From positions 3,993-67,992 of the forward strand of contig JACPIA010000011.1 of NCBI GenBank assembly GCA_016188295.1: a stretch of DNA of 64,000 nucleotides, written 5' to 3'. Positions within the stretch are counted from its first letter, which is position 1; each line of letters begins with the position of its first letter. The position numbers and the translations under genes are program-made. Positions 1-64,000 of the stretch are shown piece by piece. The DNA is from Candidatus Vogelbacteria bacterium. Its GTDB lineage: Bacteria > Patescibacteriota > Minisyncoccia > Phycocordibacterales > XYD1-FULL-46-19. A model generated the notes under the pieces. That model was not told the origin of the DNA, did no database searches, and was given only the letters and a program-made list of their open reading frames with translations.

Positions 1-2246
1 TCGCGGATAATCGGCTCCACTTTGGCCACGACCCCCTCCTCGACCTCATAAATGAGCTCATCGTGGACTTGGAGCAACAAGTGAGCCTGATTAATTAGCC
101 CCGCCTCGCGCAAGGCTTTGTCGGCTCGTGGCATCGCAATTTTAATAATATCGGCGGCGGTACCTTGGATCGGCGCATTCATCGCCATCCGCTCGGCACT
201 CGCCCTGATAAACGGCAACTTCGATTTAATCCCGGCAAAATAGCGCCGACGACCAAAGTAGGTAGTGGTATACCCTAAGCGATAAGCGTCACTTTTAACC
301 TCATCAAAATAATGTTTAATCCGGGGGAAAGTGCGGAAATAATTATCGTAAAATTGCTCCGCCTCCTCGCGGGTACCGCCCAAATTGGTCCGTAGAGCAT
401 TTACCCCCATACCGTAAATAATGCCGAAGTTAATCACCTTAGCCTGGCGACGCATCTCTTTAGTCACCTCCTCTTGCTTGACCCCAAATACCAGCGAGGC
501 CACCCCACTGTGTACATCCTCACCATTTTTAAAAATCTCAATTAAAGCTTTATCACCCGAGAGTTGAGCCAACACCCGCATCTCAATTTGGGAGTAATCG
601 ACGGCCAACCACACGTGTCCAGGTGTCGCCACAAAACCACGTCTGATTTCCAACCCTCGTTCGCCTCGTGTTGGTATATTTTGGAGTCCTGGATTTTGGG
701 AGGACATCCGCCCAGTCGCCGCTCCCGCTTGATTAAGTTGGGTGTGGATCCGATTCTGGTTGTCAGCCAACAGTGGTATCGGATCAATATAAGTACCGGC
801 TAATTTGGCCACCTCCCGATACTCCAGCAATTCATTAATAATCGGGTGAGTGTCTTTGAGCTTAATCAACTCTGACTCACGGGTGGAGCGGGCCCCGCCA
901 GCCGTCTTTTTAAGTCCTTTCACCACCAAACCCAAGCGATCAAACAAAACCTCGCCTAATTGCTTGGGCGAATTAATATTAAACTCTCCTTGGGCTAATT
1001 TATAAATTTTAGTCTCGAGCGCCTTTAACTTCTCATGATAACGCTTAGATAATTGTTTAAAGTGATCGCGATCAATTAAAATCCCCCAGCTCTCGGCCGC
1101 TTTAATAATCGGCATTAGCGGCACCTCTATTTGCTCAAACACTTTCAATAAATCCGCTTGTTTAAGTTTATCAACTAACACTAATTTAGCCTCGGCTAAA
1201 TTAGTGGCTTTAGTATATTCTAAAACATCAGCATAACTTGGCGTCGTCTTTTCTGAATTTAGGAGCCAAAGCATAATAGCCGCTTCCTCCCAGCCAGCTT
1301 CAGTTGCTGAAGCTGGCTGGTCCTGAGCTTTGTCGAAGGGCACACTGTTCATCCCCCCAATCAAACTTTTTACTCTCGTCAACAAACTCTTAAACTCTAG
1401 TTGGGTAAACAAAACTTCAACTGGTTCAAGTTGGAAGCTTTCGCTCCAGGTTTTGTCCGGTAATTTAAACTCAATCGGGGCATCTCGGCGGATAGTAGCG
1501 AGAGTTTTAGAAAAGAATGCTTCCTCCTCTCCTTCGACTAATAAATTAATAATTCGATCGGTTAATTTAAGTTCTTTAAAAACCGCTTTGTCTTTTTTAA
1601 GCACTTTATACAACGCCTCAATGGTGCCAAATTTTTGGATTAAAATAGTGGCCGTCTTCTCGCCGATGCCGGCAATACCAATAATGTTGTCAGACGGGTC
1701 GCCACGTAGACCTTTGTAATCCGGTAAATATTTAGGGGCAAAACCAAAGCGCTCGACCACTTGGGCCTCATCGTACAAAATTGTGTCGTTGATCCCCTTT
1801 TTTAGGGTGTAAACTTGAACTTGCTCTCCCGACACTAATTGCATCGTATCCATATCGCCTGAAGCAATCACCACTTTGATAGCTTTATTCCCTTTTAACT
1901 CCTCAACGATCGTGCCAATAATATCATCAGCCTCAAACCCAGGTTTATCGTAAAGCGGTACCCCAAAAGCGCTAAACACTTCGCGCGAGCGCTCCATTTG
2001 AGCAATTAAATCATCGTCGGTTTTCGCTCGTTTCGCTTTGTACTCGTCATAGACTTGCTTGCGAAAGGTTGGCACCGCTAAATCGTAACAAGCGGCCACG
2101 TAGTCTGGCTTAAGATCGGCTAAAATCTTAATCAGCATCGCGGCTAAGCCATAGAGCGCCCCGGTCGGCTCACCATTGCTCGCCGTAAAGTCAGGCAAGG
2201 CGTGATAAGCCCGATGCAAAATAGCGTGAGCATCAAATAAAACCAT
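1..2246 (-). CDS. polA: DNA polymerase I (N-terminal 5'-3' exonuclease plus polymerase domain; 3' end of gene lies beyond window start)
   Basis: Minus-strand translation from ATG at 2246 starts MVLFDAHAILHRAYHA (5'-3' exonuclease). The window start carries the family A palm motifs (RRxAKxxNFGxxYG, QGTAADIIK, VHDEL). Not in the ORF track because it is truncated. Confidence 0.85.
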   Translation of the reverse strand, partial: MVLFDAHAILHRAYHALPDFTASNGEPTGALYGLAAMLIKILADLKPDYVAACYDLAVPTFRKQVYDEYKAKRAKTDDDLIAQMERSREVFSAFGVPLYDKPGFEADDIIGTIVEELKGNKAIKVVIASGDMDTMQLVSGEQVQVYTLKKGINDTILYDEAQVVERFGFAPKYLPDYKGLRGDPSDNIIGIAGIGEKTATILIQKFGTIEALYKVLKKDKAVFKELKLTDRIINLLVEGEEEAFFSKTLATIRRDAPIEFKLPDKTWSESFQLEPVEVLFTQLEFKSLLTRVKSLIGGMNSVPFDKAQDQPASATEAGWEEAAIMLWLLNSEKTTPSYADVLEYTKATNLAEAKLVLVDKLKQADLLKVFEQIEVPLMPIIKAAESWGILIDRDHFKQLSKRYHEKLKALETKIYKLAQGEFNINSPKQLGEVLFDRLGLVVKGLKKTAGGARSTRESELIKLKDTHPIINELLEYREVAKLAGTYIDPIPLLADNQNRIHTQLNQAGAATGRMSSQNPGLQNIPTRGERGLEIRRGFVATPGHVWLAVDYSQIEMRVLAQLSGDKALIEIFKNGEDVHSGVASLVFGVKQEEVTKEMRRQAKVINFGIIYGMGVNALRTNLGGTREEAEQFYDNYFRTFPRIKHYFDEVKSDAYRLGYTTTYFGRRRYFAGIKSKLPFIRASAERMAMNAPIQGTAADIIKIAMPRADKALREAGLINQAHLLLQVHDELIYEVEEGVVAKVEPIIR

Positions 2247-2256
2247 GGTTTTGGTT

Positions 2257-2706
2257 TTAGTGGCCGACTTTTTGATCATAATTAATTTCCCGGGTCTGAT
2301 TGTCAATAAATTTAAACCTTAACTCTAAATCTGGCGGCGGCAAAATATCCGTCACTCGCTCCGGCCACTCCAAGACCATTAAAGTCTCGGGACTCGCCAA
2401 CCATTCACTGAAACCTAATTTAGCTAAATCCGCTCCGCCCTCCAAGCGATAACAATCAATGTGCATTAATTTTTGCCAATCCGTGTGGCCGGTCTCATAC
2501 GTTTTTTGAATCACAAACGTCGGACTAGTCACCGGCAAATCAATACCCAATTCTTTGGCCAAACTTTGGGTAAAAGTGGTTTTACCTGTCCCTAAATCGC
2601 CGGTTAAAAAAAGTACAGTCGCTTTAACTTCATTAGGTTTTAAAAGCGTAATGATTTGACCAGCCAAAGCACTGGTATCTGCTGGACTTCGGCTAATTAA
2701 TTGCAT
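2257..2706 (-). CDS. tsaE: tRNA t6A37 biosynthesis ATPase TsaE (YjeE)
   Basis: 149 aa with P-loop GDLGTGKTTFTQ. Size and motif are typical of the TsaE/YjeE family. Confidence 0.8.
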   Translation of the reverse strand: MQLISRSPADTSALAGQIITLLKPNEVKATVLFLTGDLGTGKTTFTQSLAKELGIDLPVTSPTFVIQKTYETGHTDWQKLMHIDCYRLEGGADLAKLGFSEWLASPETLMVLEWPERVTDILPPPDLELRFKFIDNQTREINYDQKVGH

Positions 2707-2739
2707 ATGCCAATCTTAACATAGAACAAACCTTCCAAT

Positions 2740-3771
2740 TTAGAGCTGGTTTAAGGCCTTTACTGTTTGCGGACCAACCCTCCCATCCTCTCCTCTTATT
2801 CCATATTTAGCTTGAAAAGTATTAATAGCAGTTCGGGTACAAGGACCAATCACTCCCGTGCGAGCGCAGTCATTTTTAGTCTTATTACTAGGAGGGTAAA
2901 CTTCGTCAAATATTAAGGCGGTTTGTAAAGCAAAGATGTCTAACGGGACAGATCTATTACCCACTAAATTACTCCATTGATGTGGAATTAATAAAGTGCC
3001 GTAAGACTTAACCACATCAACATTATCCGAATTAAAAAAATCTTCCAGTCCTAAATAAGTTTGAAAGGCTAAATCTTTTAGGGCTAAGGTACGCACCTCT
3101 TTGTTTTGAAATTGAGATTCATAAATATAACCATACTCAATTAAAACACTGGCGGTATCAGCGCTATTATTAGCTCCCACCGCAATCAACTCCGGCTCAT
3201 CAATAATACCAGTCGACTCTCCCGGTAAATTACTCACCGGGTTATATTTAGCTAAACGTTTAAACAAACTATCAGCTAATGTTTTAGTGGCCTCACTATT
3301 GCCATACTGACTCGCCGGAACGTAAATAGCAAAACCAGAGTATTCTCCTGGTCGCCGGGTATTAGGCCGAATATTGTCGTTAAAATGAATATTAATAGTA
3401 ATATCGATATCATTTTCGTTAGCCCACTTATTAAGACCATATAAACGTGTAGCCACCTCATTTGGTGCATCATTATGAACTACCGCTGAATAGGTTTTTA
3501 CTATTTGACCCATTACTACAAGACGAGAAAACTCTTCTTTTAAGAGGCTTCTCCATTCAATAATATCGGCCCAATTATTTTGATAATAATTAACAAACTC
3601 CGTACTCCAGGCTTTATTGTCTCGAGCAATAAAGACTTGATAGTGCGGATTGTTCTCTAAAAGTTTTTGTAAAAACTGCCCAAGCTCCATCGTCATATCA
3701 CGCTCTTTTAAATTATTAAATTCGGCCCCGCCAAAATTAGGCTCATGCCCTGGGACAATCAAAATCCGCAC
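2740..3771 (-). CDS. N-acetylmuramoyl-L-alanine amidase (Amidase_3-like) with C-terminal peptidoglycan-binding domain
   Basis: 343 aa. C-terminus TGVIGPCTRTAINTFQAKYGIRGEDGRVGPQTVKALNQL resembles PG_binding_1. GTG start. No signal peptide in this frame. Confidence 0.55.
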   Translation of the reverse strand: MRILIVPGHEPNFGGAEFNNLKERDMTMELGQFLQKLLENNPHYQVFIARDNKAWSTEFVNYYQNNWADIIEWRSLLKEEFSRLVVMGQIVKTYSAVVHNDAPNEVATRLYGLNKWANENDIDITINIHFNDNIRPNTRRPGEYSGFAIYVPASQYGNSEATKTLADSLFKRLAKYNPVSNLPGESTGIIDEPELIAVGANNSADTASVLIEYGYIYESQFQNKEVRTLALKDLAFQTYLGLEDFFNSDNVDVVKSYGTLLIPHQWSNLVGNRSVPLDIFALQTALIFDEVYPPSNKTKNDCARTGVIGPCTRTAINTFQAKYGIRGEDGRVGPQTVKALNQL

Positions 3772-3815
3772 TTTTTTAGGCGAGGAGGTGGTCGCAACGT
3801 CAGTATAATTAGCTT

Positions 3816-3968
3816 TTATTTGGGTAACTGATTTAAAATTATGGCGGTTAATTGATTGGTCATCTCCCCTACTGTCGATAAAGTAGTTAGTATTTGATTA
3901 GAGAAAAAACAAATAAAAACTAAAATCAATCCAAAAATAATTATGGCACCAACTTTAGTCTTATTCAT
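3816..3968 (-). CDS. Small signal-anchor ORF (50 aa); possibly the frameshifted N-terminus of the downstream amidase
   Basis: MNKTKVGAIIIFGLILVFICFFSNQILTT... is a hydrophobic signal-anchor. The ORF ends 44 nt before the amidase GTG. The amidase frame is open upstream through this region (+1 frame offset). Confidence 0.3.
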   Translation of the reverse strand: MNKTKVGAIIIFGLILVFICFFSNQILTTLSTVGEMTNQLTAIILNQLPK

Positions 3969-3989
3969 CCTAAAGCATATTATACAATA

Positions 3990-4027
3990 CAAAAAGGGCC
4001 CGCTGATCTTCTAAATCAATGGGCCCT
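3990..4027 (-). terminator. Rho-independent terminator of lipoprotein gene
   Basis: GGGCCC stems at 3996-4001 and 4021-4026. On the minus strand the hairpin is followed by TTTTTG. Confidence 0.6.
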
Positions 4028-4036
4028 GGTCTGTTA

Positions 4037-4498
4037 TTAGTCACGGCGTATTCGTGGCCGAGGTGATGACTGGACGACTCTCGGGTGGGTGCGATTATGC
4101 TCACGATGATCGAGGAATCGATCGATCGCTTGCGTCGCTACCCTGGCCATATTTTCTTGCCGGCGAGTCTGCTCTCTTTCCAGATCGCGTTGGTGATCCA
4201 AACGATCTCGTTGCCGGCGAGTGTATTCCCGATTCCAATCGCGTTGGTGATAATTGGCCGCTTTAGCCAAATCAACCTGATAACGATACTGCTCGGATTG
4301 CATCCGAGCGGCTGTCTGCAGGGCCTGATTCGATCCCTGCTCGGAGTATACCCCCCCGTGCAACGTCAACGCATTGGCTGTGGCGCTGTCCATTACTGGT
4401 GTTGAACTGTACCCCACCGGTTGGCCAGAATTGGAGGTAACACACCCATTCAACACCAGAACCAATCCCAACGCCATCATTACAAAGTGCTTAAACAT
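4037..4498 (-). CDS. Lipoprotein with R/Q/D/E-rich repeats (hypothetical)
   Basis: Signal peptide plus lipobox (LVLVLNGC). Internal repeated R/D/E/Q-rich segments. Local GC is clearly higher than the flanks. Confidence 0.55.
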   Translation of the reverse strand: MFKHFVMMALGLVLVLNGCVTSNSGQPVGYSSTPVMDSATANALTLHGGVYSEQGSNQALQTAARMQSEQYRYQVDLAKAANYHQRDWNREYTRRQRDRLDHQRDLEREQTRRQENMARVATQAIDRFLDHREHNRTHPRVVQSSPRPRIRRD

Positions 4499-4639
4499 GG
4501 CATTTCTCCCTTATTTTTATGGGCCCAATTGCCCACTTCCATCCCTATCGTCTCTACCTTCTATTATACACCCATTCCTCATTCCTGTCAATAGTCCACC
4601 ACAGAGGACGGTCCTCTGTGGTAAATAACCTTTATTTAT

Positions 4640-4664
4640 CAACAACGAGGCTAAGCCTCGTTGT
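4640..4664. repeat. REP-like palindromic element, copy 1 (ACAACGAGGC-TAA-GCCTCGTTGT)
   Basis: 10-bp perfect stem with 3-nt loop, followed by GTTTTG. Same core as the copies at 32398, 33094 and 44506. Confidence 0.7.
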
Positions 4665-4682
4665 GTTTTGAATAACAAAAAA

Positions 4683-4716
4683 CTGCTCATCCACGTCTAG
4701 GATGAGCAGTTTCAGA
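4683..4716 (-). terminator. Strong hairpin (CTGCTCATCC/GGATGAGCAG) with flanking A/T tracts; terminator-like on the minus strand
   Basis: 10-bp stem (4683-4692 and 4700-4709), 7-nt loop. On the minus strand it is followed by TTTTTTGTTATTC. No annotated minus-strand gene lies upstream of it. Confidence 0.4.
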
Positions 4717-4845
4717 TTGAGTTATGAGAAGCAAAAACAAACGATGTCTAACCTATCGCCGGCGGATGAGTAGACTGGGACAATTTTGCCCATTCCATTT
4801 ATAGTACTCCTCTTTTTTTAATCCCCTGGTTTGTCCAGGTTAACA

Positions 4846-4910
4846 ACTCATCTCAAATCAAGATGAGTATTATAGACATAAAAAAATTATATCTATAATA
4901 CTCATCTTGA
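4846..4910. promoter_or_regulatory. Compound palindrome upstream of pilB: 18-bp perfect inverted repeat (4858-4875 / 4893-4910) with a 17-nt A/T spacer, plus three ACTCATCT half-sites
   Basis: TCAAGATGAGTATTATAG ... CTATAATACTCATCTTGA. ACTCATCT occurs at 4846 and 4900, and AGATGAGT at 4861. Confidence 0.45.
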
Positions 4911-5035
4911 TTATTTTAAGAACATCTTATTTTAAAGTAACAAAAACTATACTATCTAGTCAAGTATTTCATAAATGGACTCTAAATAGACCAATTGTGG
5001 GTTATCCCCAACTTACGCTCTAGTAAGTTTGGCGT

Positions 5036-6784
5036 TTGGTGCTAGGAATAAAAAGAGATTCTGCGATACAATATAAGAACATGCCTAACTTCAATGATGA
5101 TAGCCAATTAAGGCGAGTAGATGACCTCCGCGCCAAGGAGGCAGAAAAATTATCACAGCTATTAGCCGATAAATACCAACTCCCCTATCTTGATCTTTCA
5201 CAAACAGCAATCAATACTGATGCTCTTCGCTTAATCCCAGAGATCGAAGCCCGCGAGGCTGGTGTGGCGGCTTTTAAATTAGTTGGCCGCACAATCTCAT
5301 TGGCGATTATGTCGCCCAATAATCAAAAACTAAATGCTATTTTAGAGGATTTGAAAGGTAAAAACTTTGCTATCACTTTGTACTTAGCTTCGGAGATTGG
5401 TGTGGCTCGTGCTTGGGAACGTTACCGTGAAATTTCCCGTTCCGAGCGCACTGAAGCCGGTTTAATTGAGATCTCCAGTGAGGTCATCACCGAGATTATT
5501 CCCAAAATTAAAACTCTCGACGATATTAAAAACTTACTTGGAGTCGAAGCGGAAAAAACTTTGAGTGAAGGTGGCATCACCGGCATTGTGGAAATGATTT
5601 TGGCTGGTGCCTTAGTCACTGAGGCCTCAGATATTCACCTTGAGCCCGAAGAAGAGGATATCCGCCTACGCTACCGCCTCGATGGTGTCTTAGAGGATAT
5701 TACCCACTTTAATAAAAAAATTAACCGCCAAGTGAACTCCCGTCTCAAATTAATGTCTGGCCTTAAACTTAATGTGACTCAAAGTGCCCAAGATGGTCGT
5801 TTTAGTATTAAGATCGATGATGTCGAGATCGAGATCCGCACATCGGTTTTACCCGGCGCTTATGGTGAAACGATTGTCTTGCGAGTATTAAATCCTAAAA
5901 ACATTGCAGTCTCGTTTACCGATTTAGGTATTGAGACCCACTTGTTTGAGATCTTTAACCGCGAGATTAGAAAACCCAATGGTCTAATCCTCCTCACTGG
6001 TCCGACTGGCTCCGGTAAAACCACTACTCTCTACGCCTTTTTGCGCGAGATTAATAATCCAGAGAGTAAGATTATTACTATTGAGGATCCGATTGAGTAT
6101 CATTTAAATGGTGTCAGTCAGACCCAAGTTAACCGAGCCAAAAAATACACTTTCCTGTCGGGTCTACGCGCCGCTTTGCGTCAAGATCCGGATGTGATTA
6201 TGGTGGGCGAGATTCGCGATGAGGAGACGGCTAAAATTGCCATTAACTCGGCTTTGACTGGTCACTTAGTCCTCTCCACTCTCCACACCAATAATGCCGC
6301 CGGGACGATCCCCCGCTTAATTGATCTAGGAATTAATCCTAAAATTATGAGTTCGTCGCTAACAGTTGCCGCTGCTCAGCGCCTCGTCCGTAAACTGTGC
6401 CTCAAATGTCGTCAAGAAAAAGTGACCGACACTAAAGAATTGGAACTGATTAATAAAGTGTTAGCCAATATTAAAGCTAAGCGCCCCGAGTTTAATCCGC
6501 TATCCGCCAGCTGGCGGAGCGGAAAAACTTGGGAGCCGGTCGGCTGTGAGGATTGTCATCAAACTGGCTACAAGGGCCGTATAGGCGTTTTCGAAGCTAT
6601 TATTATGGATGACAGCATTGCCCAGGTGGCGACCACCAATCCAAGCGAAAGAGATATTGTCTTAGCTGCCAAACCGCAAAAAATCCTCGATATGCGCGAG
6701 GATGGCGTCCTTAAAGTAGTTAGTGGCGTTACCGCTTTGGCCGAGCTAGGGCGAGTAATCGATTTAGATGCTCCGTTCTTTTAA
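5036..6784 (+). CDS. pilB: Type IV pilus assembly ATPase PilB / GspE-family secretion ATPase
   Basis: Walker A GPTGSGKTT, Asp box GEIRD, His box LVLSTLHTNNAAG, and an N-terminal T2SSE_N-like region. The ORF track uses a TTG start. ATG at 5081 (MPNFNDD) is the more probable start. Confidence 0.85.
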   Translation: MVLGIKRDSAIQYKNMPNFNDDSQLRRVDDLRAKEAEKLSQLLADKYQLPYLDLSQTAINTDALRLIPEIEAREAGVAAFKLVGRTISLAIMSPNNQKLNAILEDLKGKNFAITLYLASEIGVARAWERYREISRSERTEAGLIEISSEVITEIIPKIKTLDDIKNLLGVEAEKTLSEGGITGIVEMILAGALVTEASDIHLEPEEEDIRLRYRLDGVLEDITHFNKKINRQVNSRLKLMSGLKLNVTQSAQDGRFSIKIDDVEIEIRTSVLPGAYGETIVLRVLNPKNIAVSFTDLGIETHLFEIFNREIRKPNGLILLTGPTGSGKTTTLYAFLREINNPESKIITIEDPIEYHLNGVSQTQVNRAKKYTFLSGLRAALRQDPDVIMVGEIRDEETAKIAINSALTGHLVLSTLHTNNAAGTIPRLIDLGINPKIMSSSLTVAAAQRLVRKLCLKCRQEKVTDTKELELINKVLANIKAKRPEFNPLSASWRSGKTWEPVGCEDCHQTGYKGRIGVFEAIIMDDSIAQVATTNPSERDIVLAAKPQKILDMREDGVLKVVSGVTALAELGRVIDLDAPFF

Positions 6785-6789
6785 AATCA

Positions 6790-6950
6790 AACTGAGAACC
6801 CTCTAAGCAATCCCTTCAATAGTGCTATTAAAGTTAGGAAAATTCGTCAGGATGGCTCTCGTAAGTCCTCCAAAAGAGGAAACCAAAGCGTCCTGCCAAA
6901 TAGACCCGTACGAGATGTTGCCATCTCAATTGCTTAGAGGGTTCTCGGTT
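6790..6950. repeat. Inverted-repeat-bounded 155-bp element between pilB and ruvB (candidate structured ncRNA or MITE)
   Basis: 18-bp perfect inverted repeat GAGAACCCTCTAAGCAAT (6794-6811) / ATTGCTTAGAGGGTTCTC (6929-6946) enclosing 117 nt that contain smaller hairpins. Confidence 0.4.
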
Positions 6951-6989
6951 GGATTAATACCAGCTCTATGTTAGCATAAAACAAATTAT

Positions 6990-7964
6990 ATGTCAATAGA
7001 ACCTCAAAACGATATCACTTATCTTGATAAATCCCTCCGGCCAACAGTGTGGGGTGATTATATCGGCCAAGCTTCGACTAAGCAAAATTTACAGATTTTA
7101 ATTAATGCCGCGCGAGAGCGGGGTCATCCACCGGAACACTTATTATTTTACGGACCACCTGGTTTGGGCAAAACCACCTTGGCTTATTTAATCGCTGAAG
7201 AAATGGGCGCTCAAATTAAGGTCACCTCCGGTCCGGCGATTGAAAAGGTGGGCGATCTGGCTTCCATTTTAACCAATTTATCCCCGGGTGATATTTTATT
7301 CATTGACGAAGTACATCGTTTGAACAAATTAATCGAGGAGGTATTGTATCCGGCCATGGAATCAGGTTCCCTTAATATTATTTTAGGTAAAGGACCGGGC
7401 GCCCGCGTTATTCAACTTGATTTACCACCCTTTACTTTAGTGGCGGCCACCACTCGCTTAGCTTTACTGTCGGCTCCCTTGCGTTCCCGTTTCTCTGGTG
7501 GCACCTTTCGTTTAGAGCTTTATCAACCAGAGGAAATCGCTCAAATTATTAAGCGCTCCGCTTTATTATTAAATATTGAGCTCGAGAGTGAAGCGGCGCG
7601 GGCTATTGCCGAGCGTAGTCGTTGTACTCCTCGTATTGCTAATCACTTACTTAAGCGTTGTCGCGACTTTGCCCAAGTATCTAAAACGACCTTAACTCGT
7701 GAAAGTGTTAATGATTGTTTGACCATGCTTGGCTTAGATAATTTAGGTTTATCCCCCGCCGATCGTTTATTACTCGAGACTTTAGTGGATAAATTTAATG
7801 GTGGACCGGTAGGAGTTGGTACTTTAGCTACTGCCTTATCGGAGGAGGAAGATACGATTGAAGATGTTCATGAGCCTTATTTAATTCAACTGGGCTTACT
7901 AGAGCGCACTCCGCGTGGCCGAGTAGTAACCACTCATGGCTACAAACATTTGGGCCGACTATGA
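6990..7964 (+). CDS. ruvB: Holliday junction branch migration helicase RuvB
   Basis: GPPGLGKTTLA Walker A. Length and C-terminal winged-helix region match RuvB. Confidence 0.95.
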   Translation: MSIEPQNDITYLDKSLRPTVWGDYIGQASTKQNLQILINAARERGHPPEHLLFYGPPGLGKTTLAYLIAEEMGAQIKVTSGPAIEKVGDLASILTNLSPGDILFIDEVHRLNKLIEEVLYPAMESGSLNIILGKGPGARVIQLDLPPFTLVAATTRLALLSAPLRSRFSGGTFRLELYQPEEIAQIIKRSALLLNIELESEAARAIAERSRCTPRIANHLLKRCRDFAQVSKTTLTRESVNDCLTMLGLDNLGLSPADRLLLETLVDKFNGGPVGVGTLATALSEEEDTIEDVHEPYLIQLGLLERTPRGRVVTTHGYKHLGRL

Positions 7965-8437
7965 ATAAGATTATTTTAGGAATTGACCCGGGTTATGATC
8001 GCTGTGGCGTGGCGGTAATTAGCACTCGACCCACCATCACTCTACTTTATTCTGACTGTCTAACCACTAACCCTAAAGCTGTTTTTTCTAATCGTTTAGC
8101 GAGTTTAGGATCAAGTTTAGATAAAATTATTAAAGAATATAAACCAAGTGATATAGTGCTTGAAAAATTATTTTTTAGTAAAAACCAAAAAACAGCCAGT
8201 CGGGTCGCCGAGGTCCGAGGTGTGATTTTATATTTAGCCGGCATACATCATTTAACCACTACCGAGTATGCCCCATCAGAGATTAAATTAACCATTACTG
8301 GTTTTGGTGGTGCCAACAAACAACAAATCACCGCGATAGTCCCGAAATTAATTAAAATAATTAAATTACCTAGACACGATGATGAGTATGACGCTATCGC
8401 CGTCGCCCTAACCCACCAAGCTCATTCCCCTAATTAG
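7961..8437 (+). CDS. ruvC: Crossover junction endodeoxyribonuclease RuvC
   Basis: MNKIILGIDPGYDRCGVAV matches the RuvC N-terminus. 4-bp overlap (ATGA) with the ruvB stop. Confidence 0.9.
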   Translation: MNKIILGIDPGYDRCGVAVISTRPTITLLYSDCLTTNPKAVFSNRLASLGSSLDKIIKEYKPSDIVLEKLFFSKNQKTASRVAEVRGVILYLAGIHHLTTTEYAPSEIKLTITGFGGANKQQITAIVPKLIKIIKLPRHDDEYDAIAVALTHQAHSPN

Positions 8438-8546
8438 CAGTTTATCCACATCAAACAAAAGGGTGGCTTGCAAAACTATTGGGCTATGTTACAAATATAA
8501 GCACGTTTACAAGTGGGTCGTTTATTAATTAAATAAAATACATCAT

Positions 8547-8678
8547 ATGGATGATGATACAATAATCCCTGGTGGCGTCTTAGACGGCGGTGAAACCGAC
8601 TTAGACCCTGAAGAAAAGGTAGATATTGATGAAGAAGCGGATATCGACAGTGATATCCCAGAAGAAGAAACTTTTTAA
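8547..8678 (+). CDS. Small highly acidic protein (43 aa), hypothetical
   Basis: ATG ORF MDDDTIIPGGVLDGGETDLDPEEKVDIDEEADIDSDIPEEETF, immediately followed by a bidirectional terminator hairpin. Confidence 0.3.
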   Translation: MDDDTIIPGGVLDGGETDLDPEEKVDIDEEADIDSDIPEEETF

Positions 8679-8683
8679 CCAAA

Positions 8684-8710
8684 AGCCCCTATAACAGGGG
8701 CTTTTGGTTT
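8684..8710. terminator. Bidirectional terminator (AGCCCCT-ATAAC-AGGGGCT) shared by the small acidic ORF and tyrS
   Basis: 7-bp GC-rich stem. A-tract before it and TTTGGTTTT after it. Confidence 0.6.
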
Positions 8711-9858
8711 TAGATTACTCTGATTTTCAAAAATCGGTGTTTTCCCACTTTTACCACTAAATCAGATTCTAGTTTAAAATCGGGATCGGAAATCACCTCA
8801 TCCGCCAGCCATAATTTAATCGCCTTACTTTCTAATAATCGCCGATATTCCGCTTTAGAACTGACAATCTTATTATTTACTAGTACCTCCATCAATAAAT
8901 CGCCGGTTTTAACCTCTATTTCGGTCAGCTCTTTCGCTACTCCTTTGGTTTGAAATAGATTAACAAACTGCTCTTCCGCTTTTTTAGCCGCACTTTCGTC
9001 CCAAATTAAAGTCACGATTTCTCGAGCTAAACGCATTTTAGCATCACGCGGATGATCAGTTAAAATAGTAGCAATCTCTCCTTCGGCTACCCGAGTACAC
9101 AACTCAAAAGCCAGTGGCATCATCTCGTCAGACCAACTCATTACTTGGCCGTAGATTTGATCTGGCGCATCATTCAAAGCCACTATATTACCCTCACTTT
9201 TACTCATTTTTTTACCAGAGGGATCGGTTAATAATTTAAGAGTAAGGACTAATTTTTCCTTACCGCGATTTTTTTCCAGAGTCCGACCGATTAACATATT
9301 AAAAGTTTGATCATTACCACCCACCTCCATGTCAGTATTTAAAACTACCGAGTCATAACCTTGTAATATTGGGTAAATAAATTCGTGTAAGTAAATCGGT
9401 TGACCAGTGGCTAAACGTTTAACAAACATATCGCGCTCCAACAATTGTCCAGTGGTAACTTCAGTGGCTAAATTAATAAATGCTGTCAGTGTCATCTCAG
9501 CTAGCCAACTACTGTTGTAAACAAACTTTGTTTTAGTCAAATCCAAGATCCGACCAATTTGTTCTTTGTATCCTTCACAATTAGCCAACACCTCTTCTTT
9601 GGTTAAATTCTGACGCGTGGCATTTTTGTCCGTCGGATCACCAATCATCGCGGTAAAATCACCAATTAAAATAGTAATTTTATGTCCTGCTACCTGTAAG
9701 TCACGTAATTTTAATAAAATAGATAAATGGCCAATATGGAGAGTACGGCCAGTTGGATCAATACCATGATAAATTTCAAGCGGACCATTCACTAGTCGCT
9801 CATTAAAAGCTGTCTCATTAGGGTACAATTTCTCGACTCCGCGACTTAGTAGTGACAT
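8710..9858 (-). CDS. tyrS: Tyrosyl-tRNA synthetase
   Basis: HIGH motif (DPTGRTLHIGHL) and KMSKS motif (GKKMSKSEGN). Typical TyrS N-terminal alignment. C-terminal S4-like region. Confidence 0.85.
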   Translation of the reverse strand: MSLLSRGVEKLYPNETAFNERLVNGPLEIYHGIDPTGRTLHIGHLSILLKLRDLQVAGHKITILIGDFTAMIGDPTDKNATRQNLTKEEVLANCEGYKEQIGRILDLTKTKFVYNSSWLAEMTLTAFINLATEVTTGQLLERDMFVKRLATGQPIYLHEFIYPILQGYDSVVLNTDMEVGGNDQTFNMLIGRTLEKNRGKEKLVLTLKLLTDPSGKKMSKSEGNIVALNDAPDQIYGQVMSWSDEMMPLAFELCTRVAEGEIATILTDHPRDAKMRLAREIVTLIWDESAAKKAEEQFVNLFQTKGVAKELTEIEVKTGDLLMEVLVNNKIVSSKAEYRRLLESKAIKLWLADEVISDPDFKLESDLVVKVGKHRFLKIRVI

Positions 9859-9915
9859 AATTACTTACTGTACCACACTAAAAGCCATCTTCAAAATATG
9901 TTAGTATGAGACAGC

Positions 9916-12417
9916 ATGTTTAAACGTTTTAGTTTAAAGGAGAAAATAGCTACTTTGGTTAGTATCGCCCTTTTTAGCGGTGGTGCTTTATTTATTTGGG
10001 CCAGCACCCTCCCTTTACCTGATTTTAATAATTTTTTTGAGGAGCGGACTGTTAACCAATCAACTAAGATTTACGACCGAACCGGCACAGTCTTGCTTTA
10101 CGACATCCACGGTGATGTTAAGCGCCGAGTGGTCCCTTTTGATCAAATAGCTCCGGCGATCAAACAAGCAACCATTGCGATCGAAGACGACCAATTTTAT
10201 CAACATATCGGCATTAGGCCACTCTCGATTATCCGCGCTTTAATTGCTGATTTGGCTTCCGGTTCACTCCACCAAGGTGGTTCGACTATTACTCAACAAG
10301 TAGTTAAAAATACCTTATTGGTCCAAGATAAGCGGTGGTCGCGTAAAATTAAAGAGTTGATTTTATCGCTCAAACTAGAACGCTCAATGAGCAAAGATGA
10401 TATTTTATCTTTGTATTTAAATGAAAGCCCGTATGGCGGTAATATTTACGGCGTTGAGGAAGCGGTTCAAAATTTTTTTAAAAAAAAAGCTAGTGAAGTT
10501 ACTTTAACCGAAGCGGCTTATTTAGCGGCCTTACCTCAAGCCCCTACCTATTACTCCCCATTTGGTAATAATTTTGATAAATTAGAAGCTCGAAAAAATA
10601 TTGTTTTAAAAAGAATGAAGGATTTAGGTTATATCACTATTGAGCAATATAACCAAGCGTTGACTGAAAAAGTAAAATTTAATCAGCCGGAAGAAAAAGG
10701 GATCAAAGCACCTCATTTTGTTTTTTACATTAAAGCTTATTTAGAGGAGAAATATGGCCAAGAAGCGGTTGAGAATCAAGGTTTTAAAGTCATCACCACC
10801 CTTGATTGGGACTTACAAAAAAAAGCTGATGCGGTGGTGGCTAAATATGGTGCCGAGAATGCTCAAAAATATAACGCCAAAAACGCCGGTTTGGTGGCAA
10901 TTGACCCCCGCTCGGGCCAAATTTTAACTATGGTTGGTTCCCGTGATTATTTTGATACTGCTAATCAAGGCAACTTTAACACTGTTCTAGCTCATCGCCA
11001 GCCTGGTTCCGCTTTTAAGCCTTTTGTTTACGCCACCGCCCTGATCAAAGGCTATACTCCTAATACTGTGGTATTTGATTTACCAACTGAATTTAACACC
11101 GGCTGTACCCCCGATGGTTTACCAGCTAGCTCCAATATTAAACCTGAGGAGTGTTATATGCCGGTTAACTATGATAATACTTACCTGGGACCAATTAGCT
11201 TCCGTGATGCTCTAGCTCAATCGCGAAACATCCCTGCTGTTAAAGTACTTTATTTAGCGGGAATTAAAGCTTCGATTAAAACCGCTCAGGCGATGGGAAT
11301 TACTAGTCTTACGGATCCTAGTCGTTATGGCTTAACTTTAGTTTTGGGTGGTGGCGAAGTTACCCCTCTAGAATTAACTAGTGCTTATGGTGTTTTTGCT
11401 AATAATGGCGTCCGTTACCCTCCTGCTGGAATCTTAAAAATCGAAGATTTAAATGGTCAAGTTTTAGAAGAATACCAAGAAAAACCGCAGACTGTAATAT
11501 CCTCGGATATTACCAGCCAAATTTCCAGTATTTTATCTGATAATGTCGCCCGAACACCAGCTTTTAGTGCTACCTCTCCAATGTATTTCCCTGGTCGAGA
11601 AGTAGCCGCTAAAACCGGTACTACTAACGACTACAAAGATGCTTGGATTGTTGGTTACACCCCCAGTATCGCGGTTGGTGCATGGGTAGGTAATAATGAT
11701 AATAGTCCAATGGAGAAAAAAGTGGCTGGTTTTATTGTGGCTCCAATGTGGAACGAATTTATGAATTTTTATTTAGCGGGAGCACCCAACGAAACCTTTC
11801 CCATTCCACCCAAAATCAATACTAAATTAAAGCCGGTTTTGCGTGGTATTTGGCAAGGTAATCAAATTTACACTATCGATAGTGTCTCTAAACAATTAGC
11901 CACCCCAGATACCCCAGAAGCTGCCAGACAAGATTTAGCTGTTTATAATATACATTCCATCTTGTATTGGGTTAATAAAAATGATCCAACTGGTCCAGTG
12001 CCAAGTAACCCTAGTAATGATCCTCAATTTAATTTATGGGAGACGCCAGTACGCCGTTTTGTAGCCAAACAAGGTATTAAAGAAAATGAAACCAGTTTTA
12101 TTCCTACTAAATATGATCCAATTCATAAACCAGGAATTGGACCTAAATTAACTATTATTTCTCCGACCCCTAACTCGACTATTCCAATCACTGATACTTT
12201 ACTAGTTAATCTACAAATTGAATCATTATTTCCCATCCAAGAAACGATTATCTATATTAATAACCAATTAGTAGTCAGTAATAAAACTAGTCTGACTTAT
12301 TTTGCAATTCCACTTCACTCAATTACCACCACTAAAACTAATCAATTAAGAGTGGTAGTTAGTGATAGTATTAAAAATCAAACCGAACAAATAGTGGAAT
12401 TTAATTTAAATGAGTAG
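9916..12417 (+). CDS. Class A penicillin-binding protein (glycosyltransferase GT51 plus transpeptidase), PBP1A-like
   Basis: GT51 motifs (IAIEDDQFYQHIGI, RQPGSAFKPF). The transpeptidase SxxK motif (SAFK) precedes the KTGT motif (AAKTGTTN). Confidence 0.9.
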   Translation: MFKRFSLKEKIATLVSIALFSGGALFIWASTLPLPDFNNFFEERTVNQSTKIYDRTGTVLLYDIHGDVKRRVVPFDQIAPAIKQATIAIEDDQFYQHIGIRPLSIIRALIADLASGSLHQGGSTITQQVVKNTLLVQDKRWSRKIKELILSLKLERSMSKDDILSLYLNESPYGGNIYGVEEAVQNFFKKKASEVTLTEAAYLAALPQAPTYYSPFGNNFDKLEARKNIVLKRMKDLGYITIEQYNQALTEKVKFNQPEEKGIKAPHFVFYIKAYLEEKYGQEAVENQGFKVITTLDWDLQKKADAVVAKYGAENAQKYNAKNAGLVAIDPRSGQILTMVGSRDYFDTANQGNFNTVLAHRQPGSAFKPFVYATALIKGYTPNTVVFDLPTEFNTGCTPDGLPASSNIKPEECYMPVNYDNTYLGPISFRDALAQSRNIPAVKVLYLAGIKASIKTAQAMGITSLTDPSRYGLTLVLGGGEVTPLELTSAYGVFANNGVRYPPAGILKIEDLNGQVLEEYQEKPQTVISSDITSQISSILSDNVARTPAFSATSPMYFPGREVAAKTGTTNDYKDAWIVGYTPSIAVGAWVGNNDNSPMEKKVAGFIVAPMWNEFMNFYLAGAPNETFPIPPKINTKLKPVLRGIWQGNQIYTIDSVSKQLATPDTPEAARQDLAVYNIHSILYWVNKNDPTGPVPSNPSNDPQFNLWETPVRRFVAKQGIKENETSFIPTKYDPIHKPGIGPKLTIISPTPNSTIPITDTLLVNLQIESLFPIQETIIYINNQLVVSNKTSLTYFAIPLHSITTTKTNQLRVVVSDSIKNQTEQIVEFNLNE

Positions 12418-12680
12418 TTTATTTAATATTAATTATTTTTATTTTAGTTTGTTGTTGATTAATAAAATTTAATAATTTTTGTTTATTAATTATTAAATCA
12501 CTTTTAAACACTGGGTTAAGTTTAATAAATAACACTTTATTTTGTAAAGAAATATTCTTAGTTAAGATTAATTCTTTATATTTTATAAAAATAAACTTTA
12601 TCACCAACTCTTTCACCATCCGTTCAGGATTTGTAAATTTATCTAATAAACCCAATAAACTACTTATTTTTTTAATAATT

Positions 12681-13781
12681 TTAACGATTAACCGGCATTA
12701 CTAAATATTTAAACAACTTATTACCCACTCCTGAAATTAATAATGGTTTATTAACACCTGATGATTTAAGTTCTATCCGCTCAGCATCTAAAGAATTAAA
12801 AGACTCAGTTAAATATCGCGCATTTACTTTTACCTCTATCTCCTCTCCATTAGATTCATTATTAATTGAAGTGGTAGTTTGGCCGATATCTTGATTAATC
12901 GCTGACACTTCACATATTTTATTTTTAGGATTAATTAATAAATTAACATGATGAAATTTGTCAGCAAAAATTGTCGATACTTTAAGTGCTTCTGTTAACT
13001 CTAATTGAGAAATTAAAACGGTGGTTGAAAAGTTTTTTGGTATAATCTGACGATAGTCTGGGTATACCCCATCAATAATCCTTGAGGTAATTAAAAAACT
13101 AGAGTGATAAAGAGATAATTGGTTTTTATCAACCTTAATTACTATTTCCCCTTTAGCCCCTTCTATTACTCGACTAATATCATTAACATTTTTAATTGGA
13201 ATAATAATCGATGGTGTTTCATTAATTAAAGTTAAGGGGATTTTTTTCTCCGCTAATCTAAAAGAATCTGTGGAAACAAATACTAAATACTCCCCATCAT
13301 GATATAAATACACACTCGCAATCTCTGGTTTAATATCGGAGGTAGCTGAAGCATAAACTACTGATTTTAAACCAAGTAAAAATAAACTAATTGGTAAGGA
13401 AAAATTCACTCCATCAATCACTTGTGGGATAGTTGGAAAATCATCCGGTAAAAATCCTTTAATTTTAGAGTGGTGATTAAAAGTATCCACCAACACTATC
13501 CCATCCTTTAATTCAAAAGTAATAATCTCTGTTGGTGGAATAGTCCCTAATACTCCCGCAATTAATTGAGCTGGTAAACAAATTGAACCATTTTTACTAT
13601 CAAATACTGTTAAATAAAATTCCACTCCTACTTCCAAATTAGTTACCTTTAAAGTTAGTTTATTATCTTTAATTAAAAAGAAAATCGTATTAAGTATCGG
13701 TAAGGAAGAATTTTTACCAGCAATTTTTTCAATCAGTAAAATAATATTTTTTATTTCTTTGTAATTACAGGAGAATTTCAT
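12681..13781 (-). CDS. dnaN: DNA polymerase III beta sliding clamp
   Basis: 366 aa. Sits downstream of dnaA. N-terminal pattern typical of DnaN. Confidence 0.85.
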   Translation of the reverse strand: MKFSCNYKEIKNIILLIEKIAGKNSSLPILNTIFFLIKDNKLTLKVTNLEVGVEFYLTVFDSKNGSICLPAQLIAGVLGTIPPTEIITFELKDGIVLVDTFNHHSKIKGFLPDDFPTIPQVIDGVNFSLPISLFLLGLKSVVYASATSDIKPEIASVYLYHDGEYLVFVSTDSFRLAEKKIPLTLINETPSIIIPIKNVNDISRVIEGAKGEIVIKVDKNQLSLYHSSFLITSRIIDGVYPDYRQIIPKNFSTTVLISQLELTEALKVSTIFADKFHHVNLLINPKNKICEVSAINQDIGQTTTSINNESNGEEIEVKVNARYLTESFNSLDAERIELKSSGVNKPLLISGVGNKLFKYLVMPVNR

Positions 13782-13967
13782 AGTTATATTTTATATTTAA
13801 GATTTGTTATTACTATTATACTTGGGGAAAAGTGGATAACCCTTAAAAATACTTTTAAAACATAAGTTTTTATTTAAATTAATTGTGGATAATTTTAAAT
13901 AATTTTCCCCAGAAAAAATATTTTCTAAAAATAAATTAAAAATAATCATAAAGTTATCAATATAATA
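13782..13967. promoter_or_regulatory. Candidate oriC / DnaA-box cluster in the AT-rich dnaA-dnaN intergenic region
   Basis: Perfect DnaA box TGTGGATAA (13884-13892, reverse complement TTATCCACA) and near-consensus GTGGATAAC (13832-13840) in a strongly AT-rich spacer. Confidence 0.5.
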
Positions 13968-15380
13968 TTAAGAGTTATACAGTAATATCCGAATCTGATT
14001 TAACTCTTGGTTTAATAAAGAATTATTTTTAATATCGTTTTTAATCTTTTCATACGCGTGGATTACAGTGGTGTGATCACGACCACCTAATTTTTGACCA
14101 ATATAAGGGTAAGAAGTGTTAAAATCCTCACGTAAAATATACATAATTACTTGACGAGGTTTAACTACTTCTTTACGTCTAGTTTTTTCATATAACATTT
14201 TTTCATCAATATTATAAAAATCAGCAATGATCTTCATCACTTCTTTAATTGAAACTGATTTTTGGGGTTTAATTGAGTTTTTAACAATCACTTTAACTTC
14301 ATTTAAGGTTAAATCCCGTTTTTTAGCTTGTGATTGAATAATAATCGAGTTAAGAGCCCCCTCTAACTCTCGGATATTATCTTGGACAACAGAAGCTAAA
14401 TACTCAATTACCTCATCGATTGGGGTAAAACCCGTTAAAACCTTTATTTTTGAACGTAAAATAGCTAAACGTGACTCAAAATCCGGACGCGAAACATCGA
14501 CCACCATCCCCCCTTCAAAACGGGAGCGCAACCGATCTTCCAGATTAGGAATTTGTTTTGGTGGTTTATCAGAGGAAAAGATAATTTGTTTATTATTTTC
14601 ATAAAAACTATTAAATAAATGAAATAATTCTTCTTGGATCTTTTCTTTACCAGCTAAAAACTGGATGTCATCCATGATTAATAAGTCGTATTTACGATAT
14701 TTTTCTTTAAATAAGTTACCGCGATTATTTTGGAGACAACTCACAAAATCAATTAAAAAAGTCTCAGAGGTAATATAGTAAATCTTTTTTTGATCACTCA
14801 TTTTTCGGATTTGATTACCAACCGCTTGCATTAAGTGGGTTTTTCCTAATCCGGTATGACCGTAAATAAATAAAGGATTGTAATTATTACCGCCGGGATT
14901 TTTAATAATCGCTTGTGCGGCCGCACAAGCGATCTCGTTAAACGGACCAATTACTAAACTATCAAAGGTATATTTGGGGTTTAAATTACTCTCCTTGTTG
15001 ATGTAGAGCTCATTAAGGCCTAGTCCTTCATTAAAAGGGGATGTTTTGTTATAAGAGGAGTGGATTAGTCGTGGTTTATCGTCGTTTTTAGTAATCATAT
15101 ACTCAACCATTCTCACTGATGAGTAATTAGTCCGTAACGACTTAAGTATTATTTTATGATATTTATTAATTAACCAATCCCGAACAAAAGTATTGGGGAC
15201 ACTTAAGTAGATTGTCCCAGCACCATCTTGTTTAGCAATATAGGTGTTTTTAAACCAAGTGCCAAAATTTGCTTTAGAAACCTCTTGCTCAATCACCAAT
15301 AATGATTTTGACCATAAGGTATCGTTATCTGGATTCATGATGCCCTGATTATAACGACAAGCTTTAGTCAATACAAACAT
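13968..15380 (-). CDS. dnaA: Chromosomal replication initiator DnaA
   Basis: AAA+ Walker A GHTGLGKTHLMQAVGN. The C-terminal DNA-binding domain is conserved. The true start may be the internal MNPDND. Confidence 0.95.
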   Translation of the reverse strand: MFVLTKACRYNQGIMNPDNDTLWSKSLLVIEQEVSKANFGTWFKNTYIAKQDGAGTIYLSVPNTFVRDWLINKYHKIILKSLRTNYSSVRMVEYMITKNDDKPRLIHSSYNKTSPFNEGLGLNELYINKESNLNPKYTFDSLVIGPFNEIACAAAQAIIKNPGGNNYNPLFIYGHTGLGKTHLMQAVGNQIRKMSDQKKIYYITSETFLIDFVSCLQNNRGNLFKEKYRKYDLLIMDDIQFLAGKEKIQEELFHLFNSFYENNKQIIFSSDKPPKQIPNLEDRLRSRFEGGMVVDVSRPDFESRLAILRSKIKVLTGFTPIDEVIEYLASVVQDNIRELEGALNSIIIQSQAKKRDLTLNEVKVIVKNSIKPQKSVSIKEVMKIIADFYNIDEKMLYEKTRRKEVVKPRQVIMYILREDFNTSYPYIGQKLGGRDHTTVIHAYEKIKNDIKNNSLLNQELNQIRILLYNS

Positions 15381-15430
15381 TACAGATCTGTTAATAAAAA
15401 GTGGATAATTGGGTATAACTAGTAAAACTA

Positions 15431-15458
15431 TTGAATTATTATTTTAGCTGTGTATAAT
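15431..15458 (+). promoter_or_regulatory. Sigma-70-like promoter of rpmH (TTGAAT, 16-nt spacer, extended -10 TGTATAAT)
   Basis: TTGAAT at 15431-15436. TGnTATAAT ends at 15458, only about 10 nt before the rpmH ATG, so the mRNA is essentially leaderless. A DnaA box GTGGATAA lies at 15401-15408 just upstream. Confidence 0.5.
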
Positions 15459-15468
15459 CAGATCTAGT

Positions 15469-15603
15469 ATGTCTATTACCTACCAACCCAAGAAGCGTAA
15501 ACGTAAAACTACCCACGGTTTTTTAGTTCGGTCTAAAAGTAAAACTGGTAAACAGGTTTTACTTCGTCGTCGCCGTAAGGGTCGAGTTAAGTTAACGGTG
15601 TAA
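15469..15603 (+). CDS. rpmH: 50S ribosomal protein L34
   Basis: 44 aa [44 protein letters not shown], a classic L34. It is shorter than the 60-aa cutoff so it is absent from the ORF track. Confidence 0.9.
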
Positions 15604-15605
15604 TT

Positions 15606-15947
15606 ATGGCCCAGTTAGGCCGTCTTTCTCGCGAGTTGATTACACAAGTACTATCTCAAGGGGTCTCAGTTAGATCACCTTATTTTTTAGTCAAAATCGC
15701 TAAATTGAATCAATTATTACCTAATACTACTGGTTTGGCGGTAATAGTACCAGCTAAGGTGTTTAAACAAGCGGTAGTCCGTAATCGGGTTAAACGACAA
15801 ATCAGAGGCTGTTTAATTAAATTAAAAAGTAAGTTAAAGCCTGGTTATGGAACAGTGTTTTTTGGCCAAGTTGGTATAATTAAAGTGTCTCCTTCAGTAT
15901 TATTTAAGGAAATAACTAAAGCTCTACATGATCTCATCACTCTTTAA
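15606..15947 (+). CDS. rnpA: Ribonuclease P protein component
   Basis: Small basic protein in the conserved rpmH-rnpA-yidC arrangement. Confidence 0.8.
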   Translation: MAQLGRLSRELITQVLSQGVSVRSPYFLVKIAKLNQLLPNTTGLAVIVPAKVFKQAVVRNRVKRQIRGCLIKLKSKLKPGYGTVFFGQVGIIKVSPSVLFKEITKALHDLITL

Positions 15948-16638
15948 TAGTCTTTTGGTTACTCCGTTTTATAATATATTAATTATTTTGACGGGCATAA
16001 TCCCAGGGGCGGATATTGGAGTAGCGATCGTTATTTTAACTATTTTAGTTAAAATTCTTCTTTTGCCGTTATATCAACAATCACTTAAAACTCAAAAAGC
16101 TTTAAAGAAGATTGAGCCGGAATTAACTCAAATCAAAGAGAAATATAAAGACAATAAAGTTGAGCAAACTCGTTTAATTTTAGAGTTATACCAAAAATAC
16201 CAAATTCATCCCCTTTCTAGTGTCTTAATGGTTTTTATCCAAATACCGATTATTTTAGCTTTGTTTTTTGTCTTTCGTGATAGTTTGACGACCACTGGAC
16301 ACACTCTTTACTTTTTTGTGATTAAACCGGAGATTATCAGTACTCACTTTTTAGGTCTAATTGATATCACCACTAAAAGTGTATGGTTTGCCGGTTTAAC
16401 CGCTTTAACCCAAGGGATTTATTTATGGCAAACAGTCCCTAAGCCAGAAAAAAAGGAGTTAGGTCAATCATGGCAAAAAGACTTTCAACACGGGATGTCG
16501 CTCCAAATGCGCTATGGCGCGCCAGTTTTAATCTTTTTTGTTAGTTGGGGTTTTCCAATCGCTGTTTCACTTTACTGGATTACTAGTAATATATTTGCCT
16601 CCGGTTTTGAGTTGATTAAAAAACAGTTTGAAGATTAG
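15928..16638 (+). CDS. yidC: Membrane protein insertase YidC (short form)
   Basis: Multi-TM protein following rnpA. Conserved YidC/Oxa1 core. Confidence 0.85.
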   Translation: MISSLFNSLLVTPFYNILIILTGIIPGADIGVAIVILTILVKILLLPLYQQSLKTQKALKKIEPELTQIKEKYKDNKVEQTRLILELYQKYQIHPLSSVLMVFIQIPIILALFFVFRDSLTTTGHTLYFFVIKPEIISTHFLGLIDITTKSVWFAGLTALTQGIYLWQTVPKPEKKELGQSWQKDFQHGMSLQMRYGAPVLIFFVSWGFPIAVSLYWITSNIFASGFELIKKQFED

Positions 16639-17851
16639 CTCGCCATAATTTAGCATCGGATTTATTGATAAAATAAAGATATTTTTTACTTTGATCTAGG
16701 AAGGGGCTAATGCCATCAATAGTCAAGTTTAGACTGGTCGGATTAATTAAAATATCACTGTTACCGCTAGTAATATTTATAGCTTGCAGATTGTCACTAA
16801 AGGTAATCAAGCCTTGATACCAGCTCTCAGGGTAGTTGTTGGTTGGAATGATTTGAGGGATAAAACACCAAATAGTATCTCCTTTAGGCCAAAAACATTT
16901 CTCGGGTAAGGTGATACTCGCTAAAACCACTACTTGTTTGGTTACTAAATTAAATAAATAAGTGGAAATAGAGCCAAAACGAGCGGTATTGTAAATAAAA
17001 CGTTCACCATTAAGCTCAGGACTTAAACTAATACCCGTTGAATTACCGACTAAACGCTCAAGGGTTTTAGTTTTTAAATTTAGACTATAAACCACACTCG
17101 GCATTGAGGAATCTGCTTTGGTCGCTAAGTACAAATTATCAACACTACCCCACCAGACGCGCCAGTCCGGGTAATTTGAGGTCCAAACTAGGGCGCGGCT
17201 GGTACCATCGGGTTTGCTAACATAACCAGCCACCTTGGTACCATTTTGCTCTAAGCTGAAGATGGTTTTGTGATCAGGAGCAGGTGTAATACTATTGATA
17301 TTATTAGCTAATTTAATTGAATTAGTAGTAGGTTCGGTACTAGTAGCGAATAAATCTTTGTTATTAATAACTACTCGGTACCAACCATTATTAGTTTCTT
17401 GACTAGTTTGAATATAAAAATAAGTGTGGTTGGTATTTTGGGCCCAAGTGGCCGTAATGGCTGGGGCTAAGGTGGCGGCGCTTAAGCGGGTGACCTCGCC
17501 TGTAAGAGGATTTAAACGGTAAATGTGACCGGTGGCGCGCTCAATATAAACAATATTAGAACTGGTGCCGGTGTTAATCCAATCAGCAAAAGCGATTGGT
17601 TCCTTAGTGATAACACTCAAAGCTTGGTCCGGTTGATTATTAGTGTTGCTAAATAAATCACCGGTATCAGTTTGATTCACTACCGAGTCGATAAAATTAG
17701 AGACGGTATTGCCAGCCCGCGGAAAAAAAGTTTGGCTGATGGGTATCGGAGTACCATCAACAGCGATAGTACCAAACCAACCTCTCCCCCACCATAAGAT
17801 GCCTAAAGTGATTAAAAGTGAGATTAAAATAATGATTAGTATTTTTTTCAT
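16616..17851 (-). CDS. Secreted/anchored beta-propeller-like protein (hypothetical); last gene of the T4SS-like operon
   Basis: N-terminal signal anchor MKKILIIILISLLITLGILWW. Repetitive beta-rich sequence. Its 3' end overlaps yidC convergently. Confidence 0.5.
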   Translation of the reverse strand: MKKILIIILISLLITLGILWWGRGWFGTIAVDGTPIPISQTFFPRAGNTVSNFIDSVVNQTDTGDLFSNTNNQPDQALSVITKEPIAFADWINTGTSSNIVYIERATGHIYRLNPLTGEVTRLSAATLAPAITATWAQNTNHTYFYIQTSQETNNGWYRVVINNKDLFATSTEPTTNSIKLANNINSITPAPDHKTIFSLEQNGTKVAGYVSKPDGTSRALVWTSNYPDWRVWWGSVDNLYLATKADSSMPSVVYSLNLKTKTLERLVGNSTGISLSPELNGERFIYNTARFGSISTYLFNLVTKQVVVLASITLPEKCFWPKGDTIWCFIPQIIPTNNYPESWYQGLITFSDNLQAINITSGNSDILINPTSLNLTIDGISPFLDQSKKYLYFINKSDAKLWRANLQTVF

Positions 17852-17858
17852 AGACTAA

Positions 17859-18884
17859 CTAAAAATGATTTTTAAAGGAATTAATATCATTTCTAAGGGG
17901 ATTGGTTAGTGCTTCGATATGATAATGAGGGCCACTACCACCATATTGTCCTCGAGTTTCGTCTAATACTGTAATTGAGTCTCTGGAAAAACCATAACGA
18001 TTACGAAAATCAGTTTGATTTAAATTTTGATAATCTTGATAGAATCGGATTCCCGCATCATTGCTCCGAATATCAATTGCATATCCATTATAATGACTAC
18101 TACCTCCGCTATGGCCAGTTACTTCTGATCCGCCAGTAATTACTAATGATTCACTGACTCCATTATTTTGTAGGCCTAAATTTATCCCATTAGCCACCCA
18201 GACCGTTTCATTAGTCCACCCGCCAACACAAGTGGTCGGACAAGGATTGTTGATCATTACTCCATTTGGTCCCAAAACATCACTTCTAATCACACTTTCT
18301 CGCTGGTTGACATCCGTTAGGTTATTAACCTTAGCAACTTGCTCGAATATTTTTTGAGGGACACCAGTAAAATCAGATGTTACCGCATTGATTGGCGTTA
18401 TGGTGTGATTAGGGTCATTGCCATTATTGGTACCGGTGTTGTATCCTAGTCCGCCACTACCGGAACCACCAAAAGTGCCGGTAGTGGCGGGGGTGCGAGT
18501 AATAGTAAAATTAAAATCCAGTAATTTAGGATTGATAGTGTAAAGGAGGGTGTAAGCGCCAATAGCGATCGCCAAGCCCCATAGAGCATTAGTCCACATA
18601 CTCTCAGCCTCGGAGAGGGCACCCGGAGCGTAGCTAACAATGTAATACACCCCACTTAAGACCAACATAAATATTGCCAAACTAACAGCAACCACGAAGG
18701 CCATATTAAATAATTCTTTAGCATAAGTGACAAAATCAATCGCCACATTATTTTCAGTTCGGCCTATTATTTGCGGTTCAAGTAAAATATAGTCGGAGTT
18801 TTGAGCTAAGACGGTTACGCTTTGACTGGTGGTAATAATTAAAACTAGGCTACAGATGACGATTATTAGAAAGTGTTTAGTCAT
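17859..18884 (-). CDS. Membrane-anchored peptidoglycan peptidase (M15/VanY-like C-terminal domain) with signal peptide and two TM helices; candidate T4SS-associated cell-wall hydrolase
   Basis: Signal peptide plus two hydrophobic helices. The C-terminal domain has SxHxxGxAxD (SGGSSHYNGYAIDI) and a His motif (GPHYHIE), as in M15 zinc peptidases. Confidence 0.5.
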   Translation of the reverse strand: MTKHFLIIVICSLVLIITTSQSVTVLAQNSDYILLEPQIIGRTENNVAIDFVTYAKELFNMAFVVAVSLAIFMLVLSGVYYIVSYAPGALSEAESMWTNALWGLAIAIGAYTLLYTINPKLLDFNFTITRTPATTGTFGGSGSGGLGYNTGTNNGNDPNHTITPINAVTSDFTGVPQKIFEQVAKVNNLTDVNQRESVIRSDVLGPNGVMINNPCPTTCVGGWTNETVWVANGINLGLQNNGVSESLVITGGSEVTGHSGGSSHYNGYAIDIRSNDAGIRFYQDYQNLNQTDFRNRYGFSRDSITVLDETRGQYGGSGPHYHIEALTNPLRNDINSFKNHF

Positions 18885-18887
18885 AGT

Positions 18888-20261
18888 TTAAAAATTATCA
18901 CTCAGATCACCTAAAGTGACGCCTAATAACATTTTAGCAGATTGAAAGAGGCTGTCGGGGTTGTTAATATGCACTTCTAAATTAGCCACACCAGTTGAAC
19001 GACTGTTCTCAACTCCTAAACTAGGGCGATTATTACCAATCATCTCACCATTGAGGAACCAATTGTAATTTAAACCACCATCAATCACTAAATTTTGAGG
19101 AAAAAAGTACGGTACCACCCTAATAATTGATTGATTTTTAGTGAGAGTAAAGTTGGTTTGGAGAGCTTGAGCGTAATTGGGCCCAGTCAAAGCGCTCTCT
19201 TCATAAAACAACAATCGGGGTTTAGTAATGGGAATTAAAATAGTGTTATTAGCTCGGAGACTGCCATCGCGGTTCTCGACTGACACTGTGATTTCTTTAG
19301 TTCCGCCAATTGGCGCCTTAAAAGTATAAGTATCTTTACCAAGACCAGAAGATAAAGTCATAGTTTTACCATCATCGCTCCAGTTATAAACTAATTCTGT
19401 GGGCGGTAATTGACGCTTAGTTCGATCAATTAAGATCGGTAGGGCGGTCACTTGGCCAACGGATTCCAAGCTAATTGGCTTACCACCTAAATAGCCAGGT
19501 GGAGTGTAAGTGTCACCACGCCAGATCAAATCTACCTGAGTCGGGATAATCGAGATCGTTACTGTTTTAGTCGAGCTATTAACTGGTATGATTTGAGCTT
19601 TAACTATTACTGGGACACCAATTTTACCGGTTGTCAGACTCAAATGAGAATCGTTATTATTCAGGATTTTTTTGCCATCAATTTGCCAATTAACCTGCGA
19701 ACGCTCAAGGTCAAAAGAGTAACTGGTTAAATCAATAGTGGTTTGGGTGGCTGGTCCGGGGTCACGTGGAGTAATTCGGATCGTTAAGTCCGGAGTGGTG
19801 ATGATATTAGAATCTGCTAACACACTACTAACAGGCAGTAAACAAAGTAAAACAATCGCCACTTTTTTGATAATTTCTCTACCAATCATTTTGAGTTTAA
19901 CTGGGATTCGATTAGTTGGGTTCGCTGGAGCGGGATTAGCTTTTTCTCGATCTTCTTGGTCGGCTTGACGGATGGTTAAGTAAGTGCCGATTAAAAACCA
20001 AGGTAAAAAATTTAATATCGGCACTGCTTCCGCGAACCATGTACCAACGGTTTTTTTAAGCTGTCTAGTGCCGAATAATTTAACACTATTAAGTAAACAG
20101 ATAGAGCCAAAAATTAGATAATAAATTACAGATACCACAGTATTAATTATAGTACCAATCACCAATAACAGTAAAATAATTTGAATAATATCAGCCAAAG
20201 TCGCCACGGTGTAAAGAGTTATTCGGGTTAGCAAACTTAAACGATATTGAACCGGAGACAT
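18888..20261 (-). CDS. Membrane protein with N-terminal TM helices and extracellular beta-rich (Ig-like) region; hypothetical T4SS component
   Basis: 457 aa with N-terminal hydrophobic helices. The remainder is predicted extracytoplasmic. In the operon between the VirB4 genes and the hydrolase. Confidence 0.45.
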   Translation of the reverse strand: MSPVQYRLSLLTRITLYTVATLADIIQIILLLLVIGTIINTVVSVIYYLIFGSICLLNSVKLFGTRQLKKTVGTWFAEAVPILNFLPWFLIGTYLTIRQADQEDREKANPAPANPTNRIPVKLKMIGREIIKKVAIVLLCLLPVSSVLADSNIITTPDLTIRITPRDPGPATQTTIDLTSYSFDLERSQVNWQIDGKKILNNNDSHLSLTTGKIGVPVIVKAQIIPVNSSTKTVTISIIPTQVDLIWRGDTYTPPGYLGGKPISLESVGQVTALPILIDRTKRQLPPTELVYNWSDDGKTMTLSSGLGKDTYTFKAPIGGTKEITVSVENRDGSLRANNTILIPITKPRLLFYEESALTGPNYAQALQTNFTLTKNQSIIRVVPYFFPQNLVIDGGLNYNWFLNGEMIGNNRPSLGVENSRSTGVANLEVHINNPDSLFQSAKMLLGVTLGDLSDNF

Positions 20262-20266
20262 AATAT

Positions 20267-22078
20267 TTACTGGCTGGTGGCTAAATCAACCTTTGATTGT
20301 TTGATCGCTAAGAGTTGTGACGGGTCCGAGGTGATGATCTGATCTTCGGTATAGGAGGCAATAATCTTAATGGCTACGTGTTTGAGGCCGGCAAAAAAAA
20401 TTCCTTCTCCCACATTAGACTCTAAGAGCAAGAATTTTTCCTCATCGGTTAAATTAAAAGTTTTTTGGACTAAATCAATGGAAGCTGGTGATTGCTTCAG
20501 TAATAATTGGATCGAAGAGTTAGTGATAATCGGTAAGCCATAAGGTGATTTAAGGAAGTCACCGACATCTTGAGTAATAGTAGCAATCCCTAAATAGTAT
20601 TTACGTCCGCGTTTAACCAAGGAAAAAAGGAACGAAGCGGTATCCTCCGTCTTCATCATCCACCATGCCTCGTCCACCACCATTAAGCGCTTTTTCAGAT
20701 TGCGACGGACGGCATTCCAAATATGATGCATCACCACATACATGGCTACTGGTTTAAGTTCATCCTCCATGTCTCGCACCGAGAAGACGACAAACTTTTT
20801 ATTAATATCCACATTGGTCGGCCGATTAATAAAACCAGACCATGAGCCTTGAGTGTATTTGAGCAAGCGTTGGGCCAACGATTCCCCGCCTTCCATTCCC
20901 GCAAGCACCAGCTCCAAGTCAGACAATAGCGGGGCTGGCTTGTTTGAAAAATCAGTATCCGGAGTAATATCTTTAAGGGCGTAAGTCTCACTAATAGCAC
21001 TATCAATAATCGAATCTTCTTCCGGAGTCAGGCCACCCAACATAATCCGGAACAAGCCCACTAAGTTGATAATATTGGAGCGCAAAATATCGGCTGGCGA
21101 TTCATCATCACGAGGGATCGGTAAATCAAACGGATTGATATGGTGCTCGGAAGTAAGTGAAATATTAAAATAACGTCCACCGACCGCCTCGCTTAAAAAC
21201 TCATACTCCCGCTCGGGATCGATGACAATCACATCAGTTTCAAACATTAAACTGCGCAAAATCTCAAGTTTAGTAGTGTAGGATTTACCGGCGCCCGATT
21301 TGGCAAAAATGACCGAGTTATAGTTTTCCAGTGAAAAACGATCAAACAAGACCAGCGAAGCGTTGTGACGATTAACGCCATAGAGAATCCCTTGATTAGA
21401 AGTAAGATCAAAAGAAATAAACGGGAACAGACTGGAAAGAGGTGACGAATTTAATTTGGAATTGATATTAAGCAAATCAAGACCAAGAGGAACCACACTC
21501 TTAAAACCATCTTCTTGTCGGAGAAAAGCCGGCTTTAAGTAAATTAATTTAGAATCTAAAATCGATTTAATGGTATTTTCCGTTTTAGATAATTCTTCCT
21601 CGGTATCCTCATAAATAGTGATGTAGAGACCCACGGAAAAAAGTTTTTCCCGAGCTTGTTGGAGTTGGTCGCGCAGGCTCTCGATGTCGCGATAAGCGAC
21701 ATCGAGTACGGGATCACGAACCAACCCCTTTTCTTCTCTAATCTGGACTTGACTTTGGACTTCAGCCACTTTTCTTTGTAAGTTGCGCAAAGCGCCAGCG
21801 GTATCGATCGGATGGACATAAATCGAGACATCAAACACTTTATCAAGATTGATGATTGGTGAAAACCAACCTTCACTTAAAAAGCGCGGGTATGAGATGA
21901 CAAAAAACGTACGCGCCACCTTTTCCCCCAAGTTAATGCTTTGGGAACTAATTTGCAGTGCCGCCGGAGCGATAATATCTTTTAACTCTAAGATCCCAGC
22001 CTGATATACATCGGCCGGTAAAATTGGTAAGACCGAGGTGTCGGTAACCGAGTTTAAAGTTTTTCTAAATAAAGCCAT
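20267..22078 (-). CDS. VirB4/TrbE-family T4SS ATPase, C-terminal ATPase part (split gene)
   Basis: Walker A AKSGAGKSY and Walker B MVVDEAWWMM (the DEAW motif typical of VirB4). 603 aa. Begins 6 nt after the stop of the upstream N-terminal part. Confidence 0.75.
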   Translation of the reverse strand: MALFRKTLNSVTDTSVLPILPADVYQAGILELKDIIAPAALQISSQSINLGEKVARTFFVISYPRFLSEGWFSPIINLDKVFDVSIYVHPIDTAGALRNLQRKVAEVQSQVQIREEKGLVRDPVLDVAYRDIESLRDQLQQAREKLFSVGLYITIYEDTEEELSKTENTIKSILDSKLIYLKPAFLRQEDGFKSVVPLGLDLLNINSKLNSSPLSSLFPFISFDLTSNQGILYGVNRHNASLVLFDRFSLENYNSVIFAKSGAGKSYTTKLEILRSLMFETDVIVIDPEREYEFLSEAVGGRYFNISLTSEHHINPFDLPIPRDDESPADILRSNIINLVGLFRIMLGGLTPEEDSIIDSAISETYALKDITPDTDFSNKPAPLLSDLELVLAGMEGGESLAQRLLKYTQGSWSGFINRPTNVDINKKFVVFSVRDMEDELKPVAMYVVMHHIWNAVRRNLKKRLMVVDEAWWMMKTEDTASFLFSLVKRGRKYYLGIATITQDVGDFLKSPYGLPIITNSSIQLLLKQSPASIDLVQKTFNLTDEEKFLLLESNVGEGIFFAGLKHVAIKIIASYTEDQIITSDPSQLLAIKQSKVDLATSQ

Positions 22079-22084
22079 ATCTTA

Positions 22085-22708
22085 TTATACCGTCTCAGGG
22101 ATATTAACCTCGCCGGGATTAAAAGCCTTGAAGTAAAGCTCGACCAGTTCTTCGGTGCCCAAAAGCTCGACGCGGACCCCCAAGCGTCCCAAACCTTGAC
22201 GGACTACGTCGACTCTCTGCTCTAATTGATTGCGCTCCTCTTCAAACGCCAGGGTCTCCACCGTCTTAGCTGGTTGGCGTTTGAATAATTTAATCCACCA
22301 GCCTTGGCGATTTTGAATAATCGGTGGAGTGTAAGGGATGACCACAAAAAAACTTTTGGTCATAATATTATTATTCTCGGTAAAACTTTTAATAAATTCG
22401 ATATACTCTTGTGTCTGGACTTTAAGCAAGTCATTGGTTTGGCTTTTTAAGCGTTCTTCTAAAATACTGATGTAGGGGCGGATATCTAATCGGCGCGATT
22501 GAACAAATATTTGCAAGTAAAAATCCAGCGAATTAAGAAAGTTTTGGTATTGGAGCAATAGGCCTTGTTGTTCGTCACGGGACTTTAAAGCAAAATTAAT
22601 AGATGAGGCAATAAGTACAGCCCGTAGCGATCCATCTTTTAGTACCACGACGCCGTCGCGGACTTCTTCGATAGGGACAAATGATTGAGTGCTTTTAGGA
22701 GTGGTCAT
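22085..22708 (-). CDS. VirB4-family ATPase, N-terminal part (split gene)
   Basis: 207 aa. The N-terminal region VPIEEVRDGVVVLKDGSLRAVL resembles the VirB4 N-terminus. Ends with tandem stops TAA TAA. Combined with the next ORF it is about 810 aa, a typical VirB4 length. Confidence 0.6.
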   Translation of the reverse strand: MTTPKSTQSFVPIEEVRDGVVVLKDGSLRAVLIASSINFALKSRDEQQGLLLQYQNFLNSLDFYLQIFVQSRRLDIRPYISILEERLKSQTNDLLKVQTQEYIEFIKSFTENNNIMTKSFFVVIPYTPPIIQNRQGWWIKLFKRQPAKTVETLAFEEERNQLEQRVDVVRQGLGRLGVRVELLGTEELVELYFKAFNPGEVNIPETV

Positions 22709-22712
22709 ATTA

Positions 22713-23114
22713 TTATTTAATCTTTTCCGTGATATCCAAACTCCAAGCTAAGTCGTGTAATTTGCTTTTTGATAATTTAGGGATGGTGGGCGCTAGTGGT
22801 TTAGTAGTTATTTGAGACGTTATTGTTTTGGGCGCCTCTTTTTTCCAGATGTAATTTTTACGAGCCAAGGCAAAATAGAGACCAGCTTCGAGTATCGCAA
22901 TGAAGGGCTGGTTATTGTACTTAAAAAAAGCCAGCGCCAGCCCTAGTCCGGCCACTGCCAGCATCGGGATAATTTTAATCGCAAAAGGTAAGGGTAAAGT
23001 ATAAACCAAAAAGGCCAATCCTCCCCCACCAGTCAAATAGATAAATTGTTTAAAAGTAAGGGGGCCAAAGACCTGATCCTCGACCTCGATAAATTGTGGG
23101 ACTTGAAAGTTCAT
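22713..23114 (-). CDS. VirB3-like small two-TM membrane protein
   Basis: 133 aa, two hydrophobic helices, immediately upstream of VirB4 as in T4SS loci. Confidence 0.4.
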   Translation of the reverse strand: MNFQVPQFIEVEDQVFGPLTFKQFIYLTGGGGLAFLVYTLPLPFAIKIIPMLAVAGLGLALAFFKYNNQPFIAILEAGLYFALARKNYIWKKEAPKTITSQITTKPLAPTIPKLSKSKLHDLAWSLDITEKIK

Positions 23115-23120
23115 AATTGT

Positions 23121-23567
23121 TTACTCGATCGATTCGCGATACGGATCATTTACCTGACGCACGGTCTCGGTGCGAGCCAGTGAGATTGGATGAGACAAGC
23201 GCTCTCGGAAAATAGGCTGATTAGGTGCGGGGACATTTGTTTTGGGTTCCGTTAAAGCTAAGAGCGACTCTCTAATTTTAGCAAAAATCTCAGCATTTAC
23301 CTCACTGGTAACTACCCGGGCCTCATCAGGGGTAAAACCGTACTCCTCACGGAGATTAATCGGTAAGCGATTAGGGTGGATTAAACCAAGTAAAATAAGC
23401 CCAACCTCATCAGCTAATCCTCCAATTTTGTCTAAATGAAGATTATGACGTAAGCCAATGGATTTAATGGTTTTGGCGGTGTCTAGAGAGTTAAAAACCT
23501 CCTGAATCTCCTCCGGTAATAATTTAAATTGGTTATTCAATTCTTCTGGAGTGTAAGTTTTAGACAT
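23121..23567 (-). CDS. Hypothetical cytoplasmic protein of the T4SS-like operon
   Basis: 148 aa with no TM segment. Position is conserved between the VirB6-like and VirB3-like genes. Confidence 0.4.
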   Translation of the reverse strand: MSKTYTPEELNNQFKLLPEEIQEVFNSLDTAKTIKSIGLRHNLHLDKIGGLADEVGLILLGLIHPNRLPINLREEYGFTPDEARVVTSEVNAEIFAKIRESLLALTEPKTNVPAPNQPIFRERLSHPISLARTETVRQVNDPYRESIE

Positions 23568-23569
23568 AG

Positions 23570-26524
23570 TTACATTATTAATCCAGTAGTCTGGTCAACA
23601 TAAGCCGGGTTATTTATAAATTGATCAAATTGACCATTAACATTAGCGCGCAGAGGAGCGGTCTGGTTTATTGCCGCTCTTTGTAATTCTTGTTTAATCC
23701 GCAATATCACATCACCATTCATTTTGCGGCCAATATTTTTAAAGTCATCAATCGACAAGCCCGCTTGGTCAATCTTAGTTAACATTTGCGCGTTCTGAGT
23801 AAATAAGTTAACTGCTTCTGATTTATTGCCAGACACTAGGTTTGGTAGATGATCATTAATCGCTCCAACTAAAGTTTGTCGATCAGCGGTAGTGGCTTGA
23901 GCAATACTTCTTAATTCGGACAATGCTTGCTGAACTTGCGCTGGAGTAATTGGTGGAGTTTGGCCACTAGTCTGATTACTTCCCCCGGCACGATCGCTAC
24001 CATCTCTAATTGGAGTGGTATTAGTATTACCGATTTGATTAGTGTTACCAGTCGGATTAGTTTCTGTTGTTTGTGTAGTTGAAGTTGGTTTAGGAATACC
24101 CCAACTGGCTCTAGTGTTGCCGGCTCCAATTTCCTGATAAAGGGCATTATTTTGGTTTTGGATATAGTTACGCATCTGTTCCAATTGACTATGGTTGAGC
24201 TTATCACGAATGGCATTAATCTCACTGTAGTTTAGGGATTTTGCAACCACTGGATTAATTAGCGTGTCGATCTTAAAGTCTTTAAGATCGTTATTATTAA
24301 AGCCAGCCAAGGTCTCATTAACCGCTTTTTCGGTGGCATCAATTTTATCTTGAGTGGCCTTGTTGGCAACATTTTTACCATTTACCTTAACAACATTACC
24401 ACTGCTATCTTTTGCGTGTTCGTCTTTAATATTTCCTGCTTCATCAAATAGATCATTTACTGATTTAGTGGCGTTTTCAATAGTTTTGCCCGCTTTATCA
24501 ATTTTATCTTTTTTATCTTTCTTCTTCTTGTCCTCCTCCTCTTTTTCAACGTCTTTTAATTTTTTAGCATCTTCCGCCCGCTCTTTACCCGCTTTGCCTA
24601 AAAAGCCAATCCCTAAACCACTAGTAGTAGCAACAGTGTCGCTCGCATAACGAAGAGGGTGTAATATATTTTCCTTGATTGGTTTGGTGGTAGAAATAAC
24701 TTTTTTACCTAGATCGGTTTTAGCCAAATAATCACCGACTGGTTTTATTTTTTTATACGTTGTATCCACTAGTCGACCACCCGCTCCCCCAAGGAATGTT
24801 TTATCAGTTTTTGAGGCGACCGCACCAATTGCTCGGCCACCATAACCACCTGTTTTTCTAATCGTACCCCAGGCGGCCCCAGCACCCAAAGCGGTGATTC
24901 CCCCTGCTAGTGCCATGGCGCCAGTCGCGCCAATACCACCAATCTTTTTGGCAATGACTAGTGAATAGACCATAAAGCCGATTAAAATGATATAAGCAAT
25001 CAAGAGACGGAAAAAATCAAAACTAACACTACCAGTGCCATCAGCATCAACACGGGGCGCGCCTGTATTACTAATTGTAATAGCTTGAGCAATTTGAATG
25101 GTGATATAAAACATAATCATAAACACCGGCAACCAGACCGTTTCAGAAATTAACTTGTTCCACCAACCACCAGTTTCTTTTTTAAGAAAGTCTGGTAAAA
25201 TCATCGAACCAAAGGCAATTGGTGAGGTCATGATTAACATCAACAGGGTGATAATTCTCACTATCAACATAAAAGCCACCGTTAATAATACAAAGGCGGC
25301 TACTAACACTAGAATAATCTGCACAAATGAATCAAAAATGATCCGATAAGCTTCATATCGGCTAGTATTTTCATTTAGTCCAAATTGATTATTGGTATCG
25401 CCATTATAATCATTAAGACCCAGTGGCATTTTATCGATTAGTGCTCTAACTAAGTCAGGAGCCTTGGTAATGCTGGTATTGTTTGTTTGGCCGTTGATCG
25501 GAGTCATTCCACGATAAAAGGTTACCGATATCACATTGGTGGCATCAATGATTATTTTAGGGAAAATGGCGCTGAAGTTGATCAGCAGAGCGGCAATAAT
25601 GATATTAGTGATCATTTTTTTAGCATTAACTTCCGATCGGCGTAAAATGGTGCCAATGGCCACGTAAAGTAAAATAAAAATAAAAGCGATATTAAACAAA
25701 TCACGAATGATGGTCCAACCGATATTGATCGCGGTACCCAATGGGAAATATAATTTGTCACTGTTTCCTCCGGAAGTTTTAAGATACTCATGAAAATCTA
25801 TCACTGATAATTTTAATATGGCGTTAAATAATTCATTGGCCAAATACAGGATCCAAGCAAAAACAGATAAAACTATACGCATTAGGTAAGCCGTACCATA
25901 GAGTAGACAATCTTGGATCGTCCAACTAAGTATTCCGGAACACCGAAGCATATTATCCTTATTCCGGATCTCGGTTTCGTGATCACTAATACTACTAGTA
26001 AGGGTAGTCTGGTGATTAGTGGCAATTTGACGCTCGTTTTCCAAGAATCGTATTTGATTTTGCAGATACTCATTTTCTACCGCATCTTCGCTAGTCGATA
26101 AATCTAAACCAATTTGTTGATCCCTTAAGTTTTGGATTTGTTCGTCATAATTAGCCCATCCAACATAATCTCTGATTGCGTCTCTTTGGCGATAAAAGTT
26201 ACTGATGCCAGCACTGGTTGGGTATTTTTCATTAAGCCAATTATTAAAACTAGTGATAGTTTGACGAGAGCAACCATCCCGCCCAGTGTTTTGAGTGTCC
26301 CGACAAAATCTATCTAAATAATCTCGCCCATAATCTTGCCCAACCACCTGACTAGTGGTGTAATCGATCATTCCAGTACCACCTTGAGCATAAATAATTT
26401 GTGGTAGAGTTATTAAAAACAACACCATCAACAACCGTAATAACTGGCTATTTTTAATAGTAAAAAACTCTTTCATCTTACAATAGTAGTTTCGACTTCG
26501 GCGGATTGGGTACCGTTGGTGCAA
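23570..26524 (-). CDS. VirB6/TrbL-like polytopic membrane protein with long low-complexity C-terminal tail
   Basis: 984 aa. Signal peptide, about 200-aa extracytoplasmic domain, many TM helices, then an about 400-aa G/K/D/E/T/N-rich tail. Confidence 0.45.
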   Translation of the reverse strand: MHQRYPIRRSRNYYCKMKEFFTIKNSQLLRLLMVLFLITLPQIIYAQGGTGMIDYTTSQVVGQDYGRDYLDRFCRDTQNTGRDGCSRQTITSFNNWLNEKYPTSAGISNFYRQRDAIRDYVGWANYDEQIQNLRDQQIGLDLSTSEDAVENEYLQNQIRFLENERQIATNHQTTLTSSISDHETEIRNKDNMLRCSGILSWTIQDCLLYGTAYLMRIVLSVFAWILYLANELFNAILKLSVIDFHEYLKTSGGNSDKLYFPLGTAINIGWTIIRDLFNIAFIFILLYVAIGTILRRSEVNAKKMITNIIIAALLINFSAIFPKIIIDATNVISVTFYRGMTPINGQTNNTSITKAPDLVRALIDKMPLGLNDYNGDTNNQFGLNENTSRYEAYRIIFDSFVQIILVLVAAFVLLTVAFMLIVRIITLLMLIMTSPIAFGSMILPDFLKKETGGWWNKLISETVWLPVFMIMFYITIQIAQAITISNTGAPRVDADGTGSVSFDFFRLLIAYIILIGFMVYSLVIAKKIGGIGATGAMALAGGITALGAGAAWGTIRKTGGYGGRAIGAVASKTDKTFLGGAGGRLVDTTYKKIKPVGDYLAKTDLGKKVISTTKPIKENILHPLRYASDTVATTSGLGIGFLGKAGKERAEDAKKLKDVEKEEEDKKKKDKKDKIDKAGKTIENATKSVNDLFDEAGNIKDEHAKDSSGNVVKVNGKNVANKATQDKIDATEKAVNETLAGFNNNDLKDFKIDTLINPVVAKSLNYSEINAIRDKLNHSQLEQMRNYIQNQNNALYQEIGAGNTRASWGIPKPTSTTQTTETNPTGNTNQIGNTNTTPIRDGSDRAGGSNQTSGQTPPITPAQVQQALSELRSIAQATTADRQTLVGAINDHLPNLVSGNKSEAVNLFTQNAQMLTKIDQAGLSIDDFKNIGRKMNGDVILRIKQELQRAAINQTAPLRANVNGQFDQFINNPAYVDQTTGLIM

Positions 26525-29433
26525 CGGAGACGATACACTGGCGGTGCGGTGGTAATATCAATTTGACCAGTGCCAATCGAGGTTAATGAGGTGTAAGTAA
26601 AGCGGTACAAAGCAAAAGTGGGGTTGGCGCCAATTGCCGCTTTTAGTTTATCAATCATTGTGCTTACAGTATCGTTCTCGGCAACAGTGACACTAACACT
26701 GCTCGGAGTGCCACCGGCCGCCAGTTTAATAGTTATGACATCTCCCGTCACAATATCACTAGTCTGTAATGCCAAAGAGGCATTACCCCTTAGGCGATCA
26801 CCACTAATGCTTGGGGCAATAGTTAAATTAGACTCAGTTGTGTTTCGGGTTCGGGTAAAAGCGACCTCAAAAGTAAAAGGGAATTTAATACTCAATGAGC
26901 CATAGCGTTCAACTTCTTCACCACTGCGTTTAAGGACTTGGAGCGTGCCAGTGGCGCTTCCGGCCGAGAGCCAAGGATTGCCGGCCACACAACTGTCACC
27001 AATGATTAGCGACCAGTTGATTGTGGCGGTATTAGGCGCTGTACCGTTGGTAATATTACCTAAACTAGGTGAGGTAAAACGGATGCGAGCGGTGGGAGGA
27101 ATCAGGTTTAATAAATCACCAGGGTTGATATTAGGTAAATTACCACCCAGATTCGAACCACCATTGCCACCACCGAGGTGGAAGAAATTAATTAGGCCAT
27201 TGGCACGAGAGGCCCCCGGAGCGTTGAGAGTTTGGATGAGTTCAGTATTTGGTTCGGCGCCTTTAACTAAGTCGGTTTGTTCATCAACGCTGACTAATTT
27301 TTCAATCCGAGCTTCGTTAACCGACTCTAAATTAGCGCCAATAATTCGACCCGGGGTAACGGTGATCCATTTTACACAATTATTCTCTTGGTCGTACTTG
27401 TTACACTCTTTTTTAGGGGCAATACCTTGGCCGGCCAAGTATTCATCACGGGCATTTTGCTCGGCCGCCGCTTGACGCTGGCTTTGGATTGCTAAATTGT
27501 TTAACAGCGAGGAACTCGGATTGTTATTTTTAGTAAAATCGTGGAATTTGAGAAAGCGATCCCAAAAGGTTGCGGAGTCAAGCTGGTCCGGATTATTGAT
27601 TAGTTCTTGATATTCACTTCGACTTAAAGTTGATTGGTAAGGGTCATTCAACTCATCACCCTTTAGCGTTTTAAGGGTCTGTTTGCGAAAGGTGTCGCTC
27701 GAGCGTTCCAATTCAGCTAAGCCGATTTTCATAGCCTCCTCGCGCGCCTCCCTCACATAAGTGGCCGGATCTTTAACTAATTCATTTTTCTTAATAAAAT
27801 TAACCACTTGATTACCAATTTTATCGAGATTTTTAGCTGACTGTTCCGAAGCTTTGCGATCATCCACTAATTCTTTTTTCTGCATATCGGCGGCGATTTT
27901 TTTAGCTGTCTCGGTATCGGCACAATTTTTGTTTTCGAGATCTCTGATTTTTTTAGTATCGATACTGATGCCACTCTGATCATTAACCAATGCGTCCGTC
28001 GGTACTCGGGCGAATGGTAGAATGTTTATTACTTGATCAATTGCACCATTAACAAAATCATTTACTCGTTGAGTAATACGATTGGAGAGTTCGGTGATGG
28101 GACTTAATACTCGATCCATCATATCGCTTAAACCATCAGCAAAGGGTTGGACCACACTATCAACCAAGCCATCCATAGCGGAGGTAAAGGGCTCGGTAAT
28201 GCTATTAACTAAGCCACCAGTGATTGCTACGATCGGTTCAGTTATTAAATTGACCATACCGCCAATCGCGGCGTTTATTGGGTTAGCGACGGCCGAGAGG
28301 GCGGTGGTCATCGTATCGGAGACCGCTTGGGAGATTGGAGCACTAATTTGAGCCACTACTTCATTAATAGTGTTGTCCAAGCTGGTTAAGGCGATATCGG
28401 AGAGTTCGTCACCCAAGTCGGCCAGCTCATCGCTTAGCGAATCTGCCAATTGATTGCTAGCCGAATTTATTGATTCTCTAAATTCTTGTTGAGAAAAAAT
28501 GATGTTTAATTGCTGGGACAAAATATCCTCCATTTGGCCGGCGATTTCATTGCTAAATTGACCAAACATCGGATTATTTTCAATAGAATCTCCGATTAAG
28601 TTAATTGATCCGTTTAATAATTCATCTCGGAATTGTCCGGCATTGCCTATTAAAATACCTAATTGATTGCGACCTTGAGCTGAAAGAGGTTCGTCATTCA
28701 AATCATCAATGGTGTCGTCAATAGCATCATTAAACTCATCTAACAATTCACCACGAATGTCGGTCGTTAAACCACTGTTCGGATCACGCAGGGCTCCTTG
28801 CAAGATACCTGGTCCCAAGGTACGGAAGTCGTTACTTAAAACTCGCGGTAATTCTCGTTGTAGGCCGTTAAGCAAAATAATCGGTAACTGTTGTTGAATA
28901 ATCGCTCTAATAATGTCTGGGCCAATGTCTTGCGGATCAACCCCTTGATTAATTAAACCGGCAATTTGCGTGGTTAGTTCACGGGTAATACCCTCTGTCA
29001 CTACTTGATTAACCACATCAGGCATACGCTCATTTAAAATACCAGCAAATTGTTCCGGTAATTGCTCTAATAAAGCACCTTCGATAATTTCCGGTAAGCG
29101 CTCTTGGAGCACCCCTTGTAATTTACCAGCCAAACCATCAAAATATTTACTACCCTGACATTTTTGTTTGTCTTTACTGCGATTTTGCTGGAGCTGGCTG
29201 GAGGCTTGATTGCTACCGCTGTTGTAATTATCGGGAACCAATTCCCGATCCTGATTAGGATCGCCATCATAGGTGATATTGTCTCCAGTAACGGTATTAT
29301 TCCAAACACCAGAATCTTCAGTTTCTACAAACACTGCCGCTTGAGTAATGACTGGCAACAAATTTACTACCAACAACAGCCAAGCGATATTAAATTTAAT
29401 TTTGTGAGGTTGAAGTGGCATAAGTAGTATCAT
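26473..29433 (-). CDS. Large secreted repeat protein (986 aa), candidate surface/adhesin component of the T4SS-like locus
   Basis: Signal peptide (LLLVVNLLPVITQAAVF). Internal degenerate repeats (GxVNxITEPxxxA). Overlaps neighbours by 52 nt and 38 nt. Confidence 0.5.
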   Translation of the reverse strand: MILLMPLQPHKIKFNIAWLLLVVNLLPVITQAAVFVETEDSGVWNNTVTGDNITYDGDPNQDRELVPDNYNSGSNQASSQLQQNRSKDKQKCQGSKYFDGLAGKLQGVLQERLPEIIEGALLEQLPEQFAGILNERMPDVVNQVVTEGITRELTTQIAGLINQGVDPQDIGPDIIRAIIQQQLPIILLNGLQRELPRVLSNDFRTLGPGILQGALRDPNSGLTTDIRGELLDEFNDAIDDTIDDLNDEPLSAQGRNQLGILIGNAGQFRDELLNGSINLIGDSIENNPMFGQFSNEIAGQMEDILSQQLNIIFSQQEFRESINSASNQLADSLSDELADLGDELSDIALTSLDNTINEVVAQISAPISQAVSDTMTTALSAVANPINAAIGGMVNLITEPIVAITGGLVNSITEPFTSAMDGLVDSVVQPFADGLSDMMDRVLSPITELSNRITQRVNDFVNGAIDQVINILPFARVPTDALVNDQSGISIDTKKIRDLENKNCADTETAKKIAADMQKKELVDDRKASEQSAKNLDKIGNQVVNFIKKNELVKDPATYVREAREEAMKIGLAELERSSDTFRKQTLKTLKGDELNDPYQSTLSRSEYQELINNPDQLDSATFWDRFLKFHDFTKNNNPSSSLLNNLAIQSQRQAAAEQNARDEYLAGQGIAPKKECNKYDQENNCVKWITVTPGRIIGANLESVNEARIEKLVSVDEQTDLVKGAEPNTELIQTLNAPGASRANGLINFFHLGGGNGGSNLGGNLPNINPGDLLNLIPPTARIRFTSPSLGNITNGTAPNTATINWSLIIGDSCVAGNPWLSAGSATGTLQVLKRSGEEVERYGSLSIKFPFTFEVAFTRTRNTTESNLTIAPSISGDRLRGNASLALQTSDIVTGDVITIKLAAGGTPSSVSVTVAENDTVSTMIDKLKAAIGANPTFALYRFTYTSLTSIGTGQIDITTAPPVYRLRCTNGTQSAEVETTIVR

Positions 29434-30112
29434 CAGTAATGGTTAGGTAAAAAATAATTCCCTCGTTCGGTTGGAAAGTTACTTTATTCTTAGTAAAAAA
29501 ATCATTAATACTCTCGGATTTGCGGTAAAATGAGAGCGCGTAACGAATATAGCGGTTGGCGCTCTCTAAAGCTAAGATTGGCTCATCTAACACTTGAGCC
29601 ATATTGCCAGCGAGGTAGGCCATTCGACTGGTGTGAAAAAGGAGTGACAAATGGAGTGACACTGCTGGTTTTGGCACGGTGGTCGCCAGCAATTTAGTTG
29701 TCGCCTCTTGATGTATCGCTTGAGCTTGTTTTATTGTCTCAAGTGCGGCGCCATTTTTTTGCTCAATCGCTTGGTCTAAGGCGGCCAGCTCACTCCCTCG
29801 GGGAGTGGCGTAGGCTCGTAAAGTATCGGCTAAAGCCAAACCATACTGCCTCAGGATGGCGGTATCGGTTTTAGTGGTAACAATTAAGTCTTTTTCTGTA
29901 AATTCTCGAGGCAATAAGGCGGCATCATATTGCTTTAAAGCCTTTTTTTGAGTTGCTACTTCGGCGACTAATTTTTCGACCGGAGTGGTGGGGACGCTGG
30001 CAGGTGTTCGCCCGAGATACCAAAGTCCCCCGGCTAAAACCAAGAGGATAATTAAAATTACCAGTACTACCTTTTTGCTGGGTAGAAGATTATACATAAC
30101 CACTTTCTCCAC
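29396..30112 (-). CDS. Bitopic membrane protein (N-terminal TM plus about 200-aa external domain); VirB8-like by architecture only
   Basis: 238 aa. Single TM KVVLVILIILLVLAGGLWYL. First gene of the operon. GTG start; ATG at 30097 is possible. Confidence 0.4.
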   Translation of the reverse strand: MEKVVMYNLLPSKKVVLVILIILLVLAGGLWYLGRTPASVPTTPVEKLVAEVATQKKALKQYDAALLPREFTEKDLIVTTKTDTAILRQYGLALADTLRAYATPRGSELAALDQAIEQKNGAALETIKQAQAIHQEATTKLLATTVPKPAVSLHLSLLFHTSRMAYLAGNMAQVLDEPILALESANRYIRYALSFYRKSESINDFFTKNKVTFQPNEGIIFYLTITDDTTYATSTSQN

Positions 30113-30193
30113 TCTCTATTATAATATGCTTTAAACTAGTTTGGTCCTTAATTTAAGCGATATTAGTGGATAAACTTATGTTATAGTGGCAAT

Positions 30194-30814
30194 ATGTTGT
30201 GTCGCTCGGGAATTATTTTAGGTTTAATTATTTTAATTAGTACTTCGAGTGTCTCGGCGGCGGTTGATTTAACTAGCGAGGTGTCGCGTTTACAAGCATT
30301 AGTGGCTAGTTTACAGGCCAAGCTTAATCAACTACTTAATCAAGTAATTGAGCGAGCTACTTTAGGTGGAGCGGCCTCCCCTTTACCTCAAACGGTACCA
30401 GTTAGTCCAGTTAACACACCTAGTTTGCCGGCATTAGGGGTATCTGGAATGAATTTCCCTCCCGAGCCCAAGCGCTCAACTACCACGTTTATTGAGAATT
30501 TAAGTCCAAGTTCCGGTCCGGTTGGTACAGTAGTAACCATTAAAGGTCGTGGCTTTACTACCCAATCTCCTAATACCATTTATGCCAGTTATCAGGTGAT
30601 TAAAGGGGTAAAATCGCGTGATGGTACTACCCTTACTTTTATCGTTTCGGCCTTTGATAATGATTTTGCCGGCCCTAAGGTGTTTAAAAATCGTCCAGCA
30701 GGCCGAACAGTCTCACTGCCTTTGATTGTGACGGTTCAAAATGATACTGGTATTAGTAATGATATGATGTTTACAGTCACTTACCCGGCTCCAATTTATG
30801 AACCACAAATTTAA
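30194..30814 (+). CDS. Secreted protein with N-terminal coiled coil and IPT/TIG-like beta-sandwich
   Basis: Signal peptide (ILISTSSVSAA). SPSSGPVGTVVTIKGRGFTT is an IPT/TIG-like motif. Divergent from the T4SS operon. Confidence 0.5.
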   Translation: MLCRSGIILGLIILISTSSVSAAVDLTSEVSRLQALVASLQAKLNQLLNQVIERATLGGAASPLPQTVPVSPVNTPSLPALGVSGMNFPPEPKRSTTTFIENLSPSSGPVGTVVTIKGRGFTTQSPNTIYASYQVIKGVKSRDGTTLTFIVSAFDNDFAGPKVFKNRPAGRTVSLPLIVTVQNDTGISNDMMFTVTYPAPIYEPQI

Positions 30815-31193
30815 ATTATTGATTGCAGTAATAATGTTAAGTACCTTAGTGTTGCCTAATGCTTATGCAATCGGTAATCCCTCGGTATTGGTAGCGTCTA
30901 ATTTTGGCGGTCGAATTTTAGCTACTATCCCCTGTACTTGTACTTTTAATTTAAAATTAATTTTAAGTCCAGTGGCACCTACTTTACCTGTAGAGGTAAT
31001 CTTTCAACCGGGGATTAGTATTTTGTATCGTTACGGGATGTTAGTACCAACCGCTTGGGTGTTAGGGCGGACCATCGGTTCGTCTACGTGTTGGGTCGGT
31101 TTAATCCCGTTTTGTGTACCAGTACCGAGTGTGGAGGGGGGAATTGTAAGCCCATTGATTCATATGGTGGGCACTTCTTTGCCAGGAATATAG
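30798..31193 (+). CDS. Small secreted hydrophobic Cys-containing protein; candidate pilin-like subunit
   Basis: Signal peptide (LVLPNAYA), then an about 105-aa mature part with two hydrophobic segments and 6 Cys. Confidence 0.4.
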   Translation: MNHKFKLLIAVIMLSTLVLPNAYAIGNPSVLVASNFGGRILATIPCTCTFNLKLILSPVAPTLPVEVIFQPGISILYRYGMLVPTAWVLGRTIGSSTCWVGLIPFCVPVPSVEGGIVSPLIHMVGTSLPGI

Positions 31194-31633
31194 ATTGCAC
31201 TAGTGCCAGTGGCGATATTGTTTTGGCTAGTCCACCTAGCATTTACTTCTAAAACATACTGTGCTGGTTCGGTGGGGTAAAAGACTGTCGGGTAAGTGCT
31301 TGGGTTAATATTGTAGTGTATCCCTACTATCCGCCATTCGCTGTCTAACCAAATGATGTCGATGGCAAAACGCATCTCCTTCATCCAAAAGCCATAACGA
31401 CCGGGTTTATCAAAAATAAATAGCATTCCCGTGTCTTGGGCTAAACTTTCTCTACCTGATAAACCTAGTTCTTGTTTGGCTGGAGTGTCTGCTAATTCAA
31501 TTTTTATATTAGTTTCACCAAAACTTAAATAATTTTGATCCGGTTTGATTTTTTTAGGCCAAATTAAAATAGCTAAGATTAAAATAATAATTACTACAAC
31601 AATTAAACTTATTTTCGAGCGAGACATAACCAC
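31160..31633 (-). CDS. DUF192-family protein (COG1430)
   Basis: N-terminal TM. Motifs MLFIFDKPGRYGFWMKEMRFAIDIIWLD are typical of DUF192. Confidence 0.65.
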   Translation of the reverse strand: MVMSRSKISLIVVVIIILILAILIWPKKIKPDQNYLSFGETNIKIELADTPAKQELGLSGRESLAQDTGMLFIFDKPGRYGFWMKEMRFAIDIIWLDSEWRIVGIHYNINPSTYPTVFYPTEPAQYVLEVNARWTSQNNIATGTSAIYIPGKEVPTI

Positions 31634-32391
31634 TTTTCAAACTCCACATTCTCAGGGCGAACATCAGGATTAATCCCACACTTAATTAATTGCTCATTAT
31701 ACTCGGTTAAAGTATTACTTAATTTTTTACGCTTACCACTAAAGGCTTGTTTGACTAGTTTAAAAAAGTGCTCAACTTCAATGTTTTTTGGCGCCGGATG
31801 AATATTATCAAATAAAATAATACTAGAATCAACTTTGGGCGCTGGGTTAAATAAAATTTTGGGTACAGTCGCGATGTAACTCGGCTTGCAATATAATTTT
31901 ACCGCTAAAGAGAGCACGCTCTCTTTATTTTTGTAACTAGTGACACGCTCGCCTACCTCTTTTTGGATTAATAACACTGCAAGTGTTGGTCGCTGATTAG
32001 CTTGTAAAAATAATTTAATTAATTCACCAGTTAAATAGTATGGGATATTGGCAATTAATTTATGTTTTTTAGTTTTTAAAGTAGTTGGTAAATTTTCTTG
32101 ATAATATAAATCTAAAATATCACCCTCAATTAATTCTAATTTACCCTCTTTAATCTCCTGCTCAAATTTTTTAGCTAAAATAGGGATTAATCGGGCATCT
32201 TTCTCAATTGCCACCACTTTGGCACCGACATTAAGTAAATTTGTGGTTAATGTCCCCTCGCCTGGGCCGACCTCCAGTACCATATCCCCAGCCTTTACCG
32301 CTCCCGTTTTAATCATCAAATTAAGTATCTCTTGGTCATCCAAAAAGTGCTGCCCTAATGACTTTTTCGCTCTAATCGCTCTAATACTCAT
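31609..32391 (-). CDS. rsmA: 16S rRNA (adenine1518/1519-N6)-dimethyltransferase RsmA/KsgA
   Basis: SLGQHFL motif and SAM-binding LEVGPGEGTLT. ATG at 32391 chosen. The ORF-track TTG at 32403 lies inside the REP element. Confidence 0.85.
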   Translation of the reverse strand: MSIRAIRAKKSLGQHFLDDQEILNLMIKTGAVKAGDMVLEVGPGEGTLTTNLLNVGAKVVAIEKDARLIPILAKKFEQEIKEGKLELIEGDILDLYYQENLPTTLKTKKHKLIANIPYYLTGELIKLFLQANQRPTLAVLLIQKEVGERVTSYKNKESVLSLAVKLYCKPSYIATVPKILFNPAPKVDSSIILFDNIHPAPKNIEVEHFFKLVKQAFSGKRKKLSNTLTEYNEQLIKCGINPDVRPENVEFEKWLCLARK

Positions 32392-32396
32392 ATTTT

Positions 32397-33062
32397 TCAA
32401 CAACGAGGCTTAGCCTCGTTGGAGTAGGATAGCCAGTCATGTAAGTAATCTACCACTTCTTTTTTGGATTCAAAAACTGACAAAGACTCTTTGTTGATAA
32501 TCTTATTTTCGATTCGCTCTTGATCTAGCCAATCGTGGAGACTAGAATAATGGTAATTTTTTAAAAAATCCTCCGTTTTTACTAAATCAGCAAGACCGGA
32601 CTCTTTCCAATCGGCCTTGACCATTTTTACTGGATTTAAATGAATGTAAGTATGGACATAAGCAAGGTATTCTTCTGAATCGATGTGTTTGGCTTGGAAA
32701 TTAGACTCAAATAGTCTTCCTTTGCGCTCCTTAATTTTATTAAAATACATGGTGTAAGAGGTGGCGACTCGGTGCATAAAAGCGCTGATACCATTTTCTT
32801 TTCTTTCTTTAGCTAATATATGAAAGTGATTATCCATTAGACAATAACCGGCAATATCAACCAATAACTCTCCTCGATCAAACTCGTATTCCTCACCTGG
32901 TTTAAGATAAAAAAAGTGAAATGGATTTTGGCCATTGCATAAGTACAATAGCTTTACAAAGCGATCACGATCTTTATCAGTATGAAAGATAATACGTTTA
33001 TCGTTTCCACGGTTATAAAGGTGATACCACTCGTCTGGAGCAAAGCTAATTTTTCTACTCAT
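32397..33062 (-). mobile_element. REP-associated tyrosine transposase (RAYT; IS200/IS605-like Y1 HuH transposase, COG1943)
   Basis: YHLYNRGN N-terminal motif. HuH motif MDNHFHIL. Catalytic-Tyr region YLAYVHTYIHLNPVK. Flanked on both sides by the same 23-bp palindrome. Confidence 0.75.
32398..32422. repeat. REP-like palindromic element, copy 2 (flanks the RAYT gene)
   Basis: CAACAACGAGGC-TTA-GCCTCGTTGG. Identical to the copy at 33094. Overlaps the last codons of the RAYT ORF. Confidence 0.7.
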
Positions 33063-33093
33063 ACCCTAAATATCTTAACATATCCTTATTTTT

Positions 33094-33118
33094 CAACAAC
33101 GAGGCTTAGCCTCGTTGG
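33094..33118. repeat. REP-like palindromic element, copy 3 (flanks the RAYT gene)
   Basis: TTTTTCAACAACGAGGCTTAGCCTCGTTGG, 32 nt upstream of the RAYT start. Same orientation as copy 2. Confidence 0.7.
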
Positions 33119-33128
33119 GGATAAGGCC

Positions 33129-33164
33129 AAAGAAAACACCTGGGTGCGTGTACGCACCCAGGTG
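33129..33164 (-). terminator. Rho-independent terminator of uvrD/pcrA
   Basis: 12-bp perfect stem CACCTGGGTGCG/CGCACCCAGGTG with loop TGTA. On the minus strand it is followed by TTTTCTTTGG. Confidence 0.65.
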
Positions 33165-33271
33165 GCAGAATAATCCAGCTGATTGCCAAAAATTTCCGGC
33201 AACTTTCTGGAAAAAGGAGAAAAGCGCTTATAACTCATGTCAGTCATATACTACTATATTTTTTTGTCAAT

Positions 33272-35161
33272 CTAAAAATCGACAATACTCAAACGATTAG
33301 TTTCGGTGGTGAGGAGGTGATTGGGAATCTCAGAGAGGAATTCAGATGGAATATTAAAGCGACGATTACCAAAAACTAGACGAGTTTCAGTATAAGAAAG
33401 ATAGATTTTTTTACGAGCCCGGGTGAGAGCGACGTAAAAAAGGCGTCGTTCTTCCTCGTTGTCGCGCTCCTCGGTGCCTATTGGCGCGTGAGGAAAGAGA
33501 TCTTGCTCCAGGCCGGTAATAAACACATAATCAAATTCCAAACCTTTGGCCGCATGCACGGTCATTAATTTAACACCATCAACTTGACCATTATCATCAT
33601 CTTGATCACTAGTCAAAGCAATATCGGCTAAAAGCATAAAAAGGCCATCACTGCCGTGTGGGTCATAAGCAGTAGCCACGGTTACCAATTCCCGCAAGTT
33701 TTCCAATCGATCAATGTCATCTTCGCTCCCTTTTTTTAACTCCGCTTCCAAACCAGTCAATCGTAATACTTCTTTAATAATTGAGGAGGGTAAACTCGTT
33801 TCGGTCAGTAATTTGATTTTATCAAGCAATAAATAAAATTGATCCACTTTTTGGCGGGTGCCGGCGGGTAACTCAGTATATTGTCCGGCGGCCAATTTAA
33901 TTAAAGTAGTTTTACCGATCCCTCGGGCCGGTACATTAATAACGCGCCGGATGCTCCCCCAATCCTCACGATTGATCGCCGCTTTAATAAAAGCGATTAA
34001 ATCTTTAATTTCTTTGCGTTCATAAAAGCGGGTACCAAGTAAAATGTAAGGAATAGTATTTTTAATCAGCGCTTCTTCTAAAATACGAGATTGAAAATTG
34101 GTCCGATACAATAACGCTATTTCTTTATAGTTTACTTTACCTTCACCTACTAACTGTTCAATAATAGTGGCAATACCTAGAGCTTCGTCAGCCTCGGTGC
34201 TGTAAGCACTTAACGTCAGTTGCTCACCGTTTGCTCCTCGAGTAAATAAATTTTTGGCTTTGCGTTTTTTATTATTAACAATCACGGCATTAGCCGCCTC
34301 TAAAATGATTTTAGTAGAGCGATAATTTTCTTCCAAAGTAATTGTTTTGACATTATCAAAATCACGTTCAAAACGCAGTAAGTTTTCAAAATCGGCACCA
34401 CGCCAACTATAAATCGATTGATCAATGTCGCCCACTACACAAATGTTCTGCTTGCTTCCGGCTAATTGGCGCGAGAGTTCATATTGAATACCATTCGTAT
34501 CTTGATACTCATCAATATGGACATGTGACCACTTGATTTGGTAATGTTTCAAGATATCCGGTCGTTCTCTAAATAAAATAGTAGTTTTCAATAATAAATC
34601 GTCAAAATCAAGCCCGCCCCGCTCGCGTAATAAGTTCTCGTATTTTTCCCAAACTGGTTTTACCAGCTTGGAAAAAAAATCATAAGTTGTCGGTACGTAA
34701 TCATTCACCATTAAACCATCGCTTTTAGCTTTAGAGATGGCACCTAAAAAACGTTTCGGTTCAAACTTTTTAGGATCAATGTTTTGTGCAATCAATACTT
34801 CTTTAACTACATCCGTAGATTCACCTCGATCATAGATTGAAAAATTTTTCGGTACGCCGATAGTCAAACCATGCTCGCGTAAAATTCGGACACCAAGACC
34901 GTGAAACGTGGTGGCTAACAATGGCTCGTTTCCCTCAGGCAAGAGCTGATGTAAACGCTCGCGCAATTCTTTAGCCGCTTTATTGGTAAAAGTAATGGCG
35001 ATAATCGCGCGCGCCGGTATACCCTGATTAATTAAATGCAAAATCCGATGAGTCACCGTTTTAGTTTTACCGGCGCCGGCGCCGGCCAATACCAATAATG
35101 GTCCATCGGTAGTCAGCACAGCCTGCTTTTGAGCTTCATTTAGAGTGTCTAAGTAATACAC
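33272..35161 (-). CDS. ATP-dependent DNA helicase, UvrD/PcrA/Rep family
   Basis: Motif I GAGAGKTKT. Conserved SF1 helicase motifs throughout. 629 aa. Confidence 0.85.
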   Translation of the reverse strand: MYYLDTLNEAQKQAVLTTDGPLLVLAGAGAGKTKTVTHRILHLINQGIPARAIIAITFTNKAAKELRERLHQLLPEGNEPLLATTFHGLGVRILREHGLTIGVPKNFSIYDRGESTDVVKEVLIAQNIDPKKFEPKRFLGAISKAKSDGLMVNDYVPTTYDFFSKLVKPVWEKYENLLRERGGLDFDDLLLKTTILFRERPDILKHYQIKWSHVHIDEYQDTNGIQYELSRQLAGSKQNICVVGDIDQSIYSWRGADFENLLRFERDFDNVKTITLEENYRSTKIILEAANAVIVNNKKRKAKNLFTRGANGEQLTLSAYSTEADEALGIATIIEQLVGEGKVNYKEIALLYRTNFQSRILEEALIKNTIPYILLGTRFYERKEIKDLIAFIKAAINREDWGSIRRVINVPARGIGKTTLIKLAAGQYTELPAGTRQKVDQFYLLLDKIKLLTETSLPSSIIKEVLRLTGLEAELKKGSEDDIDRLENLRELVTVATAYDPHGSDGLFMLLADIALTSDQDDDNGQVDGVKLMTVHAAKGLEFDYVFITGLEQDLFPHAPIGTEERDNEEERRLFYVALTRARKKIYLSYTETRLVFGNRRFNIPSEFLSEIPNHLLTTETNRLSIVDF

Positions 35162-35206
35162 GTGCCTACTATATCATAGACATTCTCTGGTATAATAAAA
35201 TCAATT

Positions 35207-35602
35207 ATGACGGAAGCAATTATCCCTTCTATTGAGTTTGAGCAAGAATTACAAGCGCTCTCTAAAAAAGTGGAGATGGTTCGTGAAGCGCGTGAGAGTG
35301 AAGCTGGTATTGTAAATGAATTACCAACCGAGACTATTCGCCAAGTGATTGGTGAAATGGTTACCGTCGAATCATCATCAGTCAAACCGGAATCAGCGCC
35401 AATTAATACCCAAACTAGTTATTTAAGTAGTGTCAGTAGTGATCAAGCTCAACTGGTTAATGATTTAATTGTCCAAGTGCCAATTAAAGGACTCAAAAAA
35501 ACAATTGCCAGTGTGGCCGATAATCCGGCTTTGCTTGATATGTTTCACGATTCGTTAATCGATTTTTTATACGATGAGCTTAAACAGCGTAATTTGGTTT
35601 AA
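35207..35602 (+). CDS. Hypothetical protein upstream of the coupling protein gene
   Basis: 131-aa ORF ending 3 nt before the T4CP gene. No recognizable motif. Confidence 0.4.
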   Translation: MTEAIIPSIEFEQELQALSKKVEMVREARESEAGIVNELPTETIRQVIGEMVTVESSSVKPESAPINTQTSYLSSVSSDQAQLVNDLIVQVPIKGLKKTIASVADNPALLDMFHDSLIDFLYDELKQRNLV

Positions 35603-35605
35603 ACT

Positions 35606-37981
35606 ATGGATCCATTTTTGTTGACGATCGGTGCCTTAGGTACGGTATTTTTAGTGTCAGGAGTGGCGCTCTTAGTCATGTATATTTTGCGTCAGCGTAA
35701 AATTGAGTCGCTCAATTTAAAATTATTATTAATTACGGTACCGCGCCCGGAGGAGAAAGAAGGCTCTAATCAACTCGATGCGATTGCTTCCACTGAGCAA
35801 TTGATGGTCGCTTTGGCCGGGATTAGCCGCTCGTTTGTCTTTGAGGTAGTGGTCCAAAATGCCGGAGAGGAAATTTTATTTTATTTAGCGGTACCGCGCT
35901 CCCAATTAACAAGTGCTAAAACACAAATCGAAGGGCTCTTCCCTCGGGCGGAGGTAACCGAGATTTCCGACTATACTATTTTCCATCCTGATGGTGGCAG
36001 TGCCGCGGCGCATTTAACTTTAACCGAAAATGAAGCTTTACCACTCCGGACTTATAAAGAAGCAGGTGTCGACACTTTTGCGGCAATTGTAAACACCTTA
36101 TCGCATCTGCGCGAGTCGGGCGATGGTGCCACTATCCAATTGGTGGTAACACCAACCGATAACAGTATCAAAAAAACTTTAGCGAAAATGGTGGAACAAT
36201 TAAAGCAGGGCAATTCCTTTTCCTCTCTGGTTAAAAAAGGTAATTTATCTTTAGAGGTGGTAGCTAAGGCGTTAATGAGTGATAAATCATCAACCAAAAA
36301 AGATAAGTCAGAAAATAAGATAGTTGATGAGGAGGCAGTCAAAGCGCTTAGTCTTAAAATGGCTAAACCCTTATTTAAGGTCAATATCCGGGTAATTACC
36401 GCCTCGGACACCACAGCCGTGGCTGAAGATTTACTGCTGGCCATTGCTGGGCAATTTAATCAATTTGCTTCACCCTATCGTAATAATTTTAAATTAGTTA
36501 AAGCTCGCCGGCCCAAAAAGTTACTCTATCAATATATCTTCCGCGAGTTTGATCCCAGCCAAGCTTTTACTTTAAATGCCGAGGAGTTGGCTAGTATTTT
36601 CCATTTACCTACCGCCACTACCGCCGGTCCGCGGATTAGTTGGCTTAATACTAAAGAGGCACCACCACCACCTAATTTACCGCGAACTGGTACTTTAATT
36701 GCCGAGAGTATTTTTAGGGGTGAGACTAAACCGGTTTATCTCTCGGATGCTGATCGCCGCCGCCACTTGTATTTGATTGGTCAGACCGGTACTGGTAAAT
36801 CGCTCTCGATGCTTAATATGATTAATCAGGATTTACTCAATGATAAGGGTTTATGTTTAATTGATCCGCATGGTGACCTAGTCGATGCCGTCCTAGAGCG
36901 TGTGCCTAAAAGTCGGATTGATGATGTGATTGTATTTAATCCCGGTGATCTGGCTCGACCACTAGGACTCAACATGCTTGAGTACAATTTTGACCGACCA
37001 GAGGAAAAAACTTTCATCGTCAACGAGATCCAATCGATTTTTAATCAGCTCTTTGATAAAGAGACAATGGGTCCGATGTTTGAGCAGTATATGAGGAATG
37101 CCCTCCTTTTATTAATGGAAGATGCCAATCCCGCCAAAGGTGGAGAGTCCGCCACTTTAATGGAAGTGTCGCGTTTATTCACCGACACCGAGTTTCGTAA
37201 TCGTAAATTGGCTCGGATCACTAATCCAAGCGTGATCGATTTTTGGACTAAAGAGGCAGTTAAGACCAGCGGGGAGCAAGGTTTGGCCAATATGACACCA
37301 TATATTACTTCAAAATTTGGTAATTTTGTGGCTAACGACTATATGCGGCCGATTATCGGTCAGCCGCAATCAGCGTTTAATTTCCGCACAGTCATGGATG
37401 AGGGTAAAATTTTGCTCGTCAATTTAGCTAAAGGTAAAATTGGCGATATTAACTCGGGGCTCTTGGGTATGATTATTACAGGTCGCCTGTTGTTAGCGGC
37501 ACTCTCTCGCTCCGATATTCCCGAAACTGAGCGCCGTGACTTTAACTTATATATTGATGAATTCCAAAACTATACCACTGACTCGATTTCGACCATCTTG
37601 TCGGAAGCGCGGAAATATCGACTTAATCTAACAATTGCTCATCAATTTATTGCCCAACTTAAAGACAATATCCGGGAATCAGTCTTTGGTAACGTTGGTT
37701 CGATTATCTCCTTTAGAGTTGGTACTCCTGATACGGAAGTATTACTTAAACAATTTGGCTCGGTATTTACCTCCCATGATTTAGTTAATAATGAGAATCG
37801 CCACGGCTTTGCTCGAATCTTAATTAATGGTGAACCAAGTATTCCTTTCTCGATCCAAGTGCCCTTGCCTAAACTCGGCTCGGTGGAAGTCAAAGATAAA
37901 CTTAAAGAACTCTCTCGCCTCACTTATGGCCGTGATTTAACAAGGATTGAAGGTGATATTTTAACTCGCCTGCGCTCATAG
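35606..37981 (+). CDS. Type IV coupling protein (VirD4/TraG/TrwB-like ATPase) with N-terminal TM
   Basis: N-terminal TM. Walker A LIGQTGTGKS, IDPHGD motif, Walker B LYIDEFQNY. 791 aa. Confidence 0.7.
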   Translation: MDPFLLTIGALGTVFLVSGVALLVMYILRQRKIESLNLKLLLITVPRPEEKEGSNQLDAIASTEQLMVALAGISRSFVFEVVVQNAGEEILFYLAVPRSQLTSAKTQIEGLFPRAEVTEISDYTIFHPDGGSAAAHLTLTENEALPLRTYKEAGVDTFAAIVNTLSHLRESGDGATIQLVVTPTDNSIKKTLAKMVEQLKQGNSFSSLVKKGNLSLEVVAKALMSDKSSTKKDKSENKIVDEEAVKALSLKMAKPLFKVNIRVITASDTTAVAEDLLLAIAGQFNQFASPYRNNFKLVKARRPKKLLYQYIFREFDPSQAFTLNAEELASIFHLPTATTAGPRISWLNTKEAPPPPNLPRTGTLIAESIFRGETKPVYLSDADRRRHLYLIGQTGTGKSLSMLNMINQDLLNDKGLCLIDPHGDLVDAVLERVPKSRIDDVIVFNPGDLARPLGLNMLEYNFDRPEEKTFIVNEIQSIFNQLFDKETMGPMFEQYMRNALLLLMEDANPAKGGESATLMEVSRLFTDTEFRNRKLARITNPSVIDFWTKEAVKTSGEQGLANMTPYITSKFGNFVANDYMRPIIGQPQSAFNFRTVMDEGKILLVNLAKGKIGDINSGLLGMIITGRLLLAALSRSDIPETERRDFNLYIDEFQNYTTDSISTILSEARKYRLNLTIAHQFIAQLKDNIRESVFGNVGSIISFRVGTPDTEVLLKQFGSVFTSHDLVNNENRHGFARILINGEPSIPFSIQVPLPKLGSVEVKDKLKELSRLTYGRDLTRIEGDILTRLRS

Positions 37982-38160
37982 CCAAAAGGGGTCTAAAAGG
38001 CTATAATAAGGCGGTTAGTCTAAATTCCCTTTAAACCTTTATTCAGACGCCTCACTATTCTCGTATAGCTAAACTTAAAAGCCGTTACCGACGGGTATTT
38101 ATTGGTGGTGGGCTTTTATTACTAATAACTACGCCGGTATATGCCTCCTGGGATACTTTA

Positions 38161-39084
38161 ATGGAACGTTTTTTAGACTCAATTAGTTCAAATCAGTTAA
38201 TGGGGCGCTCCCAAACCGCTCAAACAATGTCTCTACTCCAAGCTATTTCCTCGCCTGATCCTAAAGTGGCAGTTGGCGGTGGCGATATTACGATTGTTAA
38301 TGATTCAGCCTTACTTCCCGACATTGGGCCATTAGGGACGATTGCTGATATTGTCGAGATTCCACCTTCCGATCAAATCAGTATTTATGTGGTGCGCAAG
38401 GGCGATACTCTCTTGGCGATTGCTAAAATGTTTAATGTTTCGGTTAACACCATTATGTGGGGCAATGATTTGGCTCGTGGGACTGCTCTTAAAGAAGGTC
38501 AGACCTTGACTATTTTGCCAATTTCCGGTATCCGCTACACTGTTAAGTCGGGTGATACTCTCGCCTCAATCGCGACCAAATACAAAGGCGACGCTGAAGA
38601 AATTGCTCAGTTTAATGGTCTAGATCATGGTGCCCGTTTAACGGTGGGTAATATTTTAATTGTGCCTAATGGTGAGATAGCGGTAGCGACACCGGTTAGA
38701 ACTACTACCGGCACTGTAGGCAGTAATTTGTCCACTTTTATCGGTAACTTGATGCGTCCAATCCGCGGTGGAATCAAAACTCAAGGGATACATGGTTTTA
38801 ATGGAGTAGATCTATCTAGTGCTTATGGAGCTGAGGTTTTTGCTGCTTCGGCTGGCACTGTGATTATTGCTCGAAATGGTGGTTGGAATGGTGGCTATGG
38901 TAGTTATGTGGTGGTCGATCATAGTAATGGAGTCCAAACTTTATATGCCCACCTAAGCAAAGTAATGGTGGCGCAAGGTCAACGAGTGATCCAAGGTCAA
39001 GTAGTGGGTGCCCTCGGCAATAGTGGTCGCTCTACCGGTCCTCATCTCCACTTTGAAGTTCGCGGTACTAAAAATCCGTTTTAA
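38161..39084 (+). CDS. LysM-LysM-M23 (LytM-family) peptidoglycan endopeptidase
   Basis: Two LysM repeats (YVVRKGDTLLAIAKMF, YTVKSGDTLASIATKY). M23 motifs (HxxxD region, HLHFEVR). An in-frame signal-peptide-like extension lies upstream of the ATG with no canonical start codon. Confidence 0.8.
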   Translation: MERFLDSISSNQLMGRSQTAQTMSLLQAISSPDPKVAVGGGDITIVNDSALLPDIGPLGTIADIVEIPPSDQISIYVVRKGDTLLAIAKMFNVSVNTIMWGNDLARGTALKEGQTLTILPISGIRYTVKSGDTLASIATKYKGDAEEIAQFNGLDHGARLTVGNILIVPNGEIAVATPVRTTTGTVGSNLSTFIGNLMRPIRGGIKTQGIHGFNGVDLSSAYGAEVFAASAGTVIIARNGGWNGGYGSYVVVDHSNGVQTLYAHLSKVMVAQGQRVIQGQVVGALGNSGRSTGPHLHFEVRGTKNPF

Positions 39085-39095
39085 GATCAAAATAT

Positions 39096-39132
39096 AAGGT
39101 CTCGCCTTTTTGGAGATCCAAGGCGAGACCTT
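39096..39132. terminator. Hairpin between convergent M23 peptidase and lexA-operon genes
   Basis: 11-bp perfect stem AAGGTCTCGCC/GGCGAGACCTT with a 15-nt loop. Confidence 0.45.
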
Positions 39133-39135
39133 GGA

Positions 39136-39342
39136 CTAAAGTAATAAAGATAATGCGCTGGTAGTGAGTGAGCGCCAGAGACCGAGGTGATCGCGATTGA
39201 GACGGCGGAGCTCGCTTGTTAATTGTTTGTGGCGTCGCGCGTCGCACGCGTATGATAAACGATGCATTATCTTCCAATCGATTTGATCGTTTAATTTATT
39301 GAGTTCATCTTGTAGGGCTGATTTAAATTGTTGTTTACTCAT
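39136..39342 (-). CDS. Small protein (68 aa) encoded 6 nt downstream of lexA; candidate SOS-operon member
   Basis: ATG ORF directly following the lexA stop. Hydrophobic C-terminus. No homology recognized. Confidence 0.35.
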   Translation of the reverse strand: MSKQQFKSALQDELNKLNDQIDWKIMHRLSYACDARRHKQLTSELRRLNRDHLGLWRSLTTSALSLLL

Positions 39343-39348
39343 GTTATT

Positions 39349-39918
39349 TTATAATTGTCTGATAATAGCGGTAACGACAGCGGCGATGTTTAAACTATGT
39401 TTAGGGTAAATGTTTTTAAATTGACTATTCGCGGGTTCTAAATAATTTTGGCCATTTTGTTCTTTTAAATATTTCATTGTCCAACCGCCGTCTATTTCCG
39501 CAATCACAATATCGCCCATCATCCCTTTTTTACTTTTATCCGCTAAGACCAAGTCACCGTCGTAAATGCCGGCCTCCATCATTGAATCGCCTTTAACAGT
39601 GAGGAGGTACGAGTGTTCACGATCTTCCACCAACATCTCATCTAAACTGACAGTGTCCAACTCCACAGCCTCGACACTAGTTGGTATCCCCGCCTCGACG
39701 ATACCTAATAATTTTAACGAACCAAATAAATTGCCCGGGACTAAGTGGCCGGTGTGATCTTTATTTACAACACCCTCGTCTAACATTTTTTGGACTAATT
39801 TATAAACCGCGTTTTTAGATTTAAAACCAACCAGAGACATGATCTCACTGTAGCTGGGCAGGCGTCGGTGACGATTATAAAACTGGCTGATTTTTTGTTT
39901 ATATTCCCCATAACTCAT
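39349..39918 (-). CDS. lexA: LexA repressor (S24 peptidase)
   Basis: C-terminal catalytic GDSM (TVKGDSMMEAG) and Lys. N-terminal HTH. Start set at MSYGEY (ATG 39918) because the SOS box lies upstream of it. Confidence 0.85.
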   Translation of the reverse strand: MSYGEYKQKISQFYNRHRRLPSYSEIMSLVGFKSKNAVYKLVQKMLDEGVVNKDHTGHLVPGNLFGSLKLLGIVEAGIPTSVEAVELDTVSLDEMLVEDREHSYLLTVKGDSMMEAGIYDGDLVLADKSKKGMMGDIVIAEIDGGWTMKYLKEQNGQNYLEPANSQFKNIYPKHSLNIAAVVTAIIRQL

Positions 39919-39930
39919 GTAAATAGTATA

Positions 39931-39948
39931 AGTGAACATCCGTTCACT
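39931..39948. promoter_or_regulatory. LexA/SOS box (Cheo-type GAAC-N4-GTTC) upstream of lexA
   Basis: AGTGAACATCCGTTCACT is a palindromic GAAC-N4-GTTC immediately upstream of the lexA start. Confidence 0.6.
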
Positions 39949-39987
39949 AGTCAATAACTCTACTGTGGATAACCCTAGTGAAACAGC

Positions 39988-41529
39988 TTAAGCTCTTTTT
40001 GGTCGATATTGGAGAGCCTCAAGTAAATGGCTCTCGTTGATATTGTCAGTATCAGTGAGATCAGCAATAGTGCGAGCCAATTTAATAACGCGATGAAAAG
40101 CGCGCGCCGATAAATTTAATCGGCGCGCGGCATCTTCCAACAAAGTTGAGGCACTATCGGATAGGGGGGCAAATTGTTTAAGCTCTTTAACTGTCATCTC
40201 GCTGTTGGTGGTGATATTCTTGTTGGCGGTTTTAAATCTTTTATTTTGACGTTTGCGTGCGGCAATCACTCGTTCGCGGACATTACTTGATGGTTCCTCA
40301 CTTCCCTCGCCGCGCAAGCTCGCTGGGTCCACCACGCCCACCTCCAACCACAAATCAATTCGATCAATAATCGGTCCGGATAATTTACGATCATAACGGT
40401 CGAGGGCTTGTGGTGTACAAATACATTCGCGCACTTTGTTGCCACGGTGTCCGCAGGGACAGGGATTCATTGATGCCACTAAAGTAAAACTGGCCGGGAA
40501 AGTCATTGAGCCCTTGGAGCGGCTAATGGAAACAATCCGATCCTCTAATGGTTGGCGTAAAGCTTCTAAAACTCTCTTTTCAAACTCGGGGAATTCATCT
40601 AGGAATAAAACACCACGATGGGCTAATGTAATCTCACCCGGCTTGGGCCAAGCACCACCGCCAACTAATGAGACATAACTAGCGGTGTGGTGCGGTGAGC
40701 GAAAAGGGGCTTCGGTTAAATAATGTCCATCAAGAGCACCGGAGGCGGAATGGATACCGGTGGTCTCAATAATCTCGTCAAAAGAGAGTGGTGGTAACAG
40801 GCTAGCAAAAGCCCGCGCCAACATTGTTTTGCCGGTGCCGGGGGGACCAAACATCGCTACGTTGTGTCCACCGGCGGCGGCGATTTCCAATCCGCGTTTG
40901 GCGGTGTGCTGACCACGAATGTCAGCTAGATCATATGTAGCGCTATTTTGATTAGTCACAATTTCGGTCGGCATCGCTGGGGTTAAGAGAAACTTTTTAT
41001 CGTCTCCTCTTTTGATTGGCGCCAAATGAGCCACAATCTCGGCTAAAGTTTTTACCGGGTAAACGGCAATATCGCGCACTAATGCCGCCTCGGTGGCATT
41101 GGCATCTGGTAAATACACTTCAGTAAAACCGGCATCCCGCGCTTTTTTGACTAACACTAAAGTGCCGGTAATTGGTCGGAGCTCGCCAGACAATCCTAAT
41201 TCACCTAAAAATAATTTACCAGTTGGTTCAAAATGTAAAATATCGCTCGCCGCCAAGGTGGCGAGAGCGATCGCCAAGTCAAAAACCGAACCCTCCTTTT
41301 TAATATCGGCCGGAGCGAGTGAGACAATGATTTTACGATTACCTTTGTGTGGCGGTGGGAAGCCGGAGTTTTTAATTGCCGCACTAATCCGGTCGCGCGC
41401 TTCTTCGACGGCTTTGTCGGGCAAGCCCACAATATTAAACGAGTGTAAACCACGAGAAACATCCACTTCCACATCGATAATATCTGATTTTAGTCCCGAT
41501 AACTGCGCGGCCCGGACTATAGCGATCAT
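39988..41529 (-). CDS. comM: YifB/ComM-family Mg-chelatase-like AAA+ ATPase
   Basis: 513 aa. N-terminal Lon-like domain. AAA+ Walker A GPPGTGKTMLA. C-terminal Mg-chelatase domain. Confidence 0.85.
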   Translation of the reverse strand: MIAIVRAAQLSGLKSDIIDVEVDVSRGLHSFNIVGLPDKAVEEARDRISAAIKNSGFPPPHKGNRKIIVSLAPADIKKEGSVFDLAIALATLAASDILHFEPTGKLFLGELGLSGELRPITGTLVLVKKARDAGFTEVYLPDANATEAALVRDIAVYPVKTLAEIVAHLAPIKRGDDKKFLLTPAMPTEIVTNQNSATYDLADIRGQHTAKRGLEIAAAGGHNVAMFGPPGTGKTMLARAFASLLPPLSFDEIIETTGIHSASGALDGHYLTEAPFRSPHHTASYVSLVGGGAWPKPGEITLAHRGVLFLDEFPEFEKRVLEALRQPLEDRIVSISRSKGSMTFPASFTLVASMNPCPCGHRGNKVRECICTPQALDRYDRKLSGPIIDRIDLWLEVGVVDPASLRGEGSEEPSSNVRERVIAARKRQNKRFKTANKNITTNSEMTVKELKQFAPLSDSASTLLEDAARRLNLSARAFHRVIKLARTIADLTDTDNINESHLLEALQYRPKRA

Positions 41530-41553
41530 GATGTGGCGATGGTTCTAAAAAAA

Positions 41554-41868
41554 TTAGGCGTCGCGGTGAGTAATACAGGTGGTCGCGGCGGGGTTGGCGT
41601 CCAAGCGTTCGGACTCAATCGGTTGTTTGCAAATAACGCAGTAGCCGTAAGTCTCATCCTCAATTTTAGCTAAAGCGGTTTTAACTTGGTGTAATTCTTC
41701 TTTCAACTCATCGGTACCAGCTGCTTCTTCACCTTGTTCTTCTAAGCGGTCAGCAATCTCATCACGGAAAGCGACCTCGCTCTCTTCCGTTTGACTGAGC
41801 TCGGCCAACTCTCCCTCTAAACGTTTTTTTTCGGACTCTAATTGTTGTCGGTATTTAGTGATATCCAT
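41554..41868 (-). CDS. DksA/TraR-family C4-type zinc-finger protein
   Basis: Coiled-coil N-terminus. C-terminal CVICKQPI...CITH zinc finger. Confidence 0.7.
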   Translation of the reverse strand: MDITKYRQQLESEKKRLEGELAELSQTEESEVAFRDEIADRLEEQGEEAAGTDELKEELHQVKTALAKIEDETYGYCVICKQPIESERLDANPAATTCITHRDA

Positions 41869-41872
41869 ACCA

Positions 41873-43072
41873 TTACTCTACCACAGGCAAGCGGGACAAG
41901 GCCACCACTTTTTCCATCGTGGCGGGTGAGATGGTAATGACTAAAGTTTGATTATCGATAAAAGCATAGAGTAAGTGTGGTTGGCCATTGGTGTCGACAA
42001 TGGCTCGGGCATCAATATTTTTAATCAATAAATCAGTAAATCCGCCAGCTGGCGGAACGGTCTTTAAAGTGTTGTAGCTAGTATCTGGGAAATACGGTTT
42101 GATTAACGGCGCTAAAATACTTGATCCGTGAGCTAGTAATTGAGCAGCTATATTCTCATATGAATTGATCGTCAAAATGATAAACGGTTCAGTGCCGGTG
42201 GGGGTGTGATACAGGCCCAACAGCCAATTATTATTCAAAAAACGGATAAATGGTCGTGGCAGTTCGATGCCGAGTATTTCATTGGTTTCGCGCAAACCGA
42301 GTACTGCTTTAGCTTCTAAAGTCTTATCATCTTCATCGATCTCGGCGATCACTTTAGTAAAGTAAAGACCGGTGGTGCTGTCGGTAGGGCCACTAGCTTG
42401 GACAGTCCGCCTGACTTTAGGGAGTAGGGTTTCTGTTGTTTCACCACTGGTGATCACCTCATATTGAGTATCGGTGGGGAGTATCAATTTAACTGCTGTT
42501 TGCGGAGTAATGGTGGTCGAGGCGATCGGATTTAATTTAAAAACATAAGCGATCACTAATCCCCCACCGGCTAAAAGTACTAAAGTTAAAGCAATAATGG
42601 CAATAGTAGTATAGGCTTGATGCTCCACTTGTTTAGCGCTTTGACGACGTAAGGCTTGAGCTTCGAGAGCGATTTTAGCCATTGAAAGTTTGCGGCTGGA
42701 GGCGGCATCTTGGACATCAGTTTTTAAGGTCCGTACAGAACTTAAACTGACGCGTGGTTCACCACGCAATTGTTCGGTTAAAGTGGCCGCTTCGCGTCCT
42801 TTAGCTATCCGACTGGCTTTAGCGGCCTCAGACTCGCGGGCGCTCGCCTCAGCCGCCGCTCGCTCTTTAGCCTCTTTAGCGGCTACCTCCGCATTATGTT
42901 TTTTGATTTGTTCGTCGTGAATTTTTTGGGCCAGTTTTTTCTCGGCTTCTAAGCGTTCAGCTTCGACACGTTTACTGCGGCGGGCCGAGCCCTCCATCGC
43001 CAAAATAGCCTGTTCACGACGTTTAGCTAATGTCTCTGTATCGGTGGGGATTCTCTGCTCCTCGGGAGGCAT
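41873..43072 (-). CDS. Hypothetical membrane protein with charged coiled-coil N-terminus and single TM
   Basis: A/E/K-rich N-terminus, TM LTLVLLAGGGLVIAYVF, C-terminal globular region. Confidence 0.45.
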   Translation of the reverse strand: MPPEEQRIPTDTETLAKRREQAILAMEGSARRSKRVEAERLEAEKKLAQKIHDEQIKKHNAEVAAKEAKERAAAEASARESEAAKASRIAKGREAATLTEQLRGEPRVSLSSVRTLKTDVQDAASSRKLSMAKIALEAQALRRQSAKQVEHQAYTTIAIIALTLVLLAGGGLVIAYVFKLNPIASTTITPQTAVKLILPTDTQYEVITSGETTETLLPKVRRTVQASGPTDSTTGLYFTKVIAEIDEDDKTLEAKAVLGLRETNEILGIELPRPFIRFLNNNWLLGLYHTPTGTEPFIILTINSYENIAAQLLAHGSSILAPLIKPYFPDTSYNTLKTVPPAGGFTDLLIKNIDARAIVDTNGQPHLLYAFIDNQTLVITISPATMEKVVALSRLPVVE

Positions 43073-43088
43073 ATTATTTTAAAAAATT

Positions 43089-43646
43089 CTAAACACTTAA
43101 TTCGGCTTTAATGGCATCTAACTTGGCCTGCAACGACTCTTCCTCATCCAACAATTTTTGATAACTGGCGGTTTGCTCGGCAATTTTGCCGTCAATCACA
43201 TCAATCTCTGCTTGTAATTTCCATTTGGCGTCCTCTAAACTGCGGCGCTTATCCTCCACGATTCGCCGATTCGCTTCGATTTTATGTTTTTCGGATGGTA
43301 AACCGGTTTCGTTCTCTGTTTTTTCTAGACCAGTTTCTTCGGCTTCAACTTTAGCTTCCTGCTCGACAATTGGTGTCATTTTTTGTTTAATTATTGTTTT
43401 CTCGTCATCAAGTTTGACCCAGAGTAACTCTAACTGCTCCTTTTTTTTAACGATTACCGCTAATTTAGTTTCTAGTTCTTTACTTTCTTCTTTGATCTCG
43501 CGCTCGTGCTCGGCTTGCTCAATCTTAGCCGCCCGCTCCGGCCCCGCCAACGCTTTTTTAGCCTCGGCTAATTTATCAACCACCTTTGGTTCCACGTTGG
43601 TATAATCTGGCACACCGACGGGATTAGGATTATTATTCTCGTCCAT
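43089..43646 (-). CDS. Acidic coiled-coil protein, hypothetical
   Basis: 185 aa, E/K-rich heptad-like sequence. Confidence 0.45.
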   Translation of the reverse strand: MDENNNPNPVGVPDYTNVEPKVVDKLAEAKKALAGPERAAKIEQAEHEREIKEESKELETKLAVIVKKKEQLELLWVKLDDEKTIIKQKMTPIVEQEAKVEAEETGLEKTENETGLPSEKHKIEANRRIVEDKRRSLEDAKWKLQAEIDVIDGKIAEQTASYQKLLDEEESLQAKLDAIKAELSV

Positions 43647-43747
43647 AGTCTTTTTATTATAGCAAAAGAATGACTAAATATTGAAAATAAAACTCCCGAA
43701 GCCAATTGCTGGACGACGGAAGTAGTAAACTGTTGGATCTGATACGG

Positions 43748-44155
43748 TCAGGCTGGCAGATCAATCTTCTCGATCTGCCAATCATCAGGTTCCACTTGTC
43801 TCAAATATTGACTACAAAACCTAATGATCAGTTTAATCCCCTCTAGCCCTTGAGTCAGGCCTGGGTAATAGACTTTCAAGGCATCAGGTAATCCAACTTG
43901 TTCATTCATAAATCGTGCTAATTCAGCTGGAGATGCAGTACGAAGACTGTCAACCAATCCTTGTCCCAATTCATCGAGGACATGACTACTATCACCTTGG
44001 GAAAAGAAAACAAGAGACTGAGCAATCCGGCTTCGTGTCGACTGTGGAAGTCTATTGAATTGATCAACGATATAATTTAGTTCTGCTCCATGACTCCATT
44101 TCAGACGCTTTTCTTTGATTCCCAGTGACTGACACACTTCTGGTAATGTCGGCAT
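43748..44155 (-). CDS. Hypothetical protein
   Basis: 135-aa ORF. Tandem TTGACCTC direct repeats lie 35-50 nt upstream of it. Confidence 0.4.
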   Translation of the reverse strand: MPTLPEVCQSLGIKEKRLKWSHGAELNYIVDQFNRLPQSTRSRIAQSLVFFSQGDSSHVLDELGQGLVDSLRTASPAELARFMNEQVGLPDALKVYYPGLTQGLEGIKLIIRFCSQYLRQVEPDDWQIEKIDLPA

Positions 44156-44359
44156 GTCTTTCTCCTTATACTTATAGTTGAGTTAAGTTTGACCTCAGGT
44201 TGACCTCTGAATCTACTACTAGCACTTAATTAAGCTAACTGTCAAGGTCTCGCCTTGGCAATGGTTTTATTCAGTTAGATGTGGTTTAATTGAAATTGGA
44301 ATTGGCTAGTTGCTAGTTGAATCGAGTTCTCATTGGGATTGTCTAAAAATAGGAGAAAA

Positions 44360-44497
44360 ATGATGAAAAGGATCATTAAATGGCTCCGCCGGTTAAGAAA
44401 GAACTGGATTCGGAGAAGGCGACACCGGGAAGGTCTTCGGCAATTAGATGAGCAACTAAGTCTGATTCGCCGACAACAAAGATTGGGCCGGTCATGA
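44360..44497 (+). CDS. Small arginine-rich protein (45 aa) with strong RBS, hypothetical
   Basis: AGGAG 5 nt upstream of the ATG. MMKRIIKWLRRLRKNWIRRRRHREGLRQLDEQLSLIRRQQRLGRS. Followed by the REP hairpin acting as a terminator. Confidence 0.4.
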   Translation: MMKRIIKWLRRLRKNWIRRRRHREGLRQLDEQLSLIRRQQRLGRS

Positions 44498-44505
44498 GAA
44501 TACCA

Positions 44506-44545
44506 CCGCAACGAGGCTAAGCCTCGTTGCGGTTTCTGTTTACTT
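44506..44545 (+). terminator. REP-like palindromic element, copy 4, functioning as an intrinsic terminator
   Basis: 12-bp stem CCGCAACGAGGC/GCCTCGTTGCGG, loop TAA, followed by TTTCTGTTTACTT. Confidence 0.55.
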
Positions 44546-44589
44546 ATAATCAACTAGTCTTTATAATCAAATTATTATTTTAATTATTC

Positions 44590-44967
44590 ATGAGACGAGA
44601 GTCGTTATCATTCAAATCATCGGAGGTAGAACCATCATTCTTGGCTAATTATTGGCGACGACTTGGTCTACCGGGGCAGCCACCTCGGTTGGGATCGGTA
44701 GCCGAGAGTCGCTTGCTGGACCGCTGTCAAGCTTATACCGATTTAGTGTTATCGGGAAAAAATCGTATTGGTAGAGAAGATGAACGTCGGCGATTGCATA
44801 ATGAGTTGGCCGTAATGATTTTTGGACAAACTCGCACGGAAATGCCTTATGATCTCGCGGAAAAAATTTCTGAATTGGCATGTCTGGCTACCACTGGCGA
44901 GACATTAGAGCAGGCTTTTACTCGTTTAGCACAAGCTCGTCTGGATCGTGAGCAAGAAGACGAATAA
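44590..44967 (+). CDS. Hypothetical protein
   Basis: 125-aa ORF with elevated GC. No motif recognized. Confidence 0.35.
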   Translation: MRRESLSFKSSEVEPSFLANYWRRLGLPGQPPRLGSVAESRLLDRCQAYTDLVLSGKNRIGREDERRRLHNELAVMIFGQTRTEMPYDLAEKISELACLATTGETLEQAFTRLAQARLDREQEDE

Positions 44968-45310
44968 AATTAAGACCGCCAATCACGAGGATGACAGTCT
45001 TTAAAGATCACAGATCGGGTTGTTGGTGACAGCACAGAATGTTTGTCGTTGGTACTCTACTTCGTGAATCCAGCATCCTTGGTCATTTGATTTATTGATG
45101 CTGATAACGACCGCTCCGGCCCTTAGTAATATCCCAAGTTCCGCTGGGGTGATGAAGTATTTATCTTTCCTCCCCCAATCCCGCCGACATTCCCTTGCTA
45201 TCCTGCTTGCTTGTCTTGGCGCTAGAGCTGTCACGTTTGTCCCATTCATCACACTCGTCTCCTTTCTCCGATTTTTAGACTATAACATTATAGCAGATAT
45301 TTGTCTAATT

Positions 45311-45850
45311 TTAGTCGGATTTACCGTTTTTGTTCCCGGTTCCGGTAGTGAGTAAATATTTACGAGGATTATCATCCAAGTTCATAAAATCGTCTACCGC
45401 CTCCTTAAGTTTAGAGGAAGTGCTTTTGCCAAAGGAAATTGCCTCCACCTGACAACCCATGTGATCTTGTAAATATTCGACTAATGGAACAAAATCGCCA
45501 TCACCCGAAACCAGGATAACGGCGTCGAGTTTAGGGGCCAGTTTAACGGCGTCCATCGCTAAGCCTACGTCCCAATCAGCTTTTTTAGCGCCGCCGGCAA
45601 AAATTTGTAAATCTTTGGTTTTAACCTCAATACCCATTTTACCTAAAGCCTCAAAAAAGTTTTTTTCATCACCACTCTCGGTGGTCACCACATAGGCTCG
45701 GGCGCGCACTAACTGTCGGCCGGCCAAAGCATCTTTCATGATCGCGCCAAAGTTGACGCGAGCGTGATACAAATTTTTAGCACAATGGTATAAATTTTGC
45801 GTATCAATAAAAACGCCAACCCGTTGGCTCTTGTGTTTGATAATCGACAT
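45311..45850 (-). CDS. NYN-domain (LabA-like, PIN-like) protein
   Basis: VGVFIDTQNLYH and GDGDF motifs typical of NYN/DUF88. Confidence 0.65.
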   Translation of the reverse strand: MSIIKHKSQRVGVFIDTQNLYHCAKNLYHARVNFGAIMKDALAGRQLVRARAYVVTTESGDEKNFFEALGKMGIEVKTKDLQIFAGGAKKADWDVGLAMDAVKLAPKLDAVILVSGDGDFVPLVEYLQDHMGCQVEAISFGKSTSSKLKEAVDDFMNLDDNPRKYLLTTGTGNKNGKSD

Positions 45851-45858
45851 GTTTAACT

Positions 45859-46104
45859 TTATTTAATTACCGCTTCGGCTTTTTTGCGCTTAGTTAAAAG
45901 ATACTTTTCGTGAGTACGACGCTCGGAGACAAGCTTGAGCAGACCGCGACGCGAGTGATTATCTTTAGCATGCTTTTTTAAATGTGAGGCCAACTCATTG
46001 ATCCGCTCGGTGAGCAGGGCAATTTGGACTTCCGGCGAGCCGGTGTCTTTAGTATGGCGTGCAGTCTTTTTAATGACTGCGCTCTTTTTCTTAGTCGTAA
46101 GCAT
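45859..46104 (-). CDS. rpsO: 30S ribosomal protein S15
   Basis: [39 protein letters not shown] is an S15 signature. Start set at the internal ATG (46104). Confidence 0.85.
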
Positions 46105-46174
46105 GAAATAAGGTATAAAAACCGTTGCAATTAATAATGGTTTATAAAAAGTGGTGCATTTCTGCACCGCTCCA

Positions 46175-46204
46175 ATACTAGCATAATTCCCCCTTTTTTG
46201 TCAA
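46175..46204 (-). promoter_or_regulatory. Candidate rpsO promoter (TTGACA, 18-nt spacer, TAGTAT) with small leader hairpin downstream
   Basis: Minus strand reads TTGACAaaaaagggggaattatgcTAGTAT. A GGTGCA-TTTC-TGCACC hairpin (46152-46167) lies in the leader. Confidence 0.35.
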
Positions 46205-46328
46205 TCTGTCATAAGGTTTTGTTTTAGTGGGAGGAAGTAAAACCAAACATTCAATGTTTGGTTTAAAAAACCTGACCGTAAATCTGATAAGTAGTCCCAC
46301 GTCGCACAATATTTGATACAATGGGAGC

Positions 46329-47204
46329 ATGGCTGGGAGCGAAATTCAAAAGTTAAAACAAGAGTTTTTGGAGTACTTGGAGATTGAGCGCGGGCGGAGC
46401 GTTAAAACGGTGGAGAATTATGATCGCTACCTTACACGACTTTTTATTTTTGGTAAAGTAACTAAAATTAGTGACATTGATGACGACTTAGTGCGTCGCT
46501 TCCGCCTCACTATTAATCGTGAGAATTTAAAAAAGAACACTCAAAACTATCATTTAATCGCTTTACGCACTTTTCTTAAGTTTTTAGCTAAAAAAGGGAT
46601 TAAATCCCTCGCCCCCGAGCGCATTGAGCTCGCTAAAGTGGGTGCCCGTGAGCTTGACCTTATTACCGAGGCCGAACTTAAGCGCTTACTTGATGGTCCT
46701 AAAACTAATACCCTCTCGGGCTTGCGCGATAAAGCACTATTAGAACTCTTATTTTCCACTGGTCTACGCGTCTCGGAATTATGCTCCTTAGATCGCGACA
46801 GTATTGACCTTTCTCGCGGTGAGTTTACCATCCGTGGTAAGGGAGAGAAGGTTCGCCTCGTTTTCCTCTCTCCAGAAGCGGCGAGTTATTTAAAAAGTTA
46901 TGAGGGGAAGCGTAAGGATTTAGACGAGGCTTTATTTATTAACCCTGATGGTGGCCGGCTTAGTCCTCGCTCTATTGAGCGTTTGGTTAAAAAATATGCC
47001 ACCCAAGCCGGTATTGGCCGCCGAGTCACACCCCACACCCTCCGCCACTCCTTTGCCACTGACCTGCTCCAAAATGGGGCGGACATTAGATCAGTACAAG
47101 TGATGTTAGGTCACGCCAATATTACCACTACTCAAGTGTATACCCATGTTACCGACCGCCAACTCCGCGAGATCCACAAAAATTTTCATAATAAGAAAAA
47201 ATGA
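46329..47204 (+). CDS. Tyrosine recombinase, XerC/XerD-like
   Basis: C-terminal R..HxxR..Y motifs (HTLRHSFATDLL ... TTQVYTHV). 291 aa. Confidence 0.8.
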   Translation: MAGSEIQKLKQEFLEYLEIERGRSVKTVENYDRYLTRLFIFGKVTKISDIDDDLVRRFRLTINRENLKKNTQNYHLIALRTFLKFLAKKGIKSLAPERIELAKVGARELDLITEAELKRLLDGPKTNTLSGLRDKALLELLFSTGLRVSELCSLDRDSIDLSRGEFTIRGKGEKVRLVFLSPEAASYLKSYEGKRKDLDEALFINPDGGRLSPRSIERLVKKYATQAGIGRRVTPHTLRHSFATDLLQNGADIRSVQVMLGHANITTTQVYTHVTDRQLREIHKNFHNKKK

Positions 47205-47414
47205 CTTTATAAAGTTATCCACAGTTTTGTTTGTTGTCCTTTAAAACAGTTATAGTACAATAAAGGACAGACGATGATCAGGACCTATAGGACGAGAACC
47301 TCAGATAATTTTGTTAGATATTTTTTCTCCTCATAGTCTAGCAGATTGTGCCCTTTTTATCGGCGTTTCGCAATCAACTATCATTGTTTCCGTGCCCTGC
47401 ATGTCCTCGTCCGC

Positions 47415-47451
47415 CCCGCCCATTTATCTGAGGCGGGTTGTTTGTTTATTT
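47415..47451 (+). terminator. GC hairpin plus T-tract, plus-strand terminator about 210 nt downstream of xerC
   Basis: CCCGCC/GGCGGG stem with an 11-nt loop, then TTGTTTGTTTATTT. Overlaps the cca stop codon. Confidence 0.4.
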
Positions 47452-48918
47452 AACTCGATGCTTAGCCTTAATTTTAGCCAATTCCCCTTCTTCTACTTCA
47501 TCTTTCTTTTCTTTTCCGCTCTCACCTAATTTTTTAAGCTCACTGTCAGATAACAGCATTAATTCTTTAGCTTTAGTCAGTAAATAATCTTTGGTATTTT
47601 TAGTTGGATCCTCTAACACCTCCTCCAATAGAGCGTGCAAGATAAAGCCGATTTTTGGTCCCGGCTTTAGTGTTAACTTCCCCATCAAGTCAGTCCCATC
47701 TAGGGCTAACATGCCAACGGAGGTAGGTGCCCGCAAAGCCTCGTCAATCATCGCTTCATATTTACGGAGGCGGTAAGGATCCTCCTTAGGGCGACCCATG
47801 CCAATGCGGTCAGCCATCCGGACATTAATCAGTTCCCAGATAAGCTCACGGCCGACATTAGCGATAATCCGCCGCACGGCCGAAAGGGTTACCTTTCCTG
47901 TATCGCTGAAAAACATATGATTCCGGACCAATTTGGTCACTGTTTCGATGGTTTTGGTCGGATATTTAAGTCTGGTCAATAATTGTTTAGCCATTTTGGC
48001 ACCCACCACTTCATGACCGTAAAAAGTGTAATCCTGTTTGATGGTATCAAAACGACGGGTTCGTGGCTTGCCGATATCGTGACAAAGCGCACTAAGCCTC
48101 ACTTCTAAACCAAACTCTTTATCTGCGGCATGTTGGAGGGCTCTCAAGGTGTGTTGCCAGACATCGTAGATGTGCTCACCGTTTTGCTCAATACCCACAC
48201 CCTCAAGCAGTTCTGGGGCCAAGTGCTCCAATAAGCCATATTGCTTTAATAATTCAAGCCCTAGCATCGGTCGGGGCGACATAATAATCTTATTAAACTC
48301 AATTTGAATGCGTTCAATGGCGATATCTTTAATTAACGGTGCTAATTTAGTCATTTGCTTGGTGGTTTCGGTTTCAATAGCAAAATCTAAACTGCAAGCT
48401 AGGCGGATACCACGCATAATTCGTAGTGGATCCTCGTTTAGACGCTTACTGGCCTCCCCCACTGTCTTAATCAACTTGTCTTTTAAGTCTTTAATCCCAC
48501 TATAAAGGTCAATCAATTCGCCGGTACTGATTCTATAAGCCAAAGCATTGATCGTAAAATCGCGGCGCGAAAGATCTTCTTCAATTGTTTGACTAAATTT
48601 AACTTCATCGGGGTGGCGCTTGTCGCTATACTTCCCTTCTTGTCTGAAGGGGGTAATTTCTAAGGTCTTAAGAGTCAAATCAGTCTCTTCTTCATTAATC
48701 ACCGTAACGGTGCCAAAGCTATTTTCATAAACCGTTTTAGGATAAAGCGCGATAATCTCCTCTGGCGTGGCATTAGTGGTGATGTCCCAGTCCTCGGGCA
48801 CGCGACCTAAAACGAGATCGCGGACACAACCGCCCACCACATAAGCTGAAAAACCCCTATCTTCCAAGGTTTTGGTTGCACGTGAAACGGTGGTAGGGAT
48901 GGGTAGCTCTAGCTTCAT
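47446..48918 (-). CDS. cca: CCA-adding tRNA nucleotidyltransferase with HD domain
   Basis: Poly(A) polymerase head motif GGCVRDLVLG. HD-domain residues in the C-terminal half. Confidence 0.8.
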   Translation of the reverse strand: MKLELPIPTTVSRATKTLEDRGFSAYVVGGCVRDLVLGRVPEDWDITTNATPEEIIALYPKTVYENSFGTVTVINEEETDLTLKTLEITPFRQEGKYSDKRHPDEVKFSQTIEEDLSRRDFTINALAYRISTGELIDLYSGIKDLKDKLIKTVGEASKRLNEDPLRIMRGIRLACSLDFAIETETTKQMTKLAPLIKDIAIERIQIEFNKIIMSPRPMLGLELLKQYGLLEHLAPELLEGVGIEQNGEHIYDVWQHTLRALQHAADKEFGLEVRLSALCHDIGKPRTRRFDTIKQDYTFYGHEVVGAKMAKQLLTRLKYPTKTIETVTKLVRNHMFFSDTGKVTLSAVRRIIANVGRELIWELINVRMADRIGMGRPKEDPYRLRKYEAMIDEALRAPTSVGMLALDGTDLMGKLTLKPGPKIGFILHALLEEVLEDPTKNTKDYLLTKAKELMLLSDSELKKLGESGKEKKDEVEEGELAKIKAKHRVK

Positions 48919-48951
48919 TGTTTCTTTATGATAGTATAAATAAGGTGATTT

Positions 48952-49023
48952 GTCCCCATGGTGAAATGGATATCACAACAGTCTTCGGAACTGTCGTTGG
49001 GGGTTCGAGTCCCTCTGGGGACA
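48952..49023 (+). tRNA. tRNA-Arg (anticodon TCG)
   Basis: Cloverleaf folded by hand. Acceptor GTCCCCA/TGGGGAC. Anticodon loop CTTCGGA. T-loop TTCGAGT. No encoded CCA. Confidence 0.8.
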
Positions 49024-49086
49024 CACTTCGATTTATCTCAGTCAATACAAACAATTAATTTATTATGATAAGATAAATTCGTTTAA

Positions 49087-49157
49087 GCGGGTATGGTTTA
49101 GTGGTAGAACACGTCCTTGCCAAGGATGAGACGGGAGTTCGATTCTCCCTACCCGCA
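49087..49157 (+). tRNA. tRNA-Gly (anticodon GCC)
   Basis: Acceptor GCGGGTA/TACCCGC. Anticodon loop TTGCCAA. T-loop TTCGATT. No encoded CCA. Confidence 0.85.
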
Positions 49158-49342
49158 CACTATTTCTATGGGCACCACCGGCAATTATGGGGATAAGTCT
49201 GGGGATAATGTGCATAACGGACAAAAGGTCTAGGACTAAAGTCTCACATAAAATCGTTATTTATCAATAAAATAAAAATTAAAGTCAATTTAAAGGTCTA
49301 AAATGGACAGTTTGTTACTTAAGTAACGTTACACGTGAAAAT

Positions 49343-49735
49343 ATGTTCAAGATTAACCCTTCAGACAAGCAAAAGATCGGTTTAAAGGGAGAAGAAGTAG
49401 CTGCTAATTACCTTAAAAGCCAAGGTTTCACTATTATCGGTCAAAATGTCTGGAATAAGTGGGGTGAGATTGATTTAGTGGCTAAACAGGGGAGTAAATG
49501 GCACTTTGTGGAGGTAAAAACAGTCACACGTGAAACATTTTCACGTGAAACTGAAGTATTTAGTCCTGAAGATCAACTCCATCCTGGTAAATTGCGTCGT
49601 TTAGCTCGGTCGGTCGAGATTTATTTATTAAAAAATAATCTAGACGAAATAGATTGGCAAATAGATGGGCTTTTGGTGTATTTAAAACCCAATAGGGAGA
49701 CGTTACACGTGGAACTAGTGGAGGATATTATTTAA
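49343..49735 (+). CDS. YraN-family (UPF0102) endonuclease-like protein
   Basis: GEEVAANYLKSQGFTIIGQNVWNKWGEIDLVA matches the YraN family. Confidence 0.7.
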   Translation: MFKINPSDKQKIGLKGEEVAANYLKSQGFTIIGQNVWNKWGEIDLVAKQGSKWHFVEVKTVTRETFSRETEVFSPEDQLHPGKLRRLARSVEIYLLKNNLDEIDWQIDGLLVYLKPNRETLHVELVEDII

Positions 49736-49759
49736 ACATGGTAAGCTGATTTGGTGTTA

Positions 49760-49832
49760 CGGAGTGTGGTGTAACGGCTAACATTCTCGCTTTGGGAGCG
49801 AGCGACTCAGGGTTCGAATCCCTGCACTCCGA
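49760..49832 (+). tRNA. tRNA-Pro (anticodon TGG)
   Basis: Acceptor CGGAGTG/CACTCCG. Anticodon stem CTCGC/GCGAG with loop TTTGGGA. T-arm CAGGG-TTCGAAT-CCCTG. Confidence 0.8.
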
Positions 49833-49863
49833 CTTTATTAGGTTTAAGGTATAATAAAAGTAT

Positions 49864-50046
49864 ATGAAAAACGTAAATTTTAAGCGGGGAGTGAGTTGGC
49901 CGATTGTGGCGATTGTAGTGGTGATTATCGCCTTGGCTTTAGCTTGGTGGTACTCGCGTTCACTTAACACAGCAGTCGAGAGTAATGTCTCGGACTATCA
50001 AACCACCGGCCAAACCGCCATCAGCGATGAATTTGGTGGTAACTAA
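49864..50046 (+). CDS. Small membrane protein (60 aa), hypothetical
   Basis: Single TM WPIVAIVVVIIALALAWWY. Confidence 0.3.
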   Translation: MKNVNFKRGVSWPIVAIVVVIIALALAWWYSRSLNTAVESNVSDYQTTGQTAISDEFGGN

Positions 50047-50047
50047 T

Positions 50048-50800
50048 CTAAGATAGGGGATTAAAACTCCAAAAGTGCTCAAACATTGAGCGTAAAGTAA
50101 AGTTGACCGTAGGACTACGCAAAACAATACCAAACATCTCGTCTTTGTGATAAGAAACAAAGGCGACTTTTTGGCGGTAAGCATAAATGCCAATAGTAAA
50201 AGGGTAATCATCAACCGATAAATAACGCACCTCCTCAAACTCCTCCGGTTTAGGGAAAATTTTATAATCTCTGCGGTGGTCGCCAGTTAAATTGATGTTG
50301 ACCCGACGCAATTTGATCTCGCCGGCAATGCGCCGTGGCTCCCAGTCCTCGCGCAAAAACTCCAACATCCCTTTAGAGATTAGGTCTTTAGGGGCGGCCA
50401 GGGCCAAAATCTCGCCGGGCTTTTTAAGCATATCGTCGTAAATTTTTTCCAGCCCCAGCTTGCCCTCGTAGACGCGCACGGCGGGCTTTTTAGTTTTTTG
50501 ATTTTGGAGTGCCTCTAAGTCCGGCAAGATTTGCTTAAAAATACTCTCGCGCTGTTTTAAAAAGAGACCCACATTCTCGGGTTCCTCCATAATAAAAATT
50601 CTTTTTTTGTTATTTTGACTTTGATTGACCAGCTTTTTCTCTTGCAAACCCTTAATAATCTCGTAAATAGTGGTGCGCTTAAGTCCCGACTCACTGGCTA
50701 GGTCTTGGATAGTAGCTGGGCCCAGTTGTAGCCCAGCCACGTACAGCGCCGCCTCCTTATCACTTAAGCCTATTTTTTGTAAATAATTTTCTAATTGCAT
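50048..50800 (-). CDS. TrmB-family transcriptional regulator
   Basis: N-terminal wHTH (LYVAGLQLGPATIQDLASESGLKRTTIYEIIKGLQEKKLV) plus a C-terminal TrmB-like domain. Confidence 0.7.
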   Translation of the reverse strand: MQLENYLQKIGLSDKEAALYVAGLQLGPATIQDLASESGLKRTTIYEIIKGLQEKKLVNQSQNNKKRIFIMEEPENVGLFLKQRESIFKQILPDLEALQNQKTKKPAVRVYEGKLGLEKIYDDMLKKPGEILALAAPKDLISKGMLEFLREDWEPRRIAGEIKLRRVNINLTGDHRRDYKIFPKPEEFEEVRYLSVDDYPFTIGIYAYRQKVAFVSYHKDEMFGIVLRSPTVNFTLRSMFEHFWSFNPLS

Positions 50801-50986
50801 ATCCTTTTATTATATATCTGTCAGCTTTTTCGTCAACATAATTATTACAAAAATACCTATGAATCAAGCTATTTTAGATTAGTTTTTAAAAAATGACCAA
50901 AATTAAGACGTTTTAATAATTTTAATTTAAGCTTAAGCCAGACCTAGGTCATTGAAAACAAAATAAACCAATGGGAGGGAGAAAAT

Positions 50987-51613
50987 ATGAAGAGCATGTG
51001 GAAGTTTGTGATTACAGGCGGACCGTGCGGTGGCAAGACCTCGGTGATCAAGGCACTGCAGTGCAAGTTTGCCGGCCAAGTCGCCTTTGTGGGCGAGATG
51101 GCTACTGCGCTACTTGATGTTTTTCCGCTACCACACAGAGATGTTGTGTTCAGTTCCGACTGGCTGTACCAATTCCAGTCAGTCGTCTACGCGGCGCAAG
51201 TCGGGGCCGAAGTGGCCTGGCTCGCCTCACCTTACGAGGTGATGATCTGCGACCGCGGCCGCCTCGACGGCGCCGCCTACCTCGGCAATAAAGAAGTTTT
51301 CTGCCGCTTGGTAGGCGAAAGCGAGTCAGCGATGTTGGCAGCTTATGACTGGGTGTTCCATCTCGAGTCATTAGCTGTCCAATGTCCCGACCGGTACTTG
51401 GCGCTCAAAGCGGGTAATTCTAACCGTTACGAGAGCGTGGAGGAGGCACAAAAAGTTGACACCGCCCTCAAAGAGGCCTGGTCGGGCCATGTTAACCGTC
51501 TTGTCTTATCCGGACAGGATGATCTGGAGTCAAAAATCCAACTCATCCGCCAGGTGATTGCTGACCATCTAGCTCAACCACAAGGAGATCTGACTAATGT
51601 CTGCCACTACTAA
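50987..51613 (+). CDS. P-loop NTPase, AAA_28 / NadR-kinase-like
   Basis: Walker A ITGGPCGGKTS. About 57% GC versus about 40% background. Strong SD GGGAGGGAG. Confidence 0.55.
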   Translation: MKSMWKFVITGGPCGGKTSVIKALQCKFAGQVAFVGEMATALLDVFPLPHRDVVFSSDWLYQFQSVVYAAQVGAEVAWLASPYEVMICDRGRLDGAAYLGNKEVFCRLVGESESAMLAAYDWVFHLESLAVQCPDRYLALKAGNSNRYESVEEAQKVDTALKEAWSGHVNRLVLSGQDDLESKIQLIRQVIADHLAQPQGDLTNVCHY

Positions 51614-52088
51614 AGTTGAGATTGAGCGCAAGTGGCTCTTGAGACAAGTACCACAAGACGAGATCCGCGACTATCGACAAGTACCTTGTGTCTACATTGA
51701 CCAAGCCTACTTGCTGACGGGTAAGCGTGAGCTCCGTCTCCGTCGCTACGGCAATGCCTTTTACCTGACCGAAAAGGTGGGTAGTGGCTTGTCGCGCCAA
51801 GAGAGCGAGATCGCCATCACTCGCGAGCACTACGAGGTACTCCTGCCTCAAGCCTCCAACTTGATCCGTAAGTATCGTTTTAAGATCAAGTTAGAGGGCG
51901 GTCTCACGCTCGAGATCGACCAATATCGCGACACGCTTGCTGGCCTGGTGGTGGCTGAGTGTGAGTTTACCACCCCCGAGAGCGCCGCCCTCTTTACCCC
52001 TCCCGCCTGGTTGCCGGTAATTAAGGAGGTTACCGGCGACATCGACTACTCTAATCAGTTTCTCTCCAAATACGGTCTGCCTACTTAG
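51597..52088 (+). CDS. CYTH-domain protein (triphosphate tunnel metalloenzyme)
   Basis: N-terminal ExExK motif (KVEIERKW). 163 aa. Overlaps the upstream gene by 17 nt. GC-rich. Confidence 0.6.
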   Translation: MSATTKVEIERKWLLRQVPQDEIRDYRQVPCVYIDQAYLLTGKRELRLRRYGNAFYLTEKVGSGLSRQESEIAITREHYEVLLPQASNLIRKYRFKIKLEGGLTLEIDQYRDTLAGLVVAECEFTTPESAALFTPPAWLPVIKEVTGDIDYSNQFLSKYGLPT

Positions 52089-52131
52089 GCGGGCCTTTTC
52101 TTTATCTATCCAGCCTGCTACGATAGTAATA

Positions 52132-53253
52132 ATGAAGTATCTCCAATCATTGATTTTAATTTCCGTTTTAGTTTTAGCACCGAGCGCCGCTTGGGCGGCC
52201 GAGGCGCGGGTGGGTAAGACTTTTAATTTACCAGCGACAGCTAATTTGGCTACCAATCTTTACGCTTTAGTGGGAGATCTAAATTTGGCTGGGCCAGTAA
52301 TGGGTGATATTTTTACTGCCGCGGGGCGGACGGTGATTACGGCGCCAGTCCAGGGTGACTTATTTGTTGCTAGTGGTAATATCACGGTTACGGGGCCGGT
52401 TTATGGTGATGTTCGCGTGGTTGGTGGTACGGTGGCAATCGGTGATGAAGTGGGAGGAGATGTGGCGGTTGCCGGCGGCCAAGTCCATTTATTACCAGCC
52501 TCACGAGTGGATCAAGATGTTTTAGTGCTCGGTGGTGCGACCATTATTGATGGTTCGATCGACGGTTCTTTGAGGGCGATCGGCGGTAAGCTACTAATTA
52601 ACGGAGCCATTACTGGGCCAGTTAGTGCTCGGGTAGATGAACTAGTGCTAGGGGAGCAAGCGGTACTAAGTCAAGGGATTAATTACCAATCACCGCAGGC
52701 TTTAGTGCGGCACGTCAGAGCTCAAGTCAGTGGCGCGACCATATTTAATCAATTATCAAGTCGTTTGCCGGCGGTCTTAGCTTTAGTCGGTGTCTGGGCT
52801 TTATTTAAGTTTTTGACTTTATTAGTTTTTGCTACTTTTTTGTATGTGGTTTTGCCTCGACCGGTTGGCGCGATTGTAACTACCACTTTAACACACTTTG
52901 GCCGCTCGCTTGGAGCTGGACTGGCCACTTTGATTTTGGTCCCAGCTCTGGTTATTATCTTATCGCTGACGATTGTGGGTTTGCCCTTGGGTTTTTTTAT
53001 CACCTGTCTCTATCTAGCTTTGCTTGTTATGGCTTCGGTATTTGCTGGTTTAGTTTGTGGGGCAATACTGGAGAAATTATTTAGACGCAAAAAGGAGTAC
53101 GAACTTTCGTGGTGGGGAGTGCTCGGCGGCACGACAGCTTTGTTTATTGTTTCGCTGGTGCCGATTATCGGCTGGTTAGTTGGAATCGTTGTTTTTGTGG
53201 CTACTTTTGGCGGTTTAGCGATTACTACTTATCATCTCATCACCAAACCTTAG
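52132..53253 (+). CDS. Secreted/membrane protein with bactofilin-like beta-helical repeats and C-terminal TM helices
   Basis: Signal peptide. Repeated GDxxVxGxVxIGD-type motifs. Four C-terminal TM helices. GC-rich. Confidence 0.5.
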   Translation: MKYLQSLILISVLVLAPSAAWAAEARVGKTFNLPATANLATNLYALVGDLNLAGPVMGDIFTAAGRTVITAPVQGDLFVASGNITVTGPVYGDVRVVGGTVAIGDEVGGDVAVAGGQVHLLPASRVDQDVLVLGGATIIDGSIDGSLRAIGGKLLINGAITGPVSARVDELVLGEQAVLSQGINYQSPQALVRHVRAQVSGATIFNQLSSRLPAVLALVGVWALFKFLTLLVFATFLYVVLPRPVGAIVTTTLTHFGRSLGAGLATLILVPALVIILSLTIVGLPLGFFITCLYLALLVMASVFAGLVCGAILEKLFRRKKEYELSWWGVLGGTTALFIVSLVPIIGWLVGIVVFVATFGGLAITTYHLITKP

Positions 53254-53351
53254 TAGTGTTTGTTTGACTTTAAAACATAGCCAGTGCATACTGTTAAGGT
53301 TGTAAGTTTTTGGTCGCGTCTTACATTTATTTAATCACACTATCGAACTTT

Positions 53352-53618
53352 ATGGCTACTAAGCTTTATGTTGGTGGAATTCCTTATTCTACCAATGCTG
53401 ATGCATTAAAGGCGGCTTTCTCCCAAGCGGGTGAGGTTAGCTCTTCAACCATCATTACCGACAAGATGACCGGCCGCTCCCGTGGCTTTGGTTTCGTCGA
53501 AATGGCCAATGATGCTGATGCACAAAAGGCAATCGAGTTGTGGCACGGCAAGGACTTTGAGGGTCGAACTCTCACGGTTAACGAGGCCCGCCCACTGGCT
53601 GATCGTCCAATGCGTTAA
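53352..53618 (+). CDS. RRM-domain RNA-binding protein
   Basis: RNP2 KLYVGGIPY and RNP1 RGFGFVEM. Start set at the ATG (MATKLYVGG). Confidence 0.85.
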   Translation: MATKLYVGGIPYSTNADALKAAFSQAGEVSSSTIITDKMTGRSRGFGFVEMANDADAQKAIELWHGKDFEGRTLTVNEARPLADRPMR

Positions 53619-53632
53619 TTAAACGCTAGGAT

Positions 53633-53677
53633 GACCAACCCCCGATCCTCTTAAAGAGGATCGGGGGTTGGTCTTTT
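53633..53677 (+). terminator. Strong intrinsic terminator of the RRM protein gene
   Basis: 18-bp perfect stem GACCAACCCCCGATCCTC/GAGGATCGGGGGTTGGTC, loop TTAAA, then TTTT. Confidence 0.8.
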
Positions 53678-54224
53678 ATAATAAAATAAATAGAGGCCGA
53701 GCATTGTGGAGCGCTCGGCCTCGGGGTGGGGGATGGGGTAAAAATCAAGCTACTGCCAGATCTCGAGAAAGATCGGGATTATAACAACTACCACAAGCGA
53801 TTTCTCCGACATGGAGACAAAAGACACCTTGGCAGTCAGTTACCGCAAATTGTCCACCGCGTATGAGCAGAGTCAGATGGCCATCGCGGTACATTTCTGG
53901 TGGATACCTAAAGGTGACCACCAAATCGACACCTTGTCTCTTCTCTGTTGCTTCGATCCGACGACTGATTTTCCGATGAAGGATTCCTGTCGCTGCTTCG
54001 ATGATTCTTGTTGCCGTGTCCCTCCTTTTTCCATCAGTATCTTCAGTAGTAGCAACCCTGGTACCCATCCTGCTTTCTCCTTATACTAACGACCTTGGCA
54101 CTTCCCCCTTCTGTCGCTTACCATCAAAAGCTACTAAAGAGTACCAAGAAGCGCCTCCAATATCTAGTTTACGCTCTCTAAACCCTTTGTCAATATTGGT
54201 TTTTCGGAGTAAAGTGGATAGCGA

Positions 54225-54295
54225 GCGAGTGTGGTTCAATGGTAGAATAACTGCCTTCCAAGCAGTAGACATGGGTCCGATCCCCATCACTCGCA
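54225..54295 (+). tRNA. tRNA-Gly (anticodon TCC)
   Basis: Acceptor GCGAGTG/CACTCGC. Anticodon stem ACTGC/GCAGT with loop CTTCCAA. T-arm ATGGG-TCCGATC-CCCAT. Confidence 0.8.
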
Positions 54296-54463
54296 CACTT
54301 GCCATGTACCGCACGGCTCTTTTGATACCCAGATTGTCTGCACTACTGTGTCTAGTATATGGGGTACTTGCCAGGCGGGTTTAACAGAATTAGTTATCCA
54401 CTTTTTCTTTTGTGGAGTGTTGACAATACCCCCTCGGGGGTATACACTTATTATGGCAATCTT

Positions 54464-54868
54464 ATGAAATCCATACTTACACTAATTTTGATTGTTAGTT
54501 TTGCGGGAATAGCCGTCTTTGGCTTTACTATTTTTAGCCATAGTATGAGTGAATCAACCTCTGGTTGTGTTACTTCTCCCATAGATGGAACACCTTGTCC
54601 AACAAATATTGTTGCTATGACTTTGCAACACGTCTCTGCATTGCAAACGCTTACAACATCAGTAACATCATCTATCTCTAGTTGGATTTTATTACTTGCA
54701 TTTATACTCCTGGTTTCATTTTCGATATCTATATTTTATAAAAATTTACTCTTTCCAAAACTGGAATTATTGCATCAACGTTTACGGGATCTAGTATTTA
54801 ATTCTTTCTATAGTAAACAAAAAATTACCTCTTGGCTTTCATTGTTTGAGAATAGTCCAGCCTTCTAA
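54464..54868 (+). CDS. Small membrane protein with Cys residues (hypothetical); first gene of the low-GC island
   Basis: MKSILTLILIVSFAGIAVFG start. Two TM segments. CxxSPIDGTPC. Confidence 0.4.
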   Translation: MKSILTLILIVSFAGIAVFGFTIFSHSMSESTSGCVTSPIDGTPCPTNIVAMTLQHVSALQTLTTSVTSSISSWILLLAFILLVSFSISIFYKNLLFPKLELLHQRLRDLVFNSFYSKQKITSWLSLFENSPAF

Positions 54869-54977
54869 TATTGGCACGTATTAAGCGCAAGCTTTTTTCG
54901 TGCTATTTAATATCCTTTTATCGGGGTATTTTTGTTATTTTACTAACTTTAATCATTAAATCTATGTAAAAAATTAT

Positions 54978-55844
54978 ATGGAAACATTAGTAGGAACATC
55001 ATTAATAGCAGCGTTTGTGGCTGGAGTTGCCGCACTCTTTGCTCCTTGCTGTATTACAGTGCTTCTCCCGTCTTACTTGGGAAATATCTTCAGAGAGAAA
55101 TACAAAATCTTCTTTATGACTTTTGTCTTTTTCTTGGGAGTCGCAACAGTCTTTCTGCCAATCGGACTGGGGGTATCTTTCTTAGCACAAGCATTAAGTA
55201 AGTACCACAATATAATCTTTAGTGTCGGTGGAATCTTCTTACTTATACTAGGGATAATAATGCTTTTAGGCAAGAAGTTTTCTACTCCAACTTCTGTTCG
55301 AGATGAAATGAAAAAGCATGTGTCTTCAATTTACGTTCTAGGAATTTTCTCAGCAATAGCTACTACTTGCTGTGCTCCCGTATTGGCTGGAGTGCTTACA
55401 CTATCAATGGCAAGCGGGACAATTGCTTGGGGATTACTCTATACCTTGGCTTACATAATCGGGATGACACTGCCGTTGTTTATAATCGCGGCGTTTCTCG
55501 ACAAATTTAATCTAACTGAAAAGTTCACTGGAATAAAGAAAACTATCTCTATGAAAATTGGAGGTTTTAGTTGGCAGATTACTATTTCAGAGCTGATCTC
55601 TGGATTAATCTTTCTTCTAATGGGTGGTTATATAACTTACTTAGCTTTCAGTAGTAAATTATTTGTTCACTCAGATTATCAATTGGAAATGAATATATGG
55701 AATGCCAAGTTTTTGGGGGCAATTAATGGCTTTACGTCTTTGATCCCTGAATATATTTGGGCGTTCATCTTTATTGGAATAGTGTCGTATGTGTCTTATG
55801 TATTTATTAAACAATATAAAAAACAAAAATATGAGCAAAAATAA
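54978..55844 (+). CDS. DsbD/CcdA-family (ScsB-like) thiol-disulfide transporter membrane protein
   Basis: Polytopic. Paired Cys in TM helices (FAPCCITVLLP and TTCCAPVLAG). Confidence 0.45.
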   Translation: METLVGTSLIAAFVAGVAALFAPCCITVLLPSYLGNIFREKYKIFFMTFVFFLGVATVFLPIGLGVSFLAQALSKYHNIIFSVGGIFLLILGIIMLLGKKFSTPTSVRDEMKKHVSSIYVLGIFSAIATTCCAPVLAGVLTLSMASGTIAWGLLYTLAYIIGMTLPLFIIAAFLDKFNLTEKFTGIKKTISMKIGGFSWQITISELISGLIFLLMGGYITYLAFSSKLFVHSDYQLEMNIWNAKFLGAINGFTSLIPEYIWAFIFIGIVSYVSYVFIKQYKKQKYEQK

Positions 55845-56496
55845 TAATGATAAAAAATCCCCTGTAATTTCGATTGTTATCGTTTCAGTTGTGGTGTTGG
55901 GTTTGGGGTATTTTCTGTTCAAGAGTTCACCAGATAATTCTCAACAAAAGCAAAGTTCTAATCAGACTGCTCTTGTTGATAATATGCACGGAGGATCAGC
56001 TGGGGCTCCAACTAGCGAACAACTAAATTCACTTGTTGGAAAGCCTATGCCAGATTTTCAACTGTCAGATAAGGACGGGAAAGTATATAGTGTCGCTGAT
56101 TTGAAAGGTAAAGATACAGTTTTGTTCTTTAACGAAGGCCTTATGTGCTATCCAGCCTGTTGGAATCAGATAGCTGCCTTTGGTAGTGATCCAAGATTTA
56201 ACAATGATCAAATTCAAGCTATATCTGTCGTAGTTGATTCTGCAAAAGATTGGGAAACCGCAAAAGCTAAAATGCCAGAGCTTGTAAAGGCTACCACCAT
56301 GTTTGACACAGGGGCGGCTGTATCTCGACAGCTTGGTATGCTAACTACCACTTCATCAATGCATAGAGGTTCATTACCTGGTCATACCTATATGATTGTA
56401 GACAAGAATGGGGTTGTCAGATATGTACTTGATGATCCAAATATGGCGATAGCCAATGATATGCTCTTCGGTAAAATTGGAGAATTAAAATTATAA
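55831..56496 (+). CDS. Membrane-anchored thioredoxin-fold protein (redoxin/TlpA-AhpC-like)
   Basis: N-terminal TM, then GKPMPDFQLSDKDGKVYSVADLKGKDTVLFFNEGLMCYPAC redoxin-like motif. Start set at the ATG 55831. Confidence 0.5.
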   Translation: MSKNNNDKKSPVISIVIVSVVVLGLGYFLFKSSPDNSQQKQSSNQTALVDNMHGGSAGAPTSEQLNSLVGKPMPDFQLSDKDGKVYSVADLKGKDTVLFFNEGLMCYPACWNQIAAFGSDPRFNNDQIQAISVVVDSAKDWETAKAKMPELVKATTMFDTGAAVSRQLGMLTTTSSMHRGSLPGHTYMIVDKNGVVRYVLDDPNMAIANDMLFGKIGELKL

Positions 56497-56506
56497 AATA
56501 AATATT

Positions 56507-57031
56507 ATGAATAAACCAACAATGGAAGAACTTATTGCAAAAGTGGAAAAACTTAAATCTACAGGTGAATTGGATCTCTCAATAGAGGAAGATTTGAGTA
56601 TTGCTGTAATGAACCTTATTAGCCTAGAAGAGCATTTTTACTTTACTGCCGAGAAAACTGGGAATAATGAATACTTTGATTTATTAAATCAGACAAGGGA
56701 GATGAGGAAACAACTCTTGGAAAAAATGATTGATAAACATGAGGGTGAAACGTGGTGTATCGCTAAACATTTACTTGCTACGACTATGAGGTTAATGGAA
56801 GTCGGTACCAAACTTCAATCATCGGGTAAAAAAGAAGAAGCGCAAGATATGTTTAAAAAAGCTTATGAAATTTATTCGCTTTTTTGGGCATTACGATTGA
56901 AATTGATTGATGTATCTGATGTTAAAAGGGTTGAAGATAATCGATTAAATATTCACGACAAATCTGGTTCTGGTAAATCAATGACAAAGGAAGACATTAT
57001 TAGTAAATTAGTCGATTGCTGTAAGGAATAA
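56507..57031 (+). CDS. Hypothetical cytoplasmic protein
   Basis: 174-aa ORF. Helical. No motif recognized. Confidence 0.4.
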   Translation: MNKPTMEELIAKVEKLKSTGELDLSIEEDLSIAVMNLISLEEHFYFTAEKTGNNEYFDLLNQTREMRKQLLEKMIDKHEGETWCIAKHLLATTMRLMEVGTKLQSSGKKEEAQDMFKKAYEIYSLFWALRLKLIDVSDVKRVEDNRLNIHDKSGSGKSMTKEDIISKLVDCCKE

Positions 57032-57045
57032 CTAAATTAAAAAAA

Positions 57046-57966
57046 ATGGAAAACGAAAAACTTGAAGAAAAAATAATAAAAAAAGATAGTCCATATGCGA
57101 CACCAACAGCTATTATTATCGTTGGAGTTATGTTATCTCTATCTGTGTTTTATGGTTTACGTAATCCCTCAAAAGGAACACCTTTACAAAAGGCAGACAC
57201 ACAAGTTTCTGCGCTCGAAGAAGCTGTTTTGCCATCTAAGGGGGTAGTTTTACCTGCATCGTGGGGTAACCTTGGTGTGCAACTCGTAGACAGTGGAGCT
57301 ATTGATACTGATAAATTCAAAGCTATTTATGAACAGAGAGGAGCTTTCACTGATGAGTATAAAAACTTATTGCTTGGAAATAATAATGGTCAGATTAAAA
57401 TTACTAGAGAAAATTCAGGATATTATCTCAATCTATTTTGGGCTCTTGGTCTCGCAAATAAAAATCCTATTTTAGACACAGGCGAGATGGTAGATCTTGA
57501 ATATGGTGGAGCAGGAAACTTTGCATCTACTGGTGGTTGGACAATCGCAAAAGGTAAGCCAATGGACCACTATAGCAAGCATGCATTAATTACACTAACT
57601 CCAGAACAGCAAGCCCTAGTCGATAAAATATCACGTGGAATATATAGACCCTGTTGTGGCAATTCAGTTCATTTTCCAGACTGTAATCATGGGATGGCAA
57701 TACTCGGGCTCTTGGAGCTAATGGCTTCACAAGGTGCAAGCGAACAAGACATGTGGAAAACAGCGTTAATAGTTAATTCTTACTGGTTCCCCGACACTTA
57801 TCTTACAATAGCGACTTATATGAAAGAAAAAGGAATTGAATGGAAAAATGTAAATCCGCAAGAAATGTTAAGTGCCAGTCATTCTAGTGCCCAAGGTTAT
57901 GCAAAAATTGCATCACAAGTAATTAAACCAGCTGATTCACAAAGTGCAGGTGGATGTGGAATATAA
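57046..57966 (+). CDS. Membrane-anchored Cys/His-rich protein (hypothetical metal-binding)
   Basis: N-terminal TM. RPCCGNSVHFPDCNHGMA cluster. C-terminal GGCGI. Confidence 0.4.
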   Translation: MENEKLEEKIIKKDSPYATPTAIIIVGVMLSLSVFYGLRNPSKGTPLQKADTQVSALEEAVLPSKGVVLPASWGNLGVQLVDSGAIDTDKFKAIYEQRGAFTDEYKNLLLGNNNGQIKITRENSGYYLNLFWALGLANKNPILDTGEMVDLEYGGAGNFASTGGWTIAKGKPMDHYSKHALITLTPEQQALVDKISRGIYRPCCGNSVHFPDCNHGMAILGLLELMASQGASEQDMWKTALIVNSYWFPDTYLTIATYMKEKGIEWKNVNPQEMLSASHSSAQGYAKIASQVIKPADSQSAGGCGI

Positions 57967-58088
57967 ATACTAATAAAAATAATTATGAAAACAAAACACA
58001 AAGTATTTATAGAAACGAATAATGATAGAGCTCCTGAAAGCGCGGTAATTTAGAAGACATTGACAAATAGGGGATGGGGGTATAAAGT

Positions 58089-58400
58089 ATGGGAAAGGTC
58101 GAACTTATACTATTAACTTATAAAACTATGTTAGATCAAAAATTAAAGAAGAAAGCACTCCATAGAGCAAGAATAATTCGTGGACAGGTTGATGGCCTTG
58201 TAAAGGCCATAGAAGCAGAGAAATATTGTATTGACTTAATAACACAGTCGAGATCAGTGCAACTTTCTCTAAAAAGTATGGATAGAGTTCTTTTGGCAAA
58301 TCATCTTAGTAGTCATGTAAAGCATATGCTTAATGATACAAAACAAGAAAGTAAAGCAATTAAAGAACTCGTAGATTTGTACACATTATCAAACAAATAA
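58089..58400 (+). CDS. CsoR/RcnR/FrmR-family metal-sensing transcriptional repressor
   Basis: RIIRGQVDGLVKAIEAEKYCIDLITQSRSVQLSLKSMDRVLLANHLSSHV matches the DUF156/CsoR fold with Cys and His ligands. Confidence 0.7.
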   Translation: MGKVELILLTYKTMLDQKLKKKALHRARIIRGQVDGLVKAIEAEKYCIDLITQSRSVQLSLKSMDRVLLANHLSSHVKHMLNDTKQESKAIKELVDLYTLSNK

Positions 58401-58413
58401 AACAATAACAAAT

Positions 58414-58635
58414 ATGAAACTATCTAAATTAATGCATATCGCCAGTGTTGTCGTGGGTCTAGTTGGAGTGATTACGTTTCTGGGGTCCATTTTGGGTGGA
58501 TCAGATAATTTGGTTTTTGGAATTACAAAAATAGATGCTTTGATTTGTTCTGCGATTCTTATTCTAATCGCTACTTGGCTTCAAATTGCAACAATTCATC
58601 ACATGATGCTTGAGAAGCGTGGAGAAATAGTTTAA
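58414..58635 (+). CDS. Small membrane protein (73 aa)
   Basis: Two TM helices. Confidence 0.35.
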   Translation: MKLSKLMHIASVVVGLVGVITFLGSILGGSDNLVFGITKIDALICSAILILIATWLQIATIHHMMLEKRGEIV

Positions 58636-58653
58636 TAAATTAATTAAAAATAT

Positions 58654-58917
58654 ATGGAACTATCATTAAAAAAATACGGTTGGAAATGTGTTCTTGGGTC
58701 CGAAATAGCTTATGTTCTTTGTGTGTTGGGCGGATTTATACCGCTTCGTAGTACAGCAGGTCTTGAGCTTCATCACACACTCTTTGAGACATTGCCTGGT
58801 TTTACTTGGATAACTACTGGAAGTTTTATATTGGGCGCAGTCTATATGTTTATCTTTGCTTGGATTTTCGGTTTCTATTTCGTGTGGATGCACAATTCAA
58901 GTCTTATCAGTAAATAG
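58654..58917 (+). CDS. Small membrane protein (87 aa)
   Basis: Two to three TM helices. Confidence 0.35.
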   Translation: MELSLKKYGWKCVLGSEIAYVLCVLGGFIPLRSTAGLELHHTLFETLPGFTWITTGSFILGAVYMFIFAWIFGFYFVWMHNSSLISK

Positions 58918-58925
58918 TAAAATAT

Positions 58926-59219
58926 ATGCACAATCATGATGAAAAAGGTAATAAAAATATGATGTGGATGATGGCAATTTGTTGTGGATTGCCATTTCTT
59001 TTCATATTTGTCGTTGGTGGAGGCGGTAGGACTCTGGGTGTTTCAACATGGGTCGTATTTGGCGGAATAGCAGTAATGATATTAGCTTACTTCTTTATAA
59101 TGGGGAAACATAAAGGTAATGGTAATTCAGATGAAAAGGATAAACTTACCGGAGAAGAAGATAAAAACAAAGATAACAAGGACGATAAAAATCATTCTGG
59201 TCACGGATGTTGTCACTAA
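58926..59219 (+). CDS. Small membrane protein with C-terminal His/Cys metal-binding tail (HSGHGCCH)
   Basis: Two TM helices. K/D-rich tail ending HSGHGCCH. Confidence 0.4.
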   Translation: MHNHDEKGNKNMMWMMAICCGLPFLFIFVVGGGGRTLGVSTWVVFGGIAVMILAYFFIMGKHKGNGNSDEKDKLTGEEDKNKDNKDDKNHSGHGCCH

Positions 59220-59228
59220 AAAATCATT

Positions 59229-59870
59229 ATGGAAAACTCTTACGGCCTTTGGTCACTTGTCATTATAAATTCGCTGGTTTTCATTATCTTTGCGTTTAGT
59301 TTTACTAAACCAAAGACTTCTAGAGATTGGCGATCATTTGGTGGCTTTTCGGCATTTATTGTCGCGCTCTTTACGGAGATGTATGGTTTTCCACTTACAA
59401 TATATTTTTTTTCTGGTTGGCTCTCTTCAAAATTTCCTGATGTTGATTTCTTTGCACACAATTCTGGGCATCTTTTTGAAGACTTCTTTGGTTGGGGTGG
59501 TGATCCGCATTTTGGACCGTTCCATATTGCAAGTTATATTCTAATCATTTACGGTCTTGCACTTCTCTCTATGGCATGGAAGATTCTTTACAAAGCTCAA
59601 AATGAACACACTTTAGCTCTTACTGGACCTTATACTTATATTCGTCATCCGCAATATGTTGGTTTTATATTAATTATGTTTGGATTTTTCTTGCAATGGC
59701 CGACACTTCTAACTCTAGTCATGTTTCCAATTCTTGTTTGGATGTACACACGACTTGCTAAAAGCGAGGAGAAAGATTCTCAAAAAGAATTTGGAGAATT
59801 GTGGAATGAGTATGCAGAAAGAACCCCGGCTTTTATTCCACGACGAAAAAAATTAACAGCTAATTCTTAA
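59229..59870 (+). CDS. Isoprenylcysteine carboxyl methyltransferase / phospholipid methyltransferase family membrane protein
   Basis: YTYIRHPQYVGFILIMFGF and the C-terminal EE..L..FGE..Y motif typical of the ICMT/PEMT family. Confidence 0.65.
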   Translation: MENSYGLWSLVIINSLVFIIFAFSFTKPKTSRDWRSFGGFSAFIVALFTEMYGFPLTIYFFSGWLSSKFPDVDFFAHNSGHLFEDFFGWGGDPHFGPFHIASYILIIYGLALLSMAWKILYKAQNEHTLALTGPYTYIRHPQYVGFILIMFGFFLQWPTLLTLVMFPILVWMYTRLAKSEEKDSQKEFGELWNEYAERTPAFIPRRKKLTANS

Positions 59871-59957
59871 ATTATAAGGTGAAAATTATTTTTTCTGTTC
59901 AAATCATTGTAAACAACAGTTTGAGAAAGATCACGAAACTTATATCTTAAAATAGTT

Positions 59958-60851
59958 ATGAACAACAAAACAAAATCAATCTTATACGGAACACTAGCAA
60001 GCTCAATTCTACTCGGAGTTTATTTTACAGTACTCACTCTGGTTTCTGGTTGGAGTTTTACTCAAGAGCAGTTCGTAGATTATTGGTATTTTATTGTTAG
60101 TTTGGCTGTAGGTTTCGGAGTTCAGATCGCTTTGTATCAATACATTAAAAGTTTGGTGCATAGTGGAAAAGGTATGGGGAAAGTAGTTGGAGTATCTGGA
60201 ACAACTTCTACAGCAGCAATGATTTCTTGCTGTACTCATTATTTAGTTAATTTAGTACCTATTCTTGGGGTGACAGGACTGGCGACATTCGCCGCACAAT
60301 ATCAAGTTAAGTTATTTTGGGTGGGAATTTTCTTTAATATTGCCGGAGTCGTGTATATGATAAATAGAATTCTTAAATTTAAAAAAATTATGAATAATAA
60401 GACTTTAACAATACTCACATTAGTGCTTGCTTTCCTGGGAGGTTTTCTCTTTTTTTATCGTGGTGGTCAGACAAAAGAATTAGCCCCTGTTGCTAATCAA
60501 GCAAATCAGCAAACAATCACTAAACAAACTTGGAAAACGAAAACTGAAGAACAAGCTTATGTGACAGTGGTAGTTACCCCCATAGATCTATCACTAAATT
60601 CTAAAGAATGGAGATTTGATGTCGGCATGAATACTCATTCGGTTGAATTGGATCAAGATATGATAAAGATTGCTGTTCTCGTTGATGATCAAGGCAAAGA
60701 GTATAAACCAATTAGTTGGGAAGGACCAGTTGGAGGACACCACAGAGAGGGCATGTTAATATTTAATCAGATAATACCAAATCCGAAATCCGTGGAATTA
60801 AAAATTTCTAATATTGGAGATGTTGTCAGAAGTTTTGTTTGGCAACTTTAA
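59958..60851 (+). CDS. Hypothetical membrane protein
   Basis: 297 aa. Several TM helices plus a C-terminal beta-rich domain. Confidence 0.4.
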   Translation: MNNKTKSILYGTLASSILLGVYFTVLTLVSGWSFTQEQFVDYWYFIVSLAVGFGVQIALYQYIKSLVHSGKGMGKVVGVSGTTSTAAMISCCTHYLVNLVPILGVTGLATFAAQYQVKLFWVGIFFNIAGVVYMINRILKFKKIMNNKTLTILTLVLAFLGGFLFFYRGGQTKELAPVANQANQQTITKQTWKTKTEEQAYVTVVVTPIDLSLNSKEWRFDVGMNTHSVELDQDMIKIAVLVDDQGKEYKPISWEGPVGGHHREGMLIFNQIIPNPKSVELKISNIGDVVRSFVWQL

Positions 60852-60860
60852 ATAAAAAAT

Positions 60861-61991
60861 ATGGATACATTGGTAGACAATAATTATCATGATCACTTTG
60901 GAGACAAACCAAATAAGTGGATAGTTATTATTATTTTAATAATATCATTTGCGGGAATTATTTATTCTCTTTCAAAACCCGTTGGGAAAGATGTGCTTAG
61001 TGGAAGAGTTTTAAAAGTGTTATCTGAGAAAGAAATAACACAAGAAATAGGCGATAAAAGCGGAATTTTAAAAGAACAAGATCTCTTGGTGGAAATTACT
61101 GAAGGATCGGAGAGAAAAGAAATAAATGTTTTGAATGATTATGGACCGGTGGCAATAGGTGACAAAATATTTTTAAGCCAATCGTTGTTTGGAGACAGTG
61201 AGTGGAGTATGGCTAACATCTCAAGAACAAGAGATTTAACGATATTGTTTGCTTTCTTTATTATTCTAGTGATTTTAACTAGTGGCTGGAAGGGGTTTTA
61301 TTCGCTCGTAGGTTTACTTTTTACTTTTGCGGTTATCTTCATATTCATACTGCCGCAGATACTAAAAGGTGTTTCGCCTGTTTTCATTGGTATTAGTGGT
61401 GCCTCTTTAATTCTAATCCCAACACTTTATTTATCATATGGTTTTAATAAGAAATCAGTAGCCGCTTTTTTGGGTATAATTATCGCTTTGATTTTTGTTG
61501 GTTTTATCTCTAATTATTTTGTTAACTCTCTAAATTTTACTGGAGCGAACGAGGCATTTTTATACTTAAATATGGTGTCGACCAATTCAATTAATGTTAT
61601 GGGACTTTTAATAACTGGTATAATCATTGCTGCCGTTGGTGTATTAGATGACGTGGCAGCCATTCAATCGTCTGTAGTTTTTAGTCTTGCGAGGGCCAAT
61701 AAGGATTTACGTGGTTTGAGACTTTTCAAGGAAGCAATGCATGTAGGAAAAGATCATATCTCTGCCGTAGTTAATACGCTAGTTCTTGCTTACACTGGCG
61801 CATCTCTCCCAGTTATTCTTCTTTTATTTATTCAAAAAATGCCCTTAGACTACTCGATCAGTTTGGAAATTGTTGCCGAAGAAATTACCCGAACTTTAAT
61901 ATCATCTTCCGGACTTTTGTTGGCTGTTCCTTTGACAACAATAATAGCTGTATTTATGGTCGACAAAAAATATAATAATCTTAATAAATAA
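60861..61991 (+). CDS. YibE/F-like polytopic membrane protein
   Basis: N-terminal TM plus extracellular region, followed by about 7 TM helices, the architecture of the YibE/F family. Confidence 0.45.
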   Translation: MDTLVDNNYHDHFGDKPNKWIVIIILIISFAGIIYSLSKPVGKDVLSGRVLKVLSEKEITQEIGDKSGILKEQDLLVEITEGSERKEINVLNDYGPVAIGDKIFLSQSLFGDSEWSMANISRTRDLTILFAFFIILVILTSGWKGFYSLVGLLFTFAVIFIFILPQILKGVSPVFIGISGASLILIPTLYLSYGFNKKSVAAFLGIIIALIFVGFISNYFVNSLNFTGANEAFLYLNMVSTNSINVMGLLITGIIIAAVGVLDDVAAIQSSVVFSLARANKDLRGLRLFKEAMHVGKDHISAVVNTLVLAYTGASLPVILLLFIQKMPLDYSISLEIVAEEITRTLISSSGLLLAVPLTTIIAVFMVDKKYNNLNK

Positions 61992-61995
61992 AATC

Positions 61996-62301
61996 ATGGA
62001 ACATAATCACACAGCAAAAGAAAAAATAATATATACATGTGTAATGCATCCAGAAGTTATTTATGATAAGCCTGGTGTTTGTCCTAAATGTGGCATGACG
62101 CTTATCAAAGTGAATACACAAGAAAAAAATAATCATTCTGGGCATGTTATGGGTAATCCATCTAAAATGAGTTTTTGGGGAAAATTCAAAATGAGTATGT
62201 CTATGACTATGGGGATGGACCACACGGGTCTTGCTGAACGAGAAGTGGCTCGTCTTATGGAACTCGACATTAAAAATAAATTCTTTTCATCAGGGGATTA
62301 A
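61996..62301 (+). CDS. Heavy-metal-binding-domain protein (YTCxMHPEV...CPKCGM motif) with Met-rich copper-binding segment
   Basis: YTCVMHPEVIYDKPGVCPKCGMTL matches the HMBD consensus. MSMSMTMGMDH is a Met-rich Cu(I)-binding-like motif. Confidence 0.65.
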   Translation: MEHNHTAKEKIIYTCVMHPEVIYDKPGVCPKCGMTLIKVNTQEKNNHSGHVMGNPSKMSFWGKFKMSMSMTMGMDHTGLAEREVARLMELDIKNKFFSSGD

Positions 62302-63400
62302 GACGAGTGACTATCTCATAATTAATCGTATCACTCAAATAAGCGATATTATCGGTCGATATCTCTAATTTTCCACTTTTACCAATTAAAATGGCCTCCA
62401 TTCCAACGGCTACCTTTTTAATATCAGTGACATCAATACTAATCATATCCATTGAAACGCGACCAATAATTTTTGCTTCATTGCCATTAATCAATACTTT
62501 ACCAATACTAGAGAGAGATCTAGGAAATCCATGCCAATAACCGACCGGCAAAATAGCGATTTTTGAGGGGCGAGTGATGGTCTCGGTTAAATCATAACCA
62601 ATTTTACTTCCTTTTGGGAAAGTTTTAATTTGAGTGACGATTGTTTTCCAAGTTAAAACCGGGGCTAATTTGATTTTTTGCTTAAAAGCTTCTTTGATCT
62701 CCTTAGCTGGCCACAGTCCATAAAGTCCGATCCCTACCCTTACTAGATCAAAGTGACTCTGTGGAAAAATGATTGTGCCGGAGGTAGCCGCGGCATGTTT
62801 TATTGCTATTTTAAAACCGGCTGACTCTAACAGATCAATCACTTTTTTAAATTCTTCTATTTGATTTAGGGTAGTAGTGGGAAAAGCGGGATTTTTAGCT
62901 GAAGAAAAGTGAGTATAAACACCCTCAAGGGTTATTGATAATTTTTTTGATTTTAAAATTTTTATTACCGTTGGGATTTCCGAAACTAGAAAACCCTGAC
63001 GATGCATCCCGGTATCAATTTTAAGATGGATTTTTAATTTACCGTCGCTCTTATTGATTGCTGTTAAATTTTTGAGAGTGGGTAGGTCGGCAATGGTTAA
63101 AGTAATGTTGCTTTTAATTGCTACTTTAATTTTGTTAGGCAAGGTGTAACCTAAAACTAAAATTGGTTTTTTTAAACCAGCTTGTCTTAAGCTTTCCGCC
63201 TCAACAATCGAATCAACGCCAAGCCAATCAACTCCTAAATTTTCTAAAGCTCGAGAAAAATCAATCAAACTATGACCGTAAGCGTTGGATTTAACCACGG
63301 CCATTAGCAGACATTTTGGGCCGATCAAATGTCGAAACATTTGATAATTATTTTTTAACGCTATTTGACTGATTTCAATCCAGGTTCTTAAGTTCTGCAT
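62270..63400 (-). CDS. alr: Alanine racemase
   Basis: PLP-binding motif VVKSNAYGHS. Length and C-terminal domain are typical. Overlaps the HMBD gene end convergently. Confidence 0.9.
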   Translation of the reverse strand: MQNLRTWIEISQIALKNNYQMFRHLIGPKCLLMAVVKSNAYGHSLIDFSRALENLGVDWLGVDSIVEAESLRQAGLKKPILVLGYTLPNKIKVAIKSNITLTIADLPTLKNLTAINKSDGKLKIHLKIDTGMHRQGFLVSEIPTVIKILKSKKLSITLEGVYTHFSSAKNPAFPTTTLNQIEEFKKVIDLLESAGFKIAIKHAAATSGTIIFPQSHFDLVRVGIGLYGLWPAKEIKEAFKQKIKLAPVLTWKTIVTQIKTFPKGSKIGYDLTETITRPSKIAILPVGYWHGFPRSLSSIGKVLINGNEAKIIGRVSMDMISIDVTDIKKVAVGMEAILIGKSGKLEISTDNIAYLSDTINYEIVTRLNPLMKRIYF

Positions 63401-63450
63401 TTGGATTTTTCTATCCTAACACAAAAACGCTCTACTGAGGGGGGTTTACT

Positions 63451-63591
63451 ATGGATACCGTGGATGGTATTTGGCAGCAGTACTGTCGCATGCAAGACGT
63501 ACTCCTAAACATTATGTCTGCCAAAGAATTATTCGCGGTGCTTGGTTATGCTCGCGGAAACAGGAAGTGTCACCCTGACTGCCGATACTGA
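63451..63591 (+). CDS. Small Cys-containing ORF (46 aa) or sRNA, hypothetical
   Basis: GAGGGGGG 6 nt upstream of the ATG. MDTVDGIWQQYCRMQDVLLNIMSAKELFAVLGYARGNRKCHPDCRY. Followed by a terminator. Confidence 0.3.
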   Translation: MDTVDGIWQQYCRMQDVLLNIMSAKELFAVLGYARGNRKCHPDCRY

Positions 63592-63616
63592 TTTAAAAGG
63601 TGATCGCACAAAACTT

Positions 63617-63650
63617 GGGCGCGTACGGATTTCCGTGGGCGCTCTTTTTT
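63617..63650 (+). terminator. Plus-strand intrinsic terminator (12-bp stem, loop ATTT, T6)
   Basis: GGGCGCGTACGG/CCGTGGGCGCTC (one mismatch, two G-U pairs) followed by TTTTTT. Confidence 0.6.
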
Positions 63651-63654
63651 AAAA

Positions 63655-63682
63655 CCAAAAAACCCCTGCCGTAAGGCAGAGG
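63655..63682 (-). terminator. Terminator of hup (CCTCTGCC-TTAC-GGCAGGGG plus T-tract on minus strand)
   Basis: 8-bp GC stem. The minus strand continues TTTTTTGG. Confidence 0.6.
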
Positions 63683-63745
63683 ATTTTTGGGTAGTGTCCA
63701 GCTCGGGGCTGGTTAATTGTTTTTCGAGCTCGAAAAACAAGAGAA

Positions 63746-64000
63746 TTAACGGACCGCGTCTTTGAGCGCTTTAGCGGCGCGGAATTTTGGCACCTTCATC
63801 GCCGCTACCTTAACCGCTTCTCCAGTGCGCGGATTGCGCGCGGTGCGGGCGGCTCGCGTTTTAGCGCTAAAGATACCTAAACCGGCAATCGAGACCTCGT
63901 CACCCTTTTTAAGAGTGTTAACAATCGACTCGATCACGGTGTCTACCGCCTTTTCAGATCCAGCTTTGGTACCGCCAATCGCTTCATTTACTGCGTCAAC
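63746..64000 (-). CDS. hup: HU/IHF-family DNA-binding protein (5' end beyond window)
   Basis: GLGIFSAKTRAARTARNPRTGEAVKVAAMKVPKFRAAKALKDAV is an HU signature. The reading frame stays open to the window edge. Confidence 0.85.
   Translation of the reverse strand, partial: VDAVNEAIGGTKAGSEKAVDTVIESIVNTLKKGDEVSIAGLGIFSAKTRAARTARNPRTGEAVKVAAMKVPKFRAAKALKDAVR

Follow-up and report, generated by a model that had tools for sequence, protein, structure and literature searches.

Among T4SS, only that of the Patescibacteria is known to be required for growth (PMC11665869; PMC12857230). In Southlakia epibionticum, where it is encoded by SEML1_0006-0019, it is essential for epibiotic growth, has pilins and lacks a relaxase (Wang 2023, Cell; PMC10633639). 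According to a phylum-wide survey (Quinonero-Coronel 2025, Microb Genom; PMC12102498), the VirB4 proteins concerned form a monophyletic clade nested in MPF-FATA; TrsD, PrgI, VirB6 and VirB2 are encoded near virB4, the cluster lies close to dnaA and the T4CP is distant, and of 3,035 Patescibacteria genomes only 103 have relaxases. In Paceibacterales growing with methanogen hosts, T4SS pilins rank with the proteins expressed at the highest levels (PMC10936435). Moreover, a 2026 preprint describes tubular structures seen by microscopy at the host interface, reports host-RNA feeding and ties VirB4 to macromolecule transfer (bioRxiv 10.64898/2026.06.21.733656).

We analyzed a window of 64,000 nucleotides of a Candidatus Vogelbacteria chromosome, in which a first-pass annotation made from the sequence alone had described ten tightly packed or overlapping minus-strand genes. 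The ORF coordinates agree with that description (Table 1): ten co-directional and translationally coupled ORFs span the whole interval 16616-30112 on the minus strand, the spacing between consecutive ORFs being -38, -4, 2, 6, 4, 6, 5, 3 and 7 bp, where the value of -4 corresponds to an ATGA overlap if the VirB6-like ORF begins at ATG 26476. Judged from gene spacing alone, the ten genes constitute one predicted co-transcribed operon; scans for promoters and terminators gave background levels only. The operon adjoins yidC-rnpA-dnaA-dnaN, and both PilB and ComM, already placed nearby in the first pass, were identified in its vicinity. For comparison, out of 551 confirmed relatives the best 80 were fetched as loci, each from the genome of a different Paceibacteria species; all 80 are Patescibacteria.

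Table 1. Features of the T4SS operon and its surroundings in the Candidatus Vogelbacteria window.
Feature	Coordinates	Strand	Basis
238-aa bitopic membrane protein, first operon gene	29396..30112	-	TM helix, family profile
986-aa Sec-signal protein	26473..29433	-	Hydrophobic segment, conserved core
Probable "extended" VirB6/TrbL-like polytopic channel subunit, 968 aa	23570..26476	-	TM segments, TrbL matches of orthologues, position
148-aa soluble protein, probably cytoplasmic	23121..23567	-	No TM segment, family motif
PrgI family protein (VirB3 equivalent), 133 aa	22713..23114	-	Pfam PF12666 PrgI
TrsD-like protein, probable VirB4 N-terminal domain as own ORF, 207 aa	22085..22708	-	Partial alignments to VirB4 models
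VirB4 ATPase, C-terminal motor part, 603 aa	20267..22078	-	conju_CD1110, P-loop_TraG, 4AG5
457-aa fusion of small polytopic membrane module, TM anchor and three Ig-like domains	18888..20261	-	Predicted structure
VirB2-like T4SS pilin domain with probable LAS-type (M15-like) zinc peptidase domain, 341 aa	17859..18884	-	Pfam matches of orthologues, family HMM, motifs
411-aa TolB-like beta-propeller, membrane-anchored or secreted, last operon gene	16616..17851	-	Profile against TolB structures
Divergent VirD4/TraD-type coupling-protein-like ATPase with N-terminal TM segments, 791 aa	35606..37981	+	Pfam T4SS-DNA_transf, TraG-D_C
HUH-type Y1 enzyme	32397..33062		
UvrD/PcrA helicase	33272..35161		
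PilB	5036..6784		
ComM	39988..41529		

The locus is an instance of the origin-proximal non-conjugative T4SS cluster carried by nearly all ultra-small Patescibacteria and already described in 2023-2025, and has the features published for it: a patescibacterial host (here a Candidatus Vogelbacteria MAG), a TrsD-like protein, VirB3, a probable VirB6, a pilin, no relaxase, a distant T4CP and a position near dnaA. Shared with the Southlakia-type systems are, in addition, the encoding of the TrsD-like protein as an ORF separate from VirB4, a probable wall hydrolase downstream of virB4 and a chromosomal setting beside dnaA, dnaN, rnpA and ksgA, the one described for Paceibacteria.

The first pass had recognized a VirB4-family ATPase by its Walker A (SGAGKS) and Walker B (DEAW) motifs, and this assignment was confirmed. 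The 603-aa protein scored 377.8 bits against the NCBIfam conju_CD1110 VirB4 model, above the cutoff of 325, matched Pfam P-loop_TraG (E 3e-25) and had as PDB matches 4AG5, a solved C-terminal domain of VirB4 (E 6e-44), and TrwK (E 6e-8). We assign it to the CD1110/MPF-FATA type, CD1110 being also the NCBIfam family of the VirB4 of pCF10 (PrgH-PrgI-PrgJ-PrgK-PrgL, MPF-FATA); from its 73-81% identity to the VirB4 proteins of the 80 best Paceibacteria relatives we infer that it is a member of the published Patescibacteria clade. The neighboring 207-aa ORF, passed over in the first pass, aligned with N-terminal parts of several VirB4 models (Mbov_0397 positions 101-233 of 894, CD1110 2-119 of 752 and VirB4_CagE 5-153 of 792, all below curated cutoffs), and with the TrsD/TraD model at E 6e-7 and 29.4 bits; it is a separate ORF beside virB4 in 79/80 loci, where its median identity is 58%. 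As read from these alignments VirB4 is probably split, the 207-aa ORF corresponding to a TrsD-like N-terminal domain and the 603-aa ORF to the C-terminal ATPase, which is a difference from pCF10. A separate protein of TrsD type, akin to the N-terminus of VirB4 and encoded directly before the VirB4 ATPase, is likewise found in the Trs system of pGO1/pSK41 (TrsC-TrsD-TrsE), although the TrsD match in Vogelbacteria stays far under its curated cutoff (29 bits vs 200). The 133-aa product surpassed the threshold of Pfam PF12666 PrgI (39 bits, cutoff 27), a family also present in pCF10, displays a hydrophobic hairpin at residues 36-66 and is kept in 75/80 loci; thus the VirB3-like protein of the first pass stands, but not its position directly upstream of the ATPase, as the TrsD-like ORF lies between them.

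The next protein was annotated in the first pass as a 984-aa polytopic VirB6/TrbL-like protein with a low-complexity tail. The ORF encodes 968 aa from ATG 26476, and the open frame reaches TTG 26524, giving 984 aa with a signal/anchor segment, about 6-7 TM helices and a hydrophilic tail of ~400 aa enriched in G/A, K/D/E and N/T, so that the topology and the tail hold. Its identity as VirB6 is probable at most: the protein itself gave no Pfam match and a PDB sequence search was also empty, while Pfam TrbL matched 5 of 56 orthologues (best E 6e-5) and hhalign of the family against the pCF10 proteins gave the VirB6-like PrgH as best partner with 13.8% probability. The gene lies upstream of prgI-virB4, the same position as in prgH-prgI-prgJ of pCF10, and a search with its core at E<=1e-3 gives 13,747 representative relatives. 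We consider the protein to be probably VirB6-like, in which case the operon differs from the pGO1 subclass, which has no VirB6 homologue.

Downstream of virB4, a membrane-anchored M15 peptidase had been proposed; a peptidase of LAS type is probable, and what had been taken for a plain anchor corresponds to a VirB2-like pilin domain. Residues 1-128 of the 341-aa protein comprise a signal peptide and two hydrophobic helices, joined by a Gly-rich linker to the C-terminal peptidase domain. On its own, neither domain reaches Pfam thresholds and the peptidase domain has no PDB match; among orthologues, however, Pfam T4SS_pilin PF18895 was found in 31/36 and TrbC/VirB2 PF04956 in 6/36, and a leave-one-out pilin family HMM matched the ORF with an E value of 1.8e-28, the sole match among the 187 ORFs of the window. 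The N-terminal domain is, on this sequence evidence, assigned as a VirB2-like pilin. The peptidase part carries the motifs SSHYNGYAID and HYH, whose H-x6-D and H-x-H signatures are invariant in a nine-member C-terminal subfamily (H89, D96, H145 and H147 in aligned-fragment numbering), and some pilin-fused orthologues match VanY or Peptidase_M15_4. Other C-termini at this position belong to NlpC/P60, YkuD, SLT or Amidase_5, or there is no extension; an extension of at least 100 aa is present in 54 of the 70 pilin-domain proteins found at the same operon position. The peptidase domain is not homologous to VirB1 (SLT).

In comparison with the known patescibacterial systems, which have an array of 2-11 pilins, the Vogelbacteria operon has one pilin-domain gene, and the fusion of this domain to a LAS-type peptidase is not mentioned in the accessible sections of the survey (PMC12102498). 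The order VirB6-like, VirB3, VirB4 and membrane-anchored hydrolase is collinear with prgH-prgI-prgJ-prgK of pCF10, although there the hydrolase is SLT+CHAP and a VirB2-like pilin, absent from Gram-positive systems, is lacking. Because of its pilin domain the operon is not a pilus-less "minimal Gram-positive" set; of the Gram-positive/CPR minimal T4SS proposed in the first pass, the monoderm-type, relaxase-less and chromosomal character remains.

The five other genes encode accessory proteins. The 238-aa protein (233 aa from ATG 30097 according to the NCBI annotation) crosses the membrane with a single N-terminal TM helix (residues 15-33), and its family was found by iterative search at the same operon position in 49/80 loci. 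A VirB8-like nature, suggested earlier from its architecture, found no support: a profile of 48 sequences retrieved no VirB8 or NTF2 match in PDB or Pfam, and hhalign against PrgL or PrgD remained below 2%. The AF2 model is all-helical with an unreliable pLDDT of 41.7, suggesting that the outside domain is probably helical; bacterial TSP3 Ca-binding repeats occur in 11/48 orthologues. The 457-aa protein was also considered as a bitopic NTF2-like VirB8 and rejected, since after a polytopic module (residues 1-115) and a TM anchor it is predicted to expose three tandem Ig-like beta-sandwich domains with a pLDDT of 88, in agreement with the Ig-like membrane protein of the first pass. With these two candidates examined, no VirB8-like protein was found in the operon.

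The 986-aa protein begins with a hydrophobic segment (residues 12-30), consistent with the secreted nature proposed for it, whereas the repeats also proposed were not detected by self-BLAST. It consists of an N-terminal helical region rich in L/I/D/Q, a Cys-containing core at ~500-780 that is conserved in 47/80 loci, and a variable T/S-rich C-terminus; its only Pfam match is a weak one to DUF445, the core profile matches nothing in PDB or Pfam, and a few orthologues bear additional F5/8 type C lectin domains. The protein may be a surface component, an adhesin or a part associated with the pilus. The 148-aa family, located between the VirB6-like and PrgI genes in 69/80 loci, has no TM segment and no Pfam or PDB match, and has the C-terminal motif D-P-Y-x-E with D141, P142, Y143 and E145 invariant or nearly so. 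Finally, the secreted beta-propeller of the first pass proved to be TolB-like, as a 60-sequence profile of the 411-aa family matched TolB structures (7MX5, E 9e-5). It has an N-terminal hydrophobic segment at residues 4-22 and an invariant Cys pair (C319 and C329), its orthologues carry Pfam PD40 (4/60) or PG_binding_1 (3/60), and the family is present in 62-63/80 loci.

We next consider inheritance and mobility. In the 80 best-matching loci the genes again follow the order uvrD-ksgA-...-yidC-dnaA, with uvrD-ksgA on one flank and yidC-rnpA-dnaA-dnaN on the other, so the same order and chromosomal position are found throughout, beyond what chance would give; the dnaA-adjacent position is fixed in 52-59/80 loci, the remaining loci being incomplete. 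Median identities in the same genomes were 76% for VirB4, 58% for DnaA and 39% for DnaN, the VirB4 value being inflated relative to the flanking genes because the 80 loci were picked as best VirB4 matches; the identities of VirB4 correlate with those of DnaA (rho 0.34, p 0.013). The recurring gene order and a VirB4 more conserved than DnaA therefore indicate a vertically inherited core system and not a mobile element.

The VirD4-like coupling protein noted in the first pass was recovered with Pfam T4SS-DNA_transf (31.6 bits vs 20.1) and TraG-D_C (22.7 vs 22), thresholds just passed, while NCBIfam gave partial SXT_TraD and CD1115 matches, all below cutoffs. It lies outside the operon and is not syntenic with virB4 in relatives, no T4CP being present within 10 kb of virB4 in 80/80 related loci. 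The reported lack of a visible relaxase also holds, as a scan of 30 ORFs between 5036 and 43072 matched no relaxase family. Compared with pCF10, searches in Vogelbacteria turned up neither a PrgL/VirB8-like protein nor a relaxase, a linked T4CP or a PrgB-type LPXTG adhesin, and the locus is chromosomal and non-mobile.

Taken together, sequence comparison favors the operon as a derivative of a monoderm (MPF-FATA) mating-pair-formation system that has lost its link to conjugation, a reading to which we give a probability of roughly 0.8; plasmid conjugation is probably not its role. In such a machine VirB3 and the probable VirB6-like polytopic protein would form a membrane platform, on which a VirB4 hexamer would pull out pilin subunits and power the building of a pilus or conduit that crosses the wall of the cell itself. 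The pilin-fused hydrolase domain, which should lie outside the membrane because VirB2 topology places the C-terminus out, would open peptidoglycan locally in the own wall and possibly in that of the host, while the Ig-like, TolB-like and 986-aa proteins would make up the wall-spanning or host-contact part. The whole would support an episymbiotic lifestyle in which contact with the host cell allows the transfer of macromolecules, in one direction or the other.

The direction of that transfer is where the strongest competing explanation lies, namely that the machine is not an effector exporter but imports host DNA/RNA or other macromolecules into a nucleotide-auxotrophic cell, as Ced or ComB do. 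The missing relaxase and unlinked T4CP would suit it, as would a weak and partial similarity of the 603-aa VirB4 to CedB, which imports DNA in archaea (E 7.7e-11, far under the cutoff), and the 2026 preprint on host-RNA feeding points the same way; reviews have proposed nucleotide acquisition through the T4SS because ComEC of Southlakia is dispensable while the T4SS is essential (PMC11665869; PMC12857230). Archaeal Ced and Helicobacter ComB are VirB4-family-driven, relaxase-independent and non-conjugative as well, which makes them functional precedents for import, by analogy only. However, the similarity to CedB spans only ~70 residues round the P-loop region, no CedA- or ComB-specific components were found, and Pfam, NCBIfam and PDB profile searches identified no nucleic-acid-binding or nuclease component in the operon. 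The sequence does not fix the direction of transport; we hold import to be possible, with the odds against it.

Clearly less probable is that the machine consists only of the VirB6-like protein, VirB3, TrsD, VirB4 and the pilin, the 238-, 986-, 148-, 457- and 411-aa proteins being products of unrelated envelope or adhesion genes that share the operon. None of these five shows detectable homology to T4SS components, and they evolve fast, with ~27% median identity; but they keep their order and position inside the operon in 47-79/80 loci, overlapping or abutting the core genes (-38 to +7 bp), and the small membrane module is in relatives either fused to the Ig-like protein, as in Vogelbacteria and in difference from the known system, or a separate ORF right after virB4. 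In the Southlakia cluster, moreover, accessory proteins are essential together with the core (PMC10633639; PMC12102498). The gene order shows that all ten genes are conserved as a unit, and not just the four or five recognizable ones.

An integrated conjugative element or decayed conjugative plasmid, with relaxase and oriT elsewhere or diverged and still exporting its own DNA, could draw on VirB4, PrgI and TrsD families typical of Gram-positive conjugative elements and on a T4CP-like ATPase 5.5 kb away, with an HUH-type Y1 enzyme and a UvrD/PcrA helicase between it and the operon (PcrA is used by ICEBs1-type systems). It is nevertheless highly improbable, given the same ksgA / yidC-dnaA site in dozens of species with no integrase or att-type boundaries shown, a VirB4 more conserved than DnaA, a T4CP unlinked in every related locus, a Y1 gene that occurs at this place in the Vogelbacteria genome alone and not in the 80 loci, no relaxase family match in the scanned ORFs and the rarity of relaxases across the phylum; nor was a plasmid-derived element with a relaxase nearby, envisaged in the first pass, what we found, the locus being fixed beside dnaA across many species.

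The non-conjugative, monoderm-type machine that we favor is, then, nothing categorically new in Vogelbacteria, but a clean and complete Paceibacteria example in which every gene is delimited. The novelty hinted at in the first pass does not extend to the system, already published (PMC10633639, PMC12102498); what remains novel is five conserved accessory families without known homologues, which the legend of the published synteny figure gives as genes without annotation (PMC12102498), together with the pilin-hydrolase fusion. A bolder view, which we regard as speculative and rather unlikely as a whole, is that the Paceibacteria pilin is normally fused to an exchangeable wall-degrading module (LAS/M15, NlpC/P60, YkuD, SLT or Amidase_5), so that the pilus may carry or release a host-wall-breaching enzyme tuned to the chemistry of the host wall, as a drilling device, and that the five accessory families (helical bitopic, 986-aa Cys-core, DPYxE-tailed cytoplasmic, three-Ig and TolB-like propeller) are structural components of an outer apparatus in monoderm T4SS, one without counterpart in solved T4SS.

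Patescibacteria represent a large share of bacterial diversity and depend on host cells. The conservation of ten genes, a motor ATPase VirB4 under stronger constraint than DnaA (in 80 loci chosen by VirB4 match) and a pilin usually fused to a swappable wall hydrolase all bear on the way in which a monoderm cell of ultra-small size makes a conduit to the host.

The ten minus-strand genes at the centre of the window form a genuine T4SS-like operon, and the core of the first-pass annotation, which had read it as a minimized monoderm-style T4SS, is correct, the operon being an instance of an already described system. The closest described system is the Patescibacteria-clade T4SS (PMC12102498). According to that survey, the Patescibacteria VirB4 proteins form one monophyletic clade within MPF-FATA; TrsD is the commonest neighbour, with PrgI, VirB6 and VirB2-like pilins also close to virB4; VirB8 is mostly undetectable, relaxases are rare and T4CP genes mostly distant; and in Paceibacteria the neighbours are dnaA, dnaN, rnpA and ksgA. 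All of these features recur in the window operon, VirB6 and TrsD as predicted members, and the clade placement of its VirB4 is predicted from 73-81% identity to Paceibacteria proteins.

The ORFs encode, from the first gene of the operon to the last, proteins of 238, 986, 984, 148, 133, 207, 603, 457, 341 and 411 aa. For the 984-aa frame, ATG 26476 is the most likely start; translation from there yields 968 aa with an N-terminus resembling a signal sequence, and the start codon overlaps the stop of the gene before it (ATGA). Assuming this start, the nine junctions measure -38, -4, 2, 6, 4, 6, 5, 3 and 7 bp, a spacing which, judged from the sequence, is typical of a translationally coupled operon. 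Scans of 15300-31300 for consensus promoters and terminators returned no more than shuffle background and were uninformative either way. The flank opposite yidC comprises a divergent TIG-domain secreted protein, DUF192, ksgA, a Y1 transposase-like ORF, uvrD, the T4CP-like gene, a LysM-M23 peptidase, a LexA-like protein and comM, while tRNAs, tyrS, a class A PBP, ruvB, pilB, a CCA-adding enzyme and xerD are found elsewhere in the window, which is chromosomal DNA. NCBI entry HYV76_02950 (Candidatus Vogelbacteria MAG) has the same sequence as the 457-aa protein.

Features of the T4SS-like operon and its surroundings (window coordinates)
Feature	Position	Strand	Remarks
dnaN	12681-13781		beyond yidC, rnpA and dnaA
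dnaA	13968-15380		beyond yidC, after rnpA
yidC	15928-16638		convergent with operon end
T4SS-like operon	16616-30112	-	ten ORFs
148-aa protein	23121-23567	-	soluble, probably cytoplasmic
Core of 986-aa protein	27076-28032	-	residues ~468-786
DnaA-box-like 9-mer	30165-30173	-	within the 81 bp that separate the operon's first gene from its divergent neighbour
IPT/TIG Ig-like secreted protein, 206 aa	30194-30814	+	divergent from operon
Y1/HUH REP-associated tyrosine transposase-like ORF, 221 aa	32397-33062	-	between ksgA and uvrD; Pfam Y1_Tnp E 4e-7
T4CP-like protein, 791 aa	35606-37981
LysM-LysM-Peptidase_M23 wall hydrolase	38161-39084	+	180 bp after T4CP-like gene

DnaA-box-like 9-mers (0-1 mismatch to TTATCCACA) occur on either side of dnaA, as expected, at 13831, 13884, 15400 and 15449; the whole window contains 31 such matches where 17.6 would be expected. 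The G+C content falls to 0.27 in 12001-14000 (dnaN and the dnaA-dnaN intergenic region), compared with ~0.40-0.45 elsewhere, consistent with an AT-rich origin region.

The 603-aa protein, a VirB4 ATPase, reached 378 bits against the CD1110 family model, above its cutoff of 325, matched Pfam P-loop_TraG, AAA_10 and DUF87, and aligned with the solved Thermoanaerobacter VirB4 C-terminal domain (E 6e-44) and with TrwK (E 6e-8); its match to the CD1110 model begins at position 185 of 752. The 207-aa ORF aligned with positions 2-119 of the same model, 101-233 of the Mycoplasma VirB4 model and 5-153 of VirB4_CagE, and with the TrsD/TraD model at E 6e-7, in every case below the curated cutoffs. Since it covers N-terminal VirB4 model positions lacking in the 603-aa protein, the 207-aa ORF is on these alignments the absent VirB4 portion, and VirB4 is predicted to be encoded in two pieces; the first-pass annotation had recognized the ATPase and missed the split. 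The 133-aa ORF clears the Pfam PrgI threshold and is therefore the VirB3 equivalent.

With each GTDB species represented by one genome, a search gave 551 confirmed relatives of the VirB4 ATPase, and the loci of the best 80 were compared. These best 80 of 551 were all from Patescibacteria MAGs with 73-81% VirB4 identity, labeled as Paceibacterota, Nomura-, Taylor-, Kaiser-, Campbell-, Zambryski-, Vogelbacteria and the like. Searching the 80 loci with the window proteins by tblastn revealed one common order, from uvrD, ksgA, (DUF192) to yidC, rnpA, dnaA, dnaN, enclosing 238-like, 986-like, VirB6-like, 148-like, PrgI, TrsD-like, VirB4, (small membrane ORF), Ig-like, pilin(-hydrolase) and propeller genes; iterative searches brought the fast-evolving families up to 47-69 of the 80 loci, many of which end early at contig ends. 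Median identities over the 80 loci were 76% for VirB4, 58% for both TrsD-like and DnaA, 50% for UvrD, 47% for PrgI, 42% for KsgA, 40% for YidC, 39% for DnaN and about 27-28% for the accessory proteins, a comparison which favours VirB4, as the loci were picked as top VirB4 matches. VirB4 and DnaA identities were weakly correlated (rho 0.34, p 0.013), as expected under vertical descent.

Relatives carry extra ORFs of ~120 aa between the 148-like and prgI genes (L001:8464-8832, L005:8430-8807, L008:8500-8862 and ~9 more loci), and a scan of 66 small operon ORFs from relatives found Pfam 23S_rRNA_IVP in 10, bAvd-like in 5, and GIY-YIG and NYN in 1 each. Size and position suggest that the 12 ORFs between 148-like and prgI account for the 23S_rRNA_IVP matches, and this gap, empty in the window, looks like a hot spot where small selfish elements insert. 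At locus L048 alone (8834-9900), the tblastn matches for PrgI and TrsD-like lie on the strand opposite virB4, which may reflect either inversion of this stretch or misassembly.

Conjugation is unlikely, because no relaxase family turned up among the 30 ORFs scanned between 5036 and 43072 and the T4CP is unlinked. The T4CP-like protein barely clears the Pfam T4CP thresholds and stays under all NCBIfam cutoffs, and in none of the 80 related loci does the T4CP gene occur within 10 kb of virB4. That the operon is a recently acquired mobile element is excluded on comparative grounds by its fixed order and position, the VirB4-DnaA correlation, the unlinked T4CP and the presence of the Y1 gene at this site in the window only; the relaxase-less, probably non-conjugative reading proposed earlier holds. 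A cryptic relaxase module made of the Y1/HUH ORF (NCBIfam NF047646, E 2e-11, below cutoff) and UvrD was rejected, since Y1 is missing at the site in relatives, where uvrD and ksgA are adjacent in ordinary conserved synteny. The sole other Y1 copy among the 80 loci is inside the T4SS operon of L077 (7984-8766). As for the other neighbours, the 206-aa TIG protein is probably outside the conserved T4SS, being found in only 1/80 related loci, and a LysM-M23 wall hydrolase follows the T4CP-like gene; VirB1-like proteins with M23/LysM domains are reported for Patescibacteria in PMC12102498.

In the 984-aa protein, ~6-7 hydrophobic helices are followed by a tail of 400 aa whose composition shifts from G/A-rich to K/D/E-rich to N/T-rich. 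The protein has no Pfam match of its own; 5/56 orthologues match TrbL/VirB6 (best E 6e-5) against ~0.6 expected by chance at that threshold, with just two singleton matches to other families. When eight operon families were compared by hhalign with 14 Prg/Pcf transfer proteins of the conjugative plasmid pCF10, the only match was a weak one between the 984-aa family and PrgH (13.8% probability). The core finds 13,747 representative relatives at E≤1e-3; tblastn against 72,556 plasmids gave no match, and a profile search against PDB sequences nothing useful. The protein is probably VirB6, the earlier VirB6/TrbL-like call standing as to its polytopic build and biased tail, and its identity being probable from matches of orthologues.

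Alone, the 341-aa protein matches nothing in Pfam or PDB, and a profile search of its family against PDB sequences gave nothing useful. Of its positional orthologues scanned singly, 31/36 match Pfam T4SS_pilin and 6/36 TrbC/VirB2, and an HMM of the orthologues' N-terminal 130 residues, built with the window protein left out, finds the 341-aa ORF (E 1.8e-28) as sole match among 187 window ORFs. The C-terminal 165 residues contain SSHYNGYAID and HYH motifs, whose H-x6-D and H-x-H residues are invariant within the nine-member subfamily of this domain; this residue pattern is the zinc signature by which LAS/M15 peptidases are known. Elsewhere among the orthologues, some carry VanY, Peptidase_M15_4, NlpC/P60, YkuD, SLT or Amidase_5 at the peptidase position, and some are bare pilins of 100-145 aa without a C-terminal domain; extensions of at least 100 aa are present in 54/70 pilin-domain proteins at this operon position. 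As both termini of VirB2 are outside, the hydrolase domain would face the cell wall. In the protein initially proposed as a membrane-anchored M15 peptidase, the anchor is a VirB2-like pilin domain.

The bitopic 238-aa protein had been taken as VirB8-like by architecture, a call which found no support: a 48-member family profile matched nothing VirB8-like in PDB or Pfam, and the structure model, proposed as a check for an NTF2-like fold, was all-helical, built from four close sequences and unusable (pLDDT 41.7). Bacterial TSP3 calcium-binding repeats occur in 11/48 of its orthologues. The 457-aa protein was considered as the missing VirB8/TcpC-like component and discarded, as the model of residues 125-457 (pLDDT 88) displays a TM helix and three beta-sandwich, Ig-like domains; its residues 1-115 make up a small polytopic module, which ~38 relatives encode as an ORF of its own immediately downstream of virB4 and which was rejected as a second pilin (hhalign 3.6% probability against the pilin domain). 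The 60-member profile of the 411-aa family matches TolB beta-propellers (E 9e-5), a few orthologues match PD40 or carry PG_binding_1, and the protein has an invariant Cys pair.

The 986-aa protein has a signal-like N-terminus, and its former label of repeat protein has to be dropped, since TRF and self-BLAST detected no internal repeats. Its core, put at about residues 500-780 or, more widely, ~468-786, with conserved Cys, Trp and Gly and a consensus including WINxGF, PQNNP and TPGxVI, is kept in 47/80 loci, and its profile found no counterpart in Pfam or among solved structures. It may represent an extracellular domain that has not been described so far. The 148-aa family, found in 69/80 loci, shows an invariant C-terminal D-P-Y-x-E motif following a Pro-rich linker, a tail that looks like a docking peptide; it matches no known domain, and its profile was useless against PDB sequences.

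Compared with pCF10, the order VirB6-like, VirB3, VirB4, hydrolase is collinear, whereas the window operon has a split VirB4 and a pilin, and no PrgL, relaxase or linked T4CP was found for it. In the available text of PMC12102498, supplementary tables aside, we found no mention of a pilin-hydrolase fusion with domain swapping, and no description of the small membrane ORF/Ig-like fusion or of the five unannotated families as fixed operon members.

In the window operon the VirB4 motor is split, VirB3 and a VirB2-like pilin accompany it, Ig-like and TolB-like proteins face outward, the genes are tightly packed and their synteny near the origin is fixed. On the model of known T4SSs, the membrane platform would consist of VirB3 and the VirB6-like protein; VirB4 would energise pilin extraction and pilus or conduit assembly, the pilin-tethered hydrolase would open peptidoglycan, and the extracellular proteins could be the wall-spanning or host-binding part. 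The function of Patescibacteria T4SS has been called 'completely unknown', effector delivery or nucleotide import being proposed (PMC11665869, PMC12857230); Southlakia cannot grow as an epibiont without its T4SS cluster (PMC10633639), Paceibacterales grown with methanogens express T4SS pilins at high levels (PMC10936435), and tubular structures at the host interface, with VirB4 tied to macromolecule transfer, were described in an RNA-feeding parasite (bioRxiv 10.64898/2026.06.21.733656). This literature supports a host-interaction role; the value remaining in the operon is a corrected parts list together with conserved, uncharacterised accessory proteins.

Follow-up and report, generated by a model that had tools for sequence, protein, structure and literature searches.

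The locus and the layout of its product

Within the window, by which we mean the whole 64-kb stretch of DNA analysed, the open reading frame at 17859..18884 belongs to a tight operon that adjoins dnaA; it lies two genes downstream of virB4 and opens with an ATG one codon past the upstream stop. Its 341-residue product matches at 100% identity an NCBI entry, 'hypothetical protein HYV76_02945', of a Candidatus Vogelbacteria MAG. The genes of the operon and the parts of the protein are as follows:

22713..23114, minus strand: PrgI (VirB3-like; PF12666, 1.2e-9)
22085..22708, minus strand: separate VirB4 N-terminal domain or TrsD-like protein (NCBIfam TrsD, 6.1e-7, and VirB4 models; TraC-like in the orthologue at locus L001)
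20267..22078, minus strand: VirB4-like ATPase of this operon, two genes upstream (P-loop_TraG, 3.4e-25; AAA_10)
18888..20261, minus strand: conserved 457-aa membrane protein of no known family, immediately upstream (3-nt gap)
17859..18884, minus strand, stop codon included: the whole gene (341 aa), a fusion of pilin-like module, linker and predicted LAS peptidase
18804..18884, minus strand: signal peptide, aa 1-27 (MTKH, hydrophobic core, then cleavage between VLA and QN; from hydropathy, the site being predicted by the -3/-1 rule)
18510..18803, minus strand: VirB2/T4SS_pilin-like module, aa 28-125 (hhalign to PF18895-positive proteins; sub-threshold PF18895 matches)
18630..18719, minus strand: helix 1 of this module, aa 56-85
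aa 86-96: short loop between the two helices
18534..18596, minus strand: helix 2, aa 97-117, which ends in TINPxLL
18378..18509, minus strand: Gly/Ser/Thr/Asn-rich linker, aa 126-169, about 44 aa and predicted to be disordered (pLDDT <50 in both models)
17862..18377, minus strand: C-terminal LAS zinc-peptidase domain (Hedgehog/DD-peptidase, M15A-like), aa 170-341, as assigned by AF2, Foldseek and profiles
18072..18113, minus strand: motif 1, H258-x5-H264-x6-D271 (GHSGGSSHYNGYAID), aligned column for column to Shh GHHSEESLHYEGRAVD
17958..17960, minus strand: E309, which closes the strand ITVLD-E and is a candidate general base (conserved in 11/13; fold position probably near that of Shh E177)
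17919..17927, minus strand: motif 2, H320-Y-H322 (H-x-H), candidate third Zn ligand and catalytic His (from conservation and its place in the last beta-strand of the model)
16616..17851, minus strand: conserved 411-aa N-terminally anchored protein of no known family, immediately downstream (7-nt gap)

Hydropathy (Kyte-Doolittle, 19-residue window) marks residues 1-27 and 55-87 as hydrophobic (>1.6) and a third segment, 97-117, as more weakly so and under the 1.6 cutoff. Two long helices occupy residues 51-83 and 87-117 in a full-length AF2 model of low confidence, which was built on a 3-sequence alignment (pLDDT 38.7) and is unusable as a fold model. A signal peptide followed by two hydrophobic helices with a short loop is the layout of T4SS pilins, and the preliminary description, which had recognised it from the letters of the DNA, is upheld in this respect. 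Its comparison with VirB2 holds as well, even though the query by itself scores insignificantly against Pfam T4SS_pilin PF18895 (E 1.6; 9.3 bits vs a cutoff of 26.6). The homologues P0002 and P0003 also stay sub-threshold (17.1 and 16.5 bits), P0013-15 pass the gathering score (34.7-39.3 bits), and the N-terminal profile of the query spans the N-termini of P0013-15 end to end (hhalign 99%, E 7.9e-18). Judged by this profile alignment, the hairpin shares ancestry with proteins above the T4SS_pilin threshold. The N-terminal 130 aa found no homologue in the word-indexed search, their profile had no match in the PDB, and the metagenome scan with the pilin profile gave none either.

With the VirB2-like pilins of Patescibacteria (PF18895; arrays in Saccharimonadia and Microgenomatia) the window protein shares the signal peptide, a two-helix hairpin ending in INPxL and closeness to virB4; a DYxLLEP motif is conserved within its own module. 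The pilins described so far are reported to be small and often come as arrays of 2-11 paralogues, whereas the window protein is present in single copy and, at 341 aa with about 215 aa of linker and predicted enzyme behind the hairpin, is not the small, hairpin-only protein looked for in a T4SS pilin.

Fold and candidate catalytic residues of the C-terminal domain

AF2 models the C-terminal domain with good confidence (pLDDT 87, pTM 0.87) as a central antiparallel sheet with flanking helices, the LAS arrangement of ShhN and the Zn DD-peptidase 1lbu. LAS enzymes alone occupy the top of the Foldseek list against the PDB, namely Hedgehog N-domains (prob ~1, TM 0.40-0.53), the S. albus Zn DD-peptidase 1lbu, VldE and MepA, while BFVD returned phage 'Peptidase M15A', MepK-like and cell-wall hydrolase proteins; the E-values are modest (7e-3 vs PDB, 3.8e-5 vs BFVD). 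The sequence profile of the domain points the same way, with Shh at E 1.4e-3 and YodJ at E 0.044 in the PDB. Because the model matches Hedgehog, Zn DD-peptidase, VldE, MepA and phage M15A proteins, the predicted fold is LAS and M15A-like, not VanY-like.

Against M15, VanY and Hedgehog profiles (including VanY PF02557, Peptidase_M15_4 PF13539 and HH_signal PF01085) the query reached no gathering threshold, VanY coming to 12.4 bits vs a cutoff of 25. For query and family together, E-values were 0.043-0.13 for VanY and at best 0.02 for Peptidase_M15_4 and 0.027 for HH_signal, to which the close homologue P0002 scored 13.3 bits (cutoff 22.1). No Pfam, NCBIfam or PHROG family was reached by the C-terminal domain, and profile searches of the window protein found no SLT, muramidase, CHAP or LytM domain. 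The VanY, VanX and L-Ala-D-Glu peptidase families are hence rejected at the profile level and, as far as profiles can tell, none of the curated M15 families accommodates the domain. The preliminary description had called it an M15-type peptidase, to be given up if an M15/VanY profile hit were missing and the fold were also unrelated to LAS enzymes. Of the checks it proposed, the profile search came back without a hit and structure prediction matched LAS enzymes; since both failures together were required and the fold is LAS, the zinc-peptidase reading is retained, though not its assignment to a curated M15 or VanY profile.

The SxHxxGxAxD motif quoted in that description is indeed present as S262-S-H264-Y-N-G-Y-A-I-D271. 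It is more than a chance resemblance: none of 13 aligned family members, at 27-63% identity, departs from H264, D271 or H320. At least 90% of these sequences also keep H258 and H322, and 11/13 keep E309; a Cys pair (C215/C219) is conserved too. Motif 1 lines up with Shh GHHSEESLHYEGRAVD, which holds the Shh Zn ligands H141 and D148 (numbering as in PMC6027127). The downstream His motif is present, as had been claimed, and is conserved, yet it is not of the VanY or L-Ala-D-Glu peptidase type and corresponds instead to the H-x-H of the Hedgehog/DD-peptidase (M15A-like) arrangement. Sequence alignment does not extend to it: hhalign vs Shh covered motif 1 only, and HMMER, instead of placing it on Shh H181/H183, matched it spuriously to the His-tag of 4c4m. 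Strand order in the predicted model suggests its role, and the same order makes E309 a candidate equivalent of Shh E177.

It is the Hedgehog/DD-peptidase family (1lbu of Streptomyces albus G, bacterial Hh-like proteins, ShhN) that supplies the best structural and profile matches. Shared with it are H-x6-D and H-x-H, a His six residues before the first ligand, a candidate Glu ending the strand ahead of H-x-H and the same order of strands and helices. Set against this are an identity of only ~20%, TM values of 0.4-0.5, scores below the HH_signal and M15 gathering cutoffs, an insertion of 0-14 residues between Glu and H-x-H in the window family (8 in the window protein) and an extra helical N-terminal subdomain with the conserved Cys pair. 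MepA/M74, VldE, YodJ/VanY (M15B) and the M15A domains of phage virion proteins and endolysins have the same superfamily fold and metal-site logic, but they take lower ranks in the fold and profile searches and are weaker matches than Hedgehog; the VanY-type E-x-x-H is seen solely within D-E-x-x-H-x-H and in some members of the window family. The bond specificity of LAS peptidoglycan peptidases cannot be transferred to the window protein.

Synteny, domain exchange and distribution

Three other Patescibacteria contigs (L001, L003, L006) carry the gene at the same position, and their order is conserved as prgI, trsD-like gene, virB4, 457-aa gene, pilin-like fusion gene, 411-aa gene and yidC/rnpA, followed by rpmH and dnaA where the contig extends far enough. 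The place within the virB4 operon is kept even when the identity of the domain drops to 34%, and the linkage to a T4SS, proposed earlier, is borne out by the company of virB4, prgI and the trsD-like gene as well as by this synteny. Published tables of Patescibacteria genomes likewise place a PF18895 VirB2 gene two genes after virB4.

At L003 the flanking genes are 64-65% identical to those of the window and the pilin module plus linker 65%, but the catalytic domain has been replaced by one that resembles, below threshold, CHAP (Pfam E 0.0015) or an endolysin (PHROG E 0.005). Similarity between its product, P0003, and the window protein stops at aa 156, which makes the linker the breakpoint of the exchange; P0003 has no match in the PDB, and the replacement domain keeps a candidate Cys/His pair. 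What is conserved at this slot is therefore a pilin module plus some predicted wall hydrolase.

The C-terminal family is rare. An exhaustive search returned 14 representatives among 1.84 billion proteins, one of which (P0009) was rejected as a false positive built of fn3 repeats. The same fusion of pilin and LAS domain occurs in P0002, P0013, P0014 and P0015, whose linkers are all long, disordered and rich in Gly, Ser and Thr and differ in sequence where compared (P0002, P0014, P0015 and the window protein). At least five independent assemblies show this architecture, and we therefore reject a misassembly or frameshift as its origin. Other members are joined to an SLT lytic transglycosylase (P0006, P0008, P0010, P0011) or to PG_binding_1 (P0005). 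Beyond the exhaustive search, the word-indexed search with the C-domain alignment gave P0012 only, the genome collection one locus (L005, a 630-aa protein on a Phascolarctobacterium MAG contig) and the metagenome scan with the C-domain profile only the contig of P0015; viral contigs scanned gave no match.

Possible roles in the type IV secretion system

On balance we lean towards a pilin-tethered functional analogue of VirB1 as the predicted cell-wall cutter of this T4SS, the hydrolase nature of which is suggested by fold and domain partners. The protein would be exported by Sec and combine two T4SS functions in one chain. After signal-peptide cleavage, the VirB2-like hairpin would sit in the cytoplasmic membrane with both ends outside and dock the protein at the T4SS apparatus of the same operon, and the flexible linker of ~44 residues would hold the LAS, M15A-like zinc peptidase in the wall compartment. 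There, a metal site of H264, D271 and H322, helped in catalysis by E309, H258 and H320, may locally cut stem peptides or cross-links in the peptidoglycan of the cell itself. Class A PBP, Amidase_3 and alanine racemase, all in the window, indicate that the organism does make this polymer. A local cut of this kind would clear the way for the T4SS channel or pilus, the part played elsewhere by VirB1-type hydrolases.

In monoderm conjugative T4SSs, VirB1-type hydrolases (PrgK of pCF10, TraG of pIP501, Orf14 of Tn916 and also CwlT of ICEBs1) are likewise encoded within the T4SS operon. They too are membrane-tethered with an outside catalytic domain, as predicted for the window protein, and are modular with interchangeable hydrolase domains. 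Their domains are, however, of the SLT, muramidase, CHAP/NlpC-P60 or LytM (M23) kinds rather than a LAS domain of Hedgehog/DD-peptidase type, and their anchor is a plain N-terminal TM rather than a VirB2-like pilin module. Their presumed task is to make a local opening in the wall through which the channel can pass (PMC12857230; PMC12102498).

In Patescibacteria, VirB1 homologues are reported as mostly missing beside virB4 and virB2, and a survey that found most virB2-bearing genomes without such a hydrolase concluded that pilus biogenesis may not need one (PMC12102498). Our data suggest that, in at least some lineages, the hydrolase is present after all as a fusion with the pilin, and that it has diverged too far for existing profiles to pick it up. 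In the single species examined, epibiotic growth depends on the T4SS (PMC10633639, PMC11665869), and the fusion offers a testable candidate for its passage through the wall of a monoderm, ultrasmall cell of the Candidate Phyla Radiation. It also adds a new, rare branch with defined candidate catalytic residues to the Hedgehog/DD-peptidase superfamily and a case in which wall-hydrolase domains are swapped like cassettes while the pilin scaffold stays constant.

The VirB1-like reading leaves one matter aside. No other VirB2-like ORF occurs in the 64-kb window, and each of the three syntenic loci likewise has just one. The fusion may thus have to act as a true pilin, a duty for which a pure anchor does not account. 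An enzyme-armed pilus may then be envisaged, in which the module polymerises, or caps the filament as its first subunit, and displays its linker-borne peptidase along the pilus or at its tip, where it digests the wall of the host cell at the point of contact and so serves an epibiotic way of life. In VirB2/TraA-type pilins, the two termini point outwards from the filament. Moreover, the slot is that of the stand-alone PF18895 pilins of other Patescibacteria, and the swap of catalytic domains between close lineages resembles the diversification expected of host-directed weapons; in S. epibionticum, T4SS pilins are essential for epibiotic growth (PMC10633639; PMC12857230). Against it, a pilin with a C-terminal domain of ~20 kDa is not known to assemble, further pilin genes possibly lie beyond the available sequence, no host is known for the lineage and a membrane-retained role fits the data equally well. 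To our minds, such a pilus is possible but unlikely. A still bolder and somewhat more doubtful version sees the sole T4SS pilin of Paceibacteria-type lineages as bearer of an exchangeable wall-degrading enzyme, the pilus or its tip being a drill through the host wall and the LAS or CHAP cassette being matched to host wall chemistry.

The two parts might also come apart if linker cleavage after export released a normal small pilin and a secreted peptidase. C-terminal processing of TrbC/VirB2 pilins is established for the RP4 and Ti systems, and the long, disordered linker common to all fusions would suit it. Shh-type domains, too, have been suggested to engage in self-processing, and they show a 'cannibalistic' peptidase activity (PMC6027127). 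Yet no conserved cleavage motif was seen in the linkers of P0002, P0014, P0015 and the window protein, nor was a maturation protease gene recognised in the operon, and we regard a pro-protein as improbable.

Even less credit goes to a non-catalytic binding module by which the T4SS or pilin is tied to peptidoglycan or to a glycan on the host surface. In its favour, the structures that match best are those of Hedgehog ligands, for which peptidase activity is debated and a binding role has been argued. However, the full candidate catalytic set (both motif His residues, the Asp, the Glu in 11/13 and H258) is kept at ~30% identity, whereas pseudo-enzymes such as Drosophila Hh lose exactly those residues (PMC6027127), and the syntenic replacement is a hydrolase of another type with its candidate Cys/His pair kept. 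Finally, a DD- or LD-carboxypeptidase with a housekeeping role in the maturation of the wall at large, placed near the T4SS by chance, is very hard to believe: the locus is chromosomal and adjoins dnaA, dnaN, yidC and a PBP gene, and M15 enzymes include housekeeping carboxypeptidases, but the recurrent fusion to a T4SS pilin module, a place in the virB4 operon that outlasts sequence divergence and so few representatives in so large a protein collection do not describe a housekeeping enzyme.

The fusion gene and its T4SS setting

The protein under study is encoded by a 341-codon ORF whose ATG lies one codon past the upstream gene's stop and whose own stop is followed, 7 nt further on, by the downstream gene. 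Residue for residue, the product matches a 'hypothetical protein' without annotation from a MAG of Candidatus Vogelbacteria, part of the Patescibacteria/Parcubacteria group and placed in Paceibacteria by the literature. Ten ORFs of one strand follow each other with minimal gaps or overlaps (29396-30112 down to 16616-17851), and the fusion gene is number nine. Among them are a polytopic membrane protein of 984 aa, PrgI (VirB3-like), a TrsD-like VirB4 N-domain encoded separately and VirB4, after which come a 457-aa membrane protein, the fusion gene and a 411-aa anchored protein. With this operon, and with a gene order that recurs in the contigs of three homologues, P0002 (58% identity), P0015 (C-domain only 34% identity) and P0003, the T4SS link proposed in the preliminary description holds.

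16616-17851, minus strand: 411-aa anchored protein, downstream flank of the fusion
17859-18884, minus strand: pilin-LAS fusion gene
18888-20261, minus strand: 457-aa membrane protein, upstream flank of the fusion
22085-22708, minus strand: TrsD-like VirB4 N-domain, 207 aa, upstream of virB4
23570-26524 and 26473-29433, minus strand: two ~985-aa ORFs heading the operon, 52-nt overlap
33272-35161, minus strand: UvrD-type helicase adjoining the coupling protein
35606-37981, plus strand: VirD4-like coupling protein (T4SS-DNA_transf, E 1e-7)

Since similarity of the 207-aa protein is confined to the first ~120-150 residues of VirB4 models and to the TrsD/TraD family, VirB4 is split over two genes here. 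Both flanking proteins (411 and 457 aa) are membrane-anchored and kept in all syntenic loci, matched no Pfam or NCBIfam family and are likely to be T4SS components not yet characterised in this lineage; in the syntenic contig L006 the counterpart of the 457-aa gene appears split into ORFs of 141 and 329 aa. Published tables likewise have a PF18895 'VirB2' two genes after virB4. The coupling protein lies ~5.5 kb from the operon, and the cluster adjoins yidC, rnpA, dnaA and dnaN, a location near the origin like that reported for T4SS loci of Paceibacteria (PMC12102498). Two AT-rich intergenic stretches (12400-12699, GC 18%; 13600-13899, 21%; window ~40%) lie on either side of dnaN, in the interval from the PBP gene to dnaA, and are probably origin-of-replication DNA. 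As for the operon head, one ~985-aa ORF is polytopic with a long tail rich in Lys/Asp and Thr/Asn/Gln and may be VirB6-like, while the other matches DUF445 barely over the Pfam cutoff (35.7 vs 33.8 bits).

A pilin-like module joined to a LAS domain

Hydropathy reveals a hydrophobic N-terminal segment (aa 1-27), a strongly hydrophobic helix (~aa 56-85) and another of lower hydrophobicity (~aa 97-117), and a low-confidence full-length model has two long helices (51-83, 87-117), all in keeping with the signal peptide and two hydrophobic helices noted earlier. Cleavage is predicted after A27 (-3/-1 rule); both hairpin ends would then point outward and, therefore, linker and enzyme would lie outside the membrane. 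Against Pfam T4SS_pilin (PF18895) the protein itself is insignificant (E 1.6) and its two nearest homologues reach E 0.006 and 0.009; P0013-P0015, three remoter proteins built on the same plan, score above the gathering threshold, with P0013 additionally touching TrbC/VirB2 and P0014 a mycoplasma ICE 'pilin-like conjugal transfer protein' model. Comparison by hhalign of the query-group N-terminal profile with that of P0013-P0015 gives 133 matched columns (probability 99%, E 7.9e-18), spanning a DYxLLxP motif that follows the signal peptide, and TINPxLL at the end of helix 2. Because of this homology to proteins passing PF18895, the N-terminal module is, by sequence, most probably a diverged VirB2-like T4SS pilin domain, which upholds the VirB2/TrbC likeness first proposed.

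The C-domain has no significant match in Pfam, NCBIfam or PHROGs, and its sub-threshold signals all fall in one superfamily of zinc peptidases, LAS (VanY, E 0.043-0.13; Peptidase_M15_4, 0.02; HH_signal, 0.027-0.07). Few proteins carry it: searched exhaustively with HMMER, 1.84 billion representative proteins yielded only 14 at E ≤1e-3, among them a false positive, P0009, made of fn3 repeats. The SxHxxGxAxD and downstream His motifs of the preliminary description are both present, as S-S-H264-Y-N-G-Y-A-I-D271 and H320-Y-H322; among 13 aligned members (27-63% identity) H264, D271 and H320 never vary, H258 and H322 hardly do, and E309 occurs in 11. Searched against solved structures, the alignment profile puts Sonic, Indian and Desert hedgehog N-domains on top (E 1.4e-3), followed by the VanY-type carboxypeptidase YodJ (E 0.044). 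The AlphaFold2 model built from the 13 sequences is confident (pLDDT 87.2, pTM 0.87), and its first 31 Foldseek ranks in the PDB are all Hedgehog N-domains (probability ~1, TM 0.40-0.53), before the Streptomyces albus Zn DD-peptidase 1lbu, the pneumococcal endopeptidase VldE and MepA. Among predicted viral structures it matched a Hedgehog-like microvirus protein, several 'Peptidase M15A C-terminal', 'Murein endopeptidase K' and 'cell wall hydrolase' entries, and tape-measure proteins.

The model runs from strand LVIT through strand AIDIR, two helices and strand ITVLD-E309 to strand H320-Y-H322-IEA, which matches what we take to be the order in ShhN (KLRVTEG, RAVDIT, helix, VYYE177S, H181-I-H183), and on this model the E309/H-x-H half would correspond to ShhN E177/H181-I-H183. 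Direct HMMER comparison did not align the H-x-H to Shh, the match going to a His-tag instead. Window-protein GHSGGSSHYNGYAID aligns over Shh GHHSEESLHYEGRAVD, so that H264 and D271 fall on the zinc ligands H141 and D148, and H258 on the second His of 'GHH' six residues ahead of H141 (H135; numbering of PMC6027127). An H-x6-D / H-x-H arrangement is the defining feature of Hedgehog/DD-peptidases (PMC6027127). The C-domain is a LAS fold with this arrangement, M15A-like rather than VanY-like and outside every curated family. The earlier reading is confirmed in its observations and supported in its interpretation, the M15-type assignment standing as to the LAS-related fold, with Foldseek matches to Hedgehog and 1lbu and profile matches to Hedgehog, but M15/VanY profiles stay sub-threshold and the subfamily is corrected to M15A-like. 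A conserved Cys pair (C215/C219) fits an extracytoplasmic C-domain. That a VirB2-like module and a LAS zinc-peptidase fold are united in a T4SS operon we regard as highly probable.

Domain exchange and a putative role at the cell wall

The best case for a LAS domain working on peptidoglycan in the service of the T4SS comes from a domain swap in a syntenic contig.

L003:1570-2505: P0003, syntenic orthologue of window 17859-18884

Upstream and downstream genes there are 64% and 65% identical to their window counterparts, and pilin module plus linker share 65% identity with the window protein up to residue 156, past which the two have no similarity. The replacement domain gives sub-threshold signals for CHAP (E 0.0015) and a phage endolysin PHROG (E 0.005), and its Cys (ACAAT) with a GHVG His further on is as expected of a putative CHAP-type cysteine peptidase. 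The pair suggests that wall-hydrolase domains have been exchanged like cassettes, with the breakpoint in the linker; given the CHAP/endolysin-like replacement, what is constant at this position is a pilin module and linker followed by a wall hydrolase of one kind or another. A wall-directed role is also supported by family members fused to an SLT lytic transglycosylase (P0006, P0008, P0010, P0011) or to PG_binding_1 (P0005). Judging from the class A PBP, Amidase_3 and alanine racemase encoded in the window, the source organism makes peptidoglycan, and two window genes indicate that the genome has additional wall-hydrolase and pilus systems.

2740-3771, minus strand: Amidase_3 + PG_binding_1 wall amidase
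5036-6784, plus strand: PilB-type T2SSE ATPase (type IV pilus)

We lean towards a functional analogue of VirB1 that is tethered by its pilin module. The hairpin would anchor the protein and target it to the T4SS, a flexible ~44-residue linker would give the zinc peptidase reach to the wall, and local cutting of stem peptides or cross-links in the producer's own wall would let channel or pilus pass. Such wall cutting from a pilin tether is a plausible mechanism. Display of the enzyme on a pilus or at its tip, attacking a host wall, is unlikely, albeit attractive because an HMM of the pilin module detected no further pilin-like ORF, either in the window or in the three syntenic loci. Cleavage of the linker into pilin and free enzyme seems more doubtful still. 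A non-catalytic binding domain is improbable, as the full catalytic set is conserved, and an unrelated housekeeping carboxypeptidase is the least credible, with the fusion recurrent, synteny kept and the family rare.

Known hydrolases and other carriers of the domain

T4SS-associated wall hydrolases are well known in monoderms, where SLT, muramidase, CHAP or LytM domains sit on ordinary anchors (PMC12857230), whereas the window protein combines a LAS domain with a pilin module. A survey of 3,035 Patescibacteria genomes sought VirB1 and VirB2 separately, found VirB1 homologues seldom linked to virB4 (Paceibacteria excepted), mentioned fusion only for VirB3-VirB4 and considered VirB1 possibly dispensable for pilus biogenesis (PMC12102498). 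Within a limited literature set on PF18895/T4SS_pilin and on M15 and T4SS hydrolases, which leaves absence unproven, neither a pilin-hydrolase fusion nor an M15/Hedgehog-type T4SS hydrolase is described. We rate function and superfamilies as known, the pilin-hydrolase fusion as undescribed in that literature and the LAS subfamily as uncatalogued.

Elsewhere, a Phascolarctobacterium MAG contig (L005:3113-5005, plus strand) encodes a 630-aa protein with GH..SSHYTGYAIDF ... GHIH motifs mid-protein; its neighbours are without obvious family, so the locus may belong to a phage or mobile element. Giant proteins of 1,446-2,180 aa (P0008, P0011, P0018-P0020, P0022) also contain the rare LAS domain and may be surface or injection-type wall-degrading proteins; in P0008 and P0011, the giants scanned, the SLT domain lies C-terminal of it.

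Follow-up and report, generated by a model that had tools for sequence, protein, structure and literature searches.

Two-gene VirB4 layouts of the kind analyzed here have been described for the TrsD/TraD and TrsE/TraE proteins of the staphylococcal conjugative plasmids pGO1 and pSK41 (MPF-FATA class), with the same order of a small VirB3-like protein, a protein of ~210-230 aa, a DUF87/VirB4 ATPase of ~600-670 aa, a membrane protein and a cell-wall hydrolase, and Geobacillus and Halobacillus plasmids share the two-gene layout. No T4SS component is more abundant in Patescibacteria than TrsD, a remote homologue of the VirB4 N-terminus that is mostly located beside virB4: homologues are present in 2,221 of 3,035 assemblies, and 1,664 adjoin virB4 (PMC12102498). 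In S. epibionticum, the only species amenable to genetics, the TrsD homologue was found to be essential, and a patescibacterial T4SS locus beside dnaA has also been reported (PMC12102498). Co-location of TrsD and virB4 is however not universal, as the homologues of Gracilibacteria are mostly not found beside virB4 (PMC12102498). The same study treats TrsD as a component whose function is unknown and which is remotely homologous to the VirB4 N-terminus; it does not call VirB4 'split', a phrase ('split VirB4') that was not found in the literature searched. TrsD goes unmentioned in the main text of Guglielmini 2014, so PMC12102498 serves here as the source for the homology. The N-terminal domains of VirB4 contact VirB3 and VirB8 (PMC12857230), and in full-length forms such as R388 TrwK, the Firmicutes CD1110 family and the Colwellbacteria-type proteins a single polypeptide represents what is two polypeptides in the locus examined here.

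Layout of the locus

The window, i.e. the whole stretch of 64,000 nucleotides that was analyzed, originates from a metagenome-assembled genome of Candidatus Vogelbacteria, which belong to the ultra-small Patescibacteria. The locus is chromosomal, adjoins oriC and comprises the following features.

22708..22085, minus strand: ORF A, 207 aa, a free-standing protein of TrsD/TraD type, the counterpart of the first half (~200 residues) of the VirB4 N-terminal domain
22084..22079, minus strand: spacer of 6 nt (TAA GAT) between the stop of ORF A and the ATG of ORF B, its first triplet being a second in-frame stop
22078..20267, minus strand: ORF B, 603 aa, the remaining part of VirB4, with the latter half of the N-terminal domain and the P-loop ATPase domain
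22713..23114, minus strand: PrgI family protein, 133 aa, the VirB3 counterpart (PF12666, E 1.2e-9), with a 4-nt gap to ORF A downstream
16616..29433, minus strand: co-directional T4SS operon with ORFs of 986, 984, 148, 133 (PrgI), 207 (A), 603 (B), 457, 341 and 411 aa
35606..37981, plus strand: VirD4/TraG-like coupling-protein homologue, 791 aa (Pfam T4SS-DNA_transf, TraG-D_C and TrwB_AAD_bind), ~13 kb away
12681-16638: yidC, dnaA and dnaN, beside the T4SS operon

The first-pass annotation had described two consecutive ORFs of 207 and 603 aa, 810 aa taken together, parted by TAA TAA and with an ATG 6 nt on, and these coordinates were confirmed: ORF A ends with TAA (22087-22085), followed by a second TAA (22084-22082) and GAT (22081-22079), before ORF B starts with ATG at 22078 in the same frame. 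It had also taken the double stop as an argument against a sequencing frameshift, an argument without weight, because the two ORFs share one frame, so that a frameshift was never at issue, and because tandem stops appear at chance level. An in-frame second stop ends 4 of the 47 window ORFs of at least 150 aa, with 6.2% expected from triplet frequencies, and TAA TAA also terminates the PrgI ORF just upstream of ORF A, while a tandem stop is present in just five of 78 A-type genes of relatives. The tandem stop behind ORF A is thus nothing special.

The 6-nt gap between ORFs A and B resembles all other gene boundaries of the operon, where gaps of 2-7 nt separate the genes at seven junctions from the 984-aa through the 411-aa ORF, with an overlap between the 986- and 984-aa ORFs. 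Upstream of ORF B no Shine-Dalgarno sequence was recognisable, and a promoter and terminator scan of 16000-31000 remained at background level, with nothing at the A-B junction. Pfam scans of the other operon proteins yielded almost no matches, and no relaxase was seen near the locus. As expected for a T4SS cluster, the VirB4 genes lie beside a VirB3-like protein, with PrgI directly upstream of ORF A, and the window also holds the VirD4-like gene. By gene content (chromosomal virB4, PrgI and a TrsD homologue nearby, and dnaA close), the locus belongs with the T4SSs of the Patescibacteria clade, and we found no substantive difference to the systems of Quinonero-Coronel 2025 (PMC12102498) and Wang et al. 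2023 (PMC10633639), the window representing one more example.

Assignment of the two ORFs to VirB4

Matches of ORF A to NCBIfam models were confined to VirB4 N-termini and TrsD, covering positions 2-119/752 of the CD1110 family, 101-233/894 of VirB4_plasma and 5-153/792 of TIGR00929, and residues 2-75 align with residues 17-92 of a fused 777-aa VirB4 from Cohnella. A sequence search of ORF A against PDB chains returned chance matches alone (all E >= 0.06) and was uninformative, and a fold search was therefore needed. The AF2 model of ORF A (pLDDT 83.8, pTM 0.70) recovered TrwK/VirB4 of R388 in all of the top 14 PDB matches (probability 1.0, TMq 0.48-0.59). The best 120 ORF A homologues of more than 8000 scored are 206-233 aa long, and all carry a precomputed match to PF26593 ('TraC-like'). 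So does a protein identical to ORF A (P0001), while our Pfam scan of ORF A itself detected no family, the scanned copy presumably being without PF26593. The C-terminal FNPGE of ORF A is conserved.

The relation to TrsD is remote. The NCBIfam model for TrsD/TraD (NF041427) matched ORF A with 29.4 bits (E 6.1e-7, positions 16-142/201), below the curated cutoff of 200, and hhalign against pSK41 TrsD gave an E of 0.004 at a probability of 8%. Judged by sequence, ORF A is a remote TrsD homologue and not a member of NF041427 by the NCBI threshold. The layout is nevertheless that of TrsD/TraD, with a gene of ~200-230 aa directly upstream of a VirB4-like ATPase of ~600-670 aa that lacks its own N-terminal ~200 residues. 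In pSK41, trsD (227 aa) is followed by the DUF87/TraE ATPase (672 aa), as the 207-aa ORF is followed by the 603-aa ORF in the window, and even the position of the split is shared, residue 34 of ORF B aligning with residue 36 of TraE. pSK41 is however a conjugative plasmid, whereas the window locus is chromosomal, and the similarity between ORF A and TrsD is remote.

ORF B exceeded the curated cutoff of the CD1110-family VirB4 model (NF045971; 377.8 bits, cutoff 325) over positions 185-733/752, and stayed below those of TIGR00929 (115 versus 643) and of the remaining VirB4 models. Pfam assigned P-loop_TraG, AAA_10 and DUF87, and residues 227-584 match the VirB4 C-terminal domain structure 4ag5 (E 6e-44), with Walker A (GAGKS) near residue 262 and Walker B (VVDEAWW) near residue 466. 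Residues ~1-226 correspond to the latter half of the VirB4 N-terminal domain, and residue 31 aligns with residue 209 of the fused Cohnella protein. Separately, residues 84-200 produced a weak match to the C-terminal end of the NCBIfam SCO6880-family model. The ATPase chain does not hold a complete N-terminal domain, as ORF B begins at ~185/752 and positions 2-119 reside on ORF A. The N-terminus of ORF B is itself conserved, with M-x-[ILF]-[FL] followed by PILPxDIYxxGxLELxDIIAP, and so is its ATG. The proposal of the first-pass annotation that both halves are VirB4-like was hence borne out, ORF A by its matches to model N-termini and ORF B by that to the CD1110 family, and jointly the two ORFs tile the full-length VirB4 profile and fold.

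Conservation of the split and fused forms

Comparison of orthologous loci recovered the split in all 78 informative GTDB species-level relatives, with A genes of 205-225 aa and B genes of 597-678 aa. Spacers between them extend from -17 to +496 nt, with a median of 7.5, the frame offsets 0, 1 and 2 are represented by 16, 41 and 21 relatives, respectively, TAA, TAG and TGA are all in use, and in some relatives a gene is inserted between A and B. The PrgI-A-B gene order recurs in the relatives L085, L086 and L089, and the operon order in L085 and L086. For both A and B, the top 120 among over 8000 scored homologues are of split lengths; proteins of ~210 and ~600 aa are encoded by thousands of independent assemblies. 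The closest relatives, from independent assemblies, are split as well: two Logan assemblies from different runs are identical to the window at the junction, and GCA_964655995.1 has a different junction (TAA TAG ATTGT ATG) yet is split.

pN is 0.03-0.09, compared to a saturated pS of 0.68-0.80, which corresponds to a dN/dS of ~0.04 (A) and ~0.015 (B), and identity among the best matches is ~62% for A and ~80% for B. A and B are old genes that have been conserved separately from each other, each under strong purifying selection. Of the two options raised in the first-pass annotation, a genuinely split or a decaying gene, the former thus stands. For this lineage, its view of a split VirB4 as unusual is not borne out: the arrangement is standard in Patescibacteria, occurs in Gram-positive plasmids, e.g. 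as pSK41 TrsD/TraE, and is represented in Pfam and NCBIfam.

Fused forms do exist. Colwellbacteria, a sister clade, has a fused form of ~790 aa, and proteins of this type, in which A (PF26593) and B are joined in 775-807 aa, form at least 115 clusters; in these proteins, the conserved segment at the N-terminus of B gives way to a linker that is shorter and variable. We modeled one natural fused homologue with AF2 using an alignment of fused proteins; the model is moderate (pTM 0.53), matched full-length TrwK (E 6e-28, TM 0.53) and has the split point within a local pLDDT dip (residues 211-230, 64-65). Aligning A and B homologues together with one fused protein in MAFFT spread the A sequences over the whole length, and this alignment was discarded. 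P0409 (600 aa, 88% identical to the fused P0336), a candidate for very recent fission, proved artefactual, resulting from a run of N in its scaffold. On an actinobacterial (Embleya) plasmid, a 349-aa protein joins PrgI (14-101) to the A module (127-249). Here, as in the window, the A module is off the ATPase; unlike in the window, it is fused to PrgI and an extra gene lies between this fusion and the 643-aa ATPase. Together, the A-B and PrgI-A fusions argue for physical proximity of A to both partners.

Competing explanations and significance

We consider it probable, at roughly 85%, that the locus represents the standard patescibacterial VirB4, encoded by two adjacent cistrons for a TrsD/TraD-like protein of ~210 aa and an ATPase of ~600 aa, the chains of which reassociate. 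Both polypeptides would be made from the same polycistronic mRNA, and their translation is probably coupled because the spacer is only 6 nt; with no recognisable Shine-Dalgarno before ORF B, it is from this spacing that we infer coupling. The chains may then associate non-covalently, rebuilding a VirB4-like protomer. By analogy to canonical systems, contact with VirB3 (here PrgI) would be made by a membrane-proximal surface that the small subunit provides, and the small subunit may also mediate contacts between N-terminal domains.

Same-frame ORFs parted by TAA TAA GAT alone are what a nonsense mutation would leave in a once-continuous virB4, and the ~790-aa fused forms of a related clade could be viewed as supporting such a pseudogene in the window strain. 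The comparative data refute this explanation: all 78 informative relatives are split, with unrelated junctions, and so are the closest ones, the low dN/dS values accompany saturated synonymous sites, and ORF B has a conserved ATG and N-terminal motif, whereas the fused forms are without that segment and differ in the linker. That the stops were created by an assembly or sequencing error, for which the origin of the window from a metagenome-assembled genome could speak, has a negligible probability considering the identical junction in two independent Logan assemblies, the different split junction of a third assembly and the thousands of assemblies that encode the two proteins separately. Programmed read-through or recoding, resulting in a single VirB4 of ~810 aa, is compatible with the shared frame in the window, but would have to bypass two successive TAA codons. 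Moreover, relatives use all three frames, with overlaps of up to 17 nt, gaps of up to 496 nt and sometimes an inserted gene, and this variation makes a conserved recoding context impossible; we regard read-through as highly improbable.

It is also unlikely that A is a VirB4-derived yet independent T4SS component, serving as adaptor, regulator or assembly factor, while B works alone as a truncated VirB4. Congruent with this, A is less conserved than B, and many members of the A family carry long low-complexity C-terminal extensions (300-440 aa) that are absent from canonical VirB4. On the other hand, the natural A-B fusions and the PrgI-A fusion, the conserved gene order and tight spacing, and the fact that the equivalent segment is integral to the N-terminal domain of canonical VirB4 all speak against this reading.

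More tentatively, and at worse than even odds, the first ~200 residues of VirB4 may constitute an autonomous, evolutionarily mobile adaptor module, with the split reflecting a functional need for assembly or regulation of a motor-membrane link in trans rather than neutral fission. The module occurs on its own in most Paceibacteria and in pSK41-type plasmids, is joined to the motor in Colwellbacteria-type and canonical VirB4, and is joined to VirB3/PrgI on the Embleya plasmid.

The feature is real, and the arrangement is already known, published and catalogued in Pfam and NCBIfam; with TrsD and VirB4 surveyed across about 3,000 Patescibacteria genomes, it has little weight as a discovery. For annotation, a better description of the 207-aa 'hypothetical protein' is a detached VirB4 N-terminal module, and that of the 'DUF87 protein' of 603 aa is a VirB4 shortened at its N-terminus; the two are no pseudogene pair. 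If the adaptor reading is true, having fused and split clades in a single bacterial class would amount to a natural experiment on the role of the VirB4 N-terminal domain. From the fused, split and PrgI-fused variants comes a concrete hypothesis for TrsD, namely that it may act as an adaptor from VirB3 to the motor.

The two ORFs and their operon

VirB4 is encoded here by two minus-strand neighbours, ORF A and ORF B, and inspection of ORFs and sequence confirmed the coordinates, 6-nt spacer and 810-aa sum of the first-pass annotation.

Features discussed, by position in the window
12681-13781, minus strand: dnaN
13968-15380, minus strand: dnaA
15928-16638, plus strand: yidC, adjoining the T4SS operon
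29433-16616, minus strand: co-directional operon holding ORF A and ORF B
17859-18884, minus strand: 341-aa protein, second gene after virB4, the first being a 457-aa ORF
22078 (ATG) to 20267, minus strand: ORF B, 603 aa
22084-22082, minus strand: second in-frame stop TAA, then GAT
22708-22085, minus strand: ORF A, 207 aa, ending GTA TAA
33272-35161, minus strand: UvrD-type helicase
35606-37981, plus strand: VirD4/TraG-like coupling-protein homologue, 791 aa

Both ORFs share one frame, thus a frameshift was never the question. The tandem stop is neither a family trait nor unusual in this genome; an in-frame second stop follows 4 of 47 long ORFs in the window versus 6.2% expected, the gene directly upstream of ORF A, for a PrgI-family protein (the VirB3 counterpart), likewise closes with TAA TAA, and just 5 of 78 relatives have a tandem stop after the A-type gene. 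All gene boundaries from the 984-aa ORF through the 411-aa ORF measure 2-7 nt, and that between ORF A and ORF B hence resembles the rest of the operon. As listed, the 984-aa ORF starts at a TTG (26524) and overlaps the upstream 986-aa ORF by 52 nt (26473-26524); judged by eye, an internal ATG (MKEFF..., about 26476) with a 4-nt overlap is the likelier start.

Since the operon abuts yidC, dnaA and dnaN, it sits at the origin of replication, a position described for the T4SS of many Patescibacteria (PMC12102498), and gene order around the pair is retained in relatives. The coupling-protein homologue and the helicase are not part of the operon, being separated from virB4 by about 13 kb, and no relaxase family was matched among the proteins scanned, a minority of window ORFs. 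The 341-aa protein has a signal-like N-terminal segment followed by hydrophobic helices; nothing in Pfam matched it significantly, and its C-terminal part (SSHYNGYAIDI...HYHIE) resembles, by eye, LAS/M15-type peptidoglycan peptidases.

Conservation of the split among relatives

The first-pass annotation proposed either a genuinely split VirB4 or a decaying gene, and suggested comparison with related loci. We drew on GTDB species representatives for 80 loci, of which 78 reached far enough downstream for junction analysis. In all 78, an A-type ORF (205-225 aa) terminates in a stop and a B-type ORF (597-678 aa) follows, starting at a conserved ATG of its own. The distance between the two varies from an overlap of 17 nt to a gap of 496 nt, with a median of 7.5; relative frames 0/1/2 occur 16/41/21 times, and the A-type genes end on TAA (53), TAG (17) or TGA (8). 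More than 8000 homologues were scored per half; the best 120 for ORF A all measure 206-233 aa, and the best 120 for ORF B 578-625 aa. Databases already list an identical protein under a Candidatus Vogelbacteria MAG, the junction GTA TAA TAA GAT ATG recurs unchanged in two Logan assemblies, from independent sequencing runs, and GCA_964655995.1 reads GTA TAA TAG ATTGT ATG in a different frame. Between close relatives pS is 0.68-0.80 (synonymous sites saturated) and pN 0.03-0.09, which puts dN/dS near 0.04 in A and near 0.015 in B.

Aggregated, these findings exclude the alternatives to a genuine split. Decay is incompatible with the conserved split and the low dN/dS, assembly error with that same conservation, including the shared Logan junction, and programmed read-through with the varied spacers, frames and stops. 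A genuinely split VirB4 is thus supported, with both genes under selection.

Two genes jointly equal one VirB4

On NCBIfam VirB4 models, ORF A matches the N-terminal end only (CD1110 family, 2-119 of 752; VirB4_plasma, 101-233 of 894; TIGR00929, 5-153 of 792), with a further match to the model for TrsD/TraD (E 6e-7). ORF B covers positions 185-733 of 752 of the CD1110-family VirB4 (377.8 bits, curated cutoff 325), contains P-loop_TraG, AAA_10 and DUF87 by Pfam, and matches the crystallised VirB4 C-terminal domain 4ag5 through residues 227-584 (E 6e-44). The Pfam scan run on the window gave no family for ORF A; by database annotation, PF26593 ('TraC-like') already covers the protein. Residues 17-92 of a 777-aa Cohnella plasmid VirB4, fused unlike that of the window, align with ORF A residues 2-75, and its residue 209 with ORF B residue 31, so that the ORFs tile one VirB4 with the break within the N-terminal domain. 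The AlphaFold2 model of ORF A (48-sequence alignment; pLDDT 83.8, pTM 0.70) has as its 14 best PDB matches R388 TrwK/VirB4 chains (probability 1.0, TMq 0.48-0.59, about 215 columns), beyond which matches are at chance level. The two conserved, selected genes jointly equal one VirB4.

Staphylococcal pSK41 carries, in order, a small membrane protein, trsD (227 aa), a DUF87/TraE ATPase (672 aa), a membrane protein and a CHAP hydrolase. TraE aligns from residue 36 onward with ORF B from residue 34, placing the pSK41 split at the same position. Geobacillus and Halobacillus plasmids share this layout, one Halobacillus plasmid with a DD-metalloendopeptidase right after the ATPase. Judged from sequence, ORF A is a remote homologue of staphylococcal TrsD, alike in structural and syntenic position and outside the family by NCBI's curated threshold (29.4 versus 200 bits; hhalign E 0.004). 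Many TrsD-like proteins of 300-440 aa from other lineages (e.g. P0281, P0300, P0327) extend the conserved module of about 205 aa by long low-complexity, Pro/Gln/Ala/Thr-rich C-terminal tails; ORF A has no such tail.

A published survey found 2,272 TrsD homologues in 2,221 of 3,035 Patescibacteria assemblies, 1,664 adjoining virB4, making this the most abundant T4SS component found there; it describes TrsD as remotely homologous to the VirB4 N-terminus, the S. epibionticum homologue is essential, and no function is assigned to TrsD (Quinonero-Coronel et al., PMC12102498). With PF26593, the survey makes the arrangement already known, and the split, first called unusual, is ordinary for this lineage.

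Fused forms, assembly and the spacer

The ORF A profile retrieved 3,286 representatives at 50% clustering, and a 797-aa fused protein was among its best 150 matches. Searching with the latter gave at least 115 clusters of fused VirB4 (775-807 aa; e.g. P0336 at L089:544-2937, and proteins P0391-P0509), with sources naming Candidatus Colwellbacteria. These carry PF26593 and the ATPase domains on one chain, encoded after PrgI and adjoining dnaA; fused and split states thus coexist among Paceibacteria-type lineages. Their linker is variable, and the conserved segment at the N-terminus of the split ATPase is absent from it. Against full-length TrwK, the fused-form model (pLDDT 74, pTM 0.53) gives alignments of 800-880 columns (E 6e-28, TM 0.53), and its confidence dips locally at the split-equivalent position. 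An apparent recent fission in this clade, P0409, is artefactual, caused by an N-run in its scaffold. Moreover, an Embleya sp. plasmid (NZ_CP108778.1, L084:3123-4172) encodes a 349-aa 'PrgI family protein' joining PrgI (14-101) to the VirB4 N-terminal module (about 127-249); after it come a gene of the XF1762 family and, encoded separately, an ATPase of 643 aa.

As gene-fusion ('Rosetta stone') evidence, both fusions suggest that the ORF A protein physically associates with the ATPase and VirB3, in agreement with the structure from R388, in which the N-terminal domains of VirB4 touch both VirB3 and VirB8 and also connect the protomers (PMC12857230). We propose that ORF A and ORF B would be co-translated from one mRNA and their products join non-covalently into a VirB4-like protomer, A possibly serving as adaptor toward VirB3 and the membrane. 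The main surviving alternative is that the ORF A protein is now an independent T4SS factor.

In several relatives the trsD-like/virB4 spacer holds an inserted small gene (L022:4315-4756; L030:4619-5114, disrupted; L049:4625-5045; L054:4625-5088) whose product is a four-helix-bundle protein of the 23S rRNA intervening-sequence type (PF05635, lowest E 7.5e-38). Imperfect inverted repeats of 30-34 nt, composed of short motifs, flank the gene. Other relatives have at the same place inverted-repeat arms alone, 21-40 nt long and 38-74 nt apart (other spacers listed at this site: L011:4655-4759; L016:4640-4761; L074:1614-1728; L069:4625-4726). On this evidence the spacer appears to be hit repeatedly by small elements flanked by inverted repeats, and a long hairpin would then separate the two cistrons.
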